Shown: one piece after another, positions 1-64,000 of the stretch
Layout: the number at the start of each line of letters is the position of its first letter
How positions within the stretch are numbered: position 1 is the stretch's first letter
Source of the DNA: Escherichia phage Ecwhy_1
Length of the DNA: 64,000 bases
Sequence record: MH791411.1
Strand: one strand, 5' to 3'
Notes under the pieces: model-generated
Database searches by the model: none
What the model saw: the letters and a program-made list of their open reading frames with translations, nothing else
Told to the model about the DNA's origin: nothing
Translations under genes and position numbers: made by a program

Positions 1-63
1 TTAACGCTGAAGTTTAAAAATGCCTTGACTTTTTTATGATTCAGTACTAAATCCTTTTACGCA

Positions 64-273
64 TTAATCCTTCGTTACGCTTACGATTATCTGTGTATCC
101 CCATAGTCCTGCCATACTTCCACGCCAGCCGTCGCCTTGGTTAGTCGTGCTGTCATCTGCTTAATGGTCTTAGGCTTTAGTGGAACCTGTTGCAGTACTG
201 TACGCATAGCACTATCGACGTTATCATGTACGCCTGCAATAGTGCCTAGAACGCTATATACTGTATAGATCAT
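64..273 (-). CDS. hypothetical small protein (69 aa)
   Basis: ORF; SD CAGGAG upstream of ATG. Confidence 0.55.
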   Translation of the reverse strand: MIYTVYSVLGTIAGVHDNVDSAMRTVLQQVPLKPKTIKQMTARLTKATAGVEVWQDYGDTQIIVSVTKD

Positions 274-341
274 GTGTATGTACTCCTGATATAGTTAAGG
301 CCGCTAGAGAGCGGCCTATGATGTTTGATGATGTGTAACGC

Positions 342-743
342 TTACAGTCCTAAGATAGTGCGTGCTTCGTTACGTTCCGTACACAGCTGCATGATGTGAG
401 CAAGTAAGTCCTTGCTAATGTATCCGGTGTTCATAGCTTCACGAATAGATACATCATAAGCACCGAACCCAGTGCGAACGATACGCACATCATTCAGGTT
501 AGTATTATAGATACCGCCGAGATCAACGGCTTCGAATACTACATCAACAGAATATTCATTGTTGCCATCGTGGAAGTTTTCCAGTGCAATAGTATTGGAA
601 ACCGCCCAACGTTTGCAGTTTCCAATGATGCGGCACTGTTCCGGTTGGATAGTGCCATTACTTACAGCGTACTCCAGTGCATCTTTACCAAAAGTCCGAG
701 CCAGTACTAAAACGTCAGCGAAGGAAGTGATTGAGAAGGTCAT
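342..743 (-). CDS. hypothetical protein (133 aa)
   Basis: Track ORF 342-806 trimmed to internal ATG preceded by SD AAGGAG; sigma70-like promoter + 5'UTR hairpin upstream. Confidence 0.6.
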   Translation of the reverse strand: MTFSITSFADVLVLARTFGKDALEYAVSNGTIQPEQCRIIGNCKRWAVSNTIALENFHDGNNEYSVDVVFEAVDLGGIYNTNLNDVRIVRTGFGAYDVSIREAMNTGYISKDLLAHIMQLCTERNEARTILGL

Positions 744-828
744 GATAAAACTCCTTAATTTAGGAGGGAGAACCATTTCCCCCTCTCTATGTAAAACATT
801 ATACATGAATCTAAGTACTATGCAAGTA

Positions 829-1164
829 CTATTTCATTTTAATACCTGGATTCAGGTAGCGGTGAGATCCATATTCTGGATCGGTTTCGGTCCAGTACTG
901 TAAATCTATAGTACCTTTAGCGTTAATCTTATCTACCAGCTTATTCATCTTAGCGTATACTACATCAGCATCGATGCGTTTAAAGCCAGTGGCTTTAGTG
1001 AAGTAGTAGTGATTTGCTTCACTATCATTCAGGATGTACCGAGAACCGTCAGCCGTTTGTGCGACAATGAATGAGAATGATACTTTACGATCAAGGCCGT
1101 CGCAGTATACAGATGAATCATTGGTACGGATGAAAGCTTTAACGATAGCGATTGAAGTAGTCAT
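829..1164 (-). CDS. hypothetical protein (111 aa)
   Basis: ORF; SD AGGAG. Confidence 0.6.
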   Translation of the reverse strand: MTTSIAIVKAFIRTNDSSVYCDGLDRKVSFSFIVAQTADGSRYILNDSEANHYYFTKATGFKRIDADVVYAKMNKLVDKINAKGTIDLQYWTETDPEYGSHRYLNPGIKMK

Positions 1165-1314
1165 TTTGAATCTCCTAACTTTGTGGGCCGTCGCACCATT
1201 GCCGCCCTACGAGATACATTATTGCAGTACTGATATACTTTGTCAATACTTTTTTATTAATAGTTTTAGTTCCACCAGCAGATAGTTACTCACCGTTATT
1301 AACTATATATTTTG

Positions 1315-1400
1315 GATACACTTATGCACCCTGTGGGCTAGTTTTTGTCTATGCGTATATAATAGCAAAGGGACTGACCTGAGTCAATCCCTTTTTTTAT
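1315..1400 (-). repeat. repeated terminator-promoter-leader module (copies also at about 4065-4160, 7340-7430, 11345-11440)
   Basis: GATACACTTATGCACCCTGTGGGC..TATATAATAGCAAAGGGACTGACCGGAGTCAATCCCTTTTT. Confidence 0.55.
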
Positions 1401-1409
1401 TCTTTTTTG

Positions 1410-1610
1410 TTAGATGATTCTCCAATCATCAACGATCATGGTAAGATACCGAACCAGTGATTCGAGTGATTCGTGTTCTCGATAGTCTGACGCACCGCCA
1501 GCGGTACAAGTACAGCCGATTAAGCCGTTTTGCAATTCCTTAATCTGTACATCGATAAGGTTGGCTTTAGCTTCTTTCAGTACTTCAACCAGGGCGATAG
1601 CGATAGACAT
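1410..1610 (-). CDS. hypothetical small protein (66 aa)
   Basis: ORF; SD GGAG; promoter TTG..TATAAT + hairpin GGGGGAATAGTTCTCCC upstream. Confidence 0.55.
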   Translation of the reverse strand: MSIAIALVEVLKEAKANLIDVQIKELQNGLIGCTCTAGGASDYREHESLESLVRYLTMIVDDWRII

Positions 1611-1700
1611 AATGTTTTACTCCAAACTATTGGCGGGAGAACTATTCCCCCGCTCTATGTAAAACATTATACATTACTGGTTAGTACTGTCAAATAGTTT

Positions 1701-1958
1701 TTATGAAATATCTTCGATGTAGTCGGCCCATTTCATTTTTTCAGTACTGTCAATGGCTACCGGATTATTTGGATCAAACCATTCACCATTACCGCAATAC
1801 ATACCAACGGCTACGGTTTTATAGCCATCCTGGGCCGTACACCACGACATTGCACGATAGATATGGCCTTTAACTGGTTGTAGTACTGGTAACGTTTTAT
1901 GGTCTTCTACGTAGGCCATCGCTTGATGATTTACCCGATATTGTGTGAACTGTTCCAT
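1701..1958 (-). CDS. hypothetical protein (85 aa)
   Basis: ORF; SD AAGGGGAAAC; TTGACA-N17-TGTAAT upstream. Confidence 0.6.
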   Translation of the reverse strand: MEQFTQYRVNHQAMAYVEDHKTLPVLQPVKGHIYRAMSWCTAQDGYKTVAVGMYCGNGEWFDPNNPVAIDSTEKMKWADYIEDIS

Positions 1959-2034
1959 TATGTTTCCCCTTGTAGTTAGTAAAGTTATTACATCAGTACT
2001 ATCAAGCTATGTCAATAGTACTGAAATAAAACTT

Positions 2035-2259
2035 TTAGATTAGATTATTGAGGCCGTCAATGGTAGACTCACTTTCTTCTTTCTCCCATTGTCGGTAGTA
2101 CTTCCATGCTTCATGATAGGTGGCGATTAGTTCATCTTTTTGATCCTGGTTACATGCCAGTACTGAATCACGGTGAGCGGTGTTATAGATAGAATCGAAT
2201 GATTTCTTCTCTTCTGCCAGGTTAGCTACTTCCCGCATCAGTTCATCAAAGTTAGCCAT
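2035..2259 (-). CDS. hypothetical protein (74 aa)
   Basis: ORF; SD AAAGGAG; TTGCAT-N17-TATAAT then perfect hairpin GGGGGAGATATCCTCCCCC. Confidence 0.6.
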   Translation of the reverse strand: MANFDELMREVANLAEEKKSFDSIYNTAHRDSVLACNQDQKDELIATYHEAWKYYRQWEKEESESTIDGLNNLI

Positions 2260-2326
2260 TTTATTACTCCTTTTAGTGGGGGAGGATATCTCCCCCTATG
2301 CAAAACATTATACTTTGTTTTAGTTA

Positions 2327-2590
2327 TTATGCAAGTACTTTTTTCATATAAACATTAAATTCTACACCGCCGTAACCTTCCACGATGATATGTTTTGCGT
2401 TATCACGTTTGCACATAGTGAAACCATCGTTTACGTGTTTTGCATTTTCCAGGGCGACATCACCGATAGCGGCACATACGGCACTAATAACAGTATTCCG
2501 CAAAGTACTGGTATCATTGGCGGTCATAGTAGTTTGCAGTACTACGTTGTCGTATACGTGTGCATTGATAGTGATTTCGATAGTGTTCAT
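2327..2590 (-). CDS. hypothetical protein (87 aa)
   Basis: Track ORF trimmed to MNTIEI start with SD CAGGAG; promoter+hairpin upstream. Confidence 0.6.
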   Translation of the reverse strand: MNTIEITINAHVYDNVVLQTTMTANDTSTLRNTVISAVCAAIGDVALENAKHVNDGFTMCKRDNAKHIIVEGYGGVEFNVYMKKVLA

Positions 2591-2677
2591 GGTGTATCTC
2601 CTGGACTTGAGGGGAAACCATTTCCCCCTCTCGATATAAAACATTATACGTTAATCTAACTACAATGCAAGTACTTT

Positions 2678-2869
2678 TTAAATTTTATTTCCGATATAGT
2701 CCGGCATGTTCTTTTCAGTCATACGCTTTGCTAATGTCTGCATATGGCTTATAGCGTTCAAGGTGTCTTCCTCCAGGGATGAATCGAGATAATCAGGATC
2801 ATTCTTCACCTTGCAATGATTATGATAGCGTAGTACTGCCAGTACTTTTTTAACTTCTTCTACTGTCAT
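2678..2869 (-). CDS. hypothetical small protein (63 aa)
   Basis: ORF; 4-nt overlap with upstream gene suggests coupling. Confidence 0.5.
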   Translation of the reverse strand: MTVEEVKKVLAVLRYHNHCKVKNDPDYLDSSLEEDTLNAISHMQTLAKRMTEKNMPDYIGNKI

Positions 2870-3138
2870 AATAAGTACCCCACTTCGTTAGCTTTCAGGT
2901 TAGTATCAATCATCAGTGGATTTTTGTAGTTCACAAAACGAGTAGTTTTCTCGATAGCGAATCCCATATAATCCAGCTTACTAACAGTACATTCATTCTT
3001 AAAAACTTCTTTCGCTGCATCGATGGCTGATTGCATGGATAACCGACCATCTAAATTAATGTTTCCAAATGATCCACCAGCAGAAGTAGGATTACCGTTC
3101 ATATCTTTAATGATCATAGTAGCGGAGTAGCTGGACAT
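2866..3138 (-). CDS. hypothetical protein (90 aa)
   Basis: ORF; SD AAAGGAAAC; TTGACA-N17-TATAAT + hairpin GGGGAGAACTATTCTCCCC upstream. Confidence 0.6.
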   Translation of the reverse strand: MSSYSATMIIKDMNGNPTSAGGSFGNINLDGRLSMQSAIDAAKEVFKNECTVSKLDYMGFAIEKTTRFVNYKNPLMIDTNLKANEVGYLL

Positions 3139-3163
3139 AATTTTGTTTCCTTTTATTGGTGTG

Positions 3164-3182
3164 GGGAGAACTATTCTCCCCT
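3164..3182 (-). promoter_or_regulatory. 5'UTR hairpin GGGGAGAA-CTA-TTCTCCCC (example of recurring G-rich leader hairpins)
   Basis: Perfect 8-bp inverted repeat between -10 and SD; no T-run after it on the transcribed strand. Confidence 0.55.
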
Positions 3183-3193
3183 TGATGTAAACT

Positions 3194-3222
3194 ATTATAC
3201 AGTACTAAAATACTTTGTCAAA
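3194..3222 (-). promoter_or_regulatory. sigma70-like promoter TTGACA-N17-TATAAT (example of about 40 similar units)
   Basis: Reverse strand reads TTGACAAAGTATTTTAGTACTGTATAAT; AGTACT in spacer. Confidence 0.6.
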
Positions 3223-3227
3223 TACTT

Positions 3228-3635
3228 TTATTCGCCCATATAGATTAGATTATCATCGCCTACATAGGGATCGCAAACGTTGATTTCTTCACAGTACTTC
3301 GTGAATACATCGCCATAGTGACCTAAACCACGATCCCAAAAACCAGTTCCGTGACCTTCGCGGGTAAGGAACAGATCATGACCAGCTTGCTCATAACCGT
3401 AATCAATAAACATACCGCGAACTACTTCCAGATCATTACCGTGTTTCTCAATGAAGCGAGAACATGCAATCACCGCCGCTTGACGTGCTTCATCAGATAA
3501 CTCATAATCTTCCAGGTAATCGCCGTTATCATTATGTACAGTACTGAATTGCATAGCTTCAATGTAAGCTACAACCATTGCAGCATGATTTTTATCGTTA
3601 GTGATGTTCCGAGCGAGATTAGTAGTAGTAGACAT
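3228..3635 (-). CDS. hypothetical protein (135 aa)
   Basis: ORF; SD AAGGAATAAAATC; promoter+hairpin upstream. Confidence 0.6.
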   Translation of the reverse strand: MSTTTNLARNITNDKNHAAMVVAYIEAMQFSTVHNDNGDYLEDYELSDEARQAAVIACSRFIEKHGNDLEVVRGMFIDYGYEQAGHDLFLTREGHGTGFWDRGLGHYGDVFTKYCEEINVCDPYVGDDNLIYMGE

Positions 3636-3718
3636 GATTTTATTCCTTATTGTATTGGGGAGAACTATTCTCCCCTTGATGTAAACTATTATACAGTACT
3701 GATATACTTTGTCAATAC

Positions 3719-3940
3719 TTAATTACGTTTAAAATGATATGTGCCTTTATCATCCTGTACGCCCCATACTGATTTACCATCAACACCAGTGAAGCCGGAT
3801 TGTAATTCAATATGGAAACCATTATTATCAACTACAAAAACTTTTTTATTTTCATCCCGATAACATTGATATTCTGAATCAACATTAAAGGCCGCATCAT
3901 TCAGACGATTGGAAGCGTAAATGCAAGTCATTGTAGTCAT
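3719..3940 (-). CDS. hypothetical protein (73 aa)
   Basis: Track ORF trimmed to MTTMTC start; promoter+hairpin upstream. Confidence 0.55.
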   Translation of the reverse strand: MTTMTCIYASNRLNDAAFNVDSEYQCYRDENKKVFVVDNNGFHIELQSGFTGVDGKSVWGVQDDKGTYHFKRN

Positions 3941-4164
3941 GATTTTATTCCTTAATATACCAGGGAGAACCATTCCCCCTCTCGATATAAAACATTATAC
4001 TTGATTCTAAGTACAATGCAAGTACTTTTTTAAAAATAGTTTTCAGTACTGAATACTTATATAATAGATACACTTCCGCACCCTATGGGTCAGTGAGTTA
4101 TCTCTCAATGGATATATAATAGCAAAGGGACTGACCGGAGTCAATCCCTTTTTTTAATCTTTTT

Positions 4165-4749
4165 TTATCGTGTTACCTTACTTGCTGCCACATCACGCTT
4201 TTTATAGTACTGATTCCAGATATTGCTGGTTAAACCGTAATCAAGTACTTTAATAAGTCCATTACGATCCTGGCCGATATTCTGTTTTCTGATATCTCTT
4301 ATCGTTAGTGTTGATAATGTATCATCAACGTGTTGTAGTGCATCAGCAAAGCGGTGCTGGCGTTCGATTGCATTACGTTTAATATTGTACTTTAATTCAT
4401 TGCACGCGTTTACGTGCTTCACACTGCCTTTGCTTGCAGTACTCAACCGATCCATAACGATAAACATATTATCAGGATCGCATAAATGCATATGCACCTT
4501 TGCAAAGTACTGTTTCAATTGAGGGCGGTCATAGTCTAAAAAATTCCATACCTTACATTCAGTTTCATTTTGTTCTACACCCGCATCACAATTCGCGACC
4601 TTAATCACTAACCGATCATTTAAAGCGAAAACTATACGGGAAGAACCAGCACCGATGATCTCCAGGCCAGCTAACCGACAAGCTGAAAGGATCTCTTTGT
4701 TGGTTTCCATTTCTGACAGTGTACGGATGAATTTAGTATAATTACGCAT
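4165..4749 (-). CDS. protein kinase-like protein (194 aa)
   Basis: Trimmed to MRNYTKF start with SD AAGGAG; motifs IGAGSSRIV (Gly loop), VIKV (Lys), DIRKQN (catalytic-loop-like), DYG (DFG-like). Confidence 0.5.
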   Translation of the reverse strand: MRNYTKFIRTLSEMETNKEILSACRLAGLEIIGAGSSRIVFALNDRLVIKVANCDAGVEQNETECKVWNFLDYDRPQLKQYFAKVHMHLCDPDNMFIVMDRLSTASKGSVKHVNACNELKYNIKRNAIERQHRFADALQHVDDTLSTLTIRDIRKQNIGQDRNGLIKVLDYGLTSNIWNQYYKKRDVAASKVTR

Positions 4750-4780
4750 TGCATGTTCTCCTTGAGTTAATGAAACTATA

Positions 4781-5023
4781 TTACAGTACTTTACTATCAA
4801 TGGCAACTACTTTTTTAACATTAACGGCGTGGATCACTTCCTTCGTGTTTTTAGTACTGAATACTTTCGCCGCTCCTTGTTCGACCGTGATACGATAGCG
4901 ACCATTAACATCAACCATATTAATAAAGTCCGGCGTGCTGAATGGTGTTGTTTTACATTTGAGTACTGTTAACAGTTCCACCAGCGATGTAGTTTCTTTG
5001 ATACGTTTTTCTAAAGTAATCAT
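4781..5023 (-). CDS. hypothetical protein (80 aa)
   Basis: Trimmed to MITLEK start; TTGACA-N17-TACTAT and SD GGGGGAAAC upstream. Confidence 0.55.
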   Translation of the reverse strand: MITLEKRIKETTSLVELLTVLKCKTTPFSTPDFINMVDVNGRYRITVEQGAAKVFSTKNTKEVIHAVNVKKVVAIDSKVL

Positions 5024-5080
5024 TTTGTTTCCCCCGTGTTGGTATGTACATATAGTACTAAAACATTTGAGTACTGTCAA

Positions 5081-5299
5081 TTAGATAATATTATATTTCT
5101 TAAAATAAAATGCGTCCTGTGTTGGTTGATACTCGATACCGTTACCGTTATTGACTTCAACTAATAAACCTTTGTCAATTAGTTTTTTAATAGTACGATA
5201 CCCTTGTTGAAAATTGGTAAAATGTGAATCATTACGAAAGGTATAACCGTGCTTAACTGCTTCATCAATAGTTTTCTTTTCGATTTTAGATAATTTCAT
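5081..5299 (-). CDS. hypothetical protein (72 aa)
   Basis: Trimmed to MKLSKI start; promoter/leader near-identical to that of 4781-5023. Confidence 0.55.
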   Translation of the reverse strand: MKLSKIEKKTIDEAVKHGYTFRNDSHFTNFQQGYRTIKKLIDKGLLVEVNNGNGIEYQPTQDAFYFKKYNII

Positions 5300-5352
5300 T
5301 TTGTTTCTCCCGTGTTGGTATGTGTACATAGTACTAAAACAATTGAGTACTG

Positions 5353-5607
5353 TCAACGTGATATTAGTTTTATTTTCTTATTGTATTGTTGATGCTCATA
5401 AAGGTTTATCTTTCCTGTGTTCTCGATTACTATCCTGTTGTTAGTGTCCACGTCGATTACACGCAGTTTCCCGTTGCTTAACTTCCTAGGTAATAGGTTA
5501 CCATTAATAAACTCATTAGCAAGCTGTACGGCCTTTGTGATGATTCTCTGAGGTGCTTTATAGTGTACCCGTAAGATGTTATCTTTATATAGTTGAACCT
5601 TAATCAT
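5353..5607 (-). CDS. hypothetical protein (84 aa)
   Basis: ORF; SD AGGA; follows an intrinsic terminator. Confidence 0.55.
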   Translation of the reverse strand: MIKVQLYKDNILRVHYKAPQRIITKAVQLANEFINGNLLPRKLSNGKLRVIDVDTNNRIVIENTGKINLYEHQQYNKKIKLISR

Positions 5608-5620
5608 TTTGTTTGTCCTA

Positions 5621-5647
5621 TAAAAAAGGCGGGAACTGATCCCGCCG
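5621..5647 (-). terminator. intrinsic terminator
   Basis: Hairpin GGCGGGATCAGTTCCCGCC + TTTTTTAT on - strand. Confidence 0.6.
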
Positions 5648-5668
5648 TGTTGTTAGTACTGCAAGTTA

Positions 5669-6064
5669 TTAGATAACCTGGCGGCGTTTACTGTATACTG
5701 TTACACGATTACCCTTACGATCATGTCGGATCTCTTTCTGGTTGCGAATCAGTTCACTTGGACGCTTAAGGTTTGCCAGGTGATCCGCGTGAGTCCATGC
5801 GGTGTGGTTTACCTGTACTTTGATATCAGAATCAGCGATAAACTCATCTTGTGCGTCAAGTATTGCCGCCAGCATATCCGCTCGTTTTAGTTCTGCTGCT
5901 GTCAGTACTGGCTCAGGTGAATTCACAATATCAGAGATTTCTTTGAACTGTACGGCCCAGCGTTGACCTTTCGTTGCATCTTTGCCCATGTCTTTAAATG
6001 CTGCTCCTTCCTCGCGTGCAACAATACGGGCAGCTTCACGGGTAGCGTAGAATTTAGTAATCAT
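5669..6064 (-). CDS. hypothetical protein (131 aa), paralog of 19079-19345
   Basis: ORF; shared motifs KFYATREAARIVAR..FKDMG and DRKGNRVTVY; TTGACA-N17-TATAAT upstream. Confidence 0.6.
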   Translation of the reverse strand: MITKFYATREAARIVAREEGAAFKDMGKDATKGQRWAVQFKEISDIVNSPEPVLTAAELKRADMLAAILDAQDEFIADSDIKVQVNHTAWTHADHLANLKRPSELIRNQKEIRHDRKGNRVTVYSKRRQVI

Positions 6065-6159
6065 GGTATACATCCTATTAGTTGAGTTAGTACTACAAGT
6101 TAGAGTCTATTATAAAGTACTATCTGGGCAATGTCAAATAGTACTTTAAATGGATTCTA

Positions 6160-6483
6160 TTACATGTCTTTCTTACGTTTTACATCGTGGTAGCGAACTG
6201 TTATTTCTTTGTTGATCTCTTCCTCGATGCGATGAATAACTTTTTCTTTCGGGTTGAAACCTATAACGGTTTCTTTAATGATCTCCAAGCCCGTGTATTC
6301 GCCTTGTGTACCGTAACCGTATGTAAAGGTTTCGTGTCCCAGGTCTTCCCAGCGGTCGCCAATTAACGCAGACACGTAGCAAGAGTGGTAAGTATTGCCG
6401 TGTGAATCAGTCCACCGATTAACGTTAATGTCAAAGGAGGTTACAATTTTCAATTCTACTTTCTGGGCAAGGATCATAGCCAT
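6160..6483 (-). CDS. hypothetical protein (107 aa), paralog of 13003-13326
   Basis: ORF; shared motif RWTDSHGNTYHSC..FTYGY; promoter+hairpin upstream. Confidence 0.6.
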   Translation of the reverse strand: MAMILAQKVELKIVTSFDINVNRWTDSHGNTYHSCYVSALIGDRWEDLGHETFTYGYGTQGEYTGLEIIKETVIGFNPKEKVIHRIEEEINKEITVRYHDVKRKKDM

Positions 6484-6570
6484 TTTTATTTCTCTCTCTT
6501 TGTTAGGAGGGGAACCATTCCCCTCGCTTGATGTAAACTATTATACAGTACTAAGATACTTTGTCAATAC

Positions 6571-6753
6571 TTATTTTTTGGAAAGTTTACGCATTAATTC
6601 TACGCTTTCTTGTGAACGTTTTGCTACCTGGCAAGCTGTATGGGCAGTAAACATTTTTGTATAGTCTGACGCTTTGCCACCGAACCGAGCGGCACGTTCA
6701 CGGGCACTTGGAACTAATACTATTTCTTTATTACAGATAGTGCACTTAGCCAT
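6571..6753 (-). CDS. hypothetical small protein (60 aa)
   Basis: Trimmed to MAKCTICNKE start; promoter/leader duplicated from the 6160-6483 gene. Confidence 0.5.
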   Translation of the reverse strand: MAKCTICNKEIVLVPSARERAARFGGKASDYTKMFTAHTACQVAKRSQESVELMRKLSKK

Positions 6754-6841
6754 TTTTATTTCTCTCTCTTTGTTAGGAGGGGAACCGTTTCCCCTCACTT
6801 GATGTAAACTATTATACAGTACTAAGATACTTTGTCAATAC

Positions 6842-7117
6842 TTAAGTATTGTAAATGTCGTGAATAGTGATAAAGTTTTTACGACCGTAAACATGTAAAT
6901 CAGTATCAATGTAGTGCTTATCAAGTACATCCTCGACGCTTAAAGACGTGTCGTGAATATCTTCATAAAATTGTGGATCAACAATCGTGCTTAAGTCATC
7001 TGGCGTTAACTTATCGTTAAGGCATTGAACCGCCTGGATATCTGCTTCACGTTTCCATTGTTCCAGATTAGTAGTCAGTACTTGCTCGATTTCGTTAGCT
7101 GTAAGTAAAGTCCGCAT
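6842..7117 (-). CDS. hypothetical protein (91 aa)
   Basis: ORF; SD AAGGAAAC; tandem promoters with long conserved leader upstream. Confidence 0.6.
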   Translation of the reverse strand: MRTLLTANEIEQVLTTNLEQWKREADIQAVQCLNDKLTPDDLSTIVDPQFYEDIHDTSLSVEDVLDKHYIDTDLHVYGRKNFITIHDIYNT

Positions 7118-7185
7118 TTTAATGTTTCCTTATCAGTGGTTGATGTAAGTATTATACTCGTTTACTTTCTATTGTCAAACTATTT

Positions 7186-7262
7186 TATCAGGGGAGTTTT
7201 TCGTATGTCTTACTCCTGGACTACTTAACGGGGTTACTTATTTCGTTCCCCGTCCTGATGTA
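7186..7262 (-). promoter_or_regulatory. conserved ~75-nt structured leader, copy 1
   Basis: Near-identical to 18400-18478, related to 14990-15060. Confidence 0.5.
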
Positions 7263-7432
7263 AAACATTATACTTGATTCTAAGTACAATGCAAGTACTT
7301 TTTTAAAAATAGTTTTCAGTACTAGCCACCAGCAAACAATAGATACATTTATGCACCCTGTGGGCTAATTTGTTTCTATGCGTATATAATAGCAAAGGGA
7401 CTGACCGGAGTCAATCCCTTTTTCAAATATTT

Positions 7433-7582
7433 TTAAACTTCTTTCGGGTTGCGATATGTGATAGCGTTCGGGTACATTTGTTTAATGTTATTCCATGCCT
7501 GGTTAACATTATAACCACTTGATCGAATCAGTTGGTTATTACCGACACCTTGAAACACTACTTCAAATAAGAATTCTTTCAT
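7433..7582 (-). CDS. hypothetical small protein (49 aa, not in ORF track)
   Basis: ATG overlaps stop of upstream gene (ATGA); SD GAGG. Confidence 0.35.
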   Translation of the reverse strand: MKEFLFEVVFQGVGNNQLIRSSGYNVNQAWNNIKQMYPNAITYRNPKEV

Positions 7583-7752
7583 GCTTTCACCTCTCGATCT
7601 GCTTTGCCTTTACGCCAGGCCGTTGCTAATTGTTCGCGTTGCCATAAGTCGAGTGATACGTAAAGTTTTGCATTATCACCCTTCGGATATTCGCCAGTAG
7701 TACCAATCCGATAAAACAGATCTTTCAGTACTGTTAATTCTACCTGGACCAT
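7579..7752 (-). CDS. hypothetical small protein (57 aa)
   Basis: Trimmed to MVQVEL start; promoter+hairpin upstream. Confidence 0.5.
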   Translation of the reverse strand: MVQVELTVLKDLFYRIGTTGEYPKGDNAKLYVSLDLWQREQLATAWRKGKADREVKA

Positions 7753-7839
7753 TATACTTTCCTCTTTGTTAGGAGGGGAACTATTCCCCTTCCGATATAA
7801 AACATTATACACTTTATTCAGTACTGTGCAAGTACTTTT

Positions 7840-8052
7840 TTAATCTTTCAGCCAATGATCCTGAATGAATTTTTCACCGGAACCTTGCTGCATTGATTGT
7901 AACAGACGTTCGCGATGAGCGGCGGCGAATTGCTCAGTACTATGCGTTACACCTGGTTGATATCTGGATTCACCATTTGGGGCGATGTATTGTACATCCC
8001 ACGGTTTTTCGTTAGTATCAGACCATTTACGAACGATTAGTTGACCTTGCAT
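7840..8052 (-). CDS. hypothetical protein (70 aa)
   Basis: ORF; SD AAGAGGAAAG; promoter + hairpin GGGGAGAATCATTTCTCCCC. Confidence 0.6.
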   Translation of the reverse strand: MQGQLIVRKWSDTNEKPWDVQYIAPNGESRYQPGVTHSTEQFAAAHRERLLQSMQQGSGEKFIQDHWLKD

Positions 8053-8135
8053 TTTTCTTTCCTCTTAGTGGGGAGAATCATTTCTCCCCTTCATGTAAAC
8101 TATTATACAGTACTGGATTGCATTGTCAATAGTTT

Positions 8136-8459
8136 TTATTCACCTTGTTTGAATATAGTTTTCTCCATTGATTCCATGATTGCAACCAATACAGCATGGA
8201 TCTCACTTAACGCGGCATCACTAAAAGCATTAATGAATAGGCAATCATTCTCGCGAATATTTTTAATGTACTTATCAGCAGTGGTTGCGAATTCATTCAA
8301 CGGCAGATCAAATGCTTTATCCCATAATGGATGGCGTAACTGTAACAGTACTGGATTATCACGATCACCAGGGGAAAACGTACCAGTGATGAAACATACG
8401 CCCGGAATACTTTCGAACTGGCAACGGACTTCCTTTGTGATAGTAGTATGAATGTACAT
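8136..8459 (-). CDS. hypothetical protein (107 aa)
   Basis: ORF; SD AGAGGATAAC. Confidence 0.55.
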   Translation of the reverse strand: MYIHTTITKEVRCQFESIPGVCFITGTFSPGDRDNPVLLQLRHPLWDKAFDLPLNEFATTADKYIKNIRENDCLFINAFSDAALSEIHAVLVAIMESMEKTIFKQGE

Positions 8460-8486
8460 TTATTGTTATCCTCTATTAAATTAATA

Positions 8487-8675
8487 TTACAGTTTATGAA
8501 TTAATTCTTTATCTAAGCGATAGCGTACATTATTAATGGTAACAGCATTATTTTTAATGCTACGCTGTACGGGTCCACCAGCAATAACAAACGTTGCTTT
8601 ATTGCCCCGAACAATGATAGCACTTCCAGGATTACCGAAATCATCTTGTACTAAAATACTTGATAAGTTTTCCAT
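8487..8675 (-). CDS. hypothetical small protein (62 aa)
   Basis: ORF; SD AAGAGGAAAT; promoter+hairpin upstream. Confidence 0.55.
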   Translation of the reverse strand: MENLSSILVQDDFGNPGSAIIVRGNKATFVIAGGPVQRSIKNNAVTINNVRYRLDKELIHKL

Positions 8676-8753
8676 TTTTATTTCCTCTTAGTAGGGGAAG
8701 ATGTTTCCCCTTGATGCAAGTACTATAACAGTACTGAAAACTAAATGCAAGTA

Positions 8754-9110
8754 CTATGATAAAATCATGATAGGATATTCACTATCTATCAATACCTCGA
8801 ATCCGAAACCTTCGTACCATTCTTTAAGATTAAAGGCGTTATCTTCTCCCGTATCGCATTCTAAGATGATACAATCTGAATCATCGGCGGCATCAATAAA
8901 GGCATTCATTAATTCGTTACCTTCACCATTGCCCCGACTATCAGGATCAACATAAAGAGAATCAATAAACGCTACACGGTCATAATCAAGATCCGGTGCA
9001 ATGATTCCACGTTTAACAAACCAGTACTGCAATTGTGCTACTTTGCCCTGTACTTGATAGCCAGTGATCTCGCCATTGTCAGTAGTACGCGTGATATGTT
9101 GTATTCCCAT
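8754..9110 (-). CDS. GNAT-like acetyltransferase (118 aa), tentative
   Basis: Motifs RGNGEGN (R-x-x-G-x-G) and NAFNLKEWYEGFGF resemble GNAT motifs A/B; SD GAGGATAG. Confidence 0.45.
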   Translation of the reverse strand: MGIQHITRTTDNGEITGYQVQGKVAQLQYWFVKRGIIAPDLDYDRVAFIDSLYVDPDSRGNGEGNELMNAFIDAADDSDCIILECDTGEDNAFNLKEWYEGFGFEVLIDSEYPIMILS

Positions 9111-9173
9111 GATTACTATCCTCAGTTAAGATATAAAACATTATACACTATCTTTCAGTACTGTCAATACTTT

Positions 9174-9431
9174 TTATCTCATAGATCTATGCCAACAATT
9201 ACGCGGATCTCTTTTAAAAGTACTATCATGATCCTCCTGGCAAGTAATACAATACATGCACCCTATAACGGCCTGGCGTCGATTCTCAGGGATTTTATCG
9301 CCGCAGTCGAGGCAATGTACAAGTGATTCTCTTTGTGCGTTAATTTGCTTTCTAGCGTGGTTAACGGCGGCCTGAATCACTGCATGAATCTCGTCTTGTT
9401 CGGCCCCGTCTTTCGCGTATCCTACTGCCAT
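9174..9431 (-). CDS. TraR/DksA-like C4 zinc-finger protein (85 aa)
   Basis: C-x2-C...C-x2-C with CGDKIPENRR; SD GAGG. Confidence 0.55.
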   Translation of the reverse strand: MAVGYAKDGAEQDEIHAVIQAAVNHARKQINAQRESLVHCLDCGDKIPENRRQAVIGCMYCITCQEDHDSTFKRDPRNCWHRSMR

Positions 9432-9589
9432 TATTTTAACCTCATTATAAAAATACTATAGTACTGTAATGCTACAATAATACTACTAGTGTTTATCTTA
9501 TTCAAACCATATGATACTACATATCCACCAGCATTACCACGAATAGTAACGCCTTTGTACTGTCTATATAAATTCAACTGCGTATATTG

Positions 9590-9668
9590 CCTTTGATCAA
9601 GAATTGATCAGAATTATACGCCTTATGCTAAATTGATCCAGTACTTTTTTGATCATTTATTGATCGAT
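9590..9668. repeat. cluster of five TTGATC motifs (GATC sites)
   Basis: TTGATCAAGAATTGATCAGAA..AATTGATCC..TTTTTTGATCATTTATTGATCG. Confidence 0.5.
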
Positions 9669-9760
9669 ATTATATAGTTACATTTGTGCACCCTATGGGT
9701 TAGTGACGTTCTCGTCTTGATGTAAGTATTATGCCAGTACTGGAGGATATTGTCAATAGA

Positions 9761-9964
9761 TTATTTTAATTTTTTTCTGTCATTGATTAATGCTTTCAGT
9801 ACTATACTAATAACTTGCAATGATTCATCAATGACAATGAAATTATTCTCTTTCATTAGATGATAGTTACCATTGATTGTATATTCTAACGAGTACTGTT
9901 TACGTTTAATTTTTGATAATGTTTCTATTTGTTTTTGTACTGATTTCATGCTAATCATTGTCAA
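9761..9964 (-). CDS. hypothetical small protein (67 aa)
   Basis: ORF; weak SD AGGA. Confidence 0.45.
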   Translation of the reverse strand: MTMISMKSVQKQIETLSKIKRKQYSLEYTINGNYHLMKENNFIVIDESLQVISIVLKALINDRKKLK

Positions 9965-10064
9965 ACGTCCTGTAACGCATTCTAACGAGATAAACGGTTT
10001 AGTACTGGCATTGTATAGGGTAAATGATTAAAGCCCACCAGCGTTAACCAGTGGGCTATAATAT

Positions 10065-10208
10065 TACATCTTGCGGATAATCTTAACAGTATCTTTCACC
10101 GATTTACCGTTTTGCTGACATTGCTCGATCATCGCGTATTGTTCTGCGGTCAGATCCTCGCCAGTTTTTGCCAGTACTGCGTCGATGAATGAATCCAGTG
10201 CGATCATT
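10065..10208 (-). CDS. hypothetical small protein (~47 aa, not in track)
   Basis: TTGACA-N17-TATAAT, SD AAGAGAGAAAT, ATG; coordinates approximate. Confidence 0.35.
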
Positions 10209-10297
10209 TTATTTCTCTCTTAGGTTAAGTTAACTACTGTTTATAAAACTTATTATACAGTACTATCAATCTATGTCAATAGTACTGGTAATATATT

Positions 10298-10477
10298 TTA
10301 GCGGTAGTCGTCGTATGCTTTATTCACCTGGCGAATATAACTTTCAAAGGCTTCGTCTACCGTTTCATACTCCCGAACATAATCACCATATGAAACTACA
10401 TACATACCTTTTTGATCTTCAAACGTCATGATGATAGAATCCAGACCAACGATTTCAGTTTTTGCGATGATAGCCAT
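10298..10477 (-). CDS. hypothetical small protein (59 aa, not in track)
   Basis: TTGACA-N17-CATAAT, SD AAGGAA, ATG. Confidence 0.4.
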   Translation of the reverse strand: MAIIAKTEIVGLDSIIMTFEDQKGMYVVSYGDYVREYETVDEAFESYIRQVNKAYDDYR

Positions 10478-10560
10478 TTTTTAATTCCTTAGTAGTGTAG
10501 TTGATAAAAGTTATTATGTCAGTACTATCAAACTATGTCAATAGTACTGTGATAATATTT

Positions 10561-10773
10561 TTAGTTAATGATAGTCAGTGTAAAATTGTAATCACCGCAG
10601 CGATATAGCACGTTATTCCCAAATGTCCCAACTAATCGCACATCACACAAAACGCCGGTTTTTTCTTTTACTTCCTTGATACTTGTAACTCCTGTAATAT
10701 CTTTATTAAAGTATTCATGATCTGAAAATAAAACTTGTTTTGCATTTTTTAATTTCGACCGGATATTAGCCAT
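10561..10773 (-). CDS. hypothetical protein (70 aa)
   Basis: ORF; SD AGAGAGAAAAC; promoter + hairpin GGGGAGAAAAACTTCTCCCC. Confidence 0.55.
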   Translation of the reverse strand: MANIRSKLKNAKQVLFSDHEYFNKDITGVTSIKEVKEKTGVLCDVRLVGTFGNNVLYRCGDYNFTLTIIN

Positions 10774-10869
10774 TTTGTTTTCTCTCTCTGTTAGTGGGGA
10801 GAAGTTTTTCTCCCCTTGATGTAAACTATTATACAGTACTATAATCTATTGTCAAACTATTTTTTTATA

Positions 10870-11211
10870 TTATTCGAAATCTTCTGGACCGGACTGATAA
10901 TCATCTTCACCGTATGCACTTTCTAACCGCTCGCCAGTGTGATCATCAGTTAGTGAGTCATCCTCATAGTTCACGTCTACGCCAGTGATGTAAAACTGGC
11001 TATCGTCTGGATCATTGAAATTAATTTTCTGTATGTTTACAATAACTGTATTGATGCCCAGGACACCGCCATCAGCCGTTACAAAGTACTGATAGTTTTC
11101 GCAACCGCCTGAATTGAAACCGTAATTAATTTCGGCCCGACCATCATTTAAACGCAGTGCCTGGGCGATGATTTCGTTTTCAAAGTTAGATTGAGCAATT
11201 GAGATAGTCAT
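10870..11211 (-). CDS. hypothetical protein (113 aa)
   Basis: Trimmed to MTISIA start; promoter+hairpin upstream. Confidence 0.6.
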   Translation of the reverse strand: MTISIAQSNFENEIIAQALRLNDGRAEINYGFNSGGCENYQYFVTADGGVLGINTVIVNIQKINFNDPDDSQFYITGVDVNYEDDSLTDDHTGERLESAYGEDDYQSGPEDFE

Positions 11212-11663
11212 GATTTGTTTCCTTATTACCAGGGGAAACCGTTTCCCCCTCTCGATGTAAAACATTATACGCTTATTGAGATAGTTTGCAAGTACTTTCT
11301 ACAAATACTTTTAAAATAGTTTTCAGTACTCAATACTCATATAATAGATACACTTATGCACCCTGTGGGCTAGTGAGCTATCTCTCAATGAATATATAAT
11401 AGCAAAATGGCTGACCGGAGTCAACCACTTTTTTCATTTATTTTTAGCTTTTAGAATCGCCGCCTTTCGCGTCATGCCTTGCTTGATGTATTCTTGTACT
11501 TTCGCTTTACGTGCATTCGCTTTATTTGCTTTCGTAAATGCCGAACAACTTTTATAGTTTAAACCTGTTGGATTCATTTAAATCACCATAAAGAATAGAT
11601 AGGTTACTAACAACGCCGCGATCAATGCACCGACCAGGGCCGAACTATAGTAAGCTAATGTTT

Positions 11664-11816
11664 TCATTTTTTAGCCTGAAAGTAATGTTTAATTTGAGCG
11701 GCGGTCAGTGCACAATTACGCAGGAAGTTTTCTGTATAACTGCGGCGAGTACTGAAAGAGAATTGACCTTTGCCGTTACCGATAGTAACATCAAACCGAG
11801 CGTTGTATTGTTTCAT
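11664..11816 (-). CDS. hypothetical small protein (50 aa)
   Basis: Trimmed to MKQYNARF start; SD AGGAGAATC; promoter+hairpin. Confidence 0.45.
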   Translation of the reverse strand: MKQYNARFDVTIGNGKGQFSFSTRRSYTENFLRNCALTAAQIKHYFQAKK

Positions 11817-11897
11817 TTTGATTCTCCTGTTATTGGGGAGAATCATTTCTCCCCTTCATGTAAAACATTATACAGTACTAAAAACTAATTGCAAGTA

Positions 11898-12044
11898 CTA
11901 TTTTTTAGATTTACGCAAACTTTCTACCATCTCAGGAGTAAGGCCCGGCGGGTAGGAAACTACTTCATCAACGAAACGTAAAGGGAATACCCCAGCGAAA
12001 GGTGAACGTGCTTTCTTAGTATTACTCTTTTTTGATGCTTTCAT
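11898..12044 (-). CDS. hypothetical small basic protein (48 aa, not in track)
   Basis: SD AAGGAATATG; promoter+hairpin upstream. Confidence 0.4.
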   Translation of the reverse strand: MKASKKSNTKKARSPFAGVFPLRFVDEVVSYPPGLTPEMVESLRKSKK

Positions 12045-12113
12045 TTCATATTCCTTAATTAGTGGGGAGAATCATTTCTCCCCTTCATGTAAAACATTAT
12101 ACGCGTTTAAAAA

Positions 12114-12323
12114 CTAATTGCAAGTACTATTTGAAAGTAAATGCTCATACGCTGCATTAACTACGTTTTCAATAACCGACTGTACAGAAAGATCCCCCAC
12201 GTCCTGGCTATAGTAGAAATCGCTTACAGTGGTGTCATCGTATGCAAATACTTTACCAGGTACTGCATCAATCACATACATATTAACCTTTAAGATGTCG
12301 ATCTTATCCTGTACAGTAAGCAT
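12114..12323 (-). CDS. hypothetical protein (69 aa)
   Basis: ORF; SD AAAGG. Confidence 0.5.
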   Translation of the reverse strand: MLTVQDKIDILKVNMYVIDAVPGKVFAYDDTTVSDFYYSQDVGDLSVQSVIENVVNAAYEHLLSNSTCN

Positions 12324-12328
12324 ATTAA

Positions 12329-12601
12329 TTAACCTTTTAAGTACTGGCTTAAGTAGTCTTGTTGATCTTCGGTGATTGCAGCCATCTTCCCTAGTACTGG
12401 ATTAATGATATAATCCCCTGTAACGTCCTGTAACGCATTCTCAGGCGGTTTAACGGCTGGGGTAGCCATAGCCATCGCCTGGACTTGTTCGACGCTATAA
12501 CGCTCATATAGGCGGCATTCTTCCGGTGTTAACATAGCATCAATGCGTTTCATTGGTTTAATGATGCTTTCAACTTCATTCAGTACTTGATTAACGTTCA
12601 T
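12329..12601 (-). CDS. hypothetical protein (90 aa)
   Basis: ORF; weak SD. Confidence 0.55.
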   Translation of the reverse strand: MNVNQVLNEVESIIKPMKRIDAMLTPEECRLYERYSVEQVQAMAMATPAVKPPENALQDVTGDYIINPVLGKMAAITEDQQDYLSQYLKG

Positions 12602-12652
12602 GGTATAATCCCCAATATAAGCGGCCTGAATCGACCGCTAACGATGTTTTGA

Positions 12653-12922
12653 TTAATAGGTGTATGGTTGACGTTCAAACAATGATTGCACGTTGTACGC
12701 CCCACTAATGGGCTTTGCTGGTAAATCAATTTTATATTGCTCACGCTTAAAGATAATAAAACGGCAATTGTTTTTAACATCAAAATTGATTGAACGTTCC
12801 AGTAGTTTACCATCGTGCACAAATACAAGATAACCGCTCGCTACTTGTTTTGTAGTACTGGTTGCAACCATAGACCGCCGAACATGTGTACCTGCGTCGA
12901 TTAAAGTACTGATATTTTTCAT
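12653..12922 (-). CDS. hypothetical protein (89 aa)
   Basis: ORF; SD AAGAGGAACG; preferred over overlapping 12598-12828. Confidence 0.55.
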   Translation of the reverse strand: MKNISTLIDAGTHVRRSMVATSTTKQVASGYLVFVHDGKLLERSINFDVKNNCRFIIFKREQYKIDLPAKPISGAYNVQSLFERQPYTY

Positions 12923-13002
12923 TATACGTTCCTCTTAAGTTAATTTAATTTCTTTCCCCTATGCAGACACTATATCAAAGTATCTGCATAAAGTAAAGCT
13001 AA

Positions 13003-13326
13003 TTAAAGATCTTTTTTGCGTTTAACATTCTGTACAGTACAATGCAACGGGATATTAAGATCATTGCACAAACGAGTAAGGGAGGTTTCATCAGTATTAA
13101 GCCCGTCTACTGATTCCTTTAATAGATCTAACGCCGTTTGTTGATATGCATCTTCATAGCCATAAGTAAATGATTCAACCGCCAGATCATTCAAACCGTT
13201 ATCCAGTTCGACGCTTACATGACAAGAATGATAAGTATTGCCATATGAATCAGTCCAACGTTTACCGTCAACATTGATTGCACGGATTGCAGCCAGGGAA
13301 ACGGTGTTAATGATAGTTTTAGCCAT
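13003..13326 (-). CDS. hypothetical protein (107 aa), paralog of 6160-6483
   Basis: ORF; SD AAGGAATAC; TTGACA-N17-CATAAT upstream. Confidence 0.6.
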   Translation of the reverse strand: MAKTIINTVSLAAIRAINVDGKRWTDSYGNTYHSCHVSVELDNGLNDLAVESFTYGYEDAYQQTALDLLKESVDGLNTDETSLTRLCNDLNIPLHCTVQNVKRKKDL

Positions 13327-13415
13327 TTTTGTATTCCTTAAATTAATATGTTGTCTTGATAAAATCTATTATGCCAGTACTATCAAACTATGTCAATAGT
13401 ACTGTGATAATATTT

Positions 13416-13628
13416 TTACTTACTTTCTTTCGCTGCTTTGTGCGTTGCCACTGCCATAACCACATCAGCACGAACAAAGTTTTTAACCGTGTCGCTGTAA
13501 TAATTGATCGCTTCATCAATATCTGCGAACATCCGATACATACCGCACCACGATACTTTATAACCTGCTTTCACTTCTTCCAGCTTAACCAGTGATTTGT
13601 TAACTTTGATTTTAGTAATGATAGCCAT
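13416..13628 (-). CDS. hypothetical protein (70 aa)
   Basis: ORF; SD GAGGAAAAT; promoter duplicated from 13003 gene. Confidence 0.55.
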   Translation of the reverse strand: MAIITKIKVNKSLVKLEEVKAGYKVSWCGMYRMFADIDEAINYYSDTVKNFVRADVVMAVATHKAAKESK

Positions 13629-13707
13629 TTTATTTTCCTCAGTTGTCTTGATAAAATCTATTATGCCAGTACTATCAAACTATGTCAATAGCACTGTGAT
13701 AATATTT

Positions 13708-13851
13708 TTACTTACTTTTTGCTTTCTTGATTGCTTCCACCTGGTCGGCCCATTCTTTACCCCATACTTGTAAATTATAATGGTACTGGCAAAGAGCAAC
13801 GCCCCGCTTTAAACCCGTAATAGATTTCTGACCACATTGACAAGTTTTCAT
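13708..13851 (-). CDS. hypothetical small Cys-containing protein (47 aa, not in track)
   Basis: SD AAGGAAAC; promoter + hairpin upstream. Confidence 0.4.
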   Translation of the reverse strand: MKTCQCGQKSITGLKRGVALCQYHYNLQVWGKEWADQVEAIKKAKSK

Positions 13852-13937
13852 TTTAGTTTCCTTGTAGTGGGGAGAACCATTTTCTCCCCTTGATGTAATG
13901 TATTATACTTTATTCGATTTACTTTGCAAGTACTTTT

Positions 13938-14165
13938 TTAATTTAATTCATCAAGGCAAAGGATACGCTCAACGCCCAAATCAGTTAAACTAATCGACGG
14001 CACTTGATAGGTTTCAATGTATGCTACACTTGCCCACTGACCGAACTCATTAACGGCCCAGGTATTCATTGCATTTTGCAATTCCGCACCTTCCTTGTTG
14101 GTAATGACTGCAACTACTTGTTCGTTGCCAGTAGTACCAGATACGCGAGTAATGATAATAGCCAT
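13938..14165 (-). CDS. hypothetical protein (75 aa)
   Basis: Trimmed to MAIIIT start; promoter+hairpin. Confidence 0.55.
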   Translation of the reverse strand: MAIIITRVSGTTGNEQVVAVITNKEGAELQNAMNTWAVNEFGQWASVAYIETYQVPSISLTDLGVERILCLDELN

Positions 14166-14401
14166 TGTTTTGATTCCTTTGATTTGGAAGGAGAACCGTT
14201 TCCCCCTCTCGATGTAAAACATTATACGCTAATCTCTTAATCGTGCAAGTACTTTTTATTACTTTTTGCAAAATACTTTAAACGCTCTCAATCGCGTTCT
14301 TACAGCCTTAACGCCACCAGCTAGGGCAATGCATCAGATAATCAGTTTAATGCGTTAGAATCGTTTCTAGGCGGTGCTGGTGGCATGGTAAACGATAAAC
14401 A

Positions 14402-14430
14402 CAAAAAAGCCCACCGTTTAAGGTGGGCTA
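14402..14430 (-). terminator. intrinsic terminator
   Basis: Hairpin AGCCCACC-TTAAAC-GGTGGGCT + TTTTTTGT on - strand. Confidence 0.65.
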
Positions 14431-14450
14431 GTGATTCAGTACTTTAATTG

Positions 14451-14933
14451 TTATGCTTCAACTTTGCGATGAGATTCGATCCATTCCTCGCGAGTCATAC
14501 CGCTGGCGTTAATCGCGTCCAGTACTACCGCAATGCAGTTACCACGCACCGGAATCAGATATTCTTCCCCGTTGTCCAGTACTACCGCTACGCGTTCCTG
14601 AATCCATTTTTTGGCTTTTACTTCTGGCTTGTCTTCCCCATACTTAACCGCCAGGGCTTTTTGTGCCATCTCTGTAACTACTTCCAGATCCAATCCAACT
14701 ACTGCCGCCTGAATACTTTCGATTGTTGCTTGTAGTTCTGCTTCACGGGCCGCCTTTGCCGCTTCAATTTCTGCCGCTTTATTTGCTTGTAGTTCTTTCG
14801 CAGTACTGTACGCGATGTTAAAATTATTGCGTACCGCTTTCATGGTATCGTTATCCAGTTCAGCCAGGATCTCAGCCGCGACGTTAGTTTCATTTGCTAC
14901 CAGTGCTTTGATGAATGATTTTACATTAGCCAT
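14451..14933 (-). CDS. hypothetical Ala/Glu-rich protein (160 aa)
   Basis: Trimmed to MANVKS start; SD GAGGA; long structured leader; terminator downstream. Confidence 0.6.
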   Translation of the reverse strand: MANVKSFIKALVANETNVAAEILAELDNDTMKAVRNNFNIAYSTAKELQANKAAEIEAAKAAREAELQATIESIQAAVVGLDLEVVTEMAQKALAVKYGEDKPEVKAKKWIQERVAVVLDNGEEYLIPVRGNCIAVVLDAINASGMTREEWIESHRKVEA

Positions 14934-14989
14934 TTTATAAATCCTCAATTAAAGTTTAGTTTACGTTTATTAGTGTATCAAAGTTTTCT

Positions 14990-15060
14990 CGACGTGTCCA
15001 GTTTTTCGTTCGACTTACTGGCGGTCTACTTAGTGCTCCCCGTCTTGATGTAATACATTC
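14990..15060 (-). promoter_or_regulatory. conserved structured leader, copy 2 (diverged)
   Basis: Shares ACATCAAGACGGGGA..AAGTA..CGAAAAACT with copies 1 and 3. Confidence 0.4.
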
Positions 15061-15130
15061 TACGCTTTTCTGCGGTAATGTCAACTACTTTCTTAAAACT
15101 ATTTTCAAAGTATCTCAGTACTACGATACT

Positions 15131-15160
15131 ACAAAAACAAAAAAGCCCACCAGGTGGGCT
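15131..15160 (-). terminator. intrinsic terminator
   Basis: Hairpin AGCCCACCTGGTGGGCT + T-run on - strand. Confidence 0.6.
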
Positions 15161-15166
15161 ATGTAC

Positions 15167-15397
15167 TTAATCAGTGAGTAAAATATTAAACACTTTACCA
15201 TTTAACGTTATTGGTGCACTGCTACCAGGCACAAGATCCGTTAGTATACCTGCAATCGCTTTATCATTGGCTACCTTTCCAGTGTCCAACAGTACTACAG
15301 TACTGATAAGATTAACGCTCGTTTCAATATCATAATGCACGGCGTTAAGTAGTTGTGTAGTACTGCTTTCGTTAAGTAAAACAATTCGCTTAGTCAT
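15167..15397 (-). CDS. hypothetical protein (76 aa)
   Basis: ORF; terminator downstream. Confidence 0.5.
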   Translation of the reverse strand: MTKRIVLLNESSTTQLLNAVHYDIETSVNLISTVVLLDTGKVANDKAIAGILTDLVPGSSAPITLNGKVFNILLTD

Positions 15398-15418
15398 GAT
15401 GTTACCCCGTAGTATCTA

Positions 15419-15718
15419 TCAACGGCAATTAATAACGCCGGTATGAGTTACTTTCTCGGTATCCATTACAGTGACCGAACCGCGTTTAGCACTGGCATCA
15501 TAATAAATTGTCGTGCTACCGTTTTCGTCTTCTTCATGGAACGGGCCGTTTTTAAATGCTTCCGGCTGGATCTCTAAATCCTTTAATACAATCTCGCCAG
15601 TTCTTTCATCGGTCATTGCAACAGTGCACTGAATGAATTTTTCACTACTTACATCTAATGACGCATTAACAGCGAAAGAGGAAACAGATAAAGCCAGGGC
15701 GATGATTGCAATTTTCAT
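15419..15718 (-). CDS. secreted protein (99 aa), predicted signal peptide
   Basis: N-terminus MKIAIIALALSVSSFAVNA; SD AAGGATAATC; promoter+hairpin. Confidence 0.6.
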   Translation of the reverse strand: MKIAIIALALSVSSFAVNASLDVSSEKFIQCTVAMTDERTGEIVLKDLEIQPEAFKNGPFHEEDENGSTTIYYDASAKRGSVTVMDTEKVTHTGVINCR

Positions 15719-15802
15719 TTGATTATCCTTAGTTACCAGGGGAAACCGTTTCCCCTTGCGATGTAAAATATTATACAGTACTAAAAACTAATTGCAAGTA
15801 CT

Positions 15803-16039
15803 TTATGATTTTTTATAAAACATTTCAGCAGTGATATTTTTACCCGTTGGCTGTACTTTATCCAGAATTTTTTGATGCCCTGGTCGTCCAAAGGAATATG
15901 ATCCGTAAACAGTAAACCAGTAGTTACCCTCAGTGTTTACATGTACAGCACAATAAGGAACACCACGCGATTCATCACTAGTAAAGTGTGATACCGTTCC
16001 CGTTACATTCGCAGACGTTGATTTGATTTGTTCGACCAT
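15803..16039 (-). CDS. hypothetical protein (78 aa)
   Basis: ORF; SD AAGGAATAAG; promoter+hairpin. Confidence 0.55.
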   Translation of the reverse strand: MVEQIKSTSANVTGTVSHFTSDESRGVPYCAVHVNTEGNYWFTVYGSYSFGRPGHQKILDKVQPTGKNITAEMFYKKS

Positions 16040-16148
16040 TTTCTTATTCCTTAGTTACCAGGGGAACCGCTCCCCCTATGCAAAACATTATACGCGTTTA
16101 AAAACTAATTGCAAGTATTTTAATAAAAAGTATTTGAAAAATAGTTGT

Positions 16149-16290
16149 TGACAAGTGCATCCAGTACTGGCATAATTACTACATCAAGACGAAACAGTCA
16201 CTAACCCACCGGGTGCCGAGATCCGTCTATTAAATGATTCAGTACTGAAAAAGTAACGGGGAGTTATTATCTCCCCGTGTTGTTATTTTG
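16149..16290 (+). ncRNA. candidate small RNA: + strand promoter plus about 100 nt ending at a bidirectional hairpin
   Basis: TTGACA (16149)-N17-CATAAT; leader ACATCAAGACGAAACAGTCACTAACCCACCGGGTGC; hairpin GGGGAG..CTCCCC at 16256-16278 + T-rich; no ORF. Confidence 0.35.
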
Positions 16291-16504
16291 TAAGGTATAA
16301 ACAGAAGTCGCCTTTATTTGCTACGCCGCCAGTGTAACGCGAGGAATAGTTAGAAACGTCCTGGACTTCTGCTATTACCAGGGTATCATCATTCAATTCG
16401 TCGCAGAAGCAAACGGCTGGATCTTGTACGCCGATTTTGTCGGCATGTTCCCGCATAGATTTAACCAGTGCTTCCAGTTGGGAAAGAGTAGTGATATTAG
16501 CCAT
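16283..16504 (-). CDS. hypothetical protein (73 aa)
   Basis: Trimmed to MANITT start; promoter+hairpin. Confidence 0.55.
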   Translation of the reverse strand: MANITTLSQLEALVKSMREHADKIGVQDPAVCFCDELNDDTLVIAEVQDVSNYSSRYTGGVANKGDFCLYLTK

Positions 16505-16588
16505 TTTATTTTCCTCATTACCAGGGAGAACCATTTCTCCCTTTGATGTAAACCATTATACAGTACTGAAAACTAATTGCAAGTACTT

Positions 16589-16777
16589 TTAATTAAATTC
16601 CATAAAATCATTTTCAACGTGCACAACAATCTGATTATTTTTAAAGGACGCAGAAAACTCTATACAATCATAAACCGCTTTTTCTGTTACCAGACTATGA
16701 GCACCAATCGGATTAATTGGGGATTGAATTGTTTCAATCTCGTTACCTTGTTCATTAACGATTAAAATATTAAACAT
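16589..16777 (-). CDS. hypothetical small protein (62 aa)
   Basis: ORF; SD CAGGAGTAAC. Confidence 0.5.
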   Translation of the reverse strand: MFNILIVNEQGNEIETIQSPINPIGAHSLVTEKAVYDCIEFSASFKNNQIVVHVENDFMEFN

Positions 16778-16816
16778 TGCCGTTACTCCTGGATAGTGTT
16801 AACTCGATATAAAGTA

Positions 16817-16999
16817 TTATACGCCTTTATTGCTTAGTGTCCAGTGATCACGCATCATACGCCCCGCACGATCCCAGCTAGTAGGCATGGGTATGCCTTG
16901 CAATTCGTTAGGGGAGATCTCGACCTCGATCCCTACATCAATAACAGTCATTCCAGCTTTCGCAGCTTGCTCGCGGATAACCTCAGATAATGTTGTCAT
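16817..16999 (-). CDS. hypothetical small protein (60 aa)
   Basis: ORF; SD CAGGAGC; leader duplicated with 16589 gene. Confidence 0.5.
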   Translation of the reverse strand: MTTLSEVIREQAAKAGMTVIDVGIEVEISPNELQGIPMPTSWDRAGRMMRDHWTLSNKGV

Positions 17000-17073
17000 G
17001 ATTAAAGCTCCTGGATAGTGTTAACTCGATATAAAGTATTATACAGTACTGAAAACTAATTGCAAGTACTTTT

Positions 17074-17334
17074 TTAATATTGTTTGTCGTCGTCTTCCTC
17101 GATGAATTGACCGACGAAATGATCTACTTTCGCTTTGAGGCTTTTATAATCTTCTTCTACTTCCGTTAAACGTTCCTGGTAGTATTCCAATGCTTCAAGA
17201 TACGCCGCCTCAGCAGTTTTTGCACGCATAGCTAAATTCATTCCACGCGTTTCATCAAATAGCCAATAACCATCGGTGCACTGGCTAATAGATAATGACT
17301 TGCTTAGTACTGTATAGCTAATTACTTTACTCAT
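17074..17334 (-). CDS. hypothetical protein (86 aa)
   Basis: ORF; SD GAGGGTTATC. Confidence 0.55.
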   Translation of the reverse strand: MSKVISYTVLSKSLSISQCTDGYWLFDETRGMNLAMRAKTAEAAYLEALEYYQERLTEVEEDYKSLKAKVDHFVGQFIEEDDDKQY

Positions 17335-17391
17335 TAGATAACCCTCAGTAAAGGCGGGAACTATTACCCGCCATTATCTCAGTACTGAATA

Positions 17392-17631
17392 TTACATTCC
17401 AACCATTGCAGCACGGATCGCAGTAGTGCTATACTTAAAGCCGTCCGGCGTTGTAGTAGTACCGTTGGCTTTTAATCTGCGGTACATACATTCCGCAGCA
17501 ATATCTTTAGTTCTACTTTGTGCGATGCAACTTTGAGCAAGCCGATACAATGACTCACCGTTATTAATCCAAAGGCTTACATTCCAATGAGTTTTGTTTT
17601 TGTGTCCGTTGTAAGTTTTAGTACTAGCCAT
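17392..17631 (-). CDS. hypothetical protein (79 aa), paralog of 19432-19671
   Basis: Trimmed to MASTKT start; shared motif GHKNKTHWNVSLWINN..PDGFKYSTTAIRAAMVGM. Confidence 0.6.
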   Translation of the reverse strand: MASTKTYNGHKNKTHWNVSLWINNGESLYRLAQSCIAQSRTKDIAAECMYRRLKANGTTTTPDGFKYSTTAIRAAMVGM

Positions 17632-17721
17632 TTTTAAATCCTCGTTTGAGCGGGGAACCACTCCCCGCCTCGATATAAAGTATTATACGCTTTTAAACTT
17701 AGTTTGCAAGTACTTTTTAAA

Positions 17722-18333
17722 TTAATATTCGATTGATTCCACTACGCCATCAATAACATTGAATTGATACTCGTTACCCTCAATCAGTGCCGTAATGTTT
17801 TCAGTAGTGAATTGATCCTCATATGCATTCTCTAAATCACGGTACAACTTGCGGGACAATTCACGAATAGTTTCAGTGAGTAGTTCCTCAAGCTCATTAA
17901 CTAACGTTTCTTGTTTTGCGGTTAAATCAGTGTAAGCCGATTCAATGTACCCGCTTACAGTATTCTCATGCGAGTAGTGGGAGTGCGAACGTTTTACACT
18001 CATCGCCAAATCATCTTCATTCAGCAAGTGACGGATTGAGCGATACTTAGTTAATGCTCTTACCTTGCGTAAAAACTTCACTGCGTCAACGTGGTCAGTA
18101 CTGATTGATGCACCGTCACCCTGGGACCAAAAACCACTGAATTGTATTTCAGCGTCATTAATGCCATATTCCGGTAGTACTGTTTCTTTATAGTATTCAA
18201 TTTCACTTTCAGAAAAATAATTGTCGTTTGAGTTTTTTTCACGTTCCCGAACCAGTTCGATAGCTGACGTTTGTTGTTCTGCGTTCAATTCAGAAAAAGC
18301 CATAACATAAGTAGTAGTAGTGATAGTTTTCAT
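17722..18333 (-). CDS. hypothetical acidic protein (203 aa)
   Basis: ORF; SD GAGGGTTAC; tandem promoters with long leader. Confidence 0.65.
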   Translation of the reverse strand: MKTITTTTYVMAFSELNAEQQTSAIELVREREKNSNDNYFSESEIEYYKETVLPEYGINDAEIQFSGFWSQGDGASISTDHVDAVKFLRKVRALTKYRSIRHLLNEDDLAMSVKRSHSHYSHENTVSGYIESAYTDLTAKQETLVNELEELLTETIRELSRKLYRDLENAYEDQFTTENITALIEGNEYQFNVIDGVVESIEY

Positions 18334-18399
18334 TTTGTAACCCTCATTCAGTAGTTGATGTAAGTATTATACGCTTTTAAAAACATTTGTCAAACTATT

Positions 18400-18478
18400 T
18401 TATCAGGGGAGTTTTTCGTGTGCCTTACTCCTGGGCTACTTAACGGGAAGTTACTTATTTCGTTCCCCGTCCTGATGT
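18400..18478 (-). promoter_or_regulatory. conserved structured leader, copy 3
   Basis: Near-identical to 7186-7262. Confidence 0.5.
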
Positions 18479-18557
18479 AAAACATTATACGCCTTTAAAC
18501 ATAGTTTGCAAGTACTTTTTAAAAATAGTTTTCAGTACTGAATAGTAAAAAAAAGTA

Positions 18558-18650
18558 TTGACAGCATTATCAAGTACTGGTATAATATACCCCATGACAA
18601 CAGCTAACCCACCGGGTGCACAATTGTAACTATACTAAACTAATTTTTCT
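18558..18650 (+). ncRNA. candidate small/antisense RNA from a + strand promoter
   Basis: TTGACA-N17-TATAAT then AACCCACCGGGTGCAC; convergent with a - strand promoter at about 18700-18735. Confidence 0.3.
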
Positions 18651-18760
18651 ATAGATACACTCCCGCACCCTATGGGCTACGGCTTATCTGCCAATGAATA
18701 CATTATGCCAGTACTGACAAAATAAGTCAATACCGGCAATTGTAAAGATTTGTAAACTGC

Positions 18761-18997
18761 TTATACTGCAATCGCGTCCAGGCTATAATAATAATAAGTG
18801 CCGTATTGGTGTACTTTATTACCTTTTATTTCAGTACTGAATGAATCCGAACGGTTTGCATATGATGTTAATTTAAAGTACTTTGATTTGCTGATACGTT
18901 GCCATACACCACAGATCCGCTGTAAGTAAGTAGTTTTATTCGTGGTAGTATCTTTTACGGTTTTAACTTCAGTCATATACATATTAGTCATTTTCAT
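18761..18997 (-). CDS. hypothetical protein (78 aa)
   Basis: ORF; SD GGAG (start may be the third codon ATG); promoter + hairpin. Confidence 0.5.
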   Translation of the reverse strand: MKMTNMYMTEVKTVKDTTTNKTTYLQRICGVWQRISKSKYFKLTSYANRSDSFSTEIKGNKVHQYGTYYYYSLDAIAV

Positions 18998-19078
18998 TAC
19001 TCCAGGTTATAGGCGGGAAGAGTTCCCGCTCTCGATGTAAAACATTATACGCCATTAAACATAGTTTGCAAGTACTTT

Positions 19079-19345
19079 TTATTCAAGTACTGCAATCTTT
19101 TTAGTACGGTACACGGTCACGCGGTTGCCCTTTCGGTCGAGCTTTATTTCTACCACTCGACGCGATACACTATCGGGACTTTTTAAGGCCGCTAACCAGT
19201 ACTGTAATGATCTGGCGGTACTACGCTTTACAATGGCCCAACGTTTACCACGTTCCGATTGTACGCCCATATCTTTAAACGTTGCCCCGTCCTGGCGTGC
19301 GGCGATCCGAGCTTGTTCACGCGTCGCAAAATACTTAATTTTCAT
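19079..19345 (-). CDS. hypothetical protein (88 aa), paralog of 5669-6064
   Basis: Trimmed to MKIKYF start; SD AAGGGCAAC. Confidence 0.6.
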   Translation of the reverse strand: MKIKYFATREQARIAARQDGATFKDMGVQSERGKRWAIVKRSTARSLQYWLAALKSPDSVSRRVVEIKLDRKGNRVTVYRTKKIAVLE

Positions 19346-19431
19346 GCTGTTGCCCTTATCGTTGGTGTATGAATAAAACACTATTATAAAGTACTATCGC
19401 AAAAAAATGATAGTACTTTAAATAAATTCTA

Positions 19432-19671
19432 TTACATTCCAACCATCGCCGCACGGATCGCAGTAGTGCTATATTTGAATCCGTCCGGTGTTTTATCTTG
19501 TCCAGTCTGTTCTAAAAATAACATCATATGACGGGCCGCATCATTGCGATTAGTGCTATCGTTAATAAAGTCCTGGGCCAACCGATACAATCCCTCATCG
19601 TTATTAATCCAAAGGCTTACATTCCAATGAGTTTTGTTTTTGTGACCTAAGAACATTTTTGATTTAGCCAT
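19432..19671 (-). CDS. hypothetical protein (79 aa), paralog of 17392-17631
   Basis: Trimmed to MAKSKMF start; promoter+hairpin. Confidence 0.6.
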   Translation of the reverse strand: MAKSKMFLGHKNKTHWNVSLWINNDEGLYRLAQDFINDSTNRNDAARHMMLFLEQTGQDKTPDGFKYSTTAIRAAMVGM

Positions 19672-19764
19672 TTTTTTAATCCTCTTATATAGTGGGGAAC
19701 TATTCCCCACCTGATGTAAAACATTATACGCCATTAAACATAGTTTGCAAGTACTTTATTAAAC

Positions 19765-20127
19765 TTATTTGTAAATTTTGCCACTGTCAGCCCATACCAG
19801 GAAACGAGGCATATTATCCCATGCATCTTGTTTTAAGTTTAAGCCGTGCAATTCCTCAGTTGTTGCCATCCCTGGTACTGGCTTACTACACACCGCGAAA
19901 TTTTCGCCCATATACTGATAAACCATCGTCAAATCATTTGAGATCATTATATGGATCATTGAATCCAGCATCAAAGTAGCGGCGTATTGTTCACGCTTAA
20001 GCGGCAACATTGCAATAAGTTCCCGATAAGCTGCAATGTGAATTTTTACAGTTTCAGCCGGAAGACCTTTCATCTCATCGCGGAAGTTTACCAGGTTAAG
20101 CATGATTTTATTGATTTGAGTCGCCAT
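19765..20127 (-). CDS. hypothetical protein (120 aa)
   Basis: Trimmed to MATQINK start; promoter+hairpin. Confidence 0.6.
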   Translation of the reverse strand: MATQINKIMLNLVNFRDEMKGLPAETVKIHIAAYRELIAMLPLKREQYAATLMLDSMIHIMISNDLTMVYQYMGENFAVCSKPVPGMATTEELHGLNLKQDAWDNMPRFLVWADSGKIYK

Positions 20128-20242
20128 CGTTTTAATCTCTCTTAATGTGTAGCGGGAAGTGTTCCCGCTCTCGATGTAAAACATTATACGCTTTTATCAG
20201 TACGGTGCAAGTACTTTCTACAAATACTTTTAAAATAGTTTT

Positions 20243-20329
20243 CTTTCTATATAGGAGTACTATTATTCAGTACTGCAATCATCCAGGGGAACTATCTTTC
20301 TATATAGGAGTACTATTATTCAGTACTGA
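20243..20329. repeat. 34-bp direct repeat, two copies
   Basis: TCTTTCTATATAGGAGTACTATTATTCAGTACTG at about 20243 and 20296. Confidence 0.6.
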
Positions 20330-20490
20330 ATCAATCCACTAAATCATCCCTATACCCCGTAAAACGTCCTCAGACGCATTCTAACGCATTAATACACATA
20401 AGCTATACATTTGCACCATTCCAATCATTCCAGGGCTTTACAGGCCGTTTAAACGCGTTAAATTATTTTCAATTATTTTGTTTTTAGGTA

Positions 20491-20600
20491 TTGACTTGAT
20501 CCTGAAAAAGCGTATAATTACTACATAGACGCGAGAAAGCGGATACCCCAGGGGGTGGGAAGATCCGTCCAAAATTCAAGATATAAAAAAAGGATACACT
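20491..20600 (+). ncRNA. candidate + strand transcript in the non-coding region
   Basis: TTGACT-N16-TATAAT; leader with CCCCAGGGGGTGGG and GATCCGTCC. Confidence 0.3.
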
Positions 20601-20706
20601 CCCGCACCCTAGCAGGTAAACGCACTTTCTCAGTACTGAAATATAGTACCATAGTCCGGCCCAGGATAGCAAGCAAATTAATTAAAACTTTTTTGCTTCC
20701 AGGGTA

Positions 20707-20800
20707 TTGCTTTATTTTTCCAGTACTGTATAATAGTTCCATCAAGTCGAGAAAGACTCAAGCCCACCGGGTGCATAGTTACGCCCAAAATTCAGTACTG
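20707..20800 (+). ncRNA. candidate + strand transcript in the non-coding region
   Basis: TTGCTT..TGTATAAT (extended -10); leader CCATCAAGTCGAGAAAGACTCAAGCCCACCGGGTGC. Confidence 0.3.
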
Positions 20801-20954
20801 AAAAAATTTTTAAAAATATCCGGCCAGGCCGTTGACATTGCCCCCAGTTTATAAGATAATGATTCCAGATTCAGAAAAATCTAACACCAGATACTGCGGG
20901 GAAACTATCCCCACGCGGTAGGGGAACTATTGGAAAAAACAAAATAAAATTTTG

Positions 20955-21145
20955 ATTTAGCCGTCTATACTTCCAGACGTGTAACCATCTAGCCGTTTAG
21001 CCGTCCAAACGTCTAGCCATCCAGCCATCCAGAAATCTAGCCGTTTAGCCGTCTAGATGGATAGCCATCTTTACTTCCAGACTTCTGGAGGGCTAGACAT
21101 ATCTACGCCCAAAATCCATCCAGGGTAACTACGCCCAAAATCCGT
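20955..21145. repeat. iteron-like cluster of short direct and inverted repeats
   Basis: About 10 copies of TAGCCGT/TAGCCAT in about 120 bp; CTACGCCCAAAATCC twice; palindromes CCAGA..TCTGG, GATGG..CCATC. Confidence 0.5.
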
Positions 21146-22166
21146 CAGTACTATACCATAGATCTATCTTTTGAAAGGGAGTATTCAGTACTGCCATCAT
21201 AGCCCTCACTATGTTACCCTAGGAGGATGAAGACCATCATGTAGTACTGAATACTGTTAGAGGGAATCCACCAGCTTGTGCTGGTGGCATAATGCTTTAG
21301 ATTAAAATCAGTACTGACACCATTCTGTTAATATCAGTACTGTTATTACGATTTTCATATGAGGTTCAAAAAGATGTACCACCACAGGAGGAACTATCTT
21401 TTCTGTACTGTCTCACGACAGGAGGTAGAGTAAATGAATTGTTCGCAGCAACTCATCACCCTATGTAGAACATTATACAGTACTGAATCATAAAGTCAAT
21501 AACTTTCTTTCATCTTTCAGTACTGATATTCTTGAGAACTACCCGACTACAAACATCATTATATCCCACAAATCATAAACGTCCCAACGTAAATTTCAAC
21601 TTTCGAAGATCCAACTTTTATTTCATAGGTACTCCAAAATTTTTAGGATCGAGATTTAGGATGGAGTACTAACCAACTTTTTGCTGGAGCCTCAAGGGGT
21701 AATGGAATTTTACCCCGAAGGGTAAAGGGGTAATTGAAATTAAGGTGAAAGTAATAATTCAGTACTAATCATTGCGTGATTACTTTTGATTACATTTGAT
21801 GTAATTTGCAAAATGGAAAAGGAGCTTGGAAACTACAAAGTACGGCAGACTTCCTCTGCCTACTTAGTGGGATATCGCCACCTTCAGTACTGAATACTTT
21901 TAGGGCAGTACTGAATCCTTCCCTAGCATTCTTGAGTAATCTTGTCTATAATAATCAGTACTGAATCATATATAATCATTCTGTGATTCTACGGTGCTCA
22001 TATAAATGTTTATATATGATTACTTATGACTACATATGATTACGGGGTTTAGCCTGGGGAGAATCCTAGTGATCGCATTTGTCCAGGCTGAATTTTAACA
22101 ATTCTTCTAATTGTTAAAGCCTGTCCAATGCTTTCCCTGCGGAGCTTCCCCTGTCTATATGTTGAA

Positions 22167-22373
22167 TTACTTCCTATATATAAGCATTAACATATAGTAG
22201 TACTGATTATGCTGTACATTCTCTTTAATATTATAAGGGTCTATAGCAATCTCGGTACATCTGTTAAATGCATATCTATTAAATGCCAGTACTATTATAG
22301 ATCTAATCCATGCTTGGTCAGTCGGTGGTAGTTTACTTATATAGTACTCTTTATAGTTTTTTATGTTCTGCAT
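22167..22373 (-). CDS. small paralog family member (68 aa)
   Basis: Tandem family; N-terminal (K/E)EYY motif, hydrophobic C-terminus. Confidence 0.55.
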   Translation of the reverse strand: MQNIKNYKEYYISKLPPTDQAWIRSIIVLAFNRYAFNRCTEIAIDPYNIKENVQHNQYYYMLMLIYRK

Positions 22374-22384
22374 AGTATACCTTA

Positions 22385-22576
22385 TTATTTCAAAGTACCA
22401 TATAGTACTCTTAATAGGAAGTAGTACGTATTAGAGATATCATTAGTAGTTAAAACAATCTTTGTACACATATTAAATTCGTATTGAGTCATTGCCAGGG
22501 GGATTAAATTGTTAACCCATGCTTGTTCGTTTTCTTTTAGTTTACTTATATAGAAATCTTTATGTTCTTTATTCAT
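22385..22576 (-). CDS. small paralog family member (63 aa)
   Basis: Tandem family; MNKEHKDFY start. Confidence 0.55.
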   Translation of the reverse strand: MNKEHKDFYISKLKENEQAWVNNLIPLAMTQYEFNMCTKIVLTTNDISNTYYFLLRVLYGTLK

Positions 22577-22778
22577 ATAGGAATAGTATACCTATGATGC
22601 CGGAGTACATATTAGTACTGTTATTATTGTCGTTTGCGTTTAAAGTCATTTGAATACAATTATTGTAGCATACTCTGCCGAAATAAGTATCAGTACTTAA
22701 AGGTGCTGTAGTCCTTAGAAACATTTGTTCTGTGGGGCTGAGGTGTTTGGAGTAGAATTCTTTATGTTCTTTATTCAT
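22569..22778 (-). CDS. small paralog family member (69 aa)
   Basis: Tandem family; near-duplicate of 23152-23358. Confidence 0.55.
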   Translation of the reverse strand: MNKEHKEFYSKHLSPTEQMFLRTTAPLSTDTYFGRVCYNNCIQMTLNANDNNNSTNMYSGIIGILFLYE

Positions 22779-22783
22779 ATTAG

Positions 22784-22969
22784 TTAGTGTCTGTATATAA
22801 GTAATAGTAAGAATACGTACTGCACCTGTTCATCTTTAGTATTGAGTACTGTACGTATTGCGTCATGGAACAAGAATATAGTACTTGGGTCATTAGAATT
22901 TAAGGGGTTTACGGGGACGGCGTGTTTGTAGTTCCCTTTAACAAATTGTGTGTAGTATTCTCTATGCAT
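22784..22969 (-). CDS. small paralog family member (61 aa)
   Basis: Tandem family; MHREYYTQF start. Confidence 0.55.
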   Translation of the reverse strand: MHREYYTQFVKGNYKHAVPVNPLNSNDPSTIFLFHDAIRTVLNTKDEQVQYVFLLLLIYRH

Positions 22970-22970
22970 A

Positions 22971-23159
22971 TCAGTACCTATATATTAGGGCGAGAATGTA
23001 GTACAGTTTATATGTATTATAATCTGGGTTGATAGCACATAGTGTGTGGTAGTGGAATTGTTTGGTATTTTTCTTATCCTTGATATCTATTGGGTTTAGT
23101 GGTATAAGCATTTGGGAGTTTAGTTCCAGATGGTTTAAGTAGAATTCTTTGTTATTCAT
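22971..23159 (-). CDS. small paralog family member (62 aa)
   Basis: Tandem family; C-terminus LALIYRY. Confidence 0.55.
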   Translation of the reverse strand: MNNKEFYLNHLELNSQMLIPLNPIDIKDKKNTKQFHYHTLCAINPDYNTYKLYYILALIYRY

Positions 23160-23358
23160 AGAAGAATATTAGTCCCATTACGCCTGAGTACTGAATATTT
23201 TTGTTATTGTTTTCTAAAGCTTCTAGAGTAATACGTATACAATTATTAAAGCAATCTCTGGCGTGTGGTGTATCTAAACTTAAAGGTGATACACTCCTTA
23301 GAAACATTTGTTCTGATGCACTGAGGTGTTTGGTGTAAAATTCTTTCTGTTCGTTCAT
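23152..23358 (-). CDS. small paralog family member (68 aa)
   Basis: Tandem family. Confidence 0.55.
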   Translation of the reverse strand: MNEQKEFYTKHLSASEQMFLRSVSPLSLDTPHARDCFNNCIRITLEALENNNKNIQYSGVMGLIFFYE

Positions 23359-23368
23359 ATTGGCCTCT

Positions 23369-23557
23369 TTAGTACACGAAAGCTAGGTACAGGGTATGAT
23401 ACAGTACTCGATGATAGCTATCAAAATCTAGTATACATGCTTTAGTGCACATAGTAAAGTACACTTTATCGTTTTGAGCATTGATACCGCGAGGTTTATC
23501 TAATAGATTAGTACTGAGGTACATTGGGAAATATTTTGTGTAGTATTCTTTATGCAT
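23369..23557 (-). CDS. small paralog family member (62 aa)
   Basis: Trimmed to MHKEYY start. Confidence 0.5.
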   Translation of the reverse strand: MHKEYYTKYFPMYLSTNLLDKPRGINAQNDKVYFTMCTKACILDFDSYHRVLYHTLYLAFVY

Positions 23558-23558
23558 A

Positions 23559-23747
23559 TTAGTACCTGAATATAAGTAGGATAGTGTTATATAATTGGTC
23601 ATAGCTACTACTATTTTCTATACTGCGTTCTATGCAATTATTGAATCCCAGTACTGCCAAATCGTTATCCAGGGGGACTTTATATCTGGCGTAGTGTTCA
23701 AAAATACTGGGGAGAAATTGTGTGTAGTATTCTTTGTGGTTGTTCAT
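23559..23747 (-). CDS. small paralog family member (62 aa)
   Basis: Tandem family; MNNHKEYY start. Confidence 0.55.
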   Translation of the reverse strand: MNNHKEYYTQFLPSIFEHYARYKVPLDNDLAVLGFNNCIERSIENSSSYDQLYNTILLIFRY

Positions 23748-23748
23748 A

Positions 23749-23940
23749 TTAGTACTTATATATTAGTAAAAGGATGTGATACAGTACTCTATTATAGTCC
23801 TCAATATCTATCGAGGATTTAGTGCACTTAATGAAATAGTCTTTTTCGTAGTCTTTTTCTATACTCAATTGTTTTGTTGGTACAAGGTGTTGGAGATACA
23901 TTGGGAGTTTCTCTATGTAGTATTCTTTGTGGTTATTCAT
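23749..23940 (-). CDS. small paralog family member (63 aa)
   Basis: Tandem family; MNNHKEYY start. Confidence 0.55.
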   Translation of the reverse strand: MNNHKEYYIEKLPMYLQHLVPTKQLSIEKDYEKDYFIKCTKSSIDIEDYNRVLYHILLLIYKY

Positions 23941-23948
23941 ATTATGTG

Positions 23949-24122
23949 TTATTTCGTGAAAACAAGGGTTAGTACTGCATAGTACAAGTCATACGTATCT
24001 TTAGGGTTAATAGCACCTTTAATACATTCTTTCATTACTTCATTATAGATAATTTTAGTACTGAATGTATTGGATGTTACTATATCGGAATTAAGGTACG
24101 AGAGGTAGAATTCTTTATACAT
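23949..24122 (-). CDS. small paralog family member (57 aa)
   Basis: Trimmed to MYKEFY start. Confidence 0.5.
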   Translation of the reverse strand: MYKEFYLSYLNSDIVTSNTFSTKIIYNEVMKECIKGAINPKDTYDLYYAVLTLVFTK

Positions 24123-24774
24123 AGTTTGTAATATACGTAATGAGGTGATGAAATTTCTTATCAGTACTGATAAGTTCCTGTACATGTTTTGTTAGTTTGT
24201 ACGCGTTTTTATAGAGTCCTGGATTATCGATTACAGTACTGTACATGAATTCTTCTTCCTCGGATAATTCTTTGTGTTCTAGTTCTTTGAGGAATTGCAG
24301 TACTGTATCAGTTTCGTTAGTACGTTGCTTTTGGAAGAAGTGCATGTTATCGTGTATTTTTTCTGAACCCATGCAGTACATATCGCCGATTTGGAATTGT
24401 GCAGTACTGATATCATGGGTGCTATTACAATTCCCGAAGAAGTATACATTCCCGAAAGATAGAATTATAGTGCACGGGATATTATCCATGTGTATATAGA
24501 TAGATGCATTCTTTAGTGCTTTTGTGCTGGTATTAGTACTCAATACTTTTAAATCAGTATTATAGATATTAATAAAAGCAAGAGCTATATTATTTTTCTT
24601 CAAGTACGATTTGAGGTTCTTAGATACGAGAACATTTCTGGATTTTTTCTTTTTATTTCGTTTCTTTAGTACATTTGGGTCGTAAGTATATACTGGTGTA
24701 AAAGATTCTGCTTGAATACTGTTGAGGTATTTAAAGTGCTTAAGGTATTGTTTACTGTGTGCATTAAGTTTCAT
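24115..24774 (-). CDS. hypothetical protein (219 aa) embedded in the small-paralog array
   Basis: ORF; Lys-rich central region; no family motif. Confidence 0.55.
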   Translation of the reverse strand: MKLNAHSKQYLKHFKYLNSIQAESFTPVYTYDPNVLKKRNKKKKSRNVLVSKNLKSYLKKNNIALAFINIYNTDLKVLSTNTSTKALKNASIYIHMDNIPCTIILSFGNVYFFGNCNSTHDISTAQFQIGDMYCMGSEKIHDNMHFFQKQRTNETDTVLQFLKELEHKELSEEEEFMYSTVIDNPGLYKNAYKLTKHVQELISTDKKFHHLITYITNYV

Positions 24775-24785
24775 TTGGTTTTCCT

Positions 24786-24965
24786 TTATACAGATGCGAG
24801 AGCGAGGATTTCCCTGAAGGGATTATCTTTTGTTAGTGCGTGATGAATGCAGCTATTGAGATTAATATTTTTAGTACTGTTAGTTGCCAGGTTGTAGTAC
24901 TTCACGAAGGTGTCGTACATGAAACGGTCTTTAATGCTTATGTGTTCTATATAGTATTCTTGCAT
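24786..24965 (-). CDS. small paralog family member (59 aa, not in track)
   Basis: MQEYYIEH start; SD AAGGAATAAT. Confidence 0.45.
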   Translation of the reverse strand: MQEYYIEHISIKDRFMYDTFVKYYNLATNSTKNINLNSCIHHALTKDNPFREILALASV

Positions 24966-24973
24966 ATTATTCC

Positions 24974-25162
24974 TTACATAGAGATGAGTTTCAGTACATC
25001 AATATACATATAACGTTCAGATGACATTACACGGGTAGTGATAATCTCAATCGATATATTTTTAATTCCATGTGCAGATGATTGATGGTGCTGAATAAAT
25101 GAGTTGTGCATACTTTGTTCTATGTGGTTTAGTTTATTGAAGTAGTACTCAAAAGTGTTCAT
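24974..25162 (-). CDS. small paralog family member (62 aa)
   Basis: MNTFEYY start; C-terminus VLKLISM. Confidence 0.55.
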   Translation of the reverse strand: MNTFEYYFNKLNHIEQSMHNSFIQHHQSSAHGIKNISIEIITTRVMSSERYMYIDVLKLISM

Positions 25163-25169
25163 GTCTACC

Positions 25170-25349
25170 TTAGATTGAGATTAGTTTAAGTACTTCTCTG
25201 TACGTGTACTTTTCGTTTTGTGCTTCTACTGTACATGATAGTAGGTATCGTTTTTTATCTCTTTTGTTCCCGACTGTGTAGTACCTTTGGAATTTATTAT
25301 AGTTGTATCTATCTTTGTGCTGGAGGTTATAGATATAGAATTCTTGCAT
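25170..25349 (-). CDS. small paralog family member (59 aa, not in track)
   Basis: MQEFYIYN start; C-terminus REVLKLISI. Confidence 0.45.
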   Translation of the reverse strand: MQEFYIYNLQHKDRYNYNKFQRYYTVGNKRDKKRYLLSCTVEAQNEKYTYREVLKLISI

Positions 25350-25357
25350 AGAGTACC

Positions 25358-25543
25358 TTATATTGCTATCAGTTTGAGTACTTCAATATATGTGCGGTAC
25401 TCTGCTTTAATTAAATTTGTACACACTGTAAGGGAATTTCTTTGTATAAGTTTATTGCCGCTTTTATACGCATTTCTCCACACATAGAGATGAGATCTTT
25501 CAGGCATAGATAGTTTATTTGTATAGTACTCAAATGTATTCAT
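25358..25543 (-). CDS. small paralog family member (61 aa)
   Basis: MNTFEYY start. Confidence 0.55.
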   Translation of the reverse strand: MNTFEYYTNKLSMPERSHLYVWRNAYKSGNKLIQRNSLTVCTNLIKAEYRTYIEVLKLIAI

Positions 25544-25551
25544 ATATTACC

Positions 25552-25755
25552 TCAAATAGAGATTAGTTTAAGTACTTCTCTGTATGTGTACTTTTCGTTT
25601 TGTGCATCTCTTGTGCTTGTATATAGGTATCCTCGACGATATTTGTTGCTCCCGTTCTTGTAGTTGAATTCGAACTTATTGTAGATGAATCTATCGCCAG
25701 GCTGTAATTTACTTAAGTACAATTCAATGCTCATAGTATTCTCTTTACATATCAA
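25552..25755 (-). CDS. small paralog family member (67 aa; start may be internal MSIELY)
   Basis: C-terminus REVLKLISI. Confidence 0.5.
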   Translation of the reverse strand: MICKENTMSIELYLSKLQPGDRFIYNKFEFNYKNGSNKYRRGYLYTSTRDAQNEKYTYREVLKLISI

Positions 25756-25930
25756 TAAGTTTCAGTACTGCTCTGTACGTGTACTTAGTTGTTAGTGCTT
25801 CTTTTATAGCAATACAGAAGTAATGTTGTTTGTCTCTTATACTACCGCGTTTGTAGTACCATACATTGGAGTTGTGGGTGTACTTGTCCCTGTCGGATAG
25901 ATTTAGGTAATAGTATAATATATGATTCAT
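25745..25930 (-). CDS. small paralog family member (61 aa)
   Basis: C-terminus RAVLKLIDM. Confidence 0.55.
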   Translation of the reverse strand: MNHILYYYLNLSDRDKYTHNSNVWYYKRGSIRDKQHYFCIAIKEALTTKYTYRAVLKLIDM

Positions 25931-26139
25931 GGTAATGTAATTAGCCTTATTATGTTAAAGTACTCGGTCCCTGGTACACCTTGTAGAATATTATCAACTA
26001 CATTTTCTTGGTGCAGGATTAATACATTCGGTGCGGTTCTTTTAAGGTTTTTTAAAGTACTGTATTCTTGTTTAAGGATGAACTGTACATCTTTAGGGAG
26101 AATATCTAAGTAGTACTGGTGTATGTTCATAGTTTTCAT
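25927..26139 (-). CDS. small paralog family member (70 aa)
   Basis: MKTMNIHQYY start. Confidence 0.55.
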   Translation of the reverse strand: MKTMNIHQYYLDILPKDVQFILKQEYSTLKNLKRTAPNVLILHQENVVDNILQGVPGTEYFNIIRLITLP

Positions 26140-26150
26140 ATAGTACTCTT

Positions 26151-26336
26151 TTAGAACTTAAAGATGAGGTTCATGATAGATAAGTACTTAGTTTCAGGAA
26201 ATTGATGTTCTATTGCATAACGTGTCTCCAGTCTGAAGTCAAATTTATAAAAGGGACTATTCATATCCATAGGTTCATTGGGAAATGAATCTCTGTATTG
26301 TTTGTGCAGCTTACTACAGTAGAATTCTTTATACAT
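26151..26336 (-). CDS. small paralog family member (61 aa)
   Basis: MYKEFY start. Confidence 0.55.
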   Translation of the reverse strand: MYKEFYCSKLHKQYRDSFPNEPMDMNSPFYKFDFRLETRYAIEHQFPETKYLSIMNLIFKF

Positions 26337-26337
26337 A

Positions 26338-36652: not shown

Positions 36653-37840
36653 ATGTTACCTTTTGCAAGAATGGTTAAGTACGGGAATAAAGTCATTCCA
36701 TATGTTCCCAATTTTACTAAATTAGTCACCCCAGCAGTTGGTTATTCATTTACATGCACAATGCTGCTTGATGTAAATGGATCAGTGTGGGCTATGGGTC
36801 TTCAGAATGCAGGAATTTTTGGGTTAGGTAATACTACACAGGTTACTGAATGGACAAAAATATATAACAATGTTAAAGATTTTTGGTGCAGCACGGGGAA
36901 TGGTTTTTGTCTAATACGAACAAATGATGATAGATTCTTTTATAGTGGTTTAGATAAATGGCTAGGTAACAATACAACAAATACTGTAACAACATTCACT
37001 GAATGTACGAGTTATTTTACACAATTTGGTATTTCAAAAATCAAAGAAATATATGTAGGTCTTGATTATGCTTTGATTTTAGGTACTGATAATAGTTTAT
37101 ATTTGTTAGGTGATAATAAAAATTCAAAGTTTGGTTTAAACACTGCATCATATTTTAATAAATTTACATTTTTAGTCGATAATGTTAAAAAATTCTGTTC
37201 ATCCATCACACCATCTAACTGGATTATTAAACTAGATAATACAATATGGCGTACTGGGACAACATCTCATGGAACGTTGGGAAATGGAGTTCAAAACACA
37301 TATATATTTCCTTGGGTTCAATATAAGGGCACACCTGTTACCGAAGCTATAGACGTTTTTTGTAGTGCGAGTTATATTGGTATTATAACTAAAGGTACAC
37401 CAGAATCATGTCCTATGTATACACTAGGCTATCAAGCTGATGGTCAGTTGGGTAATAATACTACAGCAGGGGGTTATAAATTAACGCCAACATTATCGAA
37501 AACCGTTCCAGATGATAGTGAATTCATTCGAATTGAAAACATCTCATCCCGTGGTCTGGTATATTATAGCTCTGGTAAAATTTATAGTACTGGTTATAAT
37601 AACAATGGTCAGTTGGCAAATAATACTAAAATCAATTCTGGTTCATTTGTTGAAGCAATTTTACCTAATGGTGTTAACTTTAAGAAAAGTGAATCACTTG
37701 TAGCTGGGAACGATGCAACGTTGTATATGTACATTAATAATAAATTATACTACGCGGGGAAATCTCCTGATAATATTTCAGCAAGTAGTTCGTCTGTCAT
37801 GAAAGAATTCCCACTTCCAACAATTAATGCCAGTACTTGA
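36653..37840 (+). CDS. RCC1-like repeat protein, paralog 9 (395 aa)
   Basis: MLPFARMVKYGN; SD AAAGGAGG. Confidence 0.75.
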   Translation: MLPFARMVKYGNKVIPYVPNFTKLVTPAVGYSFTCTMLLDVNGSVWAMGLQNAGIFGLGNTTQVTEWTKIYNNVKDFWCSTGNGFCLIRTNDDRFFYSGLDKWLGNNTTNTVTTFTECTSYFTQFGISKIKEIYVGLDYALILGTDNSLYLLGDNKNSKFGLNTASYFNKFTFLVDNVKKFCSSITPSNWIIKLDNTIWRTGTTSHGTLGNGVQNTYIFPWVQYKGTPVTEAIDVFCSASYIGIITKGTPESCPMYTLGYQADGQLGNNTTAGGYKLTPTLSKTVPDDSEFIRIENISSRGLVYYSSGKIYSTGYNNNGQLANNTKINSGSFVEAILPNGVNFKKSESLVAGNDATLYMYINNKLYYAGKSPDNISASSSSVMKEFPLPTINAST

Positions 37841-37892
37841 TACTGGCTTTTCTTTTTGTATTAAATATAGTATAATGAATAAAGGAGGGAAT

Positions 37893-39044
37893 ATGTTACC
37901 TTTTGCAAGAATGGTTAAGTACGGGAATATTGCACCAGTTCCTGTAGTTCCTACAATAAAAGATTTTAAGATTGGATTTTCACATGAAGTGTTATTGGAC
38001 AGTGCAGGTGATGTATGGGGTATTGGATACAATACAGATGGACAGTTGGGATTTCTGGATGCTAACACAAATTCAATAGGAATGTGGTCTAAGATACATG
38101 AGAATGTTAGATTAATTGGCGTTACTGCCAATTATACTGTAGTTGTTACAAATGATAATAGAATACTTTACGCCGGAAATAACTTAATTTCTAGTACTAC
38201 AACGCTTGGGTGGAACGATATAACGTCCAGTATGGGAGAGGTTGCAGTGGATAGTATAGATACATTATATTGCACAGATGGAATGATGCATATTAAAACT
38301 GCTGATGGCTCTTTATATGCATATGGACGTAATATGAACGCGAACGCTGGAGTTACAGGCGTTTCTGGCGTTATTAGTGTTGCAACTAAAGTTAGTGGTT
38401 TACCATCGGCAGTGAAGGATATACGATATACGTTTAGTTATGGTTCAGTACTATGCCAATTTGATACCACTTCGGTATATGGATGGGGAAGAAATGTCAA
38501 TGGTGAATTAGGTCAGGGGAATGCAGCCGCAGTTCCTGCCCCATACCTATTGGCGGGAGCTTCTATTGTTATAGGTACTTCTTATAATGCTACTGCCATT
38601 GTTTCTGGTACTGGAACGTTAGTTACATGTGGTGGACAAAATAATGGTCAGTTAGGTAATGGTATTACTACTGCTGGTAATGTATACATATATGGTGCTA
38701 GGTCATACCCTGGCGATCTTAATAATATAAGAAGTCCAGTAGATTGTAGTACAACTTATACTTCCGCATTTATGAGTACAGATGGTATATATTACACGGG
38801 TTCGAACCGAAGTGTTTTTGGTGGTGCGAGTGGTTCTGCTACTGTTGCATTATATACTAAATGTAGTGATTTGCCAATATTATATTCCAATATAACTCAG
38901 TGGGGTAGTGGTACTATTGGTGGGGCGATATGTAGCAGAACTGAATTATATCAGTGTGGTACAGGTAGATACATTGCCGGAGATGGACAGAACGCAACTA
39001 GGTATGGGTTTAGAAAGACACCATTACCTTGGGATGTTTATTGA
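37893..39044 (+). CDS. RCC1-like repeat protein, paralog 10 (383 aa)
   Basis: MLPFARMVKYGN; SD AAAGGAGGG. Confidence 0.75.
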   Translation: MLPFARMVKYGNIAPVPVVPTIKDFKIGFSHEVLLDSAGDVWGIGYNTDGQLGFLDANTNSIGMWSKIHENVRLIGVTANYTVVVTNDNRILYAGNNLISSTTTLGWNDITSSMGEVAVDSIDTLYCTDGMMHIKTADGSLYAYGRNMNANAGVTGVSGVISVATKVSGLPSAVKDIRYTFSYGSVLCQFDTTSVYGWGRNVNGELGQGNAAAVPAPYLLAGASIVIGTSYNATAIVSGTGTLVTCGGQNNGQLGNGITTAGNVYIYGARSYPGDLNNIRSPVDCSTTYTSAFMSTDGIYYTGSNRSVFGGASGSATVALYTKCSDLPILYSNITQWGSGTIGGAICSRTELYQCGTGRYIAGDGQNATRYGFRKTPLPWDVY

Positions 39045-39114
39045 AATAATGCCAGTACTCTGTACTGGCTTTTCTTTTTGATTAAATATAGTATAAAGAA
39101 TAAAGGAGGGAATT

Positions 39115-40251
39115 ATGTTACCTTTTGCAAGAATGGTTAAGTACGGGAATATAAAAGTAAAGAGTACTATACAAAAAGTTATACTTGGTGGTGGTGGTCA
39201 ATGTGTGGTAACATTACTCAGTGATGGTAGAGTGTATGGACGTGGTTACAACACTACACATGGGTTAGGTACTGGTACAACAACATTCGTAAGTGATTGG
39301 GTATTAATGGGAGATAATATTGTTGATATCCATTCAAATGGTGTTACTGGAACATTCCTTATTACCAAAGAAAATAGAATATTGTATTCTGGTTTTGCGA
39401 CACCAATCAATGGCACAACATCACATTATACACGTTTCACTGATTTAACATCAACTGTATTTGCTGCGGTGGATGTTAGTAATATTAAAACAATTACGGG
39501 AAATGGTAATGTTACAATGGTTCTTTTGAATGATGGTTCACTTTATGGGAGTGGTGCAAATATAGGGGTTATAGGTAATGGTAGTAACGTTGCATTATCA
39601 ACACAAACATATGTGACTAATGATGTGCGTGATGTGAAAACATATCCATCAATGAACACTATAACAAAAAATAATAATCAAATATTGGCTAGTGGTATTT
39701 TATACCAAGGCGTGAACGGTACAAATTCATCAATAAACACGTCTTCATATACATTACTGTACACATTACCGAGTTCTGATTGTTTTCAATTTGCATTTGA
39801 TACATATACATTTGGATATGTTGACCCTAGTACTAACACTTCTTATATAAGAGGTATACCAATAAATGGTTCATTAGGTAATGGCGTTACTAATAATACA
39901 GCAGTTACAACATGGGTTACTAAAGTTTGGAATACACCAATTGATAGTTCTATACCTAATAAATCATATACAACTAACCATGTCTCCTTGTTCAATGATG
40001 GAAACTTATGGACAACTGGTGCATCTAGTGTAGGTTATTCCAATGGTACAAATAGCACAACAGCTAATACATGGACCAGTTCATCTAATTTACCATTCAA
40101 CACTAATAACATAACAGACTATGCTTTTGGTGGTAGTATTACTGTAGTGGTAATCGACTACAGGACTATGTACATACTAGCTAACAACGCCATTGCTGGT
40201 ACTGCTACGACAACTTATAAATTTGAGCCATATAATTCTCCACCAGTTTAA
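39115..40251 (+). CDS. RCC1-like repeat protein, paralog 11 (378 aa)
   Basis: MLPFARMVKYGN; SD AAAGGAGGG; -10 variant TATAAAG. Confidence 0.75.
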   Translation: MLPFARMVKYGNIKVKSTIQKVILGGGGQCVVTLLSDGRVYGRGYNTTHGLGTGTTTFVSDWVLMGDNIVDIHSNGVTGTFLITKENRILYSGFATPINGTTSHYTRFTDLTSTVFAAVDVSNIKTITGNGNVTMVLLNDGSLYGSGANIGVIGNGSNVALSTQTYVTNDVRDVKTYPSMNTITKNNNQILASGILYQGVNGTNSSINTSSYTLLYTLPSSDCFQFAFDTYTFGYVDPSTNTSYIRGIPINGSLGNGVTNNTAVTTWVTKVWNTPIDSSIPNKSYTTNHVSLFNDGNLWTTGASSVGYSNGTNSTTANTWTSSSNLPFNTNNITDYAFGGSITVVVIDYRTMYILANNAIAGTATTTYKFEPYNSPPV

Positions 40252-40283
40252 TATAATGCCAGTACTATGTACTGGCTTTTCTT

Positions 40284-40934
40284 TTACATATTATATAATG
40301 TGAATGCAGTCACTTTACCAGTTGTTGTTAGTTCATTATAAAGATACTCCAAGATTCTCGCACACTCTAAGTATATCTCGATATCATCATGAATAAGTGA
40401 GTACTGAAATAGCTGTTCTTCAGGTAATTTGTATTGACTTCCTTTTAATGAATTGAGAATATCTTTCACATCATCAAGTACTGGGTAAAGTACGAAATCT
40501 TCATCATATTTTGAAGCAATAAATTCAAATCCACCACCATCAGTACTAGATATACCAATCAGTACTTTATCAATCAAGTTAATGTTTATATAACGGTTGT
40601 GATTTGGGTGAATTGAAATCTCAAACATAAGAGTACTGTTACAATCAACATCAATATACAAATATACATCATTGAATTTATAAGTTAAGCAACCGTACTC
40701 AAGAAAATCAGAGCAAATAATTGATGAGTTTTTTCTCGTCTCTGCGTAATGCATCTTGATATTCTTTTCACGCATAAGTAATTCGAACTTTGCACTAAAC
40801 TTGCCACCAGCAAGATAGTTAGTATTAGGACGTTTGTAACTTGCAACTGGTCGGTGGGATGATGTAAAGTATTTTTTTGTGAATCGTTTATGTTTAGTGA
40901 AATATTCTTGATAGAACTTACTTCTTTTATTCAT
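40284..40934 (-). CDS. hypothetical protein (216 aa), opposite strand inside the RCC1-like array
   Basis: ORF; convergent with paralog 11 and sharing its terminator hairpin. Confidence 0.6.
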   Translation of the reverse strand: MNKRSKFYQEYFTKHKRFTKKYFTSSHRPVASYKRPNTNYLAGGKFSAKFELLMREKNIKMHYAETRKNSSIICSDFLEYGCLTYKFNDVYLYIDVDCNSTLMFEISIHPNHNRYININLIDKVLIGISSTDGGGFEFIASKYDEDFVLYPVLDDVKDILNSLKGSQYKLPEEQLFQYSLIHDDIEIYLECARILEYLYNELTTTGKVTAFTLYNM

Positions 40935-41011
40935 GAGTACCTCAATTAAATCGCTGTAAAATTGTACATTATAAAATGATTAAATAAAGTATAACACAAG
41001 GAGATTTTATC

Positions 41012-42136
41012 ATGTTACCTTTCGTATTGTTATTTGATTATGGGAACGAAAAACAAGAAAGTTCTTATGATGTTAGTGTATATGGAAACAATAACTACAT
41101 TTTAAATAAACAAACTGGAAACCTTTTTGCATCCGGTGCTGCGGCATTCATGGGTGATAACACAGTTAAGTATTATATTACCCAAATAGAATCAAATGTT
41201 CATAGCTGTGAGATAGGTTTCCTATCATCATGGATAATTAAGAAGGACAAAACTGTTTTCATTTTAGGAAACAAAAGCAGTATAGGATTAACTGGTTCGA
41301 CAACATCATGGTTCGAAATTACAAATTTATTTTCTGCTGTTCCTGAAATATGGGACAACCTATTTGAATGTAAAGTTCAATTGGGATATAACTGTATACG
41401 TGTTATGACACCACTAGGATCAATCTATGCGATTGGTACAAACACTTATGGTGCATTGGGTACTGGTACTACATCCTCATCAACTTCGTTCGTTAAAAGT
41501 GGTGCTGTGGATGCTGTACGCATGGAATCAACAGAACGTTCAGTGTTCTATCAAAACAGTTCTGGACAATGGTTTGGATGTGGTGATAACACATATGGTA
41601 TACTAGGTCTAGGAACTACCGCGAGTCGTGTAAACTCATACACCGCACCAGTATGGACTAATGCAGAAGCTGTTAGCTTCTCTAACCGTGGGATCATATA
41701 CAGCCTCAATGGTACTCTATACTCATGTGGTGACAAAGTTAATGGTCAGCTAGGGGATGGATATACACAAAGCATAGACGCTGCCAGGAGCACACCATAC
41801 ACCATAGGAACCGCATTCCAAATTGGTAAGGCAATAACATCAGCTACACAAGCATCAGCCAACGTATTCATTGGTAAAGATAATAAGTTCTATGGTACTG
41901 GTAGTATTGCTGCTGGTATAAATGGTAGTGCTAGTGCTGCATTAAGTAAAGTTACTGCGTTATCAGCATCACTACCACCTGACATTACATACAATGATAT
42001 TATAACATTTAATACAGGGACCGTAACTTTTATTCAAGCAAAAGGACAACTATATTATGTTGGTAGAAGAACTTACATAGATAATAGTTCAGACGTTACC
42101 ACACAGTTCAGTGTAATTGGTGGCTTAGATAATTAA
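41012..42136 (+). CDS. RCC1-like repeat protein, divergent paralog 12 (374 aa)
   Basis: MLPFVLLFDYGN; blocks GTNTYGALGTG, GDNTYGILGLG, VNGQLGDGY; SD AAGGAG. Confidence 0.7.
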   Translation: MLPFVLLFDYGNEKQESSYDVSVYGNNNYILNKQTGNLFASGAAAFMGDNTVKYYITQIESNVHSCEIGFLSSWIIKKDKTVFILGNKSSIGLTGSTTSWFEITNLFSAVPEIWDNLFECKVQLGYNCIRVMTPLGSIYAIGTNTYGALGTGTTSSSTSFVKSGAVDAVRMESTERSVFYQNSSGQWFGCGDNTYGILGLGTTASRVNSYTAPVWTNAEAVSFSNRGIIYSLNGTLYSCGDKVNGQLGDGYTQSIDAARSTPYTIGTAFQIGKAITSATQASANVFIGKDNKFYGTGSIAAGINGSASAALSKVTALSASLPPDITYNDIITFNTGTVTFIQAKGQLYYVGRRTYIDNSSDVTTQFSVIGGLDN

Positions 42137-42139
42137 AAT

Positions 42140-42172
42140 TAATCCAGTACTATTATAGTACTGGATTTTTTA
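42140..42172. terminator. bidirectional terminator between the RCC1-like array and the membrane-protein operon
   Basis: Palindrome TCCAGTACTATTATAGTACTGGA + TTTTTT. Confidence 0.6.
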
Positions 42173-42544
42173 TTATAACATACGTTTTTTACGAATAGTA
42201 TTGTGGATATTTTTTAAGTAGTTCACACCTTTACACAACCCATAAAATACACCAGCACATACACCAAATGCAGGTATCATACATGCAAACATCGTTATCA
42301 ATTCCCACATCTCCATGCCATCTTGATTCGGTCCAAGGTCAAAGATAACAACCGAAACCAAACCTGTGATACTTAGCATATAATATGCCATGAAGATAAT
42401 AAAAGAAACAATACCAACGTCAGATTTTACTGAATTTAGCATATTATATACTGGGGTTACACAGAAGTAATACAATAACCAAATCAAAGAACCTAAACTA
42501 AACACAATAATAGTAATGATTGAAAATATTTCACGATAACTCAT
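42173..42544 (-). CDS. small polytopic membrane protein, tandem family (123 aa)
   Basis: Hydrophobic helices; basic C-terminus NTIRKKRML; SD GAGGG. Confidence 0.6.
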   Translation of the reverse strand: MSYREIFSIITIIVFSLGSLIWLLYYFCVTPVYNMLNSVKSDVGIVSFIIFMAYYMLSITGLVSVVIFDLGPNQDGMEMWELITMFACMIPAFGVCAGVFYGLCKGVNYLKNIHNTIRKKRML

Positions 42545-42545
42545 T

Positions 42546-42908
42546 TTAGTCCCTCGTGCCTAAACGCTCATGGATTTCGGAAATCTTATGATACATCCAC
42601 GCCAGCAACTCAACGGATGCACAGAGAATAACCACACACAGTGTTAGTGAACATACCATAATACCAAATGTTATAAAATTCGAACTCGATGTTAATAATG
42701 CAACCAGCATTAGAATAAAACCAAAATTGAATGCTGTACTCAACACAGTATATGCTGGACTATATCTCCTTTGTATTACATCATATATATTTGATAATGG
42801 TCGCTTATGGAAGTACTTCCCAATGCACACGAATGCATTCAGTGAGAAGATAAATGTATACGCCATTACCATTAATTGACCAATAAAAGATAATTCAATA
42901 TTATTCAT
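42546..42908 (-). CDS. small polytopic membrane protein, tandem family (120 aa)
   Basis: Hydrophobic helices; basic C-terminus; SD GAGGATAAC. Confidence 0.6.
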   Translation of the reverse strand: MNNIELSFIGQLMVMAYTFIFSLNAFVCIGKYFHKRPLSNIYDVIQRRYSPAYTVLSTAFNFGFILMLVALLTSSSNFITFGIMVCSLTLCVVILCASVELLAWMYHKISEIHERLGTRD

Positions 42909-42909
42909 G

Positions 42910-43281
42910 TTATCCTCGTTTGCGGTATTTGATGCTTTGGTGCATTCTCTGAAAATGTGGAACTAATACATATTGTACGGTTTGCCAAATTACCATCAGA
43001 TTATGGACAGCACCACCGAGTAGACCAAACACTACACAGATAATTGCCAGTACTGGATCACCATCTACCATACCCCATTTGAATATATGTAAAATCCATA
43101 CAGTGATAAGTAGTAATAAACTAATCCAATACGTAGTAAAAAATCCTGCATGTAATTCATAGTCATCAGCAATTTCATCGTATACGGTTTCCAAGAAGGA
43201 TACACAGAAGAACTTGCCAATAATAACAATTGTACTAATAAACAACATAGCAGTTAATATAATAAGTGCAATTTCCATCAC
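42910..43281 (-). CDS. small polytopic membrane protein, tandem family (123 aa)
   Basis: Hydrophobic helices; C-terminus KYRKRG; SD GAGGGATG. Confidence 0.6.
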   Translation of the reverse strand: MMEIALIILTAMLFISTIVIIGKFFCVSFLETVYDEIADDYELHAGFFTTYWISLLLLITVWILHIFKWGMVDGDPVLAIICVVFGLLGGAVHNLMVIWQTVQYVLVPHFQRMHQSIKYRKRG

Positions 43282-43592
43282 ATCCCTCGTTTACGCTTTT
43301 GATTGCGTCTAAATTCGGTTAGCCCACGAGTAATCGGTGGCATCAGACTACATAAAAAAATAACAGTTGTTGGTAATAACATGAAGTCAATCATTGCTGT
43401 ATTAACAGGTGGTTCACATATCAAATAATACAAGCAAGTAATACTAATTATGGTTGACCCAATAAAAGGAATACAAAATTCTTTTATCTGTTTTTCAACA
43501 TAATCAAACATCTTCAGTACAAATAAAAATCCAACCCAACACATAATAAAATAGAATGAATAAAGCGTGTAAATCAATGTTACGATATCCAT
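43278..43592 (-). CDS. small polytopic membrane protein, tandem family (104 aa)
   Basis: Hydrophobic helices; C-terminus RRNQKRKRGM; SD GAGG. Confidence 0.6.
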   Translation of the reverse strand: MDIVTLIYTLYSFYFIMCWVGFLFVLKMFDYVEKQIKEFCIPFIGSTIISITCLYYLICEPPVNTAMIDFMLLPTTVIFLCSLMPPITRGLTEFRRNQKRKRGM

Positions 43593-43930
43593 TAGTACCT
43601 CGCATCAGGAACTTTAGCACGTAATTTATGAACGACTGGGAACAACAACAAACTTACATATGCAATAGTTGAACCCCAATAGAATACTAATATAATTGGT
43701 TCACCATTGGAACGGAACCCTCTACTAATCATTGAGTAGTGAATAATTGGCATAATCATCGCCATACCAAACCATGCGTGTAATTTTAATTGCAACAGGT
43801 GTTCAGAGATGAATACTGAAATTGGTCGTTTGAAGAACCACATAAGAAAGTAGAATCCAGCACTAAGAATATAGTACATAATACTAACTTTCATATACCA
43901 CGGCAGTAAGTGTAAAAAATATTCCATCAT
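43592..43930 (-). CDS. small polytopic membrane protein, tandem family (112 aa)
   Basis: Hydrophobic helices; SD GGAGGAATG. Confidence 0.6.
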   Translation of the reverse strand: MMEYFLHLLPWYMKVSIMYYILSAGFYFLMWFFKRPISVFISEHLLQLKLHAWFGMAMIMPIIHYSMISRGFRSNGEPIILVFYWGSTIAYVSLLLFPVVHKLRAKVPDARY

Positions 43931-44274
43931 TCCTCCGGTATCTTGTTTCGAAGTTCAATCATAACACAACAAATTTTAATGGTCAAGTAAAAAACTACAC
44001 ATATCATACCCAATGTACCGTAAACTGCGGAGAATGCTGGCAGTACCTTTCCTGTGAGTGTTGCTACAATACATGCTATCAATGTTGATGCAAACAACGA
44101 TTGATTAATGAAAGAATTCATAAAATCTTCACCATTACGCTTATAGAATTGTCGTTTAAAATACCATCCTAGAAACATAACTACCCAAAATGTTACATAA
44201 CCTGTTAGAATAATCCCTGCAATTGAATGTGCAACAGAACTACTCTTTAAAAACTCAAGATAAGATTCAAACAT
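43927..44274 (-). CDS. small polytopic membrane protein, tandem family (115 aa)
   Basis: Hydrophobic helices; C-terminus ELRNKIPEE. Confidence 0.6.
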   Translation of the reverse strand: MFESYLEFLKSSSVAHSIAGIILTGYVTFWVVMFLGWYFKRQFYKRNGEDFMNSFINQSLFASTLIACIVATLTGKVLPAFSAVYGTLGMICVVFYLTIKICCVMIELRNKIPEE

Positions 44275-44612
44275 TAGAAGTCCCCACGAATTTTTGCTCT
44301 ACCATTAATGATGAGATTAAACAAGTATATCAGCACCCAAATTAGTAATCCAAGGAATACAATATATTGTGATATTGAGTTCAACTGTGGATTAGCACAA
44401 TAAATTAAGTGTGCGATAAGACCAACAATTGCAAACATACCTTGGATAATAGTGAAAAGAAGTAGTGAAATGTTTCCATCAGGATACAGTTTGAAAACGA
44501 TTTTCTTTTTAAAATACCATAGTACTACAACTAGTGCATGATAAAAGAAAAAACCAAACAGATAAATCAAAGTAATACTAAGCATTGTATCTGAATTAAA
44601 AAACTCAAGCAT
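44274..44612 (-). CDS. small polytopic membrane protein, tandem family (112 aa), first gene of operon
   Basis: SD CAGGAG; TTGACA promoter upstream. Confidence 0.6.
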   Translation of the reverse strand: MLEFFNSDTMLSITLIYLFGFFFYHALVVVLWYFKKKIVFKLYPDGNISLLLFTIIQGMFAIVGLIAHLIYCANPQLNSISQYIVFLGLLIWVLIYLFNLIINGRAKIRGDF

Positions 44613-44679
44613 ATCGTATCTCCTGTGGTGAATATTAAGTTATAGTACTACACTATGGTAGTACTGTCAATACATGTAA

Positions 44680-45450
44680 TTAAATTTTCTCAAGGAACAA
44701 GTTTTCGCACTGCTCTTCCCAATCATACGGATTGTTGTTGTATACTGCTGAAATCAACAGAGGCATACGCAGTGAAGGAGCACGAAGTGCATCTTCATGT
44801 TTCAGCATCCAATTCAGGATTGCTTTGCTACCATTACTATTAACACCTTTAGTTGACAGGATGTTGGTCTTGTTCATTACGTTTTCAATGTGAATCATGA
44901 TATCGCTTTTAGTCTGGATCTGTAAGTCAACATACACAGAGCGAGACATAAGAGCAGCATAGTGAGCAGACATTTTGGTTTTAGCTTTAGCATTCAGTGC
45001 TAAATCTTTGTTAGTAATGAATACGATACGACCGTTAAAATCAAAGCTGTTAGGGATACCGTTGGTAGTTAAGTACTTAGAGCTAGTCATGTAAGACACA
45101 GTACGTTTACCGCTGTCCAGTACAGCTTTGAGCAGGTTCATACCGTCTTCTGAATCAAAGATGCTGTCCATATCATCCAGTACTAATACGTTGGTGCTGT
45201 GACGATTCTTGTACAGAACTTCATACAGAGCAAGAGTAGTCATCTTACCACTGATAGTAGCTACGTTCCATTCTGCTGCGTCATGAGCTTTCTGGAGGCG
45301 TTGTGACAGGGTGTAAGTCTTACCAACACCAGGTGCACCGCTGACAACCATACTTTTTACAGTACTGTTATCGTCGAGCAAACACTCAAGAGCAACCATC
45401 ATGGAGTTGAAGTTTTTCTGAATTTGAATGCTACGTGCTTCTCTGGTCAT
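44680..45450 (-). CDS. P-loop NTPase (AAA+/DnaC-IstB-like ATPase), 256 aa
   Basis: Walker A GAPGVGKT, Walker B-like VLVLDDMD; SD GAGGATAAC. Confidence 0.6.
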   Translation of the reverse strand: MTREARSIQIQKNFNSMMVALECLLDDNSTVKSMVVSGAPGVGKTYTLSQRLQKAHDAAEWNVATISGKMTTLALYEVLYKNRHSTNVLVLDDMDSIFDSEDGMNLLKAVLDSGKRTVSYMTSSKYLTTNGIPNSFDFNGRIVFITNKDLALNAKAKTKMSAHYAALMSRSVYVDLQIQTKSDIMIHIENVMNKTNILSTKGVNSNGSKAILNWMLKHEDALRAPSLRMPLLISAVYNNNPYDWEEQCENLFLEKI

Positions 45451-45517
45451 TTCGTTATCCTCATCAATTGATGAAATAATTATAGCAAAAAGGGCTGACC
45501 TAAGTCAACCCTTTTGT

Positions 45518-46861
45518 TTAGTTTTGTTTCACCCCACCCCATTTTTCATAGATGGCAATAATTTTATCTATGTTGTTTGGTGTAGTTGTTTCTGTATACC
45601 CATCCCCCACCTCTCTTTTAGTGAAGATTGGACAAAACTGCCTTTTACATTCATTTTCTGCGTTAGTACAATTTCCAACACTTGGAAAGCGATACGAATA
45701 CATTGGTTTTATATCAAAAATACTATTCAAATTTTGTTTTGAAACTCGATTGCCCTTTACTGTTTCTTTTCCATATTTCACACCAACACATACCCCGCTG
45801 TCCATTATTACATGAATATATGTATATGTTGCACACTTTCCGGCATCATATGGGTTACCTTGATGTTTATCTAAAAAGTTCGTTATAGATGTTTTATATG
45901 GTAAATTATTACTACTCCCCATCAACATTATGTTAGTTTTCTGATTTGGTTTTTCTGGATTGTGTTCAAACCCTATAAATTTATCATTTGAATTACGAAA
46001 TTCTAATTCCTTTTTTATACGATATACATACTGTGATTTAGTCCAGTGGAAATTAGTTGAACACCTACACGGTATAATATGTGCAGATGATAAATCATTT
46101 AGTGTTGCGTAGAATACACCATCACATACACCAGCTTGTACATATTCATCATAACTACACTTCGCACACACAAATTTGTATAAACGATAATTTCCCCTCA
46201 TCTTTTCTGATGGTTGAATTGTAAATTCATTAGTTAAATGACCATTATTATTAATTTTATCTATATGATATTGTAGTGGTTTAGAGTTAGTTTTAGTTAT
46301 TGACTCTTTTTTACATTTCATACAACCAAATGTTTTATTTTTTGATGTTAACGTATTAATATTAGAAATCGAACAAAACACATTATGTTTGTTACAATAA
46401 ATTAGTATCTCAGTGTTGGTAGCATTAATTTTATCATAAGAACCAAGACCCAATAATGTATATATCCCACCACTGAATTTTTTGAATTGTTCAATAATAG
46501 TCATAATATGTTGTGTATTTGTTTTCTTTGTCCACTTTGTTGCAGATTTCTTTTTAGTAATATGTATGGAGTTTATTCCCAATCCATATATTAAACCATT
46601 CGGGACATCATATTTTTTAAGATAGTGTTTACTATTATTGTAAATGAAATATCCCAAAATCGAGTTATCATTATTGGAAAAATCATCTTGGGGTAATTTA
46701 TTAAAATCCATATGGTTGAAATCTTTTGTTGGATGGCGTTCTGATAAAATAATACGAGTTATTTTATCAGAATCGACCATTTTTGAACAAATTGTAATTC
46801 TAACATCTTGTATGAAATTCAATTTGGTACATTTAAAAGGTACTTTAATATCAACACGCAT
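45518..46861 (-). CDS. hypothetical Cys-rich protein (447 aa)
   Basis: ORF; SD AAGGAG; several C-x2-C pairs (CMKCKK, CAKCS). Confidence 0.6.
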   Translation of the reverse strand: MRVDIKVPFKCTKLNFIQDVRITICSKMVDSDKITRIILSERHPTKDFNHMDFNKLPQDDFSNNDNSILGYFIYNNSKHYLKKYDVPNGLIYGLGINSIHITKKKSATKWTKKTNTQHIMTIIEQFKKFSGGIYTLLGLGSYDKINATNTEILIYCNKHNVFCSISNINTLTSKNKTFGCMKCKKESITKTNSKPLQYHIDKINNNGHLTNEFTIQPSEKMRGNYRLYKFVCAKCSYDEYVQAGVCDGVFYATLNDLSSAHIIPCRCSTNFHWTKSQYVYRIKKELEFRNSNDKFIGFEHNPEKPNQKTNIMLMGSSNNLPYKTSITNFLDKHQGNPYDAGKCATYTYIHVIMDSGVCVGVKYGKETVKGNRVSKQNLNSIFDIKPMYSYRFPSVGNCTNAENECKRQFCPIFTKREVGDGYTETTTPNNIDKIIAIYEKWGGVKQN

Positions 46862-47090
46862 TACTTAAAACTCCTTTCCAGTACTGAACCCGTCCAGCAC
46901 CATTAATCTTAGCTTGAATCTTATCTTTTTCGACAAGACCTTCTTTGTAATCGATGGAAGTATTATCGCACTGAATTACATCTAAGTCAAGTACTTCTTG
47001 TGTACTTAATGAAGTATTGTCTGCAATTTGTTGTAATGTAATGATATCAGTACCGAAGAATTCTGCTAAACGTATAAAAGATAGTTTCAT
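46851..47090 (-). CDS. hypothetical protein (79 aa)
   Basis: ORF; SD AGAGGCAATAC. Confidence 0.55.
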   Translation of the reverse strand: MKLSFIRLAEFFGTDIITLQQIADNTSLSTQEVLDLDVIQCDNTSIDYKEGLVEKDKIQAKINGAGRVQYWKGVLSNAC

Positions 47091-47210
47091 GTATTGCCTC
47101 TTGAGATGATGAAATAATTATAGCAAAAAGGGCTGACCTAAGTCAACCCTGTTTTAAAGTTTTTTTAATATGTTGATAACGACGGTATGTATTCACCATC
47201 TGTCATCATT

Positions 47211-47948
47211 TCACACGATATCCCCATATGGTTTAATTGTTTTTAGACACCAAGGAATAGGAATCCCATATTCAGAACCCCATAAATCTGAATAAGAATT
47301 ATAGAGTTCACCAAGTTCTTTCATCTGTTCATAGTTGTTCAACAACTGATATTGAAAGTCTAAGCCTTCATCCCCAACTGGTACAAACTTATTACCAAGT
47401 AGGTTATTTTTTACTTTACCTATATGTATGCCATGTGTCGCATCAGATATCGTCCCATCACTTTCTAACCAAAACGATCCATCATATGATCCACTACCTC
47501 TACGAATATAAATTCTTTCTCCATATGGAACAATAGCTGGAGTTGTCATATCATGCAATGCATTATTGTACTTATTATCTTTATCAAAAGTATTAATACT
47601 ACCTTCAGAAAAAGATTTATTATTAGAAAGAATAAAGTATGCCATATCATTTATTAATTGTGATGGAACCCATCCATGCGAATCACCATCAGAACCTACG
47701 TTGTAATAAGTAATTTCGTTTCCTAATTTATCAACTGTAATATCAATATCATATACAGGAAATGACCCACTATAACGTTCATAACCATGAGCATCGAATG
47801 TTAAATATCCATTATTATCTAATATCATACTATAAGTACTATTATTAATAACAATAGTAAGTTCTTTTTGTTTTCCACATTTTAAGGTAGTTCGCGAATA
47901 AGTTAATTCATAATATGTTTTGTATAAGTAATGTTCTTCTATCAACAT
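47211..47948 (-). CDS. hypothetical protein (245 aa)
   Basis: ORF; SD AAGGATATTTAA. Confidence 0.6.
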   Translation of the reverse strand: MLIEEHYLYKTYYELTYSRTTLKCGKQKELTIVINNSTYSMILDNNGYLTFDAHGYERYSGSFPVYDIDITVDKLGNEITYYNVGSDGDSHGWVPSQLINDMAYFILSNNKSFSEGSINTFDKDNKYNNALHDMTTPAIVPYGERIYIRRGSGSYDGSFWLESDGTISDATHGIHIGKVKNNLLGNKFVPVGDEGLDFQYQLLNNYEQMKELGELYNSYSDLWGSEYGIPIPWCLKTIKPYGDIV

Positions 47949-48146
47949 TTAAATATCCTTGTTGGATAATCATAACGTTAGTTCGTTAATGATTATTATA
48001 TAAAGGATGATAACTAACTATTTTTCAAGTTAATATATTCACCCCATAAATTATATATATTGTTTTCAACACAATCATCATCGCTTAATTCTATCATTGA
48101 CGATATAAGTACTGAATAGTTCATTACACATCTGTCACTACATCAA

Positions 48147-48341
48147 CTAATCCTCACTGAAAACAACAATAAGGAATGACACGAACAATGCCGCATAACA
48201 AGGAGCTATCTTCATGTACCACGGGACTTCATAATACCATGTACCCAATTCATCCCACGAAAAGAGTATACTCACACCGAAGCCGATTAGCGATAGTACA
48301 ATAAAAGAAATCCAGAAACGCTTTGAATATACTAATAACAT
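48147..48341 (-). CDS. small membrane protein (64 aa)
   Basis: Two hydrophobic segments; SD AAAGGAAC. Confidence 0.5.
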   Translation of the reverse strand: MLLVYSKRFWISFIVLSLIGFGVSILFSWDELGTWYYEVPWYMKIAPCYAALFVSFLIVVFSED

Positions 48342-48379
48342 GTTATGTTCCTTTGTGTGACCGAAGTTAACCCTTACCT

Positions 48380-48895
48380 TTAATAATTATTCATTTCATC
48401 TTTGATTTGTTCTTCAATTTCGTCGAACATATCAGTACTAGATTCTATATTACTACTTACGTCCTGCATATCTTTAACGTACTGTGGGCGTTCAACGTCA
48501 GTAAATTTATACCACATAGGCTTCATATGGAGCTTCTCAATCAAACGCTCACGAGACATTTTAATCTCTGACTCCGATGGTACGTAGTCATTACAAAACT
48601 CAGCAGGGAAGCCGCTAATGTCGTTTACTTCAGTGTTTTGAATCTTCATCCCACGACGCAAACATTCGTTAACAATATCAATATGACGCTTCTGTAAGTA
48701 CAATAACTTGTTGTAGAAGAATGTTACATGACCTGAACCTAACAGGTAAGTACTGTTAATTTTGAAATCACGGACTCGCTTACGTGCTTGAACATGTTTT
48801 TGTACAGCACCAAACACACGTGGGAGTTCACGATATTCAGCCATCAGATGTTGGTCAGCAAGTTCTTTAACGTGTACTAAGTTAATGCGTGTCAT
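48380..48895 (-). CDS. denV: pyrimidine dimer DNA glycosylase (T4 endonuclease V homolog), 171 aa
   Basis: N-terminal ~130 aa aligns from memory to T4 DenV ([42 protein letters not shown]); acidic C-terminal extension; SD GAGAGGATG. Confidence 0.85.
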
Positions 48896-48936
48896 GTATT
48901 CATCCTCTCGTTTCGATGAAATGATTATAGCAAAAA

Positions 48937-48956
48937 GGGCTGACCGAAGTCAACCC
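48937..48956 (-). terminator. terminator hairpin carrying the -35 of the next promoter (example; 8 copies between 45491 and 60069)
   Basis: - strand GGGTTGACTTCGGTCAGCCC + TTTTTGCTATAAT: stem contains TTGACT, T-run runs into TATAAT. Confidence 0.55.
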
Positions 48957-49237
48957 GTTTTGAAAGGATTTTTTAATGGTTTTCGTACTGTATGTATTTT
49001 GCTTTGTAGTTCTTCTTCCCACAAAACATTTATATTATAAACTAAATCATTGTAGTCACTGTTCACAAAGATAAAATCATACTTCTCATTAAAAGTATGA
49101 GAAATCAATTGCATTTTCATAAGTATTATTGAACTTTTAAATTTATATGTTTCTTTTTCTTCTCCAGTTTTTGAACTTTGTATATTTTTTATAAATTCCA
49201 TGAATTCATCATTGGTCATTGTTTCAGCATCCAACAA
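48950..49237 (-). CDS. hypothetical protein (95 aa)
   Basis: ORF; weak SD. Confidence 0.45.
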   Translation of the reverse strand: MLDAETMTNDEFMEFIKNIQSSKTGEEKETYKFKSSIILMKMQLISHTFNEKYDFIFVNSDYNDLVYNINVLWEEELQSKIHTVRKPLKNPFKTG

Positions 49238-49496
49238 TACCCAACTTCACAATCTCATACCCATCCAAATATCCATATGAACACTCAGGCGTTTCATAAG
49301 ATGAACCATCATGGATGCCCTGGCATTGACTTTTGGAATTCTCAAGCAATCGTTGCAGTACTGATACGTCATCAAGAACGTAATACAAGTTAGCATATAG
49401 GTCCGTTACAATACAGTACTCCAACATGTCAAATGTATCAATCGAAATTTCAACCTTAGCAAATTGTTTCTTTTCTTTATTATACAGTGCGTACAT
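49224..49496 (-). CDS. hypothetical protein (90 aa)
   Basis: Trimmed to MYALYNK start with SD GGAG. Confidence 0.5.
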   Translation of the reverse strand: MYALYNKEKKQFAKVEISIDTFDMLEYCIVTDLYANLYYVLDDVSVLQRLLENSKSQCQGIHDGSSYETPECSYGYLDGYEIVKLGIVGC

Positions 49497-49497
49497 A

Positions 49498-49869
49498 TTA
49501 ATCTCCATAATCAAGTTTAACTAACTTACCACCCAGATACCCAAAGTTTTCTGGCTTCGCATCTGAATAGAAGAAGTCAGTACTCAACTCTGAATCCAAT
49601 GCTAAAGCACACAACTCCACCCAAAATAAACCCCTATGTTGTACTGGCTTACAACGTTTCTGTACAGTTACTAGTCCAGTACATGATGACCACAACGTAG
49701 GGCAGATACCACTATCACTACGCTTGGAGTACTGCATCCAAGAACGTTCATTGAGGTTAGCTATCATCCCTGTTAAGAATAGCTTCCAACTTTTAAAGGT
49801 TGGAATCTTGATAGCATATTCCCCAATGAGTATGACAGTTCGTGTTGCACCTTTCAAATCTATATTCAT
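49498..49869 (-). CDS. short kinase-like protein (123 aa)
   Basis: Motifs EYAIKIP (Lys), DAKPENFG (catalytic-loop-like), KLDYGD (DFG-like), ending right after DYG; no clear SD. Confidence 0.45.
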   Translation of the reverse strand: MNIDLKGATRTVILIGEYAIKIPTFKSWKLFLTGMIANLNERSWMQYSKRSDSGICPTLWSSCTGLVTVQKRCKPVQHRGLFWVELCALALDSELSTDFFYSDAKPENFGYLGGKLVKLDYGD

Positions 49870-49878
49870 ATTTTTTAA

Positions 49879-50130
49879 TTAGAAGAACACAAACCAAGTC
49901 CAGAATAAATTCCACACTACAAATAAAGACATAGTGGTTTTATGTACAATATCAGCAGTACTGGTCCATCCTCCACCGTGTCCTATTCCATTTATGAATA
50001 GAACTAAGAACAAGATACCATTTACTACAATAGTACATAGTAAGTACACAAACACATTCCATGCAAGTTCAGGGGATACTAACGTAAATGGTAAAACAAT
50101 TAGTAGTATTAGAACTAATAAAATTTTCAT
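49879..50130 (-). CDS. small membrane protein (83 aa)
   Basis: Hydrophobic N-terminus; SD GTGAGG. Confidence 0.55.
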   Translation of the reverse strand: MKILLVLILLIVLPFTLVSPELAWNVFVYLLCTIVVNGILFLVLFINGIGHGGGWTSTADIVHKTTMSLFVVWNLFWTWFVFF

Positions 50131-50158
50131 TTATCGCCTCACTTAATTAACGTGACAA

Positions 50159-50335
50159 TTAGTACGAATCAGATTCCCAGTACTCGATTGCTTCTTTCAG
50201 CAATTCTTTAGCACGTTGTTTTGCAATGCGAGCGGGTAACAGATATGTGTACATTAACTGACGCTTCACTTCATTCAGTGAAAGCTGTTCATGGTACAGT
50301 GCATCCATCAGTCGATTACGAGTACGTAGTTTCAT
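50159..50335 (-). CDS. hypothetical small protein (58 aa, not in track)
   Basis: SD AAGGATAAC; replaces overlapping + strand track ORF 50221-50424. Confidence 0.4.
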   Translation of the reverse strand: MKLRTRNRLMDALYHEQLSLNEVKRQLMYTYLLPARIAKQRAKELLKEAIEYWESDSY

Positions 50336-50346
50336 ATAAGTTATCC

Positions 50347-50901
50347 TTATTTCAAAGAATCATAGTAAGCAGTGTCAAAGATTGGAGTCATAATAACATA
50401 GTCAATACGGTCAATGTAAGTTGAACTCCACATTTCTGGTTTGTCATAAAATTGACGCTCGCGTTCATTCATACGAGTCAGTACTTCTTCCAATTTACTA
50501 CGTGAAGCCATCAATGTATTACGCGATCCATAAGTGAAGTACTCAGTCCATTGATATTCATATTCAGTACTGATAGATTGAATAGTACCATCTTTGAAAT
50601 GAGCTAAGGCATATCCTTTCTCTACAAAGTTATCAGGTGGAAGAACACTATCTGGATTAGTTTTCAATGCTTTGGTTAACTTTTCTTTAATTTCAGTTAA
50701 CGTGCATACTGAACGAATGTTCTTCAGGTTTGATACTTGAAAATCACTGTACTTTCCAAAGAAAAATACACGCCAATCTTTAGGTTCATTATCAGATACG
50801 GTAATATTCGGATGATGGGCGAGTAAACGAAGAAGGCCAGCTTTGTGACCGTTAATGTAGATCTCATGGATGTGGTTAGCAGTTTTCTTAAAAGTAATCA
50901 T
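50347..50901 (-). CDS. hypothetical protein (184 aa)
   Basis: ORF; SD GAGGAATTG; TTGACA-N17-TATAAT + hairpin GGGGATGAACTTCTCATCCCC. Confidence 0.65.
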   Translation of the reverse strand: MITFKKTANHIHEIYINGHKAGLLRLLAHHPNITVSDNEPKDWRVFFFGKYSDFQVSNLKNIRSVCTLTEIKEKLTKALKTNPDSVLPPDNFVEKGYALAHFKDGTIQSISTEYEYQWTEYFTYGSRNTLMASRSKLEEVLTRMNERERQFYDKPEMWSSTYIDRIDYVIMTPIFDTAYYDSLK

Positions 50902-50977
50902 GACAATTCCTCGATTGTGGGGATGAGAAGTTCATCCCCTTGATAAACATTATACAGTACTGAATGAGTTTGTCAAC

Positions 50978-51358
50978 TCAAAATAAATTCATTTCATGTG
51001 CGTATTGTGGTTCAAGATGCGATAAGTTTTTGAAGCTTTCTTTCAACTCAGCATCATCTACATACACCGTGCCTGGTACATTCCCCATAGTGAAACCTAC
51101 CCACACAGTCATGTCACCAGTCCCTAAGCGTGGCATTGATAGCGAACCATCAGGTGAAACATCAAACGCTACACTGAAGTCATCAGTAACAACGTCAGAA
51201 CCATTTTCGAGAATAATACATCCACTATCTTTAAGCTTCTGAATGTGGATAGCAGCCTCTACAGCACGTTTGAAGTTATAGTAAGACTCTTTATCCTCAA
51301 ACATTGATTGTTTAATCAGACGCTTGTTTAGCTCGGTTACTTTGTGCATTTGACGCAT
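50978..51358 (-). CDS. hypothetical protein (126 aa)
   Basis: ORF. Confidence 0.5.
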   Translation of the reverse strand: MRQMHKVTELNKRLIKQSMFEDKESYYNFKRAVEAAIHIQKLKDSGCIILENGSDVVTDDFSVAFDVSPDGSLSMPRLGTGDMTVWVGFTMGNVPGTVYVDDAELKESFKNLSHLEPQYAHEMNLF

Positions 51359-51615
51359 TACTTATCCATCTCCCACAGTTGTAGAATTTCATAAGAGCCT
51401 GGTGGTGCAGGATTCCTGATCTCAGGGAATTGAGTACTTTTAGGATTTCCACCAGCATTAAATTCGTCAAGTAATGATTCCAGTTCGCGACGATCCTGAA
51501 CAACATAAACACAATCACCTGAACCTTCTTCGAGAATCATTTCACTTCCTGCACAATCCCATACTATTGAGATACATAGAATCTCTTTTGTATTTTTATT
51601 ACGCAATGCAAACAT
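51358..51615 (-). CDS. hypothetical protein (85 aa)
   Basis: ORF; SD GGGGATTG; preferred over 51312-51518. Confidence 0.5.
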   Translation of the reverse strand: MFALRNKNTKEILCISIVWDCAGSEMILEEGSGDCVYVVQDRRELESLLDEFNAGGNPKSTQFPEIRNPAPPGSYEILQLWEMDK

Positions 51616-51624
51616 AGCAATCCC

Positions 51625-51993
51625 CTATCGATTTGGCATTTTATCTCGTAATTTCACAAGATAATCAATCACGGTACATCCTGAAATAAAGGTAATATAA
51701 GTACTGAAAAATCCTACCAGAATAAAGGCAACAAGCGTACTCCCATTTGGTTCTTCAGCTTTAATACCAATGATACCATCAGATGCAGTGAAAAATGTAG
51801 ACATAAACGTTAGACAGATGTACATCACTAATAAGAATTCATGTTCTAATGACGGATAAAAACGGTCAAAGAGTTTATAAAATTTAAAGTACAGTAGGAG
51901 TATACCAACAAAGGCATAGAAAGTAAACAGTGTTGTTATGATATATGATATTAAATTTAAATTATACATCTCAACGCTCCGGTAGATTATCAC
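51625..51993 (-). CDS. small polytopic membrane protein, second tandem cluster (122 aa)
   Basis: Hydrophobic helices; C-terminus KLRDKMPNR. Confidence 0.6.
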   Translation of the reverse strand: MIIYRSVEMYNLNLISYIITTLFTFYAFVGILLLYFKFYKLFDRFYPSLEHEFLLVMYICLTFMSTFFTASDGIIGIKAEEPNGSTLVAFILVGFFSTYITFISGCTVIDYLVKLRDKMPNR

Positions 51994-52318
51994 GTAATGT
52001 TTTGATTCGATTATACAATTTCATTGCTACATTTCCAAATAAACCAAAACCCATTACTAAAATGTATGCGATGAACATAGTAATAATCACAATAGTACCT
52101 AGACTGTAATGTACTGCACTAATACCCATTATTGTTTCTACAATGATGTGAGCAACAGAAATAATCAAAAGTACTACTACAATTGGATGATTTGGATACA
52201 TTCGGTTAAACAATGTTTTGTACTTAAAGAAGTACAGTACTCCACCAAATAAGAAGTACACAATGTAGATTGATGCAATAGCATAAGCAAAAGCATTAGT
52301 GTAGAAAATCATTATCAA
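51971..52318 (-). CDS. small polytopic membrane protein, second tandem cluster (115 aa)
   Basis: Hydrophobic helices; C-terminus TLRDNLPER. Confidence 0.6.
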   Translation of the reverse strand: MIMIFYTNAFAYAIASIYIVYFLFGGVLYFFKYKTLFNRMYPNHPIVVVLLIISVAHIIVETIMGISAVHYSLGTIVIITMFIAYILVMGFGLFGNVAMKLYNRIKTLRDNLPER

Positions 52319-52321
52319 TCC

Positions 52322-52660
52322 TTACTTTTCAGGGATTTTATCACGCCACTCATCAATACGATGAAGCAGTTTAAAGAGCAAAAATATCGGAACAGTAGCT
52401 ATCATAATGGCAATTGTTAGTAATGTCAACCCCGATACGAGATTTAATTCGTCAGTACTATATCCACATACCAGTGCTTCAATTATCCCCCACGTACATG
52501 CACAGAACATCATAAATGAAATGGGTGCATCGTAGTATATGCGTTGATACAAGGTTGTGTATCGGAAGAATGCAATAATGTAACAAAACATGTAATACAC
52601 CCAAATTAACGATACTACATAAAATGATACCTTATTAATTAATTCAAAATGTTGTTCCAT
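52322..52660 (-). CDS. small polytopic membrane protein, second tandem cluster (112 aa)
   Basis: Hydrophobic helices; C-terminus EWRDKIPEK. Confidence 0.6.
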   Translation of the reverse strand: MEQHFELINKVSFYVVSLIWVYYMFCYIIAFFRYTTLYQRIYYDAPISFMMFCACTWGIIEALVCGYSTDELNLVSGLTLLTIAIMIATVPIFLLFKLLHRIDEWRDKIPEK

Positions 52661-52670
52661 TTTTTTACCC

Positions 52671-52973
52671 CTACATATATTCTAAGAATAATGTATTAGC
52701 TTCGTCTATGTTCTTAAGATAATACATGTAATACAGATTTGGTTGTCCGTCTTTTGAACTCAAATCAAAGTACTTTAAACTATGCACCTTCATGACAAAA
52801 ACAAATAATGACTTAAAACCAATCTCACCGTACTTAATAAACAGTTCATCTAAATGAATGTAACTCTTAGTTTCAGATAATTCCTTCACATCAGCTTCAA
52901 TTTCTTGTAAGCGAAGTTTACCGATTAAGTTTTCAAATGAACGCATGATGTTGTTCCTTATGCTGGTACACAA
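52671..52973 (-). CDS. hypothetical protein (100 aa)
   Basis: ORF. Confidence 0.5.
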   Translation of the reverse strand: MCTSIRNNIMRSFENLIGKLRLQEIEADVKELSETKSYIHLDELFIKYGEIGFKSLFVFVMKVHSLKYFDLSSKDGQPNLYYMYYLKNIDEANTLFLEYM

Positions 52974-53371
52974 TTTTTTATAATGAATACACGTTTCATG
53001 AATGAACTTTCATATACGTACTTCAGTTTACCATTTTCACGCATACGATGAAACACATCTTTACCACTAGTACTCCATGTTGAACCAGTCTCTGCATCAA
53101 CATTGTTCATTACACCAGATGTTACGTTCACCCCGTACTTGAAGCTAAAGGTACTGCCTTCTTCTACTAGAGGGATTGGTGTACTACGTTCATGTTCCAG
53201 TACAAGTTTACTGCCGATGATGTTGTACGAAGTTAGCTTGCATTTTAAAACACCCATCTCTTGTGCAGTTGGGTAATTCTTCTCAAATAAATCAGATACT
53301 TCATTTGCATAACAAACTGAACTAATCATAAGAAGTAATGAACTGATAGAACGGAAAATAACTTTTAACAT
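52958..53371 (-). CDS. secreted protein (137 aa), predicted signal peptide
   Basis: N-terminus MLKVIFRSISSLLLMISSVCYA; SD GGAGGCAAAC. Confidence 0.6.
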   Translation of the reverse strand: MLKVIFRSISSLLLMISSVCYANEVSDLFEKNYPTAQEMGVLKCKLTSYNIIGSKLVLEHERSTPIPLVEEGSTFSFKYGVNVTSGVMNNVDAETGSTWSTSGKDVFHRMRENGKLKYVYESSFMKRVFIIKNCVPA

Positions 53372-53437
53372 GTTTGCCTCCAGTAGTTGATGAAATGATT
53401 ATAGCAAAAAGGGCCGACCGAAGTCAACCCTTTTCTT

Positions 53438-53788
53438 TTATATTTTACATGTCATGTCTGGTTTTGGCTTTTCATTCTTTGGCTTTTCAAATGGATTTGG
53501 CTTAGGGGACTTTTTATCTTTGTCATCTTTAGCTTTCTTTTTGTTTTCTTTTTTATCCGATTTGTCAGCTTTGTCTTTCTTATCTTTTGAATCTTTGTCA
53601 GCTTTAGATTGTGGTTCCTCACATACAGCAGTTTTTGGCTCCGGCATATCACATGAGTTATCCACAGGTTTAATGAACTCTTTACAGTTGTAGAAGTATA
53701 AACTTTCATTGGTAGTAAGATTGTGGAATCTAAAAGTATTTTCACCATTAGTATATACTTTCTTAGTACTCTCAATATCATTACACAT
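53438..53788 (-). CDS. hypothetical protein with Lys/Asp-rich low-complexity tail
   Basis: Track ORF begins at a GTG; first ATG used here; alternative frame 53452-53802 is also open. Confidence 0.35.
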   Translation of the reverse strand: MCNDIESTKKVYTNGENTFRFHNLTTNESLYFYNCKEFIKPVDNSCDMPEPKTAVCEEPQSKADKDSKDKKDKADKSDKKENKKKAKDDKDKKSPKPNPFEKPKNEKPKPDMTCKI

Positions 53789-53798
53789 TGCAACCGTG

Positions 53799-54050
53799 TC
53801 ACCGGAATTCACGCTCGATACCTAGTATATCCGACTTACGTTCAGATAGTATTCCAGACGTATATCGATCTTTGTTATCAAATGCATTGAACCCTATAGT
53901 TTTATAATTGTCATGTACCAATCCTCTAGTGTAAGACTTGGTATAGAACTCACCGTTTCTAAACTCCTGTCTAGCAATGGAGCACTGGTATTCAGTACTA
54001 TAAACTATATCAGTAAACAATACAAGTGAAAATAAAACATATTTAAACAT
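53799..54050 (-). CDS. secreted protein (83 aa), predicted signal peptide
   Basis: N-terminus MFKYVLFSLVLFTDIVYS; SD AGAGGTAATG. Confidence 0.55.
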   Translation of the reverse strand: MFKYVLFSLVLFTDIVYSTEYQCSIARQEFRNGEFYTKSYTRGLVHDNYKTIGFNAFDNKDRYTSGILSERKSDILGIEREFR

Positions 54051-54121
54051 TGCATTACCTCTTATAAAACCCTCTACAATATTTACAAAAAAAGGTTGAC
54101 CGAAGTCAACCTTTTAAATGT

Positions 54122-55633
54122 TTATTTTTTATCCTTTCCAACACCACGGTCGTACTCTTTGAATGAGTTATCAAGTGTAGTTAGTGCATACTCATATGCT
54201 TCTGGTGATTCAATGTCAACATCATCTGCACCATTTACTAAATCAGCCCAAGCCTTTTGAAGTTTACGAGCATTGTTACCAACATTATCTTTAATCCAAC
54301 TAATGTTTTTGTTGATACTTTTACTATCAGCACCTGCTTTTTTACCAATCTCGGATATCCACATCATTAGCTTTTGAAGTTCATGAATTGATTTATCGGT
54401 CATTTCAAGATGTTCTTCTTCCATACCTTCGGAATCAGATGAACCAACGTCAATTCCATGTTTAGCTAATAGTTTACCAAGTTCAAAGAATGCAGCTTCA
54501 GCAGGGAAGTCATAACCTTTGTCTTTATAGTTATTCCATGCACTATCAAACTCGTCAACAAAACGGTTAGCATAATCTGGATTTTTAACTAATGCTTTAT
54601 ATACTGCCATTGCATGTTCAAAACCTTCTTTATCTGACCCAAACTCTTCCATCTCAGGACGATGAATGTATCCATCCATATCAACGGTATCAGGTAGATC
54701 TTCTTGCTCAGGCTCAACATCTTTCTGTTCAACTGCACCTTCTTCATCTTTACGTAGTAGATATCCATCAGGTGTCACTTTCTCACCATGTTCTGCTTCA
54801 TACTTTTTCATAGTGTTGAATGCAGCATCCATAGCTGTTACGAAGCGACTTTTCTCACCTTGTACATAAGATTTAAGTGCACTGTTAACTGCATCTGATA
54901 CGAGCTTAACCTTATCATCTTTACCTTCTAAACGGTTTTCAAGTTTAGCCAGTACATTCTTGACTTGCTGGGCATTAGCACGTTCTGCTTTACCAATACT
55001 ATCAAAAATTTTAAGAATACCATCAAGACTTGCTTCACCCTGTTCAGGTTCTTTGGAATCTTCTTTGTGTGTACCTTCAAGTGCACGCATGATAGTACTG
55101 AATACTTCAGTAGGTTCAGTGCTCTTATTACCTTTCATTGCATCAAGTACAGCTTGTGCTTTACCTTTGAGTTCTTCTTTAGGAACTGCCTGTAGTGCTT
55201 TGACAATACCCTGAATCAACTGTGGTTTGTTAGCAAAGATCTTACCTAAGTTATCAGATAACTCTTTAACAGGGTTAGCAGCTTTAGGAGCTTCTGGTTT
55301 TGGTTCTTCTTTAGGAACTGCTTGTTCTTTCTCAGCACGTTCCATATCAGCAAGGCGTTGTTTCTGTGTTGCGTTAAGAAGACCTAATGAGTTAACATAA
55401 CGTAGCTTTTCTAGCTCAGTCATGTTCTCAGTACTCTTAACTTCACCTGCTTCTGCGTTTGCCTTACCAGCTAAACCTGTCCCTTGATTACGTGAACCAC
55501 GTGACCCCTGTCCTGCTTGGTAGCTATTTTGACGACGATTGCGTTCACTCCATTTATCAGAGTGACCTGCCATGTTCCCGCCATTTTTATCAGTAAATTG
55601 ACCTGGCATTTGATTTCTCTCCATAGATTTCAT
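54122..55633 (-). CDS. hypothetical protein (about 500 aa), G/N/Q/R-rich N-terminus
   Basis: ORF (start may be ATG at 55609 with SD GGAGAG); shares motif with 56481-56864. Confidence 0.65.
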   Translation of the reverse strand: MKSMERNQMPGQFTDKNGGNMAGHSDKWSERNRRQNSYQAGQGSRGSRNQGTGLAGKANAEAGEVKSTENMTELEKLRYVNSLGLLNATQKQRLADMERAEKEQAVPKEEPKPEAPKAANPVKELSDNLGKIFANKPQLIQGIVKALQAVPKEELKGKAQAVLDAMKGNKSTEPTEVFSTIMRALEGTHKEDSKEPEQGEASLDGILKIFDSIGKAERANAQQVKNVLAKLENRLEGKDDKVKLVSDAVNSALKSYVQGEKSRFVTAMDAAFNTMKKYEAEHGEKVTPDGYLLRKDEEGAVEQKDVEPEQEDLPDTVDMDGYIHRPEMEEFGSDKEGFEHAMAVYKALVKNPDYANRFVDEFDSAWNNYKDKGYDFPAEAAFFELGKLLAKHGIDVGSSDSEGMEEEHLEMTDKSIHELQKLMMWISEIGKKAGADSKSINKNISWIKDNVGNNARKLQKAWADLVNGADDVDIESPEAYEYALTTLDNSFKEYDRGVGKDKK

Positions 55634-55714
55634 ATTGTTTATTCTCTATGACTATATTTATAGTATAAAGAAAAGGTTGACCGAAGTCAACCCTATTTTC
55701 ACTGTACTATACCA

Positions 55715-56011
55715 TTAGTAGTTACAGTCAGCTTTCGCTGTGAATGTTTTACTTTCACCTCGTTGTGTGGTGATTCGTCCGAGTAAAGTAGTTTTGTCAA
55801 TAGTCATTGTAGTTAGTACTGGAACATTACCTTCAAAGTCAATAGCTTTGAAATTGTAGGTGGTTTCATTCTCCACTACACTTGGACCAAAGAGTTCATA
55901 TGTGTTGATTTCAAGTGTGTCACCATCTGAACGCAACAGTGTGCAGTCCAGATTAGGAGTAGCCAGTACTGGGAAAGCCAAAAACATCATCATTACAATA
56001 ATTAATTTCAT
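55715..56011 (-). CDS. secreted protein (98 aa), predicted signal peptide
   Basis: N-terminus MKLIIVMMMFLAFPVLA; SD CAGGAG. Confidence 0.6.
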   Translation of the reverse strand: MKLIIVMMMFLAFPVLATPNLDCTLLRSDGDTLEINTYELFGPSVVENETTYNFKAIDFEGNVPVLTTMTIDKTTLLGRITTQRGESKTFTAKADCNY

Positions 56012-56271
56012 TTCACTTCTCCTGTTTTTTTCTTAGGATCAACCAATGACCAAATGAAGAATCCGAGAATTACAAGTACCCACAGAATCATGATAAAGAA
56101 AGCGAACAGTACAATAGTGTTTGTCAAAAAGAAATACAATAGAATGTTCGACCCAATACTACATACAATCAATGCAGCTTCATGTTTAACAACACGAATG
56201 GCTGTAATGAGTGCAGGAAGAAATCCGACAAATAACAGTACTAACGCATATAGTGATAATGTTTCAGCCAT
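56008..56271 (-). CDS. small membrane protein (87 aa)
   Basis: Hydrophobic helices; SD AAGGGATATC. Confidence 0.55.
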   Translation of the reverse strand: MAETLSLYALVLLFVGFLPALITAIRVVKHEAALIVCSIGSNILLYFFLTNTIVLFAFFIMILWVLVILGFFIWSLVDPKKKTGEVK

Positions 56272-56480
56272 GATATCCCTTATTTGGTTTGTTCAAAACT
56301 AGGTGTATTGATATAGGTGTCAATTGAATAACATACTGTACCCACTACAACAGCAGCGATTAGGGCAGCGATGATGAATTTAGTACCTTGCATAATTTAA
56401 TACCTCACGTTGTTTGTATTTTGTATCACTTGATGAAAATATTATACGACAAAGGGCTGACTGAAGTCAACCCCTTTTAA

Positions 56481-56864
56481 TTATTTTTTAAACTTATGTT
56501 TTTCGCCTTCAATAGAGTTCACGATGTCATCATGAATCTTGCGAAGGTTATGAGTTTTCTTTAGTGCTTCATGTAGTGCACGGAATGCTGCGTGTACTGT
56601 TGCCTTGAAGTGCTCTTTAGGAGTCACTTTAAGTTTCTCAATGATATCACGTACATAAATTGGATGATCTTCAAATACACGATTCAATTCATGGCCTAGT
56701 GATTCTAAACTGAAAGCTTTTTCGCGTGAAGGACGATCATGTGCAAGACTTTGGTCAGGCTTTAGTAGACCTAGTGAATCAAGATACTTATGCTTATGTG
56801 CATTATCAATTCCAGAAATATCCACATCATGCGATGGATCTTTCTTATTCCATTTATCAACCAT
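56481..56864 (-). CDS. hypothetical protein (127 aa), related to N-terminal part of 54122-55633
   Basis: Shared Y-x-(N/D)-SLGLL motif; SD AAGGAGTATG. Confidence 0.6.
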   Translation of the reverse strand: MVDKWNKKDPSHDVDISGIDNAHKHKYLDSLGLLKPDQSLAHDRPSREKAFSLESLGHELNRVFEDHPIYVRDIIEKLKVTPKEHFKATVHAAFRALHEALKKTHNLRKIHDDIVNSIEGEKHKFKK

Positions 56865-56975
56865 TTCATACTCCTTAAAGAGATAAATTACTTTAATATT
56901 TATACTTCATGTGCTGTTTATTTCAACAGACACTTAAGATTATATCACATATGAAATGGTTGTTCCAAAGTCAAA

Positions 56976-57419
56976 TCAGTACTGTTTAAGTTCTGAACTG
57001 AAGATAAAGGAATCCATATCTTCTAGTGTTAACTTCAAGTTCGGTGTGTACTTTAATATCACACATTCAGGTTTCTTAATGGCAGCTTGATAGGCAGCAA
57101 TTGCCAACTGTTGAAGCTGCTCTGGTGTGTAGTTCATGCGTTCTGCATTGAATACGATGTTCTTAATATCACCACCTGGCAGCTTCTCAAACTCACGCAT
57201 AACAGCAGCCATCACATCATCAGATGTATTCTTATAAGCCCAATGAGGTAGTTGCATAACGTCATAAATCTCGCCATTGTCGTTCATAAGAGAGATCCAT
57301 TTTTTACCGTCCGATGAACTAAACAGACGACCTTTAATAGCAATGTTCTCTACCAAATTAACAAAGGCAAATATGTCTTGCTCATTTAGTTCAATGCTAT
57401 TAACGTTAATCCAACCCAT
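56976..57419 (-). CDS. hypothetical protein (147 aa)
   Basis: Trimmed to MGWINV start with SD GGAG. Confidence 0.55.
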   Translation of the reverse strand: MGWINVNSIELNEQDIFAFVNLVENIAIKGRLFSSSDGKKWISLMNDNGEIYDVMQLPHWAYKNTSDDVMAAVMREFEKLPGGDIKNIVFNAERMNYTPEQLQQLAIAAYQAAIKKPECVILKYTPNLKLTLEDMDSFIFSSELKQY

Positions 57420-57432
57420 ACTACATCTCCAG

Positions 57433-58005
57433 TTATAAATCACGAACGACATTCATTAAACACAATTTGGGCTTTATCGCATTCAAAACCCATATGCATT
57501 CTTTGTAAGTTGCTATTATAGCATCTAAATGCTCAGTTACAATGCTTTCTTGAAAATATTCTTCTTCATTGAGCTTTGCTAAATTAGTCACATCACATGT
57601 AGGTACTATAGGTCTGGATTGTACACCCATTCCATTATTGATATTGGTAAAATGTAAAAAATTGTACTTCACCACACCGTTATCTACACTTATGATACAT
57701 GTCAAATGTTCCAACTCAGTTAGTTCGGTATTACAAGTGACATGAATGAATCCAGCATTATAGGCTCTATAATCATCTACTAATATCTCAAAATCATTAC
57801 GTTTAAATATAAGTGAAATGAGTTTGTCTTGTGGTTTAACCTTCTGAAATTTTACCGAATTTACGTATGATACTTTAATCTTAGATGAAATTATCTTTTT
57901 ACTAAGTGCAGTTAATTCTTCTTTAGCCTTAAAAGTTAAAGTTATAGGTCTAAATCTAGAACTTTTGTTCTTCTTTGATACTTTGAACTTACCTTTTCTA
58001 TTCAT
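57433..58005 (-). CDS. hypothetical basic protein (190 aa)
   Basis: ORF; terminator hairpin and SD upstream. Confidence 0.6.
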   Translation of the reverse strand: MNRKGKFKVSKKNKSSRFRPITLTFKAKEELTALSKKIISSKIKVSYVNSVKFQKVKPQDKLISLIFKRNDFEILVDDYRAYNAGFIHVTCNTELTELEHLTCIISVDNGVVKYNFLHFTNINNGMGVQSRPIVPTCDVTNLAKLNEEEYFQESIVTEHLDAIIATYKECIWVLNAIKPKLCLMNVVRDL

Positions 58006-58019
58006 TAATTAAACCCCAC

Positions 58020-58052
58020 ATAAAGTAAAAGGGTTGGAATAATACCAACCCT
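58020..58052 (-). terminator. intrinsic terminator
   Basis: Hairpin GGGTTGG-TATTATTCC-AACCC + TTTTACTTT on - strand. Confidence 0.5.
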
Positions 58053-58059
58053 ATATCTT

Positions 58060-58296
58060 TTATTTTTTAATAGATTCATAAAGCAGAAACAACCAAATAA
58101 ACATTGATGAACAAACTACTACTGGGATTAATGTAAATTCAGTAAAGAATAAAAGTATTCCATAAGTTAGTATGCAACATAAGTTTACGTACATAATTGC
58201 TTCTGCATTTTTATTTTTCATTTTATATGCAATGAATGTTGGTGACCACATTACCAAAAATGCAAACAACGCACATATGATGATTATAGTTTCCAT
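58060..58296 (-). CDS. small membrane protein (78 aa)
   Basis: Hydrophobic helices; SD GGAGGTG. Confidence 0.55.
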   Translation of the reverse strand: METIIIICALFAFLVMWSPTFIAYKMKNKNAEAIMYVNLCCILTYGILLFFTEFTLIPVVVCSSMFIWLFLLYESIKK

Positions 58297-58366
58297 ATTA
58301 CACCTCCGTAAAATAATGTTCTGTACTGCTATTATTTACAGAGAATATCTGAAAAATTGATCTAGA

Positions 58367-58591
58367 TCAATTTTTAGTCACTTTACAATTTGAATCTTTT
58401 TTGTACTGAACAATCACATTGTTCTTAAGGAAGATGATGGTCCCATAGGAACCTTGGGCTGCAACTTCAACAATATGGTTCTTATATGTTTCAGTATATC
58501 CTTCCATCTCGTTGATACACACTACATGATACTTTGGTTTAGCACATACAACAGTACTCAAGAATAGCAGTACTAGTACTAGATATTTCAT
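58367..58591 (-). CDS. secreted protein (74 aa), predicted signal peptide
   Basis: N-terminus MKYLVLVLLFLSTVVCA; SD AAGGTAATAA. Confidence 0.55.
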   Translation of the reverse strand: MKYLVLVLLFLSTVVCAKPKYHVVCINEMEGYTETYKNHIVEVAAQGSYGTIIFLKNNVIVQYKKDSNCKVTKN

Positions 58592-58641
58592 TTTATTACC
58601 TTATAAACAAGAACAGGAATCCTTTTACGGATTCCTATAAT

Positions 58642-58935
58642 TTAGTCCTTTAATGTACCATTGTGTAAACGATTATACACATCATTGCGACGCAACTCAA
58701 CAATATCTTCAGCGTACTTCATTGTAAACGCCCATGCTTTTGGATGCACATTAAGCTTCATACGAATGCGATTCTTCATCAATTCACCGCTTAGGCGAAC
58801 AAACTCATGAACACCACGACTTCCGTACTCTGAAATCAAATCATTGATGTACATGTTGCGAAGGGTTTCGTCTGTACATTCTTTAACCATTTCTACGTCT
58901 GCCACGATGCTTGCATTTACTGAAGTACTGATCAT
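58642..58935 (-). CDS. hypothetical protein (97 aa)
   Basis: ORF; SD AAGGTAAC. Confidence 0.55.
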   Translation of the reverse strand: MISTSVNASIVADVEMVKECTDETLRNMYINDLISEYGSRGVHEFVRLSGELMKNRIRMKLNVHPKAWAFTMKYAEDIVELRRNDVYNRLHNGTLKD

Positions 58936-58946
58936 TTTAAGTTACC

Positions 58947-59213
58947 TTATTTGAATTGGACTGTAATTTTATCACCTTCAACTACGAACTTACAGTCGTA
59001 GCGACGGGCCATATCCATATACATATGCTCAGAATACCACGGAACATCAATAACTGGATGCTCTGCGTATTGTAGCACTTCACGGTCACCAACAGTAGTG
59101 ATGACGAAAGGAATGTTCATCTCTCGCAAAAACAACTCGGCACCTGGTGAACGATTGACAAACTCAGTGTCGTTACGCAAAGTAAAACCATTGTATTGTA
59201 ATTTAAGCTTCAT
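58947..59213 (-). CDS. hypothetical protein (88 aa)
   Basis: ORF; SD AGAGGATAATC. Confidence 0.55.
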   Translation of the reverse strand: MKLKLQYNGFTLRNDTEFVNRSPGAELFLREMNIPFVITTVGDREVLQYAEHPVIDVPWYSEHMYMDMARRYDCKFVVEGDKITVQFK

Positions 59214-59227
59214 GATTATCCTCTAAG

Positions 59228-59572
59228 TTAATACCATTCTTTTAAACCATCAAGTTCGGCTATGTGAGTAATTATAACACAGATAACACTCAGGTCAAGC
59301 ATTATTTGCTCATAATTTAATTTTATTCTATCATCACTGTATGCTCTAAAAACAACATCAAAGTCAAAGTAGTTATCGTTTTCATCATTCATTGGAATGA
59401 TTCTATATCTACGTCTACCATCATCATTGAATACAGTCAAACATTGTTTGAATTTCTTCATTAACTGTGTAGTCAATGCATTGTAATATGCAACATCATA
59501 TTGTGTACAACGTGGGTCATTGGGTAGATAAAACGATACAAATTTTTTTAATTCTATTTGAGTCTTATCCAT
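59228..59572 (-). CDS. hypothetical protein (about 114 aa)
   Basis: Trimmed to MDKTQI start with SD GAGG. Confidence 0.5.
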   Translation of the reverse strand: MDKTQIELKKFVSFYLPNDPRCTQYDVAYYNALTTQLMKKFKQCLTVFNDDGRRRYRIIPMNDENDNYFDFDVVFRAYSDDRIKLNYEQIMLDLSVICVIITHIAELDGLKEWY

Positions 59573-60005
59573 ATACAGCCTCATGTATTACTCTTTTACT
59601 TTGGCGGTACTCATCCTTTGCTTCTCTCACTGACATGATACGAACCAGATTGGCACTACCACAATAGTACTGAACCTGACTACGACCAATGTCAACATGA
59701 TTATCAGGAACTTCATATACTGATACAGCAAACCCTGCACGATGTAATTTACCCAAGTCCATAGTAAAGAACTTAAACAAATCATTCAAACTCTGACAGC
59801 CAAATGCCCAGCCACGTTTGATTGAATAGATTCCATCTTCAGTTGGTTCTGGTTGGAATTGCGAAGGCGTGGTCATGCACAAACGGTCAAATCCATTTTT
59901 AGTACTGTATCGTGAAGAGTACCGTGCGAACGGCCCTACTGTTTTTGCTGGATCTAAGTTAGGTTCAATATAACTGAATTTAAGTTCAAAACGATATACG
60001 TACAT
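59565..60005 (-). CDS. hypothetical protein (146 aa)
   Basis: ORF; SD GGGGATTTTAAT; terminator-promoter hairpin upstream. Confidence 0.6.
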   Translation of the reverse strand: MYVYRFELKFSYIEPNLDPAKTVGPFARYSSRYSTKNGFDRLCMTTPSQFQPEPTEDGIYSIKRGWAFGCQSLNDLFKFFTMDLGKLHRAGFAVSVYEVPDNHVDIGRSQVQYYCGSANLVRIMSVREAKDEYRQSKRVIHEAVYG

Positions 60006-60060
60006 AATTAAAATCCCCAGTAGTTGATGAAATAATTATAACAAAAAAGGTTGACCGAAG

Positions 60061-60252
60061 TCAACCTTTATTTTGAAGTTCTTGAACTAATTGTCGTACT
60101 TCTTTGATGTTATGACACTGCTTTACAGTGAAGTAATCATACTTACGACCATAGGTTCTTGGATCATCACCTTCCATATACTGCTGCACATCAAAGATTT
60201 GTAAGTAGGGATGCTGCATAACACGAATGTTACCACATTGATAAATCAACAT
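60061..60252 (-). CDS. hypothetical small protein (about 63 aa)
   Basis: Track ORF begins at a GTG; trimmed to ATG with SD GAGGA. Confidence 0.45.
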   Translation of the reverse strand: MLIYQCGNIRVMQHPYLQIFDVQQYMEGDDPRTYGRKYDYFTVKQCHNIKEVRQLVQELQNKG

Positions 60253-60256
60253 ATGT

Positions 60257-60607
60257 TTAGTCCTCATATTTACACAAGCCACCGAATGTTGCCTGTTTTG
60301 CTGCCTTACGCATCATCACAAGTTTAACATACTGTTCGCCATTACTTTCTTCATATACATCAACTTGAAGAAATGCAAGCATATTGGGATCAGTATCGTT
60401 CGAGTACTGCGTAAAACTAATGTCACCTACAGTATGTTCTTTAACAAAATTATACACTTCACCATCGATATAAACGATAGTATGGTCATCGCTATCACCT
60501 TGGTAAATGTGTTTAATATCACCTTCAGTACAGACTAGTCCAGGTAATGGTTCTGCATAAGACATACCACATATAATCATACAAACAAAAAACAAAATTA
60601 CTTTCAT
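60257..60607 (-). CDS. secreted protein (116 aa), predicted signal peptide
   Basis: N-terminus MKVILFFVCMIICGMSYA; SD AAAGGAAAC. Confidence 0.6.
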   Translation of the reverse strand: MKVILFFVCMIICGMSYAEPLPGLVCTEGDIKHIYQGDSDDHTIVYIDGEVYNFVKEHTVGDISFTQYSNDTDPNMLAFLQVDVYEESNGEQYVKLVMMRKAAKQATFGGLCKYED

Positions 60608-60987
60608 GATTTGTTTCCTTTGGATAAAATGGATTTCTTCACTTTGTACTGCTTGTAGTTATTATACCAAACATCGATTACATAAATCAAGTACCAAAGT
60701 GATGGATATAATGATAGACCAATAAAAACTGAAAAAATACTTGTATTAATAAAACCAATACAGTGCAGTGTAAATGCAACGATTAGAATACCAATCGTAA
60801 TCATACTAGCTGAATATGGTACGCTATCAGATGCGAACCATGAATCAACCTTACTAATTAAAGTATACTTCCCAGTACTAACAGCATAAACAATTGCTAC
60901 TATACCAAATAATGCCATTGAAATAGTTATTACTGAGTTAATAAGAATCGGAGTAATTAATACATAAAGCATTACATCGTTTATCAT
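60604..60987 (-). CDS. small polytopic membrane protein (127 aa)
   Basis: Hydrophobic helices; SD AAGGTATAAC. Confidence 0.6.
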   Translation of the reverse strand: MINDVMLYVLITPILINSVITISMALFGIVAIVYAVSTGKYTLISKVDSWFASDSVPYSASMITIGILIVAFTLHCIGFINTSIFSVFIGLSLYPSLWYLIYVIDVWYNNYKQYKVKKSILSKGNKS

Positions 60988-60997
60988 TTGTTATACC

Positions 60998-61363
60998 TTA
61001 AAGTTCACAATGAATATTCAATTTATCAATATCCTGATCGCGTTTGTTCGACGAATCTTGATAAATGACTATGTAAATATCCCCATCCTTTGTCTTGGGG
61101 TCCACTATCAATATTACATTTGCTATTATACCAGCATCTGATTTATATGTCGATACCTTTTTATTCCCAATCAAACTCTCGGCCCTGAAACGGTAAACCT
61201 CATTATCTACGACAATATTGTTTCCATTTTGTGGGTCATTAGAAAGTACATGCCATGTTCCATCGTTTCCCATACAATCAAGGTAAGCAGGTACGGCTGT
61301 ACTGAACCTTGAATAAAGCATGAATACTACAAACACCATTATCATTCTTATATATTTTTTCAT
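60998..61363 (-). CDS. secreted protein (about 121 aa), predicted signal peptide
   Basis: Trimmed to MKKYIRMIMVFVVF start with SD AGAGG. Confidence 0.55.
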   Translation of the reverse strand: MKKYIRMIMVFVVFMLYSRFSTAVPAYLDCMGNDGTWHVLSNDPQNGNNIVVDNEVYRFRAESLIGNKKVSTYKSDAGIIANVILIVDPKTKDGDIYIVIYQDSSNKRDQDIDKLNIHCEL

Positions 61364-61441
61364 TATAACCTCTAACGAGCAATACTTCTGCACATATTAT
61401 TTGTACAGAAGTATTTAATACTATTAGAGACTTTTTGAACG

Positions 61442-61768
61442 TTACTTCTTACTAGTTAGTTTATCTTTCAAGATATCAAACCAAATGGAAACTTTACCAG
61501 CAAACAATGCATTAGTAAACCACACAATACCAACAATGTTCTCAACTAAATTCATAATTGAAACAAATGGTCCAATTGGTAATACAAAACTTACTAACCA
61601 TGACAGTACTGAAATAAGTACTACAACGAAGAAGATTCGTACAATGGGTGAGTCTAACATAAACAACTCACGAAACTCATCACGCTCGGTTTCGTCTTTA
61701 ATGAAGAATTCGAAAACCATAACCCATAACAGAATTAGAGCAGGAATTGAAATTAGAACTGATAACAT
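61442..61768 (-). CDS. small polytopic membrane protein (108 aa)
   Basis: Hydrophobic helices; SD GAGGATATAA. Confidence 0.6.
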   Translation of the reverse strand: MLSVLISIPALILLWVMVFEFFIKDETERDEFRELFMLDSPIVRIFFVVVLISVLSWLVSFVLPIGPFVSIMNLVENIVGIVWFTNALFAGKVSIWFDILKDKLTSKK

Positions 61769-61826
61769 GTTTTATATCCTCAAGTTTAAGTGTTAAGTTT
61801 CAGACTACAAGAACCATTATACAGTA

Positions 61827-62069
61827 CTACAAACGTTTGTCAACAGGTTTTTCTTCAATAAGCATAAGATAACTGAAGACGAATAGTAATACAGATGCCA
61901 TATCAATAACCGTAAAGCTCACGGGAATGATAATAGACACTAGAATGAGTGCCACGTTTAGCAAGAATACAGTAGTGATATCCACCAGCTTTCGTTTAGT
62001 GGCTACTGCTACTAGTGTAGGGTAGAACATAAACAATAATGCAACTACAAAACTCAATACTAGATACAT
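61827..62069 (-). CDS. small membrane protein (80 aa)
   Basis: Hydrophobic helices; SD AAGGTGAAAA. Confidence 0.55.
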   Translation of the reverse strand: MYLVLSFVVALLFMFYPTLVAVATKRKLVDITTVFLLNVALILVSIIIPVSFTVIDMASVLLFVFSYLMLIEEKPVDKRL

Positions 62070-62722
62070 TTCTTTTTCACCTTAAGAAAATTATAACATA
62101 AAACAACCTCAACATCTGGCTCATCATACAAGTACTCAAAGCGTTCTTTACTACGCTTAGTACCGATGTACTCACCATTCTTATGCCAACGCCACCCACC
62201 ACTCTCTGGTTGGTCAGACTTCAGTACTGGATGATAGCACATGACAATTTCTTCTGGACCTTCAATAAGGTTCTTGTACTTCGTCAAAATCTGTTCAAGC
62301 GTATCTGCTACACCATAAGACGAGTGCATAAGATAAGACTCAGGACGTGGACGACCACTTGGTAGAATGTCATCAGTACTATTAAAGATAGCACGGAAGT
62401 CTTCTGACGTGTATAAACTTCCATCTTCATGGATCATTGGATACTCATCTACTACATCATAATCAGTGAAGTGTTCAATCGCATGTCCTGGTCTGTAACC
62501 TGCGAGGATACCTGTATGTTTCGTCTGTACAATAGTCATAACAGATGTACTATTGTTTACATTAGGATCATGAATTTCAGCCCAAAAAGGATGATGAGGA
62601 TCAAATTTAGCATTAACTAAAGTACAATCACCAATGTAGTCGAAATTAGTTTCTTTAAAGTTCAAAGAAACACCACGCAATGCCCAATCAGGAGAAGTGA
62701 TGAAATTAAGATTAACTAACAT
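62060..62722 (-). CDS. hypothetical protein (220 aa)
   Basis: ORF; SD GAGGATAC; TTGACA..GATATAAT upstream. Confidence 0.65.
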   Translation of the reverse strand: MLVNLNFITSPDWALRGVSLNFKETNFDYIGDCTLVNAKFDPHHPFWAEIHDPNVNNSTSVMTIVQTKHTGILAGYRPGHAIEHFTDYDVVDEYPMIHEDGSLYTSEDFRAIFNSTDDILPSGRPRPESYLMHSSYGVADTLEQILTKYKNLIEGPEEIVMCYHPVLKSDQPESGGWRWHKNGEYIGTKRSKERFEYLYDEPDVEVVLCYNFLKVKKKCI

Positions 62723-62756
62723 AGTATCCTCAGTTGCGGTTGTTTTGATACAGTTA

Positions 62757-62969
62757 TTATATCAAAGACGTGTCAATTTGTACAACATTTATTGTAACTA
62801 TTTCGTACATAAAATCAATTGCATTGAACTCTGCATACCACTCTACAATCTCACAAGCAGCATCAACTTGGTTTTTCGCATTAACACGTCTGGCATAGGT
62901 GCTGCTCATTTTGAATCTACCATATTCATAGACATTGTAGACACCATGACACCACCACATCTTAGTCAT
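62757..62969 (-). CDS. hypothetical small protein (about 70 aa)
   Basis: Trimmed to MTKMWW start overlapping stop of upstream gene. Confidence 0.4.
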   Translation of the reverse strand: MTKMWWCHGVYNVYEYGRFKMSSTYARRVNAKNQVDAACEIVEWYAEFNAIDFMYEIVTINVVQIDTSLI

Positions 62970-63180
62970 TAATGCTAGGCCATACAGTGAATTGTAAGTC
63001 TTGGTATTCAAATTTACCAATATCATTCTTCTTACGGAATGATTCTTCAACCTGAATTTCTGCGTCGTACTGACCATCGGCCTTTACTACGTACTTAAAA
63101 TATTCTACATGTGAAAAACGATACCCTTCTCCGTCTTGCTTGGATACTTGTACTGACCCTTCAACTAGATATAAATTCAT
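62962..63180 (-). CDS. hypothetical protein (72 aa)
   Basis: ORF; SD GGAGAATGAC. Confidence 0.55.
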   Translation of the reverse strand: MNLYLVEGSVQVSKQDGEGYRFSHVEYFKYVVKADGQYDAEIQVEESFRKKNDIGKFEYQDLQFTVWPSIND

Positions 63181-63183
63181 TTG

Positions 63184-63405
63184 TCATTCTCCATCATATT
63201 CAGTGAGTATTACACTATGTACTGTTTCAATATAGCGTTGTGTTTTTGGTGTGTTGTACTTAGTTACTTCATCAAACAATTTAAATAGTGCATGTGTTGG
63301 ACTTAATGCACGAACAAATACATCAATCTTCTGTACTTCTTTCTTATAACCACGTACATTATTAAACTCAGATACATGCTCATACACAATGTAGTAACGA
63401 TTCAT
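63184..63405 (-). CDS. hypothetical protein (73 aa)
   Basis: ORF; ATGA overlap with upstream gene. Confidence 0.55.
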   Translation of the reverse strand: MNRYYIVYEHVSEFNNVRGYKKEVQKIDVFVRALSPTHALFKLFDEVTKYNTPKTQRYIETVHSVILTEYDGE

Positions 63406-63917
63406 ATATTAAGTAGTTCCATAAATTCATCGATCAAGGAAGTTCTAATGCACATAACAAATTCAAAATCAACATCGATAGTATCGAGTAGTTTGAACAA
63501 CTTTGGTACATTTGGATCATTCAACTGGAAGTTATGAATCAAGCTCTGTTGAAACACACTTTCTTCAGTACTGTAATCAATAACAAAATATTCAGCTACA
63601 CCTGGAGGTGAATAAACATCATATAATATCTGACGTTTATTGTGTGTTTCTGAACCAGGACAATATATAAGTTCTATTTCATACGAACCTGCCGAGGATC
63701 TATCATAAAACACAATCTCAGTACTAGTTATTTCACTACCATCACTTCTTTCATAAAAACATACATCGGCATATCGTTTACCATTGGGCTTCAAGATCTC
63801 ATGAGTTGTTTTACCATAACATTTATCAGTTTCAATGTGTACTTTGCCTTGATATTCAGAACGTCTTACATCATTTCCACGATTAAACAATATGTTCAAC
63901 AACTCATTAATATCCAT
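63402..63917 (-). CDS. hypothetical protein (171 aa)
   Basis: ORF; SD GAGGCGAAATA. Confidence 0.6.
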   Translation of the reverse strand: MDINELLNILFNRGNDVRRSEYQGKVHIETDKCYGKTTHEILKPNGKRYADVCFYERSDGSEITSTEIVFYDRSSAGSYEIELIYCPGSETHNKRQILYDVYSPPGVAEYFVIDYSTEESVFQQSLIHNFQLNDPNVPKLFKLLDTIDVDFEFVMCIRTSLIDEFMELLNI

Positions 63918-63918
63918 T

Positions 63919-64000
63919 ATTTCGCCTCGATAACCTTAAGGTTAACAAAATCACCTTTTACTTTCATACATTTGAATTCAGTGCGTGTTTCATCACCACT
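63919..64000 (-). CDS. 3' end of a gene running off the window (partial)
   Basis: Open frame to window edge, stop overlapping downstream ATG (TAATG). Confidence 0.3.

Follow-up and report, generated by a model that had tools for sequence, protein, structure and literature searches.

The DNA analysed here, a single stretch of 64,000 nucleotides (the window), shows 95-100% identity to the Asteriusvirus phages WPEC3, EC.P1 and fEgEco12 and comes from the genome of a Rak2-like jumbo coliphage of that genus, at the end that carries the terminal repeat. It contains 11 copies of a short module, in which a sigma70 promoter close to consensus, in many cases with an extended -10, is directly followed at the predicted start by a conserved RNA of ~48 nt; promoters, start sites and 3' ends are all predicted from sequence. 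An earlier note had listed six of these copies. The four + strand promoters it gave (~16149, 18558, 20491 and 20707) are present at those positions, its - strand copies near 9690-9760 and 18650-18740 were confirmed, and the leader sequence it saw as shared exceeds chance by far, with five matches to TCACTAACCCACCGGGTGC (up to 3 mismatches) in the window vs 0.00 expected and nine to the core CCCAYNGGGTGC vs 0.44 expected (0 of 100 shuffles reach nine). It had missed five copies, namely 1304-, 4056-, 7331-, 11336- and a degenerate one at 20585-20672 (-). With filters off, a covariance model confined the copies to 1304-20796 of the 64 kb, and did not pick up the degenerate unit.

The RNA begins with a 5'-terminal hairpin (hp1), whose stem varies freely and whose loop is rich in purines (GNGAAA, AGAACAA or AGAUAA), followed by a 3-4 nt linker, a nearly invariant second hairpin (hp2, RCCC-AYN-GGGU), GC, six variable nucleotides and a tail GYRYCY. 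The pyrimidine-rich tail can pair with GGGUG(C) to form a helix, H3, which takes up the 3' arm of hp2 and excludes that hairpin. An AT-rich stretch lies 3' of the tail (t13-t24 are nearly pure A/T), often with an AGTACT palindrome 15-30 nt downstream.

Unit 16183+ (16148-16228) has the promoter TTGACA-17-CATAAT with TG (16148-16176; 11/12 in a consensus scan), hp1 at 16188-16199, hp2 (ACCC-acc-GGGT) at 16204-16214 and tail/H3 to 16228. A bidirectional terminator-like hairpin downstream (GGGGAG..CTCCCC, 16256-16278) scores as a terminator on both strands; as earlier proposed, it probably ends the RNA from the predicted start at 16183, at ~100-110 nt, and it probably also ends the leftward gene 16283-16534. 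Unit 18597+ (18558-18631; promoter 18558-18586, 12/12 with TG; predicted start 18593), with a degenerate hp1, hp2 at 18607-18617 and its tail to 18631, forms a convergent pair with unit 18643- (18653-18730; TTGACT-17-CATAAT with TG; predicted start 18695), 68 nt apart, in which hp1 is TGGC-agataa-GCCG, hp2 spans 18677-18667 and the tail reaches 18653. The + member of a second pair, unit 20525+ (20491-20570; promoter TTGACT-16-TATAAT at 20491-20518, 11/12; predicted start 20525), combines hp1 CGC-gagaaa-GCG with a variant hp2 (ACCC-cagg-GGGT) and the tail CCGTCC. The degenerate unit 20609- (20585-20672) has hp1 GTACT-gagaa-AGTGC, a variant hp2 (ACCT-gcta-GGGT) and an H3 (GGGTGC..GTATCC) followed by T7, resembling an intrinsic terminator. 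Unit 20741+ (20707-20786; predicted start 20741) joins a weak -35 (TTGCTT) to a perfect TATAAT (20707-20734), with hp1 AGTC-gagaaa-GACT, hp2 at 20762-20772 and the tail to 20786.

Further to the left, all units lie on the - strand. Unit 9666- (9676-9756; hp1 GACG-agaa-CGTC; predicted start 9721) is of a type near-identical to 16183+; 11336- (11346-11424) has its -35 inside a terminator-like hairpin and the next early-gene promoter downstream; 7331- (7341-7414) has a reduced hp1 (TAG..TTA) and a Chi site immediately downstream; 4056- (4066-4144) has hp1 TGAG-agataa-CTCA, followed by CAGTACTG and the next early promoter; and 1304- (1314-1387) fires toward the repeat end that lies near window position 1, ~1.4 kb away, and is followed by a Chi site. 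In 9 of 10 window units, transcription is predicted to start at the A of CAT.

The terminal repeat is densely populated with early-type sigma70 promoters, and other TTGAC-type promoters occur in the window at 45-62 kb. Chi sites are strongly enriched in the repeat and oriented for RecBCD entry from both ends, and one unit fires toward each repeat end from within ~1.1-1.4 kb. A cloverleaf search (ARAGORN) found 0 tRNA or tmRNA genes in the window. The ORFs overlapping modules match no PHROG family, and those annotated over module sites, such as CBB_7, are probably spurious. The reading of the modules as self-contained units of promoter plus noncoding RNA is supported.

Distribution and conservation of the module

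Outside Rak2-like jumbo phages no member of the family was found, and wherever the repeat limits are known, all copies lie inside the ~21-kb direct terminal repeat; in CBB they fall within the annotated repeat 1-22456. Rfam 15 gave 0 matches at gathering score over the 64 kb and, at E up to 5 across 16100-21000, only unrelated chance matches (E >=2), none aligned with the module core. The exact consensus had no match in 185,579 bacterial and archaeal genomes, the covariance model found nothing in the PA5oct repeat (best E = 0.14), and a literature search found no description of the family.

The comparison covered ~110 distinct copies, taken from several genera of phages as well as from metagenomic contigs. 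A promoter scoring at least 9/12 precedes 110 of 110 distinct copies, with TTGACA or TTGACT in 89, TG in 69, a 17-bp spacer in 79 and a distance of 7-9 nt from the -10 to the start of hp1 in 87. Across the set, 93.5% of hp1 cells are paired, double changes occur at all four pairs, and ~40 different stem sequences are found. The hp1 covariation score is 0.353; shuffles give 0.123, with 0 of 500 reaching the observed value, and sliding gives no more than 0.041. RNAalifold predicts the same two hairpins.

For H3, pairs 1-5 are 94-100% paired in register vs 24-66% in other registers. Most of these pairs are G-U, so that the helix is possible only in RNA of the module's own strand; t8 varies only as Y and t9 only as R, while t1, t5 and t7 vary freely. 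The case for H3 rests on one-sided variation, since GGGUG is almost invariant, and is of a kind that shuffles cannot test (140 of 500 reach the percentage paired and 50 of 500 the covariation score). Mean stabilities are -3.9 kcal/mol for hp2 and -2.6 kcal/mol for H3, the latter being the more stable in 51 of 110 copies. Taken together, the compensatory changes in hp1 and the wobble-only variation of the tail imply selection on RNA of that strand; RNA-level selection on the module is shown by these patterns.

Orientation, convergent pairs and transcript ends

The module occurs co-directional with genes (6 of 11 window copies), anti-directional and in convergent pairs. About one third of copies belong to such pairs, which recur across genera and have an exact 68-nt separation in 11 of 17 cases. 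Such a pair combines two modules rather than an mRNA with its antisense RNA. The convergence of the 18558 unit with a - strand promoter, as described in the earlier note, is confirmed, but its reading as antisense control is not supported, the partner being the family copy 18643-. Likewise, of the proposed "small or antisense RNAs", the small-RNA part is supported while antisense control is not, given six co-directional copies and a partner that is another copy.

A canonical intrinsic terminator precedes the next promoter in only 16 of 107 copies, and in 35 of 107 the next co-directional promoter comes first, so that transcripts of many copies could run on as leaders. Units 16183+ and 20609- carry their own terminators, and a U run follows H3 in a minority of copies (20609-, some in CBB, GAP32 and metagenomic contigs). 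The scarcity of canonical, U-tailed Rho-independent terminators also makes an Hfq/ProQ-type picture a poor fit, and by the same measure the copies do not qualify as trans-acting sRNAs of the Hfq type. Target prediction gave no enriched complementary target in the window, complements of the tail or hp2 lying essentially only on the units' own opposite strands. Type III antitoxin (ToxI-like) RNAs form a tandem array of repeats beside a toxin gene. The module does not match this type: every one of its scattered copies has a separate promoter, and tandem repeat analysis (TRF) over 15500-22000, covering 6 of 11 units, found no array.

Resemblance to known elements

Promoter-early stem-loop (PeSL) cassettes have been described in T4-type phages as DNA composites of promoter and terminator, without a conserved transcribed RNA (Arbiol 2010, PMC2839356; Comeau 2014, PMC4122927). 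Like these, the modules have a strong sigma70-like promoter, in part of the copies joined to a stem-loop terminator, and recur in many copies among small early ORFan genes. Both kinds of cassette mark boundaries of modular shuffling between relatives; here the BLAST blocks are interrupted at cassettes between genes, near window positions 17030, 17640 and 20290. Units 1304-, 4056-, 7331- and 11336-, as well as many relatives, have a stem-loop fused to the promoter (GGGG..TTGAC..CCCC), which 9666-, 16183+, 18597+, 18643-, 20525+ and 20741+ lack; half of the units differ from PeSLs in having no hairpin at the -35. Further differences are that the conserved and covarying part is the 48-nt transcript (hp1, hp2, H3), and that about one third of copies form fixed-spacing convergent pairs.

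The lambda nut (boxA-boxB) and HK022 put sites are small hairpin elements that lie in the transcribed region directly downstream of strong early promoters. The boxB loop is GNRA-like, a terminator lies downstream of the lambda nut sites, and put consists of two long stem-loops with a combined length of ~70 nt, which act on RNA polymerase in cis. The module hairpins also directly follow a strong early promoter, the purine-rich hp1 loop resembles that of boxB, and one unit has a terminator just 3'. However, the modules lack boxA (YGCUCUUUA; 24 matches in the window vs 25.6 expected, none in a unit), the element order differs, 11 copies per repeat compare with two per genome, many copies point away from genes, and the stems fall well short of those of put in length, with a different overall size. 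Classical attenuators, with their alternative terminator and antiterminator hairpins, are resembled in the two mutually exclusive hairpins sharing one arm (GGGU) just 3' of the promoter, but the module has no evident leader peptide, ligand pocket or regular U tract, and its "terminator" arm is a weak, G-U-rich 5-bp helix. In the related jumbo phage PA5oct, ncRNA001 and ncRNA002 are untranslated, highly transcribed and located inside the long terminal repeat (PMC7318152); they share the location and lack of translation with the module RNAs, but measure 236 and 451 nt and have no motif in common with the family.

Possible functions

Our best guess, about as likely as not, is that the modules encode abundant, very early, structure-dependent small RNAs. 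Host RNA polymerase would transcribe the units in the first minutes of infection, yielding abundant small non-coding RNAs of perhaps ~55-60 nt where a U run follows H3 and ~100-110 nt at 16183+, with other ends possibly bounded by the partner unit or the AGTACT site. The 5' hairpin may stabilise the RNA, and the conserved loops and hp2/H3 domain would act via structure. Their most plausible role is to bind a protein of the host or the phage, as decoy or cofactor; antisense pairing appears less likely. Against this reading, the exclusivity of hp2 and H3 beside a promoter resembles a cis-acting attenuator or antiterminator, the few canonical terminators may mean that many transcripts are leaders, and restriction to the terminal repeat could indicate a role in DNA ends or replication.

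The main rival, somewhat unlikely in our judgement yet the foremost among the alternatives, is a cis-acting leader switch, in which the hp2 and H3 folds choose between stop and read-through, acting on their own polymerase or transcript. The switch could be an attenuator, or an antitermination site of the nut/put kind at which a host or phage factor acts. By default it would yield short RNAs, long read-through RNAs being the regulated product, and long transcripts from anti-directional copies would be antisense to early genes. The similar stability of the two exclusive folds, the position of the module immediately 3' of the start site, the 35 of 107 copies in which no canonical terminator intervenes before the next promoter and gene, the U runs after H3 and the terminator just 3' of 16183+, comparable to lambda nut sites, all favour such a switch. 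Yet there is no gene for convergent pairs or anti-directional copies to control, H3 is a weak stem with no U tract in most copies, no unit has a boxA-like sequence, and stems of 3-5 bp contrast with the much larger put. That the RNAs instead regulate leftward early mRNAs or host mRNAs by base-pairing is improbable: + strand copies do oppose the gene block, and the 16183+ RNA and the leftward transcript meet at the terminator they share, where the former overlaps the 3' end of the latter, but against this stand the co-directional copies, the family membership of the converging partner, the location of the tail and hp2 complements and the few U-tailed terminators. Additionally, the conserved segments are paired and the free ones (hp1 stem, t1-t5) show no seed-like conservation.

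R-loop priming has been reported for T4 replication origins, and short module transcripts could similarly form R-loops in the AT-rich stretch, priming replication or stimulating recombination between repeats. Confinement to the repeat, the A/T-rich t13-t24, the Chi enrichment and orientation and the units firing toward the repeat ends fit this idea, which we nevertheless regard as unlikely, as it leaves the conserved RNA fold with compensatory changes unexplained and convergent promoters have the wrong geometry for bidirectional priming. Slightly less probable even than base-pairing is a function at the DNA level only, either as a PeSL-like recombination cassette of promoter and terminator, kept uniform by gene conversion or as a factor-dependent promoter with CCCAYNGGGTGC as an activator box 11 bp upstream of a -10-like TAnnnT. 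The -35 is embedded in a terminator-like hairpin in five units, as in PeSLs (PMC4122927), and GGGTGC lies exactly 11 nt from the TAnnnT-like hexamer (T12 in 74%, A13 in 80% and T17 in 47% of copies). However, the critical last T of this supposed -10 is poorly conserved, neither gene conversion nor protein recognition would yield hp1 stems that keep pairing despite sequence differences, and a pattern restricted to wobble changes at t8-t12 can be understood only for RNA of one strand.

We also tentatively suggest, as a rather doubtful proposal, a new phage RNA device tied to the terminal repeat, in which bistable small RNAs made in bulk in the first minutes of infection would sequester a host factor (e.g. 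a protein of defence or RNA decay), or else would reprogram the DNA ends or RNA polymerase. In this proposal the convergent pair with its fixed spacing would function as one unit, and polymerase collision or a protein bound to the central palindrome would define the 3' ends.

The ~110 distinct copies with compensatory changes represent a new RNA family of unusual architecture, featuring a bistable 3' domain and convergent pairs at a fixed 68-nt spacing. In the PA5oct terminal repeat, many genes are highly transcribed early (PMC7318152). Rak2-like jumbo phages are widely isolated for therapy and most of their genes have no assigned function; a highly repeated, strongly promoted and structure-constrained RNA in the terminal repeat is a testable candidate for a function in early takeover or at the genome ends.

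The module and its copies

In the terminal repeat, we find a near-consensus sigma70 promoter joined to a conserved folded RNA of about 48 nt. All four plus-strand promoters proposed in the earlier note are present, at 16148-16176 (11/12, with a TG), 18558-18586 (TTGACA-17-TATAAT with a TG), 20491-20518 (11/12) and 20707-20734 (perfect -10 and weak -35). The shared sequence it described behind them is far from random, with 5 matches to a 19-mer against 0 expected and 9 to CCCAYNGGGTGC against 0.44, the minus-strand copies it named are real, and ORFs drawn over the unit sites match no PHROG family. A covariance model trained on 15 copies and run over the 64 kb with filters off returned exactly 10 significant copies (E 2.6e-16 to 2.4e-5), all within 1304-20796; a further copy at 20585-20672, degenerate and on the minus strand, makes eleven. 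A scan for tRNA and tmRNA found none.

Each unit starts with the sigma70-type promoter, followed by a predicted start at the A of CAT and, 1-4 nt past it, a 5' hairpin (hp1) with a stem of 3-5 bp and typically a GCGAAA, GAGAAA, AGAACAA or AGAUAA loop. After a linker of 3-4 nt comes a second hairpin (hp2), RCCC-(AYN or UAUA)-GGGU, then GC, 6 variable nt and a tail GYRYCY that passes into an almost pure A/T run; in about half of the copies an AGTACT palindrome lies 15-30 nt past GGGTGC.

By BLAST, region 15500-21500 matches Asteriusvirus (Rak2-like) jumbo coliphages, including WPEC3 (95.6% over 100%), EC.P1, A4, CMSTMSU, SP27 and phAPEC6, and short modules taken from the window are 100% identical in WPEC3 and fEgEco12. 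The direct terminal repeat of fEgEco12 is 20,993 bp by PhageTerm, as restriction digests confirm (PMC13070987). Placed through BLAST coordinates against relatives including fEgEco12, the repeat in the window would, by colinearity, run from just before position 1 to ~21864, with position 1 ~85 bp from one repeat end.

BLAST further located the module in jumbo phages of Escherichia, Klebsiella (RaK2, K64-1), Salmonella, Cronobacter (GAP32), Pectobacterium (CBB), Yersinia, Serratia and Erwinia, in several matched records within annotated terminal repeats. The covariance model matched about 60 copies in CBB, GAP32, K64-1, fHe-Yen9-03 and Serratia BF, and 59 in IMG/VR contigs picked by a degenerate pattern, where matches were confined to Rak2-like jumbo contigs and the remaining pattern matches lacked the module. 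All of the ~110 distinct copies have a promoter of at least 9/12, with TTGACA or TTGACT in 89, TG in 69 and a 17-bp spacer in 79. Units are kept at syntenic positions between CBB and GAP32. The annotated minus-strand ORF CBB_7 (3793-3966 in CBB, L001) overlaps a convergent module pair and is probably not a gene.

Selection on RNA structure

In the covariance-model alignment, 93.5% of hp1 cells are paired and two-sided changes occur at all 4 pairs (GC, UA, AU and CG types). The hp1 covariation score is 0.353 versus 0.123 in shuffles, none of 500 shuffles reaches 0.353, and sliding the partner leaves a score of no more than 0.041. Both hp1 and hp2 also come out of an independent RNAalifold prediction, and in our own parse ~40 distinct hp1 stem sequences carry the same loop types. 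The second hairpin is nearly invariant, with a closing pair that switches between A-U and G-U and a CCU/AGG double change in two copies.

Past GGGTGC, tail positions t8-t12 are limited to Y, R, Y, C and Y, with no purine at t8 in 110 copies and no pyrimidine at t9, while t1, t5 and t7 each admit three or four of the bases. Set against GGGUG in register, the tail is 94-100% paired, versus 24-66% in every other register, and most of these pairs are G-U, for which the opposite strand would have A·C mismatches. An RNA helix, H3, is the simplest reading of this pattern; because GGGUG hardly varies, its support is one-sided and the shuffle control uninformative. As H3 and hp2 both use the GGG, the two folds would be mutually exclusive; their mean computed stabilities are similar (-3.9 kcal/mol for hp2, -2.6 kcal/mol for H3), and in 51 of 110 copies H3 is favoured over hp2.

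Several other readings of the unit were rejected. A long-range helix joining the 5' end to the tail, suggested by single-sequence folds, varies in register between copies and competes with the well-supported hp1, and a tail hairpin GCGG-AGAU-CCGU occurs in one subtype only. For GGGTGC-N11-TAnnnT as a -10-like or middle promoter, the last T is present in just 47% of copies and t8-t12 fits RNA pairing better. By eye, a mini-ORF or Shine-Dalgarno element in the tail (GGAG, NUG) has impossible spacing and elements that are not conserved.

Genomic context and neighbouring elements

Six units in the window lie on the gene strand (1304-, 4056-, 7331-, 9666-, 11336- and 18643-), as does the degenerate 20609-, and the remaining four (16183+, 18597+, 20525+ and 20741+) run against the genes. 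Among the co-directional units, 4056-, 7331- and 11336- are followed by CAGTACTG and then by the usual early promoter belonging to the next gene, 16183+ leads into a bidirectional terminator at 16256-16278, and 20609- has a T7 run directly after H3. For the 107 copies with enough flank, the first downstream feature is a canonical terminator in 16 and a co-directional promoter in 35, with neither within ~214 nt in 56.

Of 17 convergent pairs counted, 11 have a motif spacing of exactly 68 nt, two further pairs with 4-nt hp2 loops are spaced at 70, and a second class is spaced at 79-88 nt. The window holds 18597+/18643- (68 nt) and 20525+/20609- (70 nt). At the centre of pairs in relatives there is often an AGTACT-centred palindrome. 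Another palindrome, AATGATAATCATT, follows single modules or centres the 79-88-nt pairs in Klebsiella, Yersinia and metagenomic relatives (L003 3359-3371, L035 6094-6106, L041 915-973, L045 2825-2837 and 8083-8095, with a close variant at L004 ~340-360; L-numbers denote relatives' sequences). It resembles the E. coli Fur box consensus and is present in relatives only, being absent from the window.

The window is rich in other repeated elements. AGTACT occurs 286 times in 64 kb versus ~22 expected from base composition (e.g. 16166-16173, 16242-16249, 18534-18541 and 20796-20803), with ~25 sites per 4 kb inside the terminal repeat and ~10 outside it; the palindrome is ~2-fold enriched between ORFs, is common within them too, and is positioned in promoter spacers, beside -35 boxes and 15-30 nt past RNA modules. 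An abundant phage protein may bind the palindrome, or it may act as a signal for processing or as a roadblock. CAGTACTG occurs 68 times in 64 kb. Chi (GCTGGTGG) is strongly enriched against ~1 expected per strand, with 12 minus-strand sites (1279, 3081, 4985, 7333, 8582, 9532, 10042, 14321, 21275, 40811, 51456 and 61989) and 3 plus-strand sites (14376, 21280 and 28313), 9 and 2 of them, respectively, within the repeat, an orientation that would suit RecBCD entry from either repeat end. Chi lies directly downstream of 1304-, 7331- and 9666-, and the spacer of the module promoter contains Chi or its complement in metagenomic relatives.

A tandem array of ~12 copies of the 8-mer TAGCCGTC at 20958-21056, ~0.8-0.9 kb from the repeat boundary at ~21864, is iteron-like and might serve as a signal for packaging or replication. 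At ~9560-9670 (-), downstream of 9666-, at least 5 GATCAA/TGATCA repeats in ~100 bp surround a promoter-like site and are followed by a Chi site; they may represent iterons or Dam/SeqA sites. Another untranslated element, ~85 nt long (ACATCAGGACGGGGAAC...ACTCCCCTGATAAAATAG), is also repeated, at ~7260-7175 (-) and ~18475-18390 (-), and is flanked by an early promoter and a subsequent TTGACA promoter; its transcribed part is nearly the same in both copies and the promoter spacers differ, a three-way junction can be drawn for it, and it may be another non-coding RNA family. By eye, two direct copies of ~36 nt (TTTCTTTCTATATAGGAGTACTATTATTCAGTACTG) lie at 20236-20330, in a non-coding stretch adjoining the module cluster. 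Nearly all small leftward genes have their own cassette (17 minus-strand sites, at 15770-19750 and elsewhere), AGTAC-TTGCAA-N16-TATAAT with a start near ACATCGAG and a 5' stem-loop GGGGAA..TTCCCC ahead of the ribosome-binding site; these resemble PeSL cassettes of T4-type phages, and BLAST blocks against relatives end at them.

Known systems and possible function

Literature searches found no prior description of the module family, and Rfam gave no family match at gathering score or at E-value thresholds. The CBB paper lists RpoD-like promoters and describes no transcribed motif, and the RaK2 and fEgEco12 (PMC13070987) papers do not mention promoters. Among described systems, the PeSL promoter/terminator cassette of T4-type phages (PMC2839356, PMC4122927) comes closest; it shares a promoter-plus-hairpin DNA layout with some units but lacks a conserved transcript. 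In the terminal repeat of PA5oct, a related Pseudomonas jumbo phage, two ncRNAs are highly transcribed (PMC7318152); these RNA-seq-defined ncRNAs were rejected as homologues, having no motif in common with the module family, and the covariance model found no match in the PA5oct repeat. Hammerhead, pistol and preQ1-like cores are absent by eye and by Rfam. A host homologue or mimicry was likewise rejected, two window-derived exact-match consensus patterns having no match in 185,579 bacterial and archaeal species, at one genome per species.

Explanations at the level of DNA only are contradicted by the compensatory and wobble patterns. The antisense regulation proposed in the earlier note is poorly supported, and a search of the window for trans targets found none except the units' own complements. 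For a role in R-loops or recombination, the only hints are that the units are confined to the repeat, that an AT-rich stretch follows and that the context is rich in Chi. The main rival is a cis-acting switch controlling read-through: the alternation of hp2 and H3 speaks for it, as do the numerous copies that lead into the next gene, but the convergent pairs and anti-directional copies speak against it, and we regard it as rather unlikely.

Judged from sequence comparison, we are far surer that a transcribed, structured RNA family exists than of how it acts. We favour abundant, very early small RNAs working through their structure, a combined reading to which we give about an even chance. The same folded RNA is kept with or without a downstream gene, and the common function should therefore reside in the short RNA or its synthesis.

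Follow-up and report, generated by a model that had tools for sequence, protein, structure and literature searches.

A conserved, gene-free region at the probable inner end of the terminal repeat of an Asteriusvirus jumbo phage combines a packaging boundary mapped in relatives with candidate cis-acting control sites

The 64,000-nt stretch of Escherichia phage Ecwhy_1 analysed here (hereafter the window) is the left end of the genome of an Asteriusvirus jumbo phage of the PBECO4/121Q/G17 group. The explanation that best accounts for its gene-free region of about 2 kb, and which we consider highly probable, is that this is the untranslated inner end of the terminal repeat (DTR), straddling the junction 21864/21865, together with a composite cis-acting control region. 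The existence of the DTR and its boundary nucleotide have been established in close relatives; since the window holds a single DTR copy, we infer the duplication and the exact cut in this genome from those relatives, which are 93–99% identical to it. About 1.7 kb of the region lies within the DTR and about 0.3 kb past its boundary. An earlier note on this DNA had named a terminal-repeat boundary or genome terminus among the candidate functions, and this proposal is now strongly supported, the mapped termini of relatives falling at 21864, inside the region that had been flagged.

The DTR of the relatives with mapped ends (G17, fEgEco12 and Sharanji) is about 21 kb long and finishes at ...CTGCCTACT/TAGTGG (the slash marks the cut), which corresponds to window 21864/21865. 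The deposited termini of G17 and fEgEco12 agree to the nucleotide at both ends; their right ends both read ...cttcctctgcctact, with the terminal nucleotide at window 21864, and position 1 of the window equals G17 position 90, i.e. 89 nt inward of the left physical end of G17. The same sequence is found at both ends of the virion genome: G17 genes 00001–00053 reappear 350,149 nt further on as genes 00614–00666, so that the repeat measures 20,668 bp, and fEgEco12 also has matching sequence at its two genome ends. Read-end and coverage analysis, which the earlier note had suggested as a check, has had a positive outcome in the literature on close relatives. The G17 termini are based on read coverage, the Sharanji DTR was put at 20,668 bp by PhageTerm (equal to the length derived here from the G17 record), and that of fEgEco12 at 20,993 bp by PhageTerm and restriction digests. 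ECO103, a collapsed assembly, has 21,275 bp between the two terminal motifs.

The left cut, GCTA/AGG, is common to G17 and fENko-Kae01; comparison of the left-end and right-end cut contexts revealed no obvious common motif. A gene-free DTR end is also present in fENko-Kae01, XbC2 and Muenster, with modules that are collinear across genera. The 8.3-kb repeat claimed for UE-S1 exemplifies a collapsed or misplaced DTR, and can be corrected by means of the sequences ...CTGCCTACT/TAGTGG and GCTA/AGGTTACCC. For the RaK2/PBECO4 group, the literature records little more than how long the terminal repeat is, and there is next to no work on the packaging, delivery and protection of the 350-kb chromosome in jumbo phages of this lineage; the present analysis provides a concrete, conserved map of candidate cis-acting sites, comprising the cut, a 43-nt element, phased arrays, Chi and orphan promoters (Table 1).

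Table 1. Positions of features in and around the gene-free region, in window coordinates
Feature	Positions	Strand	Basis
P5 and leader of the first DTR gene	20128–20218	−	Sequence; conserved in 8 relatives
53-bp tandem duplication, two 44-nt copies	20242–20338		Repeat family D6, 91% identity
P1, orphan rightward promoter, TTGACT-16-TATAAT	20491–20518	+	Promoter scan, 11/12 hexamer positions
Conserved element 3′ of P1, with 5′ hairpin CGC-GAGAAA-GCG	20526–20625	+	
P2, orphan rightward promoter, TTGCTT-16-TATAAT, CAGTACTG abutting the −10	20707–20734	+	Sequence; conserved in 8 relatives
P3, orphan rightward promoter, TTGACA-17-GATAAT	20832–20860	+	Promoter scan, 11/12 hexamer positions
Array of 8-bp unit TAGCCGTC/CCATCTAG, 12.4 copies	20958–21056		Tandem Repeats Finder; repeat family D1
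Chi/anti-Chi hairpin, CCACCAGC-TTGT-GCTGGTGG	21268–21287		Chi search; fold z = −3.45
CAGTACTG box pair forming a 9-bp stem	21309–21342		Fold z = −2.8; invariant in relatives
P4, leftward promoter, TTGACT-16-TATAAT, CAGTACTG in spacer	21472–21499	−	Scan, 11/12 positions; invariant in relatives
Cross-genus element, GGTACTCC-AAAAT-TTTAGGATCGAGA-TTTAGGATGGAGTACT...TTTTTGCTGGAG	21628–21689		Conservation
Hairpin GGGGTAA-TGGAATT-TTACCCC	21696–21716		Fold z = −2.3
Left array TGATTAC/TGATTAC/TGATGTA, 10-bp-phased, 58–87 nt inside the cut	21777–21806	+	
Terminal palindrome AAGTAcGGCAGA-cttcc-TCTGCC-TACTT, cut 21864/21865	21838–21865		Fold z = −4.0
Hypervariable stretch directly beyond the DTR, containing indels and 1–3 CAGTACTG copies	21875–22000		
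Right array TGATTAC/TGACTAC/TGATTAC, 10-bp-phased, 153–179 nt outside the cut	22006–22043	+	
Invariant block, then two hairpins, AGCCTGG...CCAGGCT and TTAACAATT-CTTCT-AATTGTTAA	22045–22118		Fold z = −3.9

The earlier observation that about 2 kb here lacks a credible ORF was confirmed, and the region is non-coding, conserved and repeat-dense. When the integrity of its eight ORFs of 35–99 aa was compared across eight genomes (the window and seven relatives), seven were found to be disrupted in several of the relatives, by a frameshift, a stop or the loss of the start; the sole intact ORF encodes 44 aa from a TTG start and overlies invariant promoter sequence. Independent annotators of G17, 121Q, PBECO4, SP27 and UB left the same approximately 1.9–2 kb empty. 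ARAGORN detected no tRNA or tmRNA in the whole window, and an Rfam scan at a permissive E-value returned two matches, both at chance level and far under the gathering score. The left gene most likely starts at 20127 rather than at 20184, because the ATG at 20184 shares bases with the −10 hexamer of the same gene, because relatives annotate a 120-aa protein, and because the 139-aa ORF matches its PHROG from residue 18 onwards; the non-coding stretch is therefore 20128–22166, slightly longer than the 20185–22166 noted before. The genes flanking the region match PHROGs of unknown function. Some BLAST matches appear to contain insertions of about 1.1 kb; in the PBECO4 case examined, this proved to be a paralogous gene start further left.

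The view that the region consists mainly of unannotated small genes or small RNAs, rather than of an element acting at the DNA level, seems to us very unlikely. In its favour, strong promoters are followed by conserved sequence: the −10 hexamer and leader of P1 are 87–90% conserved across genera (in XbC2 and fENko-Kae01), and the element 3′ of P1 contains a long-range stem (GGGTGCGG/CCGCACCC) enclosing a variable insert. A consensus fold of six sequences from three genera retains this stem with one compensatory pair, the insert being 45–63 nt long and unrelated in fENko-Kae01; on this weak evidence, the element may act as a structured RNA or else as an inverted repeat at the DNA level. ‘Hypothetical proteins’ are called in the region by some pipelines, and an ATG at 21416, preceded by a perfectly spaced Shine–Dalgarno sequence, opens a 19-aa ORF. 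This mini-ORF was rejected as a gene candidate: an 8-nt insertion in G17 cuts it to 10 aa, and its substitutions in UE-S1 are all non-synonymous. The small-gene reading has further against it the disruption of seven of the eight ORFs of at least 35 aa, the lack of an Rfam match or a tRNA, and the fact that it leaves the exact terminus, the orientation of Chi and the tandem arrays unexplained. The automated ‘hypothetical proteins’ in the region should be removed.

The placement of the DTR end at 21864/21865 coincides with an abrupt change in conservation. Approximately 100 nt to the left of the cut are 96–98% invariant and the flanks of the cut are invariant in 8/8 relatives, with conservation collapsing about 10 nt past it; at 21900–22000 only 26–29% of the columns are invariant and 24–38% contain gaps. 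None of 200 shuffled sequences folded as well as the terminal palindrome, and fENko-Kae01 has a hairpin with a 7-bp stem that starts 1 nt from its own end. Inward of the palindrome, the GGGGTAA...TTACCCC hairpin is present; no convincing second hairpin, as implied by the ‘paired hairpins’ of the earlier note, was found. The GGGGTAA...TTACCCC stem is kept in seven of eight relatives, the exception being UE-S1, in which the 3′ arm is short by one base.

The repeated TGATTAC motifs reported earlier are present as two arrays with a 10-bp period, one on each side of the cut. The left array is nearly invariant, with one substitution, in the second box, in UE-S1 alone; the right array is almost invariant too, one box being split by a 30-nt insertion in UE-S1, and is preceded by a 17-bp inverted repeat (I11; arms 21964–21980 and 22005–22021). 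As a genome-wide signal TGATTAC was discarded, since it is not enriched in the window as a whole (17 copies versus 15.5 expected) and only the local phased clusters, with four of the 17 copies falling in the region, stand out. Beyond the right array, all columns at 22050–22099 are invariant. The second hairpin of this block has another sequence in G17 and UE-S1, with the palindrome kept (TTAACATATG-CAA-CATATGTTAA); the block lies downstream of the first gene of the unique region, which has its stop at 22167.

The element at 21628–21689 is conserved across genera and may be a site that the packaging machinery recognises. Its 43-nt core (21628–21670) is 93% identical in fENko-Kae01, and a 67-nt stretch (21623–21689) is 82% identical in XbC2; shorter stretches match the Salmonella phages 7t3, SE_PL and PHA46 (93%) and the Erwinia phage Hallingskeid (86%). 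Within the genus, 92–96% of the columns of the element are invariant, and no second copy of the 43-nt core occurs in the 352-kb genome when up to two mismatches are allowed. The distance from the element to the end is about 195 nt here versus 53–127 nt from the known or deposited ends in other genera. The terminal nucleotides differ from genus to genus, and for this reason the 43-nt element may not be what determines the cut site. A terminase or an associated nuclease might recognise the unique 43-nt element, possibly aided by the flanking phased TGATTAC triplets, and then cut at the outer base of the terminal palindrome. The junction 21864/21865 would be the point at which packaging creates the right physical end of the DNA; in a replicating concatemer, this junction would form one edge of a single shared copy of the DTR.

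The inverted Chi-octamer hairpin described earlier was found as stated. Its plus-strand Chi (GCTGGTGG, 21280–21287) is located 577–584 nt from the cut, on the strand with its 3′ end at the nearby right terminus. By the published rule (PMC12315714), which calls for exactly this strand, the octamer is in the active orientation for RecBCD entering at that terminus. This octamer is invariant in 8/8 relatives, the loop occurring in both orientations (TTGT and ACAA), and a homologous Chi hairpin in fENko-Kae01 lies about 490 nt from its terminus. The window holds 15 Chi copies versus 0.67 expected, each in a different sequence context. Among all 8-mers of the DTR, Chi ranks first or second in over-representation, both in the window and in G17. 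Its density is one per 1.9 kb in the DTR versus one per 19 kb in the other 331 kb, approximately a tenfold difference.

Taken over its full length, the DTR forms a polarised Chi island, with nine minus-strand and two plus-strand copies in the DTR of the window (9/1 in G17) and the mirror-image pattern in the DTR of fENko-Kae01 (12/2). XbC2 has one Chi copy, the first 2.7 kb of Muenster has none, and near the presumed end of Hallingskeid there is none in the expected orientation. The polarity could in part be a coding effect, because the strand favoured by Chi is also the one that encodes the DTR genes. For RecBCD entering from the right end, the Chi of the hairpin would be the first correctly oriented one, about 580 bp in, and would make the enzyme stop degrading DNA and start loading RecA; the nine co-oriented sites across the DTR would do likewise at the other end. 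Together, these sites would favour recombination between the DTRs, yielding circles or concatemers. Oriented Chi clusters at termini, for which a role of this kind has been proposed, have been described for phage P1 and the lambdoid phage LLS (PMC12315714; bioRxiv 10.1101/2021.07.08.451572). The present case resembles these in the strong over-representation of the exact E. coli octamer, and in its location in or near the terminal redundancy with an orientation that suits action on RecBCD coming from the nearby end. It differs in that the phage is virulent, has a genome of 350 kb and carries DTRs of fixed sequence, with a RecBCD role that is putative, in the palindromic Chi/anti-Chi hairpin about 0.5 kb from one end, and in a Chi density that is far higher in the DTR than elsewhere.

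The outward promoters noted earlier are present: P1, P3 and P4 are near-consensus sigma-70 promoters. The total of promoter-like matches in the region is not elevated (15 versus 13.8 in shuffled sequences), and the weight rests on the quality and conservation of particular sites, not on their number. Both hexamers of P1 are invariant in eight relatives, with a variable spacer, and P3 of 121Q has a replaced spacer sequence with both hexamers and the 17-nt spacing kept. The 20-nt −10 region of P2 is identical to that of a gene promoter at 8117–8098. On the minus strand, P5 has a −35 hexamer TTGCAC (20210–20205), a 16-nt spacer and a −10 hexamer TATAAT (20188–20183) ahead of the ATG at 20127, its leader forming the hairpin AGCGGGAA-CA-CTTCCCGCT; this promoter and 26 other strong minus-strand promoters of the DTR fall into one cassette family. 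P4 is also a member of the DTR promoter family and has no ORF downstream. No convincing intrinsic terminator for the rightward orphan transcripts was found, the terminator-like sites all lying on the minus strand. Host RNA polymerase acting at P5 and P4 would be expected to transcribe leftward into the approximately 50 small early genes, and the three tandem, gene-less promoters P1–P3 would fire rightward.

The presence of three strong, conserved promoters without a downstream gene also bears on whether the region is a replication origin, in which transcripts from P1–P3 would prime replication at, or open, the A/T-rich tract at 20934–20957 and the 8-bp array would bind an initiator. Origins composed of a promoter and an AT-rich tract occur in T7 and T4, and an origin here would resemble these. 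The iteron-like cluster of the earlier note does exist, as the 8-bp array; an A-rich tract followed by this 12-copy array of short units lies after the promoters, and an array of the same 8-bp unit is conserved in Mimasvirus XbC2, 680–770 nt from its end. Short palindromes occur on the flanks of the array (segment fold z = −4.1), and its copy number varies, with one unit more in fEgEco12 and two fewer in G17. The cumulative GC-skew minimum of the window, at about 22 kb, likewise fits an origin.

The origin proposed in the earlier note is nevertheless not supported, and we regard it as unlikely; it could coexist with a terminus function. There are no DnaA boxes (TTWTNCACA) in 20128–22166, and six in the whole window versus 13.4 expected. 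The unit of the array is 8 bp, a period that does not match the helical repeat, as opposed to the approximately 17–22 bp of iterons; no Rep-type or other initiator gene adjoins the array, and the A/T-rich tract is only about 25 nt long. The sign of the skew follows the ORF strand in every 10-kb bin of a whole 352-kb relative genome, with further inflections at about 45, 185 and 225 kb; the minimum at about 22 kb is therefore not specific.

As an end of a long terminal repeat, the region invites comparison with Repeat Region 3/iss of T5, for which Davison described an untranslated region (9194–10856) around the LTR end at 10,139. Here too the end of the terminal repeat is spanned by a long untranslated stretch with many repeats and palindromes (20128–22166 around 21864). 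Both regions lie mostly within the long repeat and overrun into unique DNA, and both are conserved among relatives and adjoin a block of small early genes. A T5-like injection-control locus would let the left DTR and its early genes enter first, with transfer pausing at the untranslated region; the remaining approximately 330 kb would follow after early expression, perhaps pulled in by RNA polymerase from P1–P3 in the manner of T7 A1–A3. By analogy, such a role would suit a long repeat of small early genes ending in more than 1.6 kb of untranslated, repeat- and palindrome-dense sequence that runs past the boundary, the three tandem orphan promoters pointing from the DTR into the remaining genome, and the guarding of the left end, as a leading end, by most of the Chi sites in active orientation.

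We judge this T5-like role to be distinctly unlikely. There is no sequence homology to iss, BLAST with the region finding jumbo phages only, and the paired DnaA boxes emphasised for T5 iss, where they lie in conserved inverted repeats, are absent. Long inverted repeats of the IRC/IRD type are likewise lacking, self-BLAST of the region against other parts of the DTR finding only promoter cassettes of up to 38 nt. The DTR is twice as long as that of T5, and two-step injection is conjectural here, there being no report of it in this group of phages. In T5, two-step transfer depends on the pre-early proteins A1 and A2; A1 is large, and the largest ORF of the DTR, at 213 aa, is nothing of that size.

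The left end of T7 combines a terminal repeat, arrays of short repeats and the tandem host promoters A1–A3. It resembles the region described here in being terminal and gene-free, in having arrays of short tandem repeats close to the end of its terminal repeat and a set of three strong sigma-70 promoters in tandem, approximately 125–220 nt apart, and in being cut at a defined point at the concatemer junction. The T7 repeat is 160 bp long, compared with 21 kb here, there is no homology, and the T7 promoters point along genes, whereas the three tandem promoters here point away from the DTR genes. Bacillus phage SPO1 carries a ‘host-takeover module’ in a 13-kb terminal redundancy, which is similar in being a long terminal repeat that is packed with small early genes under strong promoters of host type, one per gene, and differs in host and promoter sequences; we know of no comparable untranslated boundary region in SPO1. 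In a staged delivery, the 21-kb DTR, carrying about 50 host-takeover genes, would go in ahead of the rest, transfer would halt at this locus, and host RNA polymerase starting at P1–P3 would then pull in the remaining 330 kb or so; the Chi island and the terminal Chi hairpin would meanwhile make RecBCD, otherwise a threat, recombine the two DTRs. This is a speculation to which we give very little credence; if true, it would amount to a T5/T7-hybrid entry mechanism in a jumbo phage.

A motif that the earlier note had not listed, CAGTACTG, occurs in 13 copies in the region and 68 in the window, versus 0.9 expected, and AGTACT boxes are present in the region at about 10 per kb. A literature search for CAGTACTG in phages returned nothing relevant. 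Of the 68 CAGTACTG sites, no more than 21 lie next to a −10 hexamer, and promoters therefore do not fully explain the motif. The AGTACT/CAGTACTG boxes may in part be a spacer or extended −10 element of the early-promoter family of the phage, and are probably also sites for a putative dimeric DNA-binding protein. Both kinds of box occur in each copy of the 53-bp tandem duplication (20242–20285 and 20295–20338), of which the 34-bp direct repeat seen earlier is the exact core. The copy number of this duplication varies, with one or a partial copy in G17, 121Q and UB, and only 20% of the columns of the segment are invariant.

Homologues of the gene-free, repeat-dense segment were found in 43 phage records, 33 of them with a coverage of 80% or more; every one is a jumbo phage of ~350 kb from the PBECO4/121Q/G17 group (Asteriusvirus), fEgEco12 being the closest (99.2% identity). 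The linear G17 record aligns at its position 90 with window position 1 and is collinear onward. The earlier note's claim of ~2 kb of non-coding DNA is borne out: of the eight ORFs of 35–99 aa, seven are broken (frameshift, stop or lost start) in several relatives out of seven aligned, the sole unbroken one being a 44-aa ORF with a TTG start that lies on invariant promoter sequence. No genes were placed in these ~1.9–2 kb by any of five annotation teams working independently, and a search of the segment for tRNAs and Rfam families found none. The right limit proposed for the gap (22166) stands, but the left limit (20185) probably does not, since three observations favour a start of the flanking gene at 20127 over one at 20184: the upstream ATG (20184) sits partly on the −10 hexamer of the gene itself, the annotated product in relatives has 120 aa, and the alignment to a PHROG begins at residue 18. 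The gap is therefore 20128–22166. The 139-aa call (19765–20184), which the G17 and fEgEco12 annotations share, is probably too long at its 5′ end, a start at 20127 giving 120 aa.

The segment is the inner end of a direct terminal repeat (DTR) of ~21 kb, with ~1.7 kb lying inside the repeat and ~0.3 kb outside, so that the suggestion of a terminal-repeat boundary was right. In every relative deposited at >360 kb the segment is located 18–22 kb from one record end; its position in the ~348-kb records is arbitrary. The first 53 genes of G17 are repeated at its right end with an offset of 350,149 nt, giving a 20,668-bp repeat, and the right end itself reads ...ggcagacttcctctgcctact. Sequenced in a different laboratory and deposited in reverse orientation, fEgEco12 starts at exactly this nucleotide, and the other terminus, AGGTTACCCGCCC, is common to both phages. 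The shared right end maps to window 21864|21865 (hereafter, the cut). The termini have experimental support in relatives, by PhageTerm and restriction digests for fEgEco12 (DTR of 20,993 bp), PhageTerm for Sharanji (20,668 bp) and read coverage for G17. A relative of 97.8% identity, whose assembly is collapsed, has its two terminal motifs 21,275 bp apart. As the window holds one copy only, we infer the duplication in this particular genome. For this group the DTR as such has been published before; the papers on fEgEco12, G17 and Sharanji do not describe the content of its untranslated end, which comprises a palindrome at the cut, a unique cross-genus element, phased arrays, orphan promoters and, as part of a polarised Chi island, a terminal Chi hairpin.

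Directly outside the DTR, ~ten paralogous genes of 61–78 aa lie in tandem on the minus strand (22167–24185); the three that were scanned all match phrog_11711 (unknown function). This array is 33% GC, and its GC skew is opposite to that of the DTR genes although both are on the minus strand.

Features of the terminal segment, the DTR and the promoter families (window positions)
Feature	Position	Strand or direction	Remarks
Interrupted 11-bp palindrome	21838–21865		Cut at outer base; z = −4.0, 0 of 200 shuffles as good
TGATTAC-like box triplets	58–87 nt inside and 153–179 nt outside the cut		Exact 10-bp spacing
43-nt element	21628–21670		Unique in 352-kb genome with up to 2 mismatches allowed
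P1, P2, P3	20491, 20707, 20832	rightward, tandem	No ORF
P4	21499–21472	leftward	No ORF downstream
P5	20210–20183	minus	Drives first DTR gene
Chi in DTR (1–21864), n = 9	1272, 3074, 4978, 7326, 8575, 9525, 10035, 14314, 21268	minus	
Chi in DTR, n = 2	14376, 21280	plus	
Second promoter class	60064, 56470, 55690, 53427, 48953, 47146, 45508, 11424, 7414, 4144, 1387	minus	
Leader hairpin, examples	3715–3660, 8129–8075, 10855–10800	minus	

Across eight genomes, the 300 nt to the left of the cut are 86–98% invariant; conservation falls away sharply ~10 nt past the cut, giving way to an indel-rich stretch of ~130 nt, and returns to 100% at 22050–22100. The 43-nt element contains an inverted repeat (AGTACTCC/GGAGTACT) flanking a 13-bp tandem, TTTAGGAT(C/G)GAG. 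It is 86–93% identical in Klebsiella phage fENko-Kae01, Salmonella phages 7t3, SE_PL and PHA46, and Erwinia phage Hallingskeid, and a wider 67-nt stretch around it is 82% identical in Xanthomonas phage XbC2. In these other genera it lies 53–127 nt from the ends, where these are known or deposited. It is a candidate recognition site of the conserved packaging machinery.

The repeats, hairpins and promoters listed in the earlier note are all present: the 34-bp direct repeat forms the core of a tandem duplication of 53 bp, the iteron-like cluster is an array of 12.4 copies with an 8-bp period, the TGATTAC motifs form the 10-bp-phased arrays near the cut, and the promoters are near-consensus sigma-70 promoters. 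The hairpins, among them those of GGGGTAA and Chi/anti-Chi, have z values from −2.3 to −4.1. Comparison with XbC2 and fENko-Kae01 recovered terminal modules in the same order: the P1 −10 hexamer with ~65 nt of leader (87–90% identical), the 8-bp array (in XbC2, with the unit TAGCCGTC as in the window), the Chi hairpin (fENko-Kae01, 81%), a CAGTACTG box, and the 43-nt element. The segment is thus modular and collinear across genera. The records of fENko-Kae01, Muenster and XbC2 open with 0.8–1.6 kb of unannotated sequence, and PhageTerm gives DTRs of 19,736 bp for fENko-Kae01 and 20,030 bp for Muenster. XbC2 (OP292654.1, positions 1–1620), with Xanthomonas as recorded host, carries the 8-bp array, 43-nt element and P1 leader of enterobacterial jumbo phages; the recorded host, or the recency of a host change, may deserve a check.

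The closest analogue of the segment is the untranslated iss region of T5; the T7 left-end control region and the terminal host-takeover module of SPO1 are further analogues. However, the DnaA boxes that are a hallmark of iss, and the T5 IRC/IRD inverted repeats, are absent from the segment, and the two regions share no sequence homology, so the likeness is one of layout, not of descent. The proposed replication origin is unsupported: the segment contains no DnaA boxes and no initiator gene lies beside the 8-bp array. Cumulative GC skew across the window does reach a minimum at ~22 kb, but this dissolves at genome scale, where the sign of the skew tracks ORF strand in every 10-kb bin and further inflections occur at ~45, ~185 and ~225 kb. 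The orphan promoters could possibly prime an origin, as promoters do in T7 and T4, although nothing specific points to this.

The window contains 15 copies of Chi (GCTGGTGG) where 0.67 would be expected, a count that none of 100 shuffles reached, and the sequence context differs from copy to copy; among over-represented 8-mers of the DTR, Chi ranks first or second, in the window as well as in G17. Its density is one per 1.9 kb in the DTR versus one per 19 kb in the other 331 kb (17 sites, in a relative's genome). By the orientation rule of PMC12315714, the nine minus-strand copies in the DTR are oriented to be active for RecBCD entry at the left end. The plus-strand Chi nearest the right end is that of the Chi hairpin, 577–584 nt from the cut and invariant in 8/8 relatives. 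The 4-nt loop of this hairpin (21276–21279) reads TTGT in the window, PBECO4, SP27 and UB, and ACAA in fEgEco12, G17, 121Q and UE-S1; the occurrence of both orientations among close relatives suggests recurrent in vivo inversion of the palindrome centre. The hairpin would shield the right end and render it recombinogenic, and the minus-strand array would do likewise for the left end. Similar terminal, oriented Chi clusters in P1 and the lambdoid phage LLS have been suggested to promote a RecBCD-dependent recombination between terminal repeats (PMC12315714; bioRxiv 10.1101/2021.07.08.451572); those papers do not mention jumbo phages. fENko-Kae01 is a mirror image, with 12 co-oriented Chi and an inverted pair ~490 bp from the terminus; in XbC2, one E. 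coli-type Chi with the correct orientation lies 215 nt from the end, and no Chi was found in the first 2.7 kb of Muenster.

The entire DTR is a polarised Chi island (11 copies in 21.9 kb, 9/11 on one strand), as in G17, and several of its sites encode Ala-Gly-Gly (GCT GGT GGn). A second outward-facing inverted pair (14314–14383; CCACCAGC, 54 nt, GCTGGTGG) is intergenic between two minus-strand DTR genes and adjoins a terminator-like hairpin (14409–14430). In OR844650.1, rotated to the left terminus, plus-strand Chi at 41232, 41487 and 41745 lie ~256 bp apart, presumably within tandemly repeated genes where gene orientation switches.

One family of strong minus-strand promoters has 26 members in the DTR (TTGACA, 8–9 nt, AGTACTG, TATAAT, a leader ...ACATCAAG, and a hairpin). 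Hexamers and spacing of P1–P3 are kept even where the spacer sequence is replaced (121Q at P3). Three genera retain a long-range stem (GGGTGCGG/CCGCACCC) downstream of P1 that includes one compensatory pair and encloses an insert of unrelated sequence; this hints at an RNA structure or at an inverted repeat acting as DNA. The most frequent motif, missed by the earlier note, is CAGTACTG, with 13 copies in the segment and 68 in the window against 0.9 expected; 21 of the 68 adjoin a −10 hexamer, so the promoter family explains part of the excess. AGTACT density falls from 10 per kb in the segment to 6.4 in the DTR and 3.5 in the unique part, and the motif is also plentiful in fENko-Kae01, of another genus (129 in 24 kb), suggesting recognition by a putative conserved dimeric binding protein. 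Many CAGTACTG sites are intragenic; the 352-kb relative OR844650.1 has 204, at ~2 per kb in the DTR versus ~0.5 per kb elsewhere.

A second promoter class, distinct from the AGTACTG class, has a conserved spacer (TTGACT-(t/c)(c/a)GGTCAG(c/t)CC(c)TTTT(t)GC-TAT(A/T)AT, then (t/c)ATTTCATC) and may represent a different temporal class. The most over-represented 8-mers of the DTR are GGGGAGAA and TTCTCCCC (14 each against 0.23 expected), which pair as a leader hairpin, GGGGAGAA-N3-TTCTCCCC, directly following ACATCAA, with which many early transcripts begin; what resembles a ribosome-binding site thus belongs to a 5′ stem-loop.

Follow-up and report, generated by a model that had tools for sequence, protein, structure and literature searches.

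Clustered auxiliary operators of repressors are known from the OR and OL triplets of phage lambda, from O1-O3 of lac, and from the dispersed C1 operators of phage P1. Repeated sites of another kind make up sopC of F, where each 43-bp unit carries a short inverted repeat, and pac of P1, which contains clusters of a hexamer. The locus described here lies in Escherichia phage Ecwhy_1 (record MH791411.1), of which one stretch of 64,000 nt, called the window below, was analysed as a whole. It is a short tandem array in which the palindrome AGTACT recurs, placed beside the first early promoter of the genome. It resembles the lambda, lac, and P1 operators in that short symmetric sites lie near and over sigma-70 promoters, several sites stand upstream of the site in the core promoter, and one motif is found at many promoters of a single phage. 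However, the phage array differs from these classical operators in its core of 6-8 bp, in a motif that occurs at ~10x chance even in coding DNA, and in a polymorphic number of sites. With iteron-like and centromere-like arrays it has in common the direct repeats of tens of base pairs with a palindrome in each, the variable copy number, and the place near an end or a cis site, but its palindrome also occurs outside the array, the units number only two here, and no link to a partition, initiator, or terminase function was found.

Two further systems invite comparison. As in the PeSL (promoter-early stem-loop) cassettes of T4-type phages (PMC2839356, PMC4122927), the window contains ~30 cassettes made of a promoter and a G+C hairpin that precede small early ORFs in a variable region. 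In the phage cassettes the hairpin follows the -10 box, within the leader, an order that is stated here for these cassettes alone. The differences are that the AGTACT addition is specific to the Rak2-like genera and that the 34-bp repeat is not itself such a cassette (cassette-profile E = 46 and 83 for its best alignments). The second system is the E. coli SlmA-binding site, GTGAGTACTCAC, in each half of which SlmA requires G1, T2, a purine at position 3, A4, and G5 (PMC3020112). It has the same central AGTACT palindrome, and SlmA is a dimeric helix-turn-helix protein whose sites are scattered as a mark of the chromosome. Yet at positions 1-3 the preference of the phage sites is for T, T, and C, and GAGTACTC is found in 0 of the 286 sites of the window. 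The phage sites were thus rejected as SlmA-binding sites; full-type sites are not enriched either, as allowing up to 2 mismatches gave 2 of them where 2.2 are expected.

Structure of the repeat

The 34-mer TCTTTCTATATAGGAGTACTATTATTCAGTACTG occurs in two exact copies on the + strand of the window, at 20242-20275 and 20295-20328, which correspond to -66 to -99 and -119 to -152 from the inferred transcription start of g01. An earlier note, made by a model from the letters of this DNA, had described a perfect 34-bp direct repeat at the edge of a non-coding region, its copies about 53 bp apart and each with two AGTACT hexamers. All of this is borne out, with the coordinates lying 1 nt to the left of the 20243-20329 given there. 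The hexamers stand at 20256-20261 and 20269-20274 in the first copy and at 20309-20314 and 20322-20327 in the second, the distance from copy start to copy start is exactly 53 bp, and a long non-coding stretch extends over ~20128-22160, the repeat occupying its edge, with the promoter of the last gene of the minus strand on one side and a leader of ~1.7 kb on the other. Within the window there is no further copy of TCTTTCTATATAGGAGTACTATTATTCAGTACTG at up to 3 mismatches, and none arose in 100 dinucleotide-preserving shuffles.

The 34-mer forms the core of a larger tandem unit of 53 bp in which a 13-bp module is nested, and neither of these appears in the earlier note. Similarity between the copies continues to 44 nt at 91%, and the two 53-bp units together form an array at 20242-20347 in which unit 2 diverges past 44 nt. 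Each unit reads TCTTTCTATATAGG, AGTACT, ATTATTC, AGTACT, G, and a 19-nt linker with GGGGAACTA at its end. The second of the four AGTACT sites has the form CAGTACTG and lies within the 13-bp module ATTATTCAGTACT, for which the general form is AT(T/C)ATTCAGTACT, while the fourth, at the end of copy 2, is inside a perfect 14-bp palindrome, ATTCAGTACTGAAT (20318-20331). The 53-bp period is missing from the Tandem Repeats Finder list, probably owing to the presence of only ~1.8 copies. Folding of the repeat region gave nothing special (z = -1.2), and a hairpin or cruciform at the repeat was rejected on this result. A third palindrome of the unit, CTATATAG, was also rejected as an enriched motif, as 2 of its 3 sites in the window belong to the repeat itself. 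Searches of the whole window against Rfam and with ARAGORN gave no RNA family and no tRNA. The short motif GGGGAACTAT or its complement recurs at 20288-20297, 19694-19708, 20900-20935, and 21390-21401; it builds leader hairpins (GGGGAACTATTCCCC), closes the linker of the 53-bp unit, and stands for the first AGTACT of the unit in some isolates. GGGAACTAT is found 5 times on the + strand and 0 times on the - strand.

Copy number among related phages

The 53-bp unit was found in 33 Asteriusvirus records only, at this locus only, with 1-3 copies in each copy of the terminal repeat; elsewhere in the genomes of these relatives there is none, the array standing once per terminal-repeat copy. Two checks had been proposed in the earlier note, a search of the rest of the genome for further copies and a comparison of copy number among isolates. 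The search returned no further copy, the AGTACT core alone occurring genome-wide, and the comparison revealed copy-number variation, isolates having 1, 2, or 3 units. IMG/VR contains no exact copy of the repeat, and 5,426 E. coli genomes gave no match to it.

Across 11 genomes the locus holds 2-7 AGTACT sites, with spacings that are nearly always 13 and 40 bp. The smallest number is that of ph0011, with 2 sites in 1 unit. Three sites are present in A4, which has 1 unit and is rearranged, and in CMSTMSU, which has 2 units, the second degenerate. The window, fEgEco12, PBECO4, and vB_Ec-M-J have 4 sites each in 2 units, and the rearranged locus of 121Q also has 4. Five sites were counted in slurp01 (3 units) and in SHEFM2K (2 units, rearranged, with four sites consecutive at 13 bp), and 7 in JNE01, where 2 of the 3 units are 66 bp long. 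One unit is also the state of EJP2, UB, and Sharanji, whereas slurp01 and JNE01 are the genomes with 3 and most others have 2. The inner 13-bp module varies as well, from 1 to 3 among isolates. In all canonical units examined, the second site of the unit (TTCAGTACT) is intact, while 3-4 isolates, including slurp01, JNE01, and vB_Ec-M-J, have GGGGAACT in place of the first AGTACT of their first unit, and the linker and outer flanks of the 53-bp unit are variable. The units are arranged head to tail and their number differs at a single locus, which leaves hardly any doubt that the repeat is a tandem, copy-number-polymorphic structure. Such a polymorphic tandem duplication is a feature of a known kind and ordinary in itself, and the array can be used as a typing marker for Asteriusvirus isolates.

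Position in the terminal repeat and the leader

The 4 kb around the repeat are 99.1% identical to Escherichia phage fEgEco12 and have matches in 163 phage records; by this similarity, the window belongs to an Asteriusvirus jumbo coliphage of the PBECO4/121Q group. The distance of the locus from the left end is 1.4-1.8 kb in the records of fEgEco12, vB_Ec-M-J, CRJP21, BF17, E9.1, and BAU.Micro_ELP-22. The repeat is inside a direct terminal repeat (DTR) of ~21 kb, which the vB_Ec-M-J record annotates as 1-21525 and which in a relative, Sharanji, was determined as 20,668 bp by PhageTerm (PMC11895373). The physical left end and DTR boundary were placed at 21864 of the window, where position 1 of both fEgEco12 and vB_Ec-M-J maps; the genome end is thus taken from the deposited records of these two relatives, to which the window runs in reverse. 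The repeat copies are 1,536-1,622 bp from this end. Because the repeat is present in both DTR copies, it occurs in 4 places in fEgEco12.

The non-coding leader (~20128-21864) has an architecture that is conserved across genera, its blocks being collinear with 2.4-4.3 kb of GAP32 and with 1-1800 of CBB, the record of which begins at the terminal repeat. From the end inwards, the order is a short block at 21621-21657 (89% identity to GAP32), an AGTACT-rich zone, an 8-bp-periodic array, promoter-plus-hairpin units, and the first early promoter. No other non-coding element of the leader is as conserved as the 8-bp-periodic array, which extends over 20958-21056 according to Tandem Repeats Finder and over 20890-21172 by homology, with ~12 copies such as TAGCCGTC and TAGCCATC; it matches GAP32 3396-3651 with 68% identity over 187 nt (E = 5e-21), and the CBB copy is at ~650-800. 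Judged by this alignment of leaders, the 34-bp array is an extra element specific to Asteriusvirus between the promoter-plus-hairpin units and the first early promoter.

Several other elements were observed in and around the leader. Small units that run counter to the genes, on the + strand, are located at 20485-20625, 20700-20815, and 16130-16300, and a weaker one at 20826-20945. In each, a conserved segment of ~60 nt (CGAGAAAG...CCCACCGGGTG...CCAAAATTCAGTACTG) follows a sigma-70-like promoter of good quality, such as TTGACT-16-TATAAT at 20491-20518. A terminator-like hairpin closes the unit at 16130. Sequence related to the units is found in GAP32 at 3659-3889. None of these units has an Rfam match; they may be small RNAs. 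At the genome end, a G+C hairpin, GGCAGAGGAAGTCTGCC (minus strand), is 4 nt inside the end (window 21844-21864), three CAGTACTG sites at 21885, 21906, and 21956 flank the boundary, and so do 10-bp repeats of ATGATTACAT at 21777-21800 and 22006-22043. The GC skew of the + strand changes from ~-0.1 to ~+0.2 near the terminal-repeat boundary (~22000-22400), with ORFs on the minus strand on both sides. Further into the window, the + strand has at 27968-42133 an uninterrupted run of eleven paralogous genes whose products, of ~360-410 aa, contain RCC1-like beta-propeller repeats (PF25390, best E = 1e-30; phrog_4219). Pfam matches in 42100-64000 and in the terminal repeat include a ParE-like toxin domain, a DksA/TraR C4 zinc finger, a GNAT acetyltransferase, a pyrimidine-dimer glycosylase (DenV), a CapR domain, a STAND/AAA NTPase, and two DUF7249 proteins.

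The first early promoter

On the minus strand, between ~800 and 21,500, small ORFs of the terminal repeat are headed by early-promoter cassettes, ~30 in all and nearly identical to one another. In its typical form, a cassette consists of AAAGTACTTGCAA (or TTGACA) and, after a spacer that often ends in (C/T)AGTACTG, of TATAAT and GTTTTACATC, followed by a G+C hairpin, a Shine-Dalgarno sequence, and the ATG; a UP-like stretch lies ahead of the -35 box. The cassette backbone, including the hairpin GCGGGAACACTTCCCGC, is common to unrelated phages of ~150 kb such as ESCO13, at ~77% identity. The promoters were inferred from sequence only, with the transcription start of g01 taken as ~20176. The cassette of g01 (20140-20224, minus strand) was recovered by nhmmer at E = 1.6e-17 with a profile built without it, and the inferred sigma-70-type early promoter in it (20183-20215, minus strand) is a member of the 30-cassette family. 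In this promoter, an AGTACT site (20210-20215) overlaps the predicted -35 box TTGCAC (20205-20210), which is separated by a 16-nt spacer from the -10 box TATAAT (20183-20188). The promoter is absent from the consensus scan because its -35 box matches the consensus at only 3/6 positions. Between the array and the -35 box is an A/T-rich, UP-like stretch, AAACTATTTTAAAAGTATTTGTAGAA (20216-20241, minus strand), which is also found upstream of cassette c11269; UP-like elements have been reported for this phage group (PMC5259590). Downstream, the leader hairpin GCGGGAACACTTCCCGC is at 20152-20168 (minus strand). The repeat array is directly upstream of the first early promoter, at -66 to -152.

The gene served by this promoter, g01, is the first gene of the genome (19765-20127, minus strand). 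It encodes 120 aa with the start MATQINK, corresponds to a 363-nt CDS in relatives, and belongs to phrog_7352, a family of unknown function. In fEgEco12 (PP777464.1) a 139-aa ORF is annotated with its start at 20184, which would begin inside the -10 box. We take the ATG at 20127 as the start codon because the cassette fits it and most records of relatives are annotated likewise. The candidate role of g01 as an autoregulated DNA-binding protein was rejected, since no such domain was found and its family is phrog_7352.

The AGTACT motif

AGTACT is by far the most over-represented palindromic hexamer of the window, with 286 sites observed against 21.6 expected (13x), an excess that the earlier note does not mention, and the longer form CAGTACTG is over-represented 75x (68 against 0.9). 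Per kb, coding DNA has 3.5 sites and intergenic DNA 9.9, a split that depends on crude ORF calls, where 0.34 would be expected. Because the coding sites fall in all three codon phases (81, 40, and 68), the excess is not a codon effect. The sites have symmetric flanks with preferred C/G, and T, T, and C are favoured at positions 1-3. The repeat locus is the densest AGTACT cluster of the window, with 4 sites per 100 bp against at most 3 elsewhere.

Counts beyond the window refer to samples of 20-50 kb of each genome. In these, AGTACT was in excess in Klebsiella phage RaK2 (7x, first 50 kb), in Cronobacter phage GAP32 (15x), and in the terminal repeat of Pectobacterium phage CBB (19.8x), and it was not enriched in the more distant Pseudomonas phage PA5oct (2 against 6.8 expected) or in the unrelated coliphage ESCO13 (2 against 6.3), the ratio being ~0.3x in both. 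A single 50-kb sample of E. coli K-12 had 3 sites against 11.6 expected, i.e., the motif is depleted there, and its frequency is ~1 per 220 bp in the phage as compared with ~1 per 17 kb in the host sample. Sequence comparison with phAPEC6 (85% identity) revealed that AGTACT was retained at 40 of 50 aligned sites, or 80%, as opposed to 51% for hexamers of the same composition and 47% for all hexamers (p = 3.7e-5). AGTACT sites are thus under purifying selection.

The motif also has fixed places in the promoters. At least one site is present in 28 of 30 cassettes, and the site centres are at -36 (19), -16 (11), and -26 (4), abutting the -35 and -10 hexamers. These centres are in exact 10-bp steps, which puts the sites on the same side of the helix. 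The cassette of ESCO13 has AAAGCATTGACA at the position of the Rak2-like AAAGTACTTGCA, with backbone and hairpin otherwise common to both. Since this cassette does without the site, AGTACT is a clade-specific addition that is dispensable for the host polymerase. In the published descriptions of promoters in this phage group, which report RpoD-like promoters with UP-like elements and two other motifs, AGTACT is absent (PMC5259590, PMC7318152), and the literature we searched holds no description of AGTACT or CAGTACTG in these phages. A symmetric site far above chance, at fixed promoter positions, is what an operator array should have, and AGTACT is very probably a selected recognition motif.

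Discussion

The earlier note had suggested that the repeat may be a duplicated regulatory site. The duplication stands, the units being head to tail and numbering 1-3, and the regulatory part of the suggestion is plausible. The reading that we prefer is that an array made by slippage is a multi-site platform for a dimeric, AGTACT-specific protein at early promoters, and for this statement as a whole we see the chances as evenly balanced. On this reading, replication slippage or unequal recombination would expand and contract the array at the levels of 53 bp and 13 bp, and a dimeric DNA-binding protein would recognise AGTACT, best in the form CAGTACTG and in extended form as ATTCAGTACTGAAT; a dimer is proposed because the palindrome is symmetric and has preferred C/G flanks. 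The putative protein would also occupy the promoter sites at -36, -26, and -16 in competition with RNA polymerase, and exclusion of the polymerase from early promoters would probably lead to early-gene shut-off. The array would then act as an auxiliary operator cluster that strengthens or nucleates occupancy at the leftmost promoter, and slippage would alter the number of binding sites at the g01 promoter. Binding of AGTACT by a protein, repression by this binding, and a contribution of the upstream array are the most likely interpretation of the patterns described above. For a regulatory effect of the array at the g01 promoter taken by itself, our confidence falls slightly short of even. Pfam and PHROGs gave no DNA-binding domain among the 110 ORFs of the 64-kb window, the rest of the genome being another ~290 kb.

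Several observations speak against a role of the array. Isolates tolerate 2-7 sites, and site 1 is sometimes GGGGAACT, which indicates that no particular number of sites is required. Where intergenic DNA has ~1 site per 100 bp, 4 are only modestly out of the ordinary, and it is the duplication itself that produced them. The dense AGTACT clusters of GAP32 and CBB are in other parts of the leader, away from the first promoter. The distances of the array sites to the -36 site (46, 59, 99, and 112 bp) also follow no simple pattern of helical phasing. The tolerated range of sites, the modest density, and the location of the GAP32 and CBB clusters make neutral duplication of functional sites the main rival. 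Under this explanation, the array is a minisatellite, a by-product of slippage between short motifs (GGGGAACTAT, ATTCAGTACT), the extra copies of which are inert even if the motif is functional elsewhere. The numbers of units (1, 2, or 3) and inner modules (1-3), the rearrangements in 121Q, A4, and SHEFM2K, the many short direct repeats in the flanks, the ordinary folding (z = -1.2), and an array position that is not kept in GAP32 or CBB all fit with it. Nevertheless, the cluster was lost in 0 of 11 genomes, with a minimum of 2 sites, the core of the distal site is intact in every canonical unit while linker and flanks vary, and AGTACT sites in general are under purifying selection; we consider neutrality somewhat unlikely. 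A different function, in packaging (terminase recognition), DNA entry, replication initiation, or genome positioning rather than in transcription, is suggested by the location of the array 1.5-1.6 kb from the physical end, in a 1.7-kb leader whose block order is kept in GAP32 and CBB, and by direct repeats that each carry a short palindrome, as iterons and partition sites do. However, the leader parts that are conserved across genera are the 8-bp array and the promoter-plus-hairpin units instead of the 34-bp array, a motif that occurs every ~220 bp cannot alone mark a unique site, and no A/T-rich unwinding element and no replication or partition gene was recognised nearby, where most genes have no assigned function. 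Nothing observed is specific to such a role at the genome end, and we consider it highly unlikely.

It could also be imagined that each unit is a weak or phage-specific promoter directed towards g01, made tandem by duplication. On the minus strand, CAGTACTG-AATAAT resembles the CAGTACTG-TATAAT of the cassettes, and CAGTACTGAATAATAG aligns in register with the end of the cassette spacer and the -10 box. Against this, a consensus scan of both strands of 20242-20347 found no sigma-70 promoter site, the units have A instead of T at -12 and no acceptable -35 box at 16-18 nt, and they lack the TGAAACG and ATAAATA motifs reported for CBB and GAP32 (PMC5259590). The alignment of the repeat with the cassette profile is not significant, as it gave E = 46 and 83 over 17-19 nt where true cassettes gave 1e-17 to 1e-20, and we consider extra promoters extremely improbable. 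For the same reason the idea that the 53-bp unit is a decayed cassette was rejected: by eye the two seemed 70% similar over 43 nt, but a profile of 28 cassettes aligns only CAGTACTGAATAATAG. The chance that the repeat is an artefact of assembly, or coding sequence, is practically nil. An artefact, which the earlier note had named as the finding that would undo its claim, is ruled out by the same array in many independent assemblies; the two-unit form was obtained by different laboratories, and both copies together measure 87 bp and fit inside one short read. A 65-aa ORF (20145-20342, + strand) does cross the repeat, and short ORFs are annotated over the region in JNE01 and SHEFM2K, but these annotations are inconsistent, the ORF is antisense to the g01 promoter and leader, and length changes of 53 bp, which is not a multiple of 3, and of 13 bp shift the frame between alleles, so that the reading frame is not kept. 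A structured RNA is opposed by the lack of any Rfam family or tRNA there.

The multi-site platform for a dimeric AGTACT-specific protein remains our preferred explanation. A wider speculation, which we regard as quite unlikely, is that AGTACT is a genome-wide mark of "self" in the enterobacterial Rak2-like jumbo phages, read by a dimeric phage protein, possibly virion-borne, or by a modification enzyme. Such a factor would coat, organise, or protect the phage DNA or tell it from that of the host, and would silence sigma-70 early promoters, with the array as a high-avidity site of nucleation or loading on the terminal repeat.

The genome-wide AGTACT motif appears to be new to the literature that we searched and appears to be of higher potential interest than the repeat through which it was noticed. 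It is 7-20x over chance in three genera of 350-kb phages, is under purifying selection within genes, and is nearly absent from host DNA. A candidate for the protein that reads it should have the same distribution as the motif excess, so that Asteriusvirus, Alcyoneusvirus, and Mimasvirus should encode it but PA5oct and ESCO13 should not, and digestion with ScaI offers a one-step test for modification of AGTACT. These observations point to a sequence-specific factor that is probably central to the control of genes or the handling of the genome in a group of phages that is little understood and is being developed for therapy.

Follow-up and report, generated by a model that had tools for sequence, protein, structure and literature searches.

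A tandem array in the terminal repeat of a jumbo coliphage resembles an expanded operator for the host repressor MetJ

Escherichia phage Ecwhy_1 (MH791411.1) carries a dense cluster of short direct repeats in a long stretch of DNA devoid of open reading frames, which raises the question of what protein, encoded by the phage or by its host, such a cluster would bind. The cluster was analysed within a window of 64,000 nucleotides, by which we mean the whole stretch of DNA under study. An initial annotation, made from the sequence alone, had described about ten copies of TAGCCGT or TAGCCAT in about 120 bp (within positions 20955–21145) as an array for an initiator or regulator, and had named phage early proteins as the ligands to be assayed. 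The units were therefore re-examined with respect to register, composition, genomic position and occurrence in other phages.

Register of the repeat units and fit to the MetJ site

The clustering itself was confirmed, with seven exact plus-strand copies of TAGCCRT in 111 bp (at 20958, 20990, 20998, 21014, 21038, 21046 and 21062) in place of the roughly ten originally counted. The heptamer is not the repeat unit. Tandem Repeats Finder returned a period of 8 with 12.4 copies and zero indels, and a repeat search of the array gave successive spacings of 8 bp. The array is extended beyond the exact heptamers by CAGCCAT at 21022 and by several degenerate units. All of the strings quoted in the initial annotation are present in the sequence, including two copies of TAGCCGTTTAGCCGTC (20990 and 21038) and CTAGCCATCCAGCCATCCAG, which starts at 21013. 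The heptamer search that it had proposed, run over the 64-kb window, placed five of the eight occurrences of TAGCCGT (both strands) in the array. TAGCCAT occurs 16 times on the plus strand outside the array, and at least eight of these are the reverse complement of ATGGCTA (Met-Ala) starts of minus-strand ORFs and hence unrelated to it.

A shift of one base relative to the units as first described turns the array into tandem met boxes (AGCCGTCT, AGACGTGT, AAACGTCT, AGCCATCT and others). Laid out in this register and scored with a MetJ matrix, 18 consecutive 8-bp met-box-like units occupy positions 20959–21102 on the plus strand. Units 1–9 are, in order, AGCCGTCT, ATACTTCC, AGACGTGT, AACCATCT, AGCCGTTT, AGCCGTCC, AAACGTCT, AGCCATCC and AGCCATCC, and units 10–18 are AGAAATCT, AGCCGTTT, AGCCGTCT, AGATGGAT, AGCCATCT, TTACTTCC, AGACTTCT, GGAGGGCT and AGACATAT. 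Compared with the met-box consensus AGACGTCT, the 18 boxes give 105 matches in 144 positions, where the maximum elsewhere in the window is 60 and the maximum of 200 shuffles is 63. The repetition is far above chance.

MetJ binds two or more abutting 8-bp boxes of this consensus (PMC4239095; PMC3413123). Natural MetJ operators contain two to five boxes, each bound cooperatively by one ribbon-helix-helix dimer, with S-adenosylmethionine (SAM) as the co-repressor. Scoring followed the weight matrix and site rule of Augustus and Spicer (PMC3228920, Table 3), under which a box has at least one-quarter of the consensus score (3.15 bits) and a site has at least the consensus score (12.58 bits). A core of 14 adjacent boxes (20959–21070), each over the single-box threshold, scored 102.8 bits and is the sole site in the 64-kb window that satisfies the published rule. 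The full set of 18 boxes totals 120.4 bits, with 16 of the 18 over 3.15 bits, against a background in which window 8-mers have a mean of −12 bits and the best other run of 18 boxes has −93 bits. The same scoring code recovered all six E. coli operators tested at 15–31 bits and two to four boxes, namely metJ/metB (4 boxes, 31.2 bits), metA (4 boxes, 27.1 bits), metF (4 boxes, 24.9 bits), metR/metE (3 boxes, 21.1 bits), metC (2 boxes, 18.9 bits) and metK (3 boxes, 15.0 bits). The mean of 6.7 bits per box is that of the real operators, the modal base of the 18 window boxes is that of the consensus at every position, and the mean number of consensus matches per box is 5.8 of 8 compared with 5.3–6.0 in real operators.

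Boxes pooled from 11 phages (162 in total) agree with the consensus in their modal base at 8 of 8 positions, and their second-choice bases (G1, C8, C3/G6 and T4/A5) are those that MetJ tolerates. Symmetrised half-box frequencies of the 162 phage boxes, when compared with 832 natural half-metboxes, gave r=0.963. Position 3 is almost evenly divided, with A at 0.51 and C at 0.49 in the phage boxes versus about 10% C in natural half-boxes. The bias is polar: C3 is found 79 times and the symmetric G6 only 17 times in the 162 boxes (p=2e-14), a departure from two-fold symmetry that a two-fold symmetric MetJ dimer does not predict. It might stem from shared ancestry or duplication of units, or from a second ligand or constraint. 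The bias toward AGCC also sets the polarity of the array, which runs toward the genome terminus.

The array and the E. coli met operators therefore share the 8-bp unit, the abutting tandem layout, the consensus, about 6.7 bits per box and the tolerated substitutions. They differ in that the phage array has 14–18 boxes (up to 28–29 in Aeromonas phage AhSzq-1) rather than two to five, is situated in terminal-repeat phage DNA away from promoters and met genes, and has the polar excess of C at position 3. Natural operators overlap promoters, whereas no overlap was found between the array and the promoter-like sites that were sought. Nor does the array precede a methionine or SAM gene, its nearest genes encoding small uncharacterised proteins. 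The host does carry MetJ, as metJ is present in the E. coli genome NC_000913. A blastn search with the array in 5,426 complete E. coli genomes gave no match, so the array has no recent origin from a host operator.

Tandem 8-mers of a loosely similar sequence are a different matter. When bacterial genomes were scanned for four strict boxes, at least 120 loci came up, most of them perfect minisatellites rich in GC from phyla that lack MetJ, and some of them arranged as hairpins. MetJ-less bacteria commonly contain tandem 8-mers that follow the loose pattern AGMCRTCY, and in viral contigs each of two units permuted as controls matched the real one in frequency. Perfect 8-bp minisatellites of any unit are thus common and the loose pattern is not diagnostic; neither the pattern nor its taxonomic spread was retained as informative. 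The phage arrays stand out in that their units are degenerate and conform to the matrix, in that they persist from genus to genus, and in their hosts. As a separate observation, a Gemmatimonadales and an Anaerolineae metagenome-assembled genome contain multi-copy intergenic hairpins whose arms are tandem 8-mers, of the form (GGACGGCT)n–loop–(AGCCGTCC)n or with GGATGGCT and AGCCATCC, at seven or more loci per genome and often at contig ends. These look like a REP-like family of 8-bp units unrelated to MetJ.

The terminal repeat and the elements around the array

The window derives from an Asteriusvirus jumbo coliphage of the PBECO4/121Q/G17 group and is 90–99.9% identical to 41 records. Positions 1–21864 are direct terminal repeat, the window beginning about 89 bp inside it (position 1 is base 90 of the left-repeat records), and the physical terminus or repeat boundary is at 21864|21865. 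The six independent records of CRJP21, fEgEco12, BF17, ELP-22, E9.1 and vB_Ec-M-J start exactly at 21864 in reverse complement, and the annotation of vB_Ec-M-J gives a direct terminal repeat of 21,525 bp at this boundary. The fEgEco12 repeat was determined as 20,993 bp by PhageTerm and confirmed by restriction digests (PMC13070987), and coordinate arithmetic gives the same length. The boundary at 21864 means that the window comprises nearly the whole terminal repeat together with 42 kb of unique sequence. The array is 763–906 bp from the physical end and, since it is within the direct terminal repeat, is present in two copies per genome.

The stretch without ORFs extends from 20185 to about 22166 and spans the boundary, with about 1.7 kb of it ending the repeat of about 21 kb, and the genes that flank it are on the minus strand on both sides. 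Three sigma-70-like promoters on the plus strand (20491, 20707 and 20832) are directed toward the genome end, each followed by a short, conserved and apparently structured transcript. The element after the 20491 promoter (AGACGCGAGAAAGCGGATACCCCAGGGGGTGGG...) is kept in Serratia phage BF, in XbC2 and even in XaC1. The third site, TTGACA-17-GATAAT at 20832–20860, is aimed at the array and its −10 element precedes the first box by 97–98 nt; BF, XbC2, GAP32, CBB and Yen9-04 have a promoter-like site at the same spacing, and the arrangement is seen in six genera in all. An analogous leftward host promoter, A0, lies within the terminal repeat of T3. Between the 20832 site and the array lies a structured leader of two hairpins (20866–20926, plus strand), the second of which (20886–20926) shows compensatory changes across genera. 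Of 19 predicted pairs in the leader hairpin, eight show pair-preserving change on both sides among six sequences. The conserved leader sequence, used as a query against IMG/VR, matched 121Q alone.

The array is bordered upstream by an A/T-rich tract, GGAAAAAACAAAATAAAATTTTGATTT (20932–20958), that abuts the first box. Immediately downstream are the duplicated flank reported in the initial annotation, two plus-strand copies of CTACGCCCAAAATCC (at 21103 and 21129, together 21103–21143). The third related copy that it placed near 20781 is also there, as TTACGCCCAAAATTC at 20779, so that YTACGCCCAAAATYC occurs three times (20779–20793, 21103–21117 and 21129–21143). A related sequence, ACACCCAAAATTCAG, follows the array in BF, GAP32 and CBB; strings similar to CCCCAAAATC were also seen near the T5 repeat boundary and in phage Pontus. 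Further downstream, a strong sigma-70-like promoter on the minus strand (TTGACT-16-TATAAT, 11 of 12 consensus bases, 21472–21499) is directed leftward to the array and is convergent with the 20832 promoter. The nominally non-coding stretch also includes a 19-codon plus-strand ORF, MNCSQQLITLCRTLYSTES (21435–21494), with a strong Shine-Dalgarno sequence, ACAGGAGGTAGAGTAAATG, upstream.

Some 580 bp short of the terminus, at 21268–21287, two inverted Chi sites form a hairpin, CCACCAGCttgtGCTGGTGG. The E. coli Chi sequence GCTGGTGG is found 15 times in the window compared with an expectation of 0.67, and nine of the 11 sites in the terminal repeat are on the minus strand, the orientation for RecBCD entering from the left end. 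Chi sites were also noted in the terminal regions of Providencia phage PR1 and XbC2. The palindrome CAGTACTG is even more abundant, with 68 copies in the window where 0.9 would be expected. The copies are most concentrated in the first 35 kb and several fall between ORFs; many are in the ORF-free stretch, for example at 20631, 20721, 20793, 21186, 21309, 21335, 21478, 21518, 21885, 21906 and 21956. AGTACT motifs fill the terminal regions of BF, XbC2, GAP32, CBB and XaC1, and the palindrome is probably a phage promoter or regulatory motif that is not specific to the terminus. The terminal bases (21845–21864, GACTTCctctgcctact|) contain GACTTC 12–13 nt from the end, in common with BF, XbC2 and CBB (GACTTCaggaRMRGATA|), which suggests a terminase cut-site context conserved across genera.

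A tRNA scan of the window detected none, an Rfam search of 20000–22300 (E≤1) gave no relevant family and two chance matches to eukaryotic families, and no DnaA boxes (TTWTNCACA) were found at 20–22 kb. Just inside the unique region, two runs of ORFs look like large tandem paralogue families. The first (22167–26774, minus strand) has about 19 consecutive ORFs, nearly all of about 60–77 residues and several visibly similar, and the second (26881–42136) has twelve plus-strand ORFs of 357–405 residues interrupted by one on the minus strand (40284–40934). The single ORF of the second run that was scanned has an RCC1-like domain.

Arrays in other phages

Arrays within Asteriusvirus have 13–25 boxes and differ by whole 8-bp boxes. 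Compared with the window array, G17 has two boxes fewer, fEgEco12 one more and SHEFM2K six fewer, and the 25 boxes of EJP2 are largely rewritten box by box with the register and MetJ scores kept. Both the whole-box differences and the rewritten boxes that still score point to selection on in-register units rather than on a particular sequence.

Comparable arrays of 8–29 boxes occur in Rak2-like jumbo phages, in some T5-like phages and in T7-like phages of the genus Ermolevavirus. The Rak2-like carriers, which include Eneladusvirus and Mimasvirus, are Serratia phage BF, the Erwinia pEa_SNUABM phages, Yersinia phage fHe-Yen9-04, Cronobacter phage GAP32, Pectobacterium phage CBB and XbC2. The array is 650–920 bp from the terminus in the jumbo phages as a whole and 650–850 bp in the other Rak2-like phages, as measured on records that start at the terminus. 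The T5-like carriers infect Vibrio, Aeromonas and Providencia and have the array in the region equivalent to that of the T5 injection stop signal (iss). Providencia phage PR1 has nine boxes (88.5 bits) that lie 770 bp into its left terminal repeat of 10,461 bp, and the arrays of PR1 and Pontus adjoin paired DnaA boxes at the position of the T5 iss. The T7-like phages PGT2 and phiKT have nine boxes at bp 38–109 of a terminal repeat of exactly 260 bp, at both ends of the genome. T5 and T3 infect E. coli and neither has such an array.

These lineages are not fully independent. The DUF7249 gene of the window (19432–19734, minus strand; paralogue at 17392–17631, minus strand) is 74% identical to PGT2 gp03 (PGT2 2123–2362), which indicates that unrelated coliphage families have recently exchanged genes of the early region. 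Terminal location is not universal either, as shown by a metagenomic siphovirus-like contig in which eight boxes lie directly 3′ of the major capsid gene. A further 17-kb IMG/VR contig (3300031658_004036) has, at 7257–7544, 36 near-perfect AGATGTCY units that score 356 bits with the MetJ matrix.

For the named carriers, the host comes from a MetJ-bearing order in every case but one (PMC4239095). The exception is XbC2, which is reported on Xanthomonas vesicatoria, a member of a genus without MetJ. XbC2 has a GC content of 37.5% compared with about 65% for its reported host, and the phage closest to it, at 90% amino acid identity, infects Erwinia. XaC1, a more distant member of the clade that infects Xanthomonas, has a comparable non-coding stretch of 1.5 kb at its terminus, in which the promoter and leader element recur, but no MetJ site was found in its first 5 kb.

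Candidate ligands and proposed role

We propose that the array is a super-operator of 14–18 tandem met boxes for host MetJ, an assignment to which we give slightly better than even confidence. The element would be best described as a MetJ operator that has been expanded to a phage-borne super-array. The regulator half of the original reading is borne out by the exact 8-bp register, the gain and loss of whole units and the fit to a regulator's matrix, and the best candidate ligand is this host repressor rather than a phage early protein. Given the unit-for-unit match to the MetJ site, the phage probably recruits or soaks up a host sensor. The publications consulted on these phages do not mention the repeats, and full-text literature searches combining MetJ or met boxes with phage terms returned nothing relevant.

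A ligand of phage origin was sought in the gene content of the carriers. A tblastn search for MetJ homologues in 50,697 phage records recovered only host contamination. Pfam searches of the 127 window ORFs found no ribbon-helix-helix (including ParF/ParG-type), MetJ, ParA/ParB, Rep/initiator, packaging-recognition or SAM-lyase family and none of the A1/A2 families of T5, bearing in mind that small ribbon-helix-helix domains can escape detection, and the same searches of 67 early ORFs from the T5-like phages and PGT2 were negative for the ribbon-helix-helix, MetJ, Par, Rep and packaging-recognition families and, apart from PGT2 gp05, for SAM lyases. The majority of the proteins searched could be placed in no family, and a novel binder may be among them. 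Such a binder is at the heart of the alternative that survives best, in which the array is a platform for a phage-encoded protein (an unrecognised ribbon-helix-helix protein, a small terminase subunit or an end-binding protein) that marks the repeat for cutting, packaging, concatemer processing or partition, its likeness to met boxes being coincidence or mimicry. The array is in or next to the terminal repeat in all three lineages with a consistent unit polarity toward the conventional left end, the polar C3 bias is left unexplained by MetJ, most genes of the repeat lack a recognised family and the XbC2 publication reports no small terminase subunit. Centromeres such as parH that are bound by ribbon-helix-helix proteins also use arrays with an 8-bp period (PMC3413123). 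However, no protein is common to the three lineages in the loci examined, DUF7249 being found in PGT2 and the window and not convincingly in the T5-like phages, and the families that such a role would call upon were not detected in the window. Moreover, the array of the siphovirus-like contig follows a capsid gene rather than lying at an end, and chance would have to account for how well the units follow the MetJ matrix, even in their second-choice bases (r=0.963). We consider this alternative unlikely.

Less probable still, in our estimation, is a role like that of the T5 injection stop, in which host proteins on the untranslated end of the repeat would stop DNA entry, set its pace or protect the entering end, with MetJ in the part proposed for DnaA in T5. 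The genome architecture is indeed T5-like, with a long repeat of small genes that ends in an untranslated, repeat-rich stretch of 1.2–1.7 kb across the boundary, the arrays of PR1 and Pontus are beside paired DnaA boxes at the iss position, and Chi is enriched and suitably oriented near both ends. The T5 iss likewise is a large untranslated repeat-rich region with boxes for host proteins at the inner end of an early-gene terminal repeat, but it has paired DnaA boxes (IRD′-spacer-IRC′) and other repeats with no met-box array, and in the jumbo phage the reverse is true, T5 itself being without an array and the jumbo-phage region without DnaA boxes. Two-step entry is also unreported in the publications on Rak2-like phages that were consulted, and the DnaA model for T5 is itself a proposal (bioRxiv 10.1101/866236).

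The promoter and leader upstream of the array raise the prospect of an element that acts in transcription or as RNA, with transcription driven into the repeats so that, for example, Rho could load there, the RNA could serve as a protein sponge, or an R-loop could prime replication as at T4 origins. The promoter-like site at a conserved 97–98 nt in six genera, the covariation of the leader hairpin between promoter and array and the A/T-rich tract abutting the first box are in keeping with this reading. We regard it as improbable, as no promoter occupies the corresponding position in PGT2 or the T5-like phages, the region matches no Rfam family, the repeats carry few known RNA-binding motifs and their conservation follows a matrix for a two-fold DNA site rather than a strand-specific RNA motif.

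Origin iterons are typically about 17–22 bp, in most cases show helical phasing, and have DnaA boxes and the gene for an initiator next to them. The iteron reading, which corresponds to the initiator half of the initial annotation, is very improbable and the least supported of the alternatives, for although the array shares with origin iterons clustered direct repeats in non-coding DNA beside an A/T-rich tract (protein binding being predicted for the array), it has an abutting 8-bp unit, no DnaA boxes in the region, no Rep or initiator family among 127 ORFs and a copy at both genome ends, and T5 replication origins map to the genome centre and not to the terminal repeat.

Under the MetJ super-operator hypothesis, holo-MetJ would coat the array as a cooperative filament over 112–144 bp. 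The heptad arrays of omega repressors are comparable, consisting of short boxes in fixed register that are coated cooperatively by ribbon-helix-helix dimers. At parH of plasmid TP228, many short degenerate boxes spaced 8 bp centre to centre are coated in the same way by ParG dimers (PMC3413123). By analogy the phage array probably works physically like these coating arrays, from which it differs in that its box is that of MetJ and not ACTC or the omega heptad.

Several roles may be considered for such a filament, including a decoy, a SAM-gated roadblock or part of an end or injection complex. As a decoy, the array would be a high-avidity sink that, during the entry and replication of phage DNA, draws MetJ off the met operators of the chromosome. 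Replication would multiply the sink and lead to de-repressed synthesis of methionine and SAM. In the jumbo phages it could also impose a block, dependent on SAM, between the promoters at 20832 (plus strand) and 21499 (minus strand), which are convergent. The decoy is favoured because the arrays exceed the length of any regulatory operator three- to sevenfold, vary in length and have no constant relation to promoters across lineages, and because two copies per genome amount to 28–36 boxes compared with 20 in the six classical operators scanned. A precedent for sequestration is datA, a host site cluster that titrates the host's own initiator DnaA and does not control an adjacent promoter. The proposed titration would differ in that a virus titrates a metabolic repressor of its host. 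More tentatively, and with less confidence than we attach to MetJ as the ligand of the window array, we suggest that three phage families carry oversized MetJ-operator arrays in their terminal repeats, whether acquired independently or exchanged, and that these act in cis without a phage gene product as a MetJ sponge or a SAM-gated block on the genome ends.

If MetJ does coat these arrays, one short non-coding element would tie infection to the methionine and SAM status of the host. It would represent a previously undescribed viral tap on a host metabolic sensor and would supply a concrete host ligand for the untranslated ends of phages with long terminal repeats, including the injection-stop region of the T5-like relatives. 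Phage engineering would also gain a useful design principle in a decoy of this type for a host transcription factor.

DNA methylation, restriction-modification and several defence systems draw on SAM, which phages of the T3 type attack enzymatically. One of the array carriers probably does the same, as gp05 of PGT2 (2683–3177; phiKT 39756–40250) matches the S-adenosylmethionine lyase family PF23780 with E=7.5e-24 and is, judged by this match, a probable T3-type SAM lyase. A tblastn search with this protein found PGT2 and phiKT only, and T3 has a SAM lyase and no array; with the enzyme confined to these two carriers, the link between arrays and SAM lyase does not generalise. Current annotations describe gp05 as a "SAM-dependent methyltransferase" in PGT2 and as a "tail tape measure protein" in the GenBank record of phiKT.

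Follow-up and report, generated by a model that had tools for sequence, protein, structure and literature searches.

Class I holins, such as S105 of phage lambda, are proteins of about 100 to 120 residues with three transmembrane (TM) helices, an N-out/C-in topology and a highly basic cytoplasmic C-terminus. Known genes for superinfection exclusion tend to occur singly and to be poorly conserved. Expansion by tandem duplication is described for a different kind of protein in the jumbo phages phAPEC6 and 121Q, which carry an array of RCC1-like paralogs (PMC7247149). Jumbo phages of the RaK2-like group (Asteriusvirus, Alcyoneusvirus, Mimasvirus) are under development for therapy, and no function is known for more than 80% of their genes.

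The window, that is, the whole stretch of 64,000 nucleotides analysed here (MH791411.1), derives from an Asteriusvirus jumbo coliphage with 98.5% identity to EC.P1, BF17 and fEgEco12. It contains a tandem array of seven small genes (A1 to A7) and a second cluster of three (B1 to B3), and the ten almost certainly form one superfamily with a common three-helix architecture. This superfamily was previously undescribed: its unity, its subfamilies, their fixed order and the link to an ATPase are absent from the annotations and papers examined, and the array genes go unmentioned in the literature on fEgEco12, Sharanji, JP4, UE-S1, CBB, phAPEC6, ph0011 and nrdC.10. The features of the locus are the following.

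42141..42167, no strand assigned: hairpin with a 12-bp stem, within the 36 nt that separate the convergent RCC1-like gene (plus strand) from A1 (minus strand).
42173..42544, minus strand: A1, 123 aa, three TM helices, H-type; YYFC after TM1; tail NIHNTIRKKRML.
42546..42908, minus strand: A2, 120 aa, three TM helices, H-type; IGKYFH; tail EIHERLGTRD.
42910..43278, minus strand: A3, 122 aa, three TM helices, H-type; IGKFFCV; tail RMHQSIKYRKRG; start at ATG 43278, with GTG 43281 as the alternative.
43278..43592, minus strand: A4, 104 aa, three TM helices, H-type; tail EFRRNQKRKRGM.
43592..43927, minus strand: A5, 111 aa, RKIP-type; WFFKRP; tail KLRAKVPDARY; start at ATG 43927, with ATG 43930 as the alternative.
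43927..44274, minus strand: A6, 115 aa, RKIP-type; WYFKR; tail ELRNKIPEE.
44274..44612, minus strand: A7, 112 aa, RKIP-type; WYFKKK; tail NGRAKIRGDF.
44642..44670, minus strand: promoter TTGACAGTACTA-N-TACTAT (TTGACA-17-TACTAT), lying in the 67 nt that separate A7 from the ATPase gene; its spacer contains an 8-bp palindrome.
44680..45450, minus strand: P-loop/AAA-like NTPase of 256 aa, homolog of T4 NrdC.10, conserved as the gene just upstream of the array.
45479..45511, minus strand: composite element GGGTTGACTTAGGTCAGCCC-TTTTTGCTATAAT, in which a GC-rich hairpin with the -35 hexamer precedes an extended -10.
51625..51969, minus strand: B1, 114 aa, RKIP-type; LYFKF; tail KLRDKMPNR; start at ATG 51969, with GTG 51993 as the alternative.
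51971..52312, minus strand: B2, 113 aa, RKIP-type; YFFKYK; tail TLRDNLPER; start at ATG 52312, with TTG 52318 as the alternative.
52322..52660, minus strand: B3, 112 aa, RKIP-type; AFFRY; tail EWRDKIPEK.
53398..53430, minus strand: hairpin-promoter element heading the transcription unit with B3-B2-B1.

The initial annotation had recognised seven tandem reading frames and a second cluster of three, and all ten are found on the minus strand at the coordinates listed. They are real genes, as judged by their annotation in 33 to 35 phage records and by dN/dS values of 0.09 to 0.37 in comparison with phage G17. The starts of A3, A5, B1 and B2 were set to the next downstream ATG, as annotated in relatives, and with these starts the overlap between B1 and B2 disappears. 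The genes had also been described as abutting or overlapping, and they are indeed tightly packed, with junctions of -4 to +1 nt in the A array, where the tail codons of one gene contain the Shine-Dalgarno sequence of the next. Conservation of the C-tails as a by-product of these embedded signals was considered and rejected, since it would account for the last two or three codons only; the R/H-x-K-I-P core of the tail is also present where no gene follows closely.

The TTGACA promoter proposed upstream of the A array is present at 44670-44642 and is conserved in G17, vB_Ec-M-J and Turkey5. It belongs to a class, TTGACAGTACT, that recurs at 8 sites, against 0.67 expected by chance. The composite hairpin-promoter element occurs in 8 copies in the window, with none expected. 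Its copy at 45511-45479 appears to be a stronger promoter, located upstream of the ATPase gene, and could also feed the array; it would end the upstream transcription unit and begin a unit of ATPase plus array. A further promoter-like site lies inside B3 (52429-52401). At the distal end of the array, the hairpin at 42141..42167 is likely a bidirectional terminator that closes the transcription unit, and its core, AGTACTA..TAGTACT, is the same palindrome as that in the array promoter.

Hydropathy analysis found three TM helices in every one of the ten proteins. AlphaFold2 is in agreement, giving a three-helix bundle for A3 (pLDDT 91.1, pTM 0.75) and for B3 (pLDDT 70.8). Of the three or four helices that had been allowed for at the outset, three is therefore the number that stands and four is not. 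The basic C-terminal tails quoted in the initial annotation are present, and the mean number of lysines and arginines over 92 sequences is 0.5 for the N-terminus, 3.0 for loop 1, 0.4 for loop 2 and 4.4 for the C-tail. The predicted topology is N-out/C-in in the inner membrane, with a basic cytoplasmic tail. Just after TM1, the proteins have a conserved aromatic-basic motif. Cytoplasmic loop 1 contains a short helix, periplasmic loop 2 is acidic, and TM3 is long and extends as a basic helix into the cytoplasm; these features are conserved as well. Conservation is highest at the cytoplasmic surfaces, loop 1 and the C-tail, and lowest in the hairpin formed by TM2, loop 2 and TM3.

Pairwise similarity among the ten proteins is almost undetectable, with identities of 15 to 30%, and phmmer links only B1 to B3 and, weakly, A6 with A7. 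Furthermore, PHROGs divides the family among at least eight families (27618, 26405, 33258, 27396, 19046, 19454, 19285 and 16874), all without known function. These observations could speak for a mere resemblance in hydrophobic composition rather than for common descent. Since pairwise BLASTP and phmmer comparisons are too weak to decide on paralogy, profile-profile tests with controls were used instead. In a leave-one-group-out design, each ortholog group matched all the others with 96 to 98% probability (E 1e-9 to 1e-14), and reversed controls reached at most 5%. Gene A4, the most diverged H-type member, with FHxKQK in the tails of its orthologs, is included in this: its group matched the rest of the family with 96.3% probability (E 1.8e-9). 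The two subfamily profiles aligned with each other end to end over 107 columns (95.3% probability, E 2.3e-8), with a score of 48.7 against at most 15 for reversed and column-shuffled controls, and the same motifs lie in register in these profile-profile alignments. When about 590 ORFs were ranked with an HMM of the H-type proteins, nearly all RKIP-type members came out ahead of all unrelated ORFs. Within the family, A6 takes the position of a hub. Given end-to-end profile matches at 95 to 98% and controls at 5% or less, and considering the conserved size, topology, gene order and synteny as well, an explanation by shared composition is hardly credible.

The superfamily comprises proteins of about 100 to 135 aa that combine three TM helices with an aromatic-basic motif after TM1 (W-[YF]-F-K or G-K-F-F-C) and a C-tail motif ([LF]-R-x-K-[IVM]-P or phi-H-x-x-I-[KR]-x-[KR]-[KR]), and all ten window proteins show this combination. 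Tandem location downstream of the NrdC.10-like ATPase applies to A1 to A7, and B1 to B3, also members of the family, lie apart in a second cluster. Two subfamilies can be distinguished. The RKIP-type (A5 to A7 and B1 to B3) has a W-F/Y-F-K-R/K motif and an L-R-x-K-I-P tail, and the H-type (A1 to A4) a G-K-F-F-C motif and a phi-H-x-x-I-K/R-x-K/R-K/R tail. The proposed paralogy is thus upheld, by profiles and not by pairwise comparison. Of the idea of ten copies of one family, the single family holds but recent copying does not, and two ancient subfamilies take its place. Most duplications must be old, because the orthologs correspond one to one and in the same order across genera. We agree that such an expansion of paralogs is unusual in a phage.

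Databases offer few clues to function. Pfam gave no function-informing match for the ten proteins; none of 39 family members matched a holin family (E <=1), and the superinfection immunity family Imm_superinfect (PF14373) was matched neither by the ten nor by any of the 39. A different small membrane ORF of the window, at 58060-58296, has a sub-threshold match to Imm_superinfect (E 0.014). PADLOC, whose library consists of defence and not of anti-defence proteins, yielded for the ten proteins nothing beyond a match of A2 to a generic 2TM effector at 0.068. A sequence search of the PDB and NCBI-style naming returned nothing for the family, and fold searches no informative match. A6 matches phrog_16874, "membrane protein" (E 3.3e-6), and the other PHROG matches are to function-less families. 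An exhaustive profile search of 1.84 billion representatives gave 23 significant matches and two word-indexed searches gave 31 and 23; all are proteins of about 100 to 140 aa that, to judge by such contigs and source names as are given, come from jumbo phages, and none of the matches carries an informative name. The superfamily profile is too diffuse for databases of that size, and the breadth of the family is therefore demonstrated by synteny.

The array follows the NrdC.10-like ATPase in a fixed order in Asteriusvirus, RaK2, CBB, Xanthomonas phage XbC2 and the metagenomic contig L008. Indeed, the succession of ATPase and array was found in every RaK2-like lineage examined, including G17, phage A4 and Turkey5, and the intergenic gap between them is absent in L008 and RaK2. 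Orthologs of A1, for example, are G17_00083, A4_234 of phage A4, XMR02060 of Turkey5 and RaK2_315. One-to-one orthology and order are kept in phages of E. coli, Klebsiella, Pectobacterium and Xanthomonas. The number of copies varies, with 7 to 9 genes in the main array and 1 to 3 in the second cluster: 7+3 in the window, 8+3 in G17 and Turkey5, 7+1 in phage A4 and 8 in RaK2. Lineage-specific duplications concern A7 in 121Q/G17-type phages, gene A4 in Turkey5 and 309/310 in RaK2. In the array's surroundings, a DUF1190 lipoprotein gene ends the array in RaK2, phage A4 and CBB, and a T7 gp0.7-like kinase and denV lie near it in relatives. Many more small membrane and signal-peptide proteins are encoded at 52.9-62 kb of the window.

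The ATPase itself is about 38% identical to its T-even homologs over 94 to 98% of the protein (tblastn) and 70% identical to RaK2_00307, annotated as nrdC.10; it matches phrog_1250 (E 7e-103) and Pfam AAA/STAND families (for T4 NrdC.10, see also PMC1524935). The array is absent next to the ATPase homolog in the T-even phages T2 and T4 and in the PA5oct-like phage Deifobo. The proteins of the phage A4 array are 31 to 63% identical to those of the window, and the adjoining ATPase is 96% identical; in WPEC3, A6 is 100% identical and the ATPase 59%. Alleles of ATPase and array assort independently, and entire arrays pass between phages as modules.

It is possible to speculate about the role of these proteins. 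The reading that we tentatively put forward, as a possibility short of an even chance, is that they are early factors of host-envelope takeover. The host RNA polymerase would transcribe the array early from sigma-70-type promoters, a timing suggested by promoter sequence, and the array would be translated as a coupled set, the products of which would insert into the host inner membrane. There, the fast-evolving TM2-loop2-TM3 hairpin could direct each paralog to a membrane target of its own, while the conserved cytoplasmic face might supply a common function. The most likely outcome would be exclusion of, or immunity to, superinfecting phages, or else the inner membrane would be conditioned in some related, protective way for the duration of the long jumbo-phage cycle. 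Counted in favour are the type of promoter, the kinase and denV nearby in relatives, the context of the DUF1190 lipoprotein and small envelope proteins, the fast and modular evolution, and the non-virion nature of the array proteins, which follows from their absence from the phAPEC6 virion proteome. Against exclusion, there is no homology to any exclusion protein in these searches. Moreover, a set of 7 to 9 paralogs with one-to-one orthology and constant order across host genera looks more like a core function, and the best-conserved surfaces are cytoplasmic, whereas one would expect a block of entry to operate from the periplasmic side. Of the roles that the initial annotation had suggested, exclusion, immunity and membrane remodelling are plausible; lysis timing is weakened by the lack of a holin family match, the early-looking promoters and the location of the relatives' lysis genes at other loci.

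The conserved neighbourhood could also mean that the paralogs are subunits of a hetero-oligomeric inner-membrane complex working with the NrdC.10-like ATPase, a machine for, for example, transport, anchoring or membrane remodelling, in which the cytoplasmic motifs dock the ATPase or other subunits. The constant synteny, gapless in some phages, the junction geometry suited to translational coupling, the maintenance of both subfamilies in fixed order, the conserved cytoplasmic loop 1 and C-tail and the conservation of the array across very different hosts are all in line with it. However, T-even and PA5oct-like phages carry the ATPase without the array, the alleles of the two assort independently (phage A4, WPEC3), the array owns a conserved promoter, the B cluster lies 7 kb from the ATPase and the copy number varies, so that we regard this explanation as unlikely. 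Somewhat more doubtful still is its fullest form, a phage-built assembly of 7 to 9 distinct, translationally coupled three-helix subunits from two ancient subfamilies, specific to RaK2-like phages, with the ATPase perhaps as its motor or organiser. About equally doubtful is a role as anti-defence proteins that neutralise membrane-embedded effectors or sensors of abortive infection, with the different paralogs covering different systems. An early gene region, an expanded family with lineage-specific duplications, a fast-evolving membrane-embedded hairpin and the exchange of entire arrays would suit such a role, but defence repertoires vary by strain and genus, and yet the set and order of orthologs are constant from E. 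coli to Xanthomonas phages; dN/dS stays below 0.4, and PADLOC gave no match, though the proteins in its library are defence and not anti-defence proteins.

To our knowledge, ten copies are unprecedented for holins, and a function as holin- or antiholin-like lysis-timing proteins, controlling the release or activation of a signal-anchor-release (SAR) type endolysin, seems very improbable. The predicted architecture does match that of class I holins (about 105 to 120 aa, three TM helices, N-out/C-in, basic C-tail), and the RaK2-like endolysin, with its N-terminal transmembrane (SAR-like) domain (PMC5259590), would therefore need a membrane-depolarising partner. Against this, none of the 39 members matches a Pfam holin family; the check for homology to known holins or spanins, which might have explained the function, brought up none, and the fold searches were uninformative. 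The promoters are of the sigma-70 early type and not late, no lysis genes are found in the flanks of the array, and the endolysin, gp532 in 121Q, is far from the array genes 224-232 and 207-209 of that phage. Furthermore, fEgEco12 and ph0011 are reported with an annotated holin, and the array genes there are labelled "hypothetical". The Met-Lys-Met dual-start motif is absent from all ten proteins.

This work merges at least eight "unknown" clusters into a single superfamily, whose architecture is clear and which has two subfamilies and a conserved genomic module. Its ten genes of about 340 nt each are a defined and cheap experimental target. If exclusion or immunity proves true, there would be a bearing on the design of phage cocktails; if the proteins form a complex with the NrdC.10-like ATPase, a functional handle on a conserved ORF of the T4 family would be gained for the first time; and a holin-like role would represent an unusual expansion of lysis control. 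Should the assembly exist, the paralogs would not be independent accessory proteins but parts of a viral membrane machine of a new kind, which might serve, for instance, as a conduit, as a platform that anchors replication or assembly, or as a scaffold for membrane remodelling.

In certain aspects, the array proteins are reminiscent of known systems. With class I holins such as lambda S105 they share size, three TM helices, N-out/C-in topology, a basic cytoplasmic C-terminus and an inner-membrane location, as predicted for the array; they differ in having no sequence or profile match, in lying in a region of early promoters far from the endolysin, and in occurring as ten copies in two conserved subfamilies without a dual-start motif. 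Exclusion proteins of the T4 Imm/Sp kind are likewise small, located in the inner membrane and, as is suggested for the array, early, in a T4-related context, and the neighbourhood of the array is rich in other small envelope proteins. However, T4 Imm is a protein of 83 aa with two TM helices, encoded by a single gene, whereas the array consists of 7 to 9 paralogs with conserved cytoplasmic faces. AcrZ, MgrB and KdpF, short membrane proteins that bind larger ones, illustrate by analogy only a possible mode of action; they have one helix, are host-encoded and have no homology to the array proteins. The RCC1-like array, which directly adjoins the membrane-protein array in the same genomes, has also expanded by tandem duplication, but its products are soluble virion proteins of about 380 aa, in contrast to the small, membrane-embedded, non-virion and far more diverged proteins described here. 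Finally, the "putative membrane proteins" of GAP32 and CBB and the eight PHROG families represent the same genes, their orthologs or distant homologs; the databases keep these entries as at least eight unrelated families, which are here unified.

The window phage is an Asteriusvirus jumbo coliphage. Its segment 42000-45500 is 98.5% identical in EC.P1, BF17 and fEgEco12, and about 86% identical to that of the 121Q/PBECO4/G17 group. The ten ORFs that the initial annotation had grouped as small membrane proteins are all found on the minus strand, and the same ten genes are annotated in relatives, four of them from a downstream ATG. With these starts the claimed protein size of 104-123 aa holds. 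The genes were also said to abut or overlap, which is correct for the main array, with junctions of -4 to +1 nt, whereas B1 and B2, with the relatives' starts, lie 1 nt apart and do not overlap.

42173-44612, minus strand: main array, genes A1 (lowest coordinate) to A7
51625-52660, minus strand: second cluster, genes B1-B3
43278, 43927, 51969 and 52312, minus strand: starts of A3, A5, B1 and B2 as annotated in relatives
44680-45450, minus strand: P-loop/AAA-like NTPase (the ATPase), 256 aa, phrog_1250 member, directly upstream of A7

The dN/dS values of the family genes against their G17 orthologs are 0.09-0.37, compared with 0.02 for the adjacent ATPase and 0.16 for DenV. The ORFs are therefore real genes under purifying selection, with a comparatively fast evolution.

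Pairwise evidence for the proposed paralogy is poor. Among the ten proteins, phmmer links only B1, B2 and B3 (E 1e-10 to 6e-5) and A6 with A7 (E 0.0015), and PHROGs distributes them over eight or more clusters without known function, between which there are weak cross-hits. Profile-profile comparison, with controls, is positive: profiles of ortholog groups, built with sequences from G17, phage A4 (a relative, not to be confused with gene A4), Turkey5, RaK2 and one metagenomic contig, form a connected network with two subfamilies.

RKIP type: A5, A6, A7 and B1-B3; TM1 ends in W-[YF]-F-K-[RK], then [FY]-Y-P; tail L-R-x-K-[IVM]-P-[ED]; invariant positions one F and one R
H type: A1-A4; I-G-K-F-F-C or Y-F-F-C, then Y-D; tail phi-H-x-x-I-[KR]-x-[KR]-[KR]

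Over their whole length (107 columns) the two subfamily profiles can be aligned with the motifs in register (95.3% probability, E 2.3e-8; score 48.7, against at most 15 for reversed and column-shuffled controls). When each ortholog group, including the divergent gene A4 group, is left out and compared with all others, probabilities are 96-98% (E 1e-9 to 1e-14), with reversed controls at 5% or below. Furthermore, when about 590 ORFs, other small membrane ORFs among them, are scored with an H-type HMM, nearly every RKIP-type member ranks higher than all of the unrelated ones. A resemblance in composition only is rejected because of the end-to-end matches, the motifs in register and the low controls. 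At the level of sequence profiles, the ten proteins are established as a single superfamily.

Three hydrophobic helices are present in 92 of 96 family sequences (Kyte-Doolittle). Mean Lys+Arg counts are 0.5 at the N-terminus, 3.0 in loop 1, 0.4 in loop 2, which has an acidic net charge, and 4.4 in the C-tail; by the positive-inside rule, an N-out/C-in topology is predicted. The AlphaFold2 model of A3, made with the H-type alignment (pLDDT 91.1, pTM 0.75), consists of TM1 (2-23), a short helix (27-38), TM2 (40-66), a tight loop and a single long helix (76-121) in which TM3 runs on into the basic tail; B3 is modelled alike (pLDDT 70.8). The proteins are thus polytopic, as had been described, and, since hydropathy and both models agree, the number of helices is three rather than "three or four". 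Within ortholog groups, mean identity is highest in the N-terminus (0.53), loop 1 (0.50), TM1 (0.46) and C-tail (0.45) and lowest in TM2 (0.34), loop 2 (0.33) and TM3 (0.27). The Shine-Dalgarno sequence of each downstream gene of the main array sits in the last 2-4 codons of the preceding gene (42544-44274), where GGAGGA encodes P-E-E and CGAGGG K-R-G, as in CCGGAGGAATG (P-E-E-stop/Met) and CGAGGGATGTGATG (K-R-G-M). Initiation signal and residues therefore constrain each other at the extreme C-termini, leaving the core tail motif unaffected.

By BLAST, family proteins occur in only 33-35 phage records out of 50,697, and every one of these records is Asteriusvirus-like. When 1.84 billion representatives were searched exhaustively with a profile, 23 matches were significant, and word-indexed searches of 5.8 billion clusters gave 31 and 23; those with contig sizes or source names lead to jumbo phages, and none of these matches bears an informative protein name. 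The ATPase shares about 38% identity with an ORF conserved in T-even phages, and its RaK2 ortholog is annotated nrdC.10, which in T4 is an AAA-like conserved ORF (PMC1524935). Arrays of paralogs follow this gene in several lineages.

Three-helix paralogs of about 100-135 aa downstream of the ATPase gene, and in a second cluster
G17: 8 (A7 duplicated); second cluster 3
Phage A4: 7; second cluster 1
Turkey5: 8 (gene A4 duplicated); second cluster 3
Metagenomic contig L008: 8; second cluster -
Klebsiella phage RaK2: 8 (ORF309-316, all matched by family HMMs); second cluster -
Pectobacterium phage CBB: about 5; second cluster -
Xanthomonas phage XbC2: 7; second cluster -

Compared with the superfamily profile, the group from CBB and XbC2 scores 91% probability (E 9e-7). 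In T2/T4 and the PA5oct-like Deifobo the ATPase is present and no array lies beside it. Asteriusvirus-like phages, L008 and RaK2 share a fixed order, RKIP-type genes proximal to the ATPase and H-type genes distal. As this order is kept and orthologs between lineages are largely 1:1, the duplications are for the most part ancient and the copies non-redundant. A DUF1190 (YgiB-like) lipoprotein gene ends the array in three relatives and is missing from that position in the window and G17; in RaK2 it is followed by a ClpP-like peptidase gene.

L003 (phage A4 locus), 20086-20637: DUF1190 gene, Pfam E 4e-32
L010 (RaK2 locus), 10054-10650: DUF1190 gene, Pfam E 8e-26
L011 (CBB locus), 8732-9370: DUF1190 gene CBB_547, annotated PF06693 in the record

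The array diverges much faster than its flanks. Between phage A4 and the window the ATPase is 96% identical and the array proteins only 31-63%, a distance like that to Turkey5 or RaK2. Conversely, in WPEC3 (PV611058) A6 is 100% identical and the ATPase 59%, and the A6 of slurp01 and of phAPEC6 reaches 99%, with about 87% identity in the rest of their DNA. There is recombination mosaicism at the ATPase/array boundary (44612-44680) in phage A4 (L003), PV611058 and ON568341 (UE-S1), and the array is exchanged as a module.

The TTGACA promoter proposed ahead of A7 does exist as a motif, TTGACA-17-TACTAT, which lies in the 67 nt separating the ATPase gene from A7 and is kept in G17, vB_Ec-M-J and Turkey5. 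Generic sigma-70-like matches are no more frequent in the window than after shuffling (50 matches, 61 expected), but the class to which this promoter belongs, TTGACAGTACT-N-(AG)TACTAT or GTATAAT, has 8 minus-strand sites against 0.67 expected. A second, stronger class (8 copies, 0 expected) is a composite element of about 35 nt, AAAGGGTTGACTT(A/C)GGTCAGCCCTTTTTGCTATAAT: a GC-rich hairpin with a TTGACT -35 hexamer in its 5' arm, then a T-run and TGCTATAAT, with an extended -10 and, after it, a conserved ATTTCATCA leader.

44670-44642, minus strand: array promoter
1693, 1753, 5080, 5356, 9167, 44670, 52429, 53775, minus strand: sites of the TTGACAGTACT class
45511-45479, 47149, 48956, 53430, 54112, 55693, 56473, 60067, minus strand: hairpin-promoter copies
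42141-42167: hairpin with a 12-bp stem, closing the array transcription unit

G17 hairpins at corresponding positions are annotated as terminators, and the element looks like a fused terminator and early promoter punctuating the early region. Copies stand at the head of the ATPase gene (45511-45479) and of the B3-B2-B1 unit (53430-53398). As there is no terminator between the ATPase gene and A7, the array can be read from two host-type promoters, its own and that of the ATPase. An AGTACTA/TAGTACT palindrome, present in the array promoter and the core of the 42141-42167 hairpin, may be a hint of an operator or processing signal common to both. The promoter type and the neighbours in relatives, denV and a T7 gp0.7-like kinase, suggest early expression. 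In phAPEC6, where the A array is gp012c-017c (A2 uncalled) and B1 and B2 are gp028c-029c (B3 uncalled), array products are absent among 62 virion proteins, from which small hydrophobic proteins are easily missed by mass spectrometry.

Several other gene groups surround the arrays.

About 22000-42136, plus strand: tandem RCC1-repeat (WD40_RLD) paralogs of about 375 aa, last copy 41012-42136, convergent with the membrane array
52958-53371, 53799-54050, 55715-56011, 60257-60607, 60998-61393, minus strand: five small signal-peptide proteins, 83-137 aa, with an early conserved Cys
56008-56271, 58060-58296, 61827-62069, 60604-60987, 61442-61768, 48147-48341, 49879-50130, minus strand: seven further small ORFs, predicted to encode membrane proteins that do not belong to the family
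45518-46861, minus strand: 447-aa ORF with a CapR homology domain, matching endonuclease PHROG phrog_681
49498-49869, minus strand: 123-aa ORF matching positions 40-167 of the 225-position phrog_4301

The RCC1-repeat array has about 15 copies in vB_Ec-M-J, several of its paralogs are phAPEC6 virion proteins ("DNA condensation proteins"), and L008 has the same juxtaposition of the two arrays. The signal-peptide proteins, several of whose genes directly adjoin small membrane-protein genes, may form another paralog family, as phrog_27330 and phrog_25709 cross-hit. In vB_Ec-M-J, the gene that bears the annotation "immunity to superinfection" seems to be the ortholog of 56008-56271; 58060-58296 alone among the seven matches Pfam Imm_superinfect, sub-threshold (E 0.014). 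Of the genes at 42-64 kb, some 40% seem to encode envelope-targeted products. The 45518-46861 slot, which holds a 1.1-kb HNH endonuclease-type gene in vB_Ec-M-J and G17, a 1.9-kb gene annotated "exonuclease ABC C subunit" in phAPEC6 and larger genes in phage A4 and Turkey5, is probably a homing-endonuclease hotspot. In the ORF at 49498-49869, the motif D-A-K-P-E-N recalls the catalytic loop of protein kinases, and this ORF may encode a truncated or atypical kinase; relatives have the T7 gp0.7-like kinase near the B cluster.

Building on the demonstrated array family, conserved module, coupled gene geometry and promoters, and on the predicted topology, we tentatively prefer to see the array proteins as early factors in the takeover of the host inner membrane. 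The genes would be co-expressed early and their products would insert into that membrane, where the variable TM2-TM3 hairpins could bind membrane targets that differ from paralog to paralog and a common function could come from the conserved cytoplasmic face. Superinfection exclusion or immunity, or a protective conditioning of the envelope, would be the most likely outcome. A role as takeover factors fits the neighbourhood, where envelope proteins abound: it includes the DUF1190 lipoprotein and, at 52.9-62 kb, at least five more small membrane proteins and five with a signal peptide. Against it speaks above all that 7-9 paralogs kept in strict order, from phages of E. coli to those of Xanthomonas, look more like a core function. 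Strict conservation of this kind makes a hetero-oligomeric complex of the paralogs, working with the NrdC.10-like ATPase, the chief rival. However, alleles of the ATPase and of the array are combined independently of each other, a promoter of its own precedes the array and the B cluster stands apart, and we consider such a complex rather unlikely; if true, a multi-subunit machine would raise the importance of the family. That the proteins serve in anti-defence is a slimmer prospect.

The three-helix array proteins are similar in architecture to class I holins of the lambda S105 type. However, they match no holin sequence family, their promoters look early rather than late and they are not linked to the endolysin, and a holin/antiholin role seems improbable. 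The homology to known holins that could have overturned the initial annotation did not appear: among 39 members, no holin or Imm family is matched in Pfam up to E 1, and no Pfam family at threshold. Neither PADLOC nor a PDB sequence search matches the family proteins, and fold searches return generic helical bundles only. In this clade the SAR-type endolysin corresponds to 121Q gp532 (PMC5259590). An annotated holin is reported for fEgEco12 and ph0011, in both of whose records the array genes are labelled "hypothetical", and these genes go unmentioned in the Asteriusvirus and RaK2-like phage literature searched. As a kind, tandem arrays of small phage membrane proteins have precedents; the superfamily and its gene module are real, non-trivial and so far undescribed.
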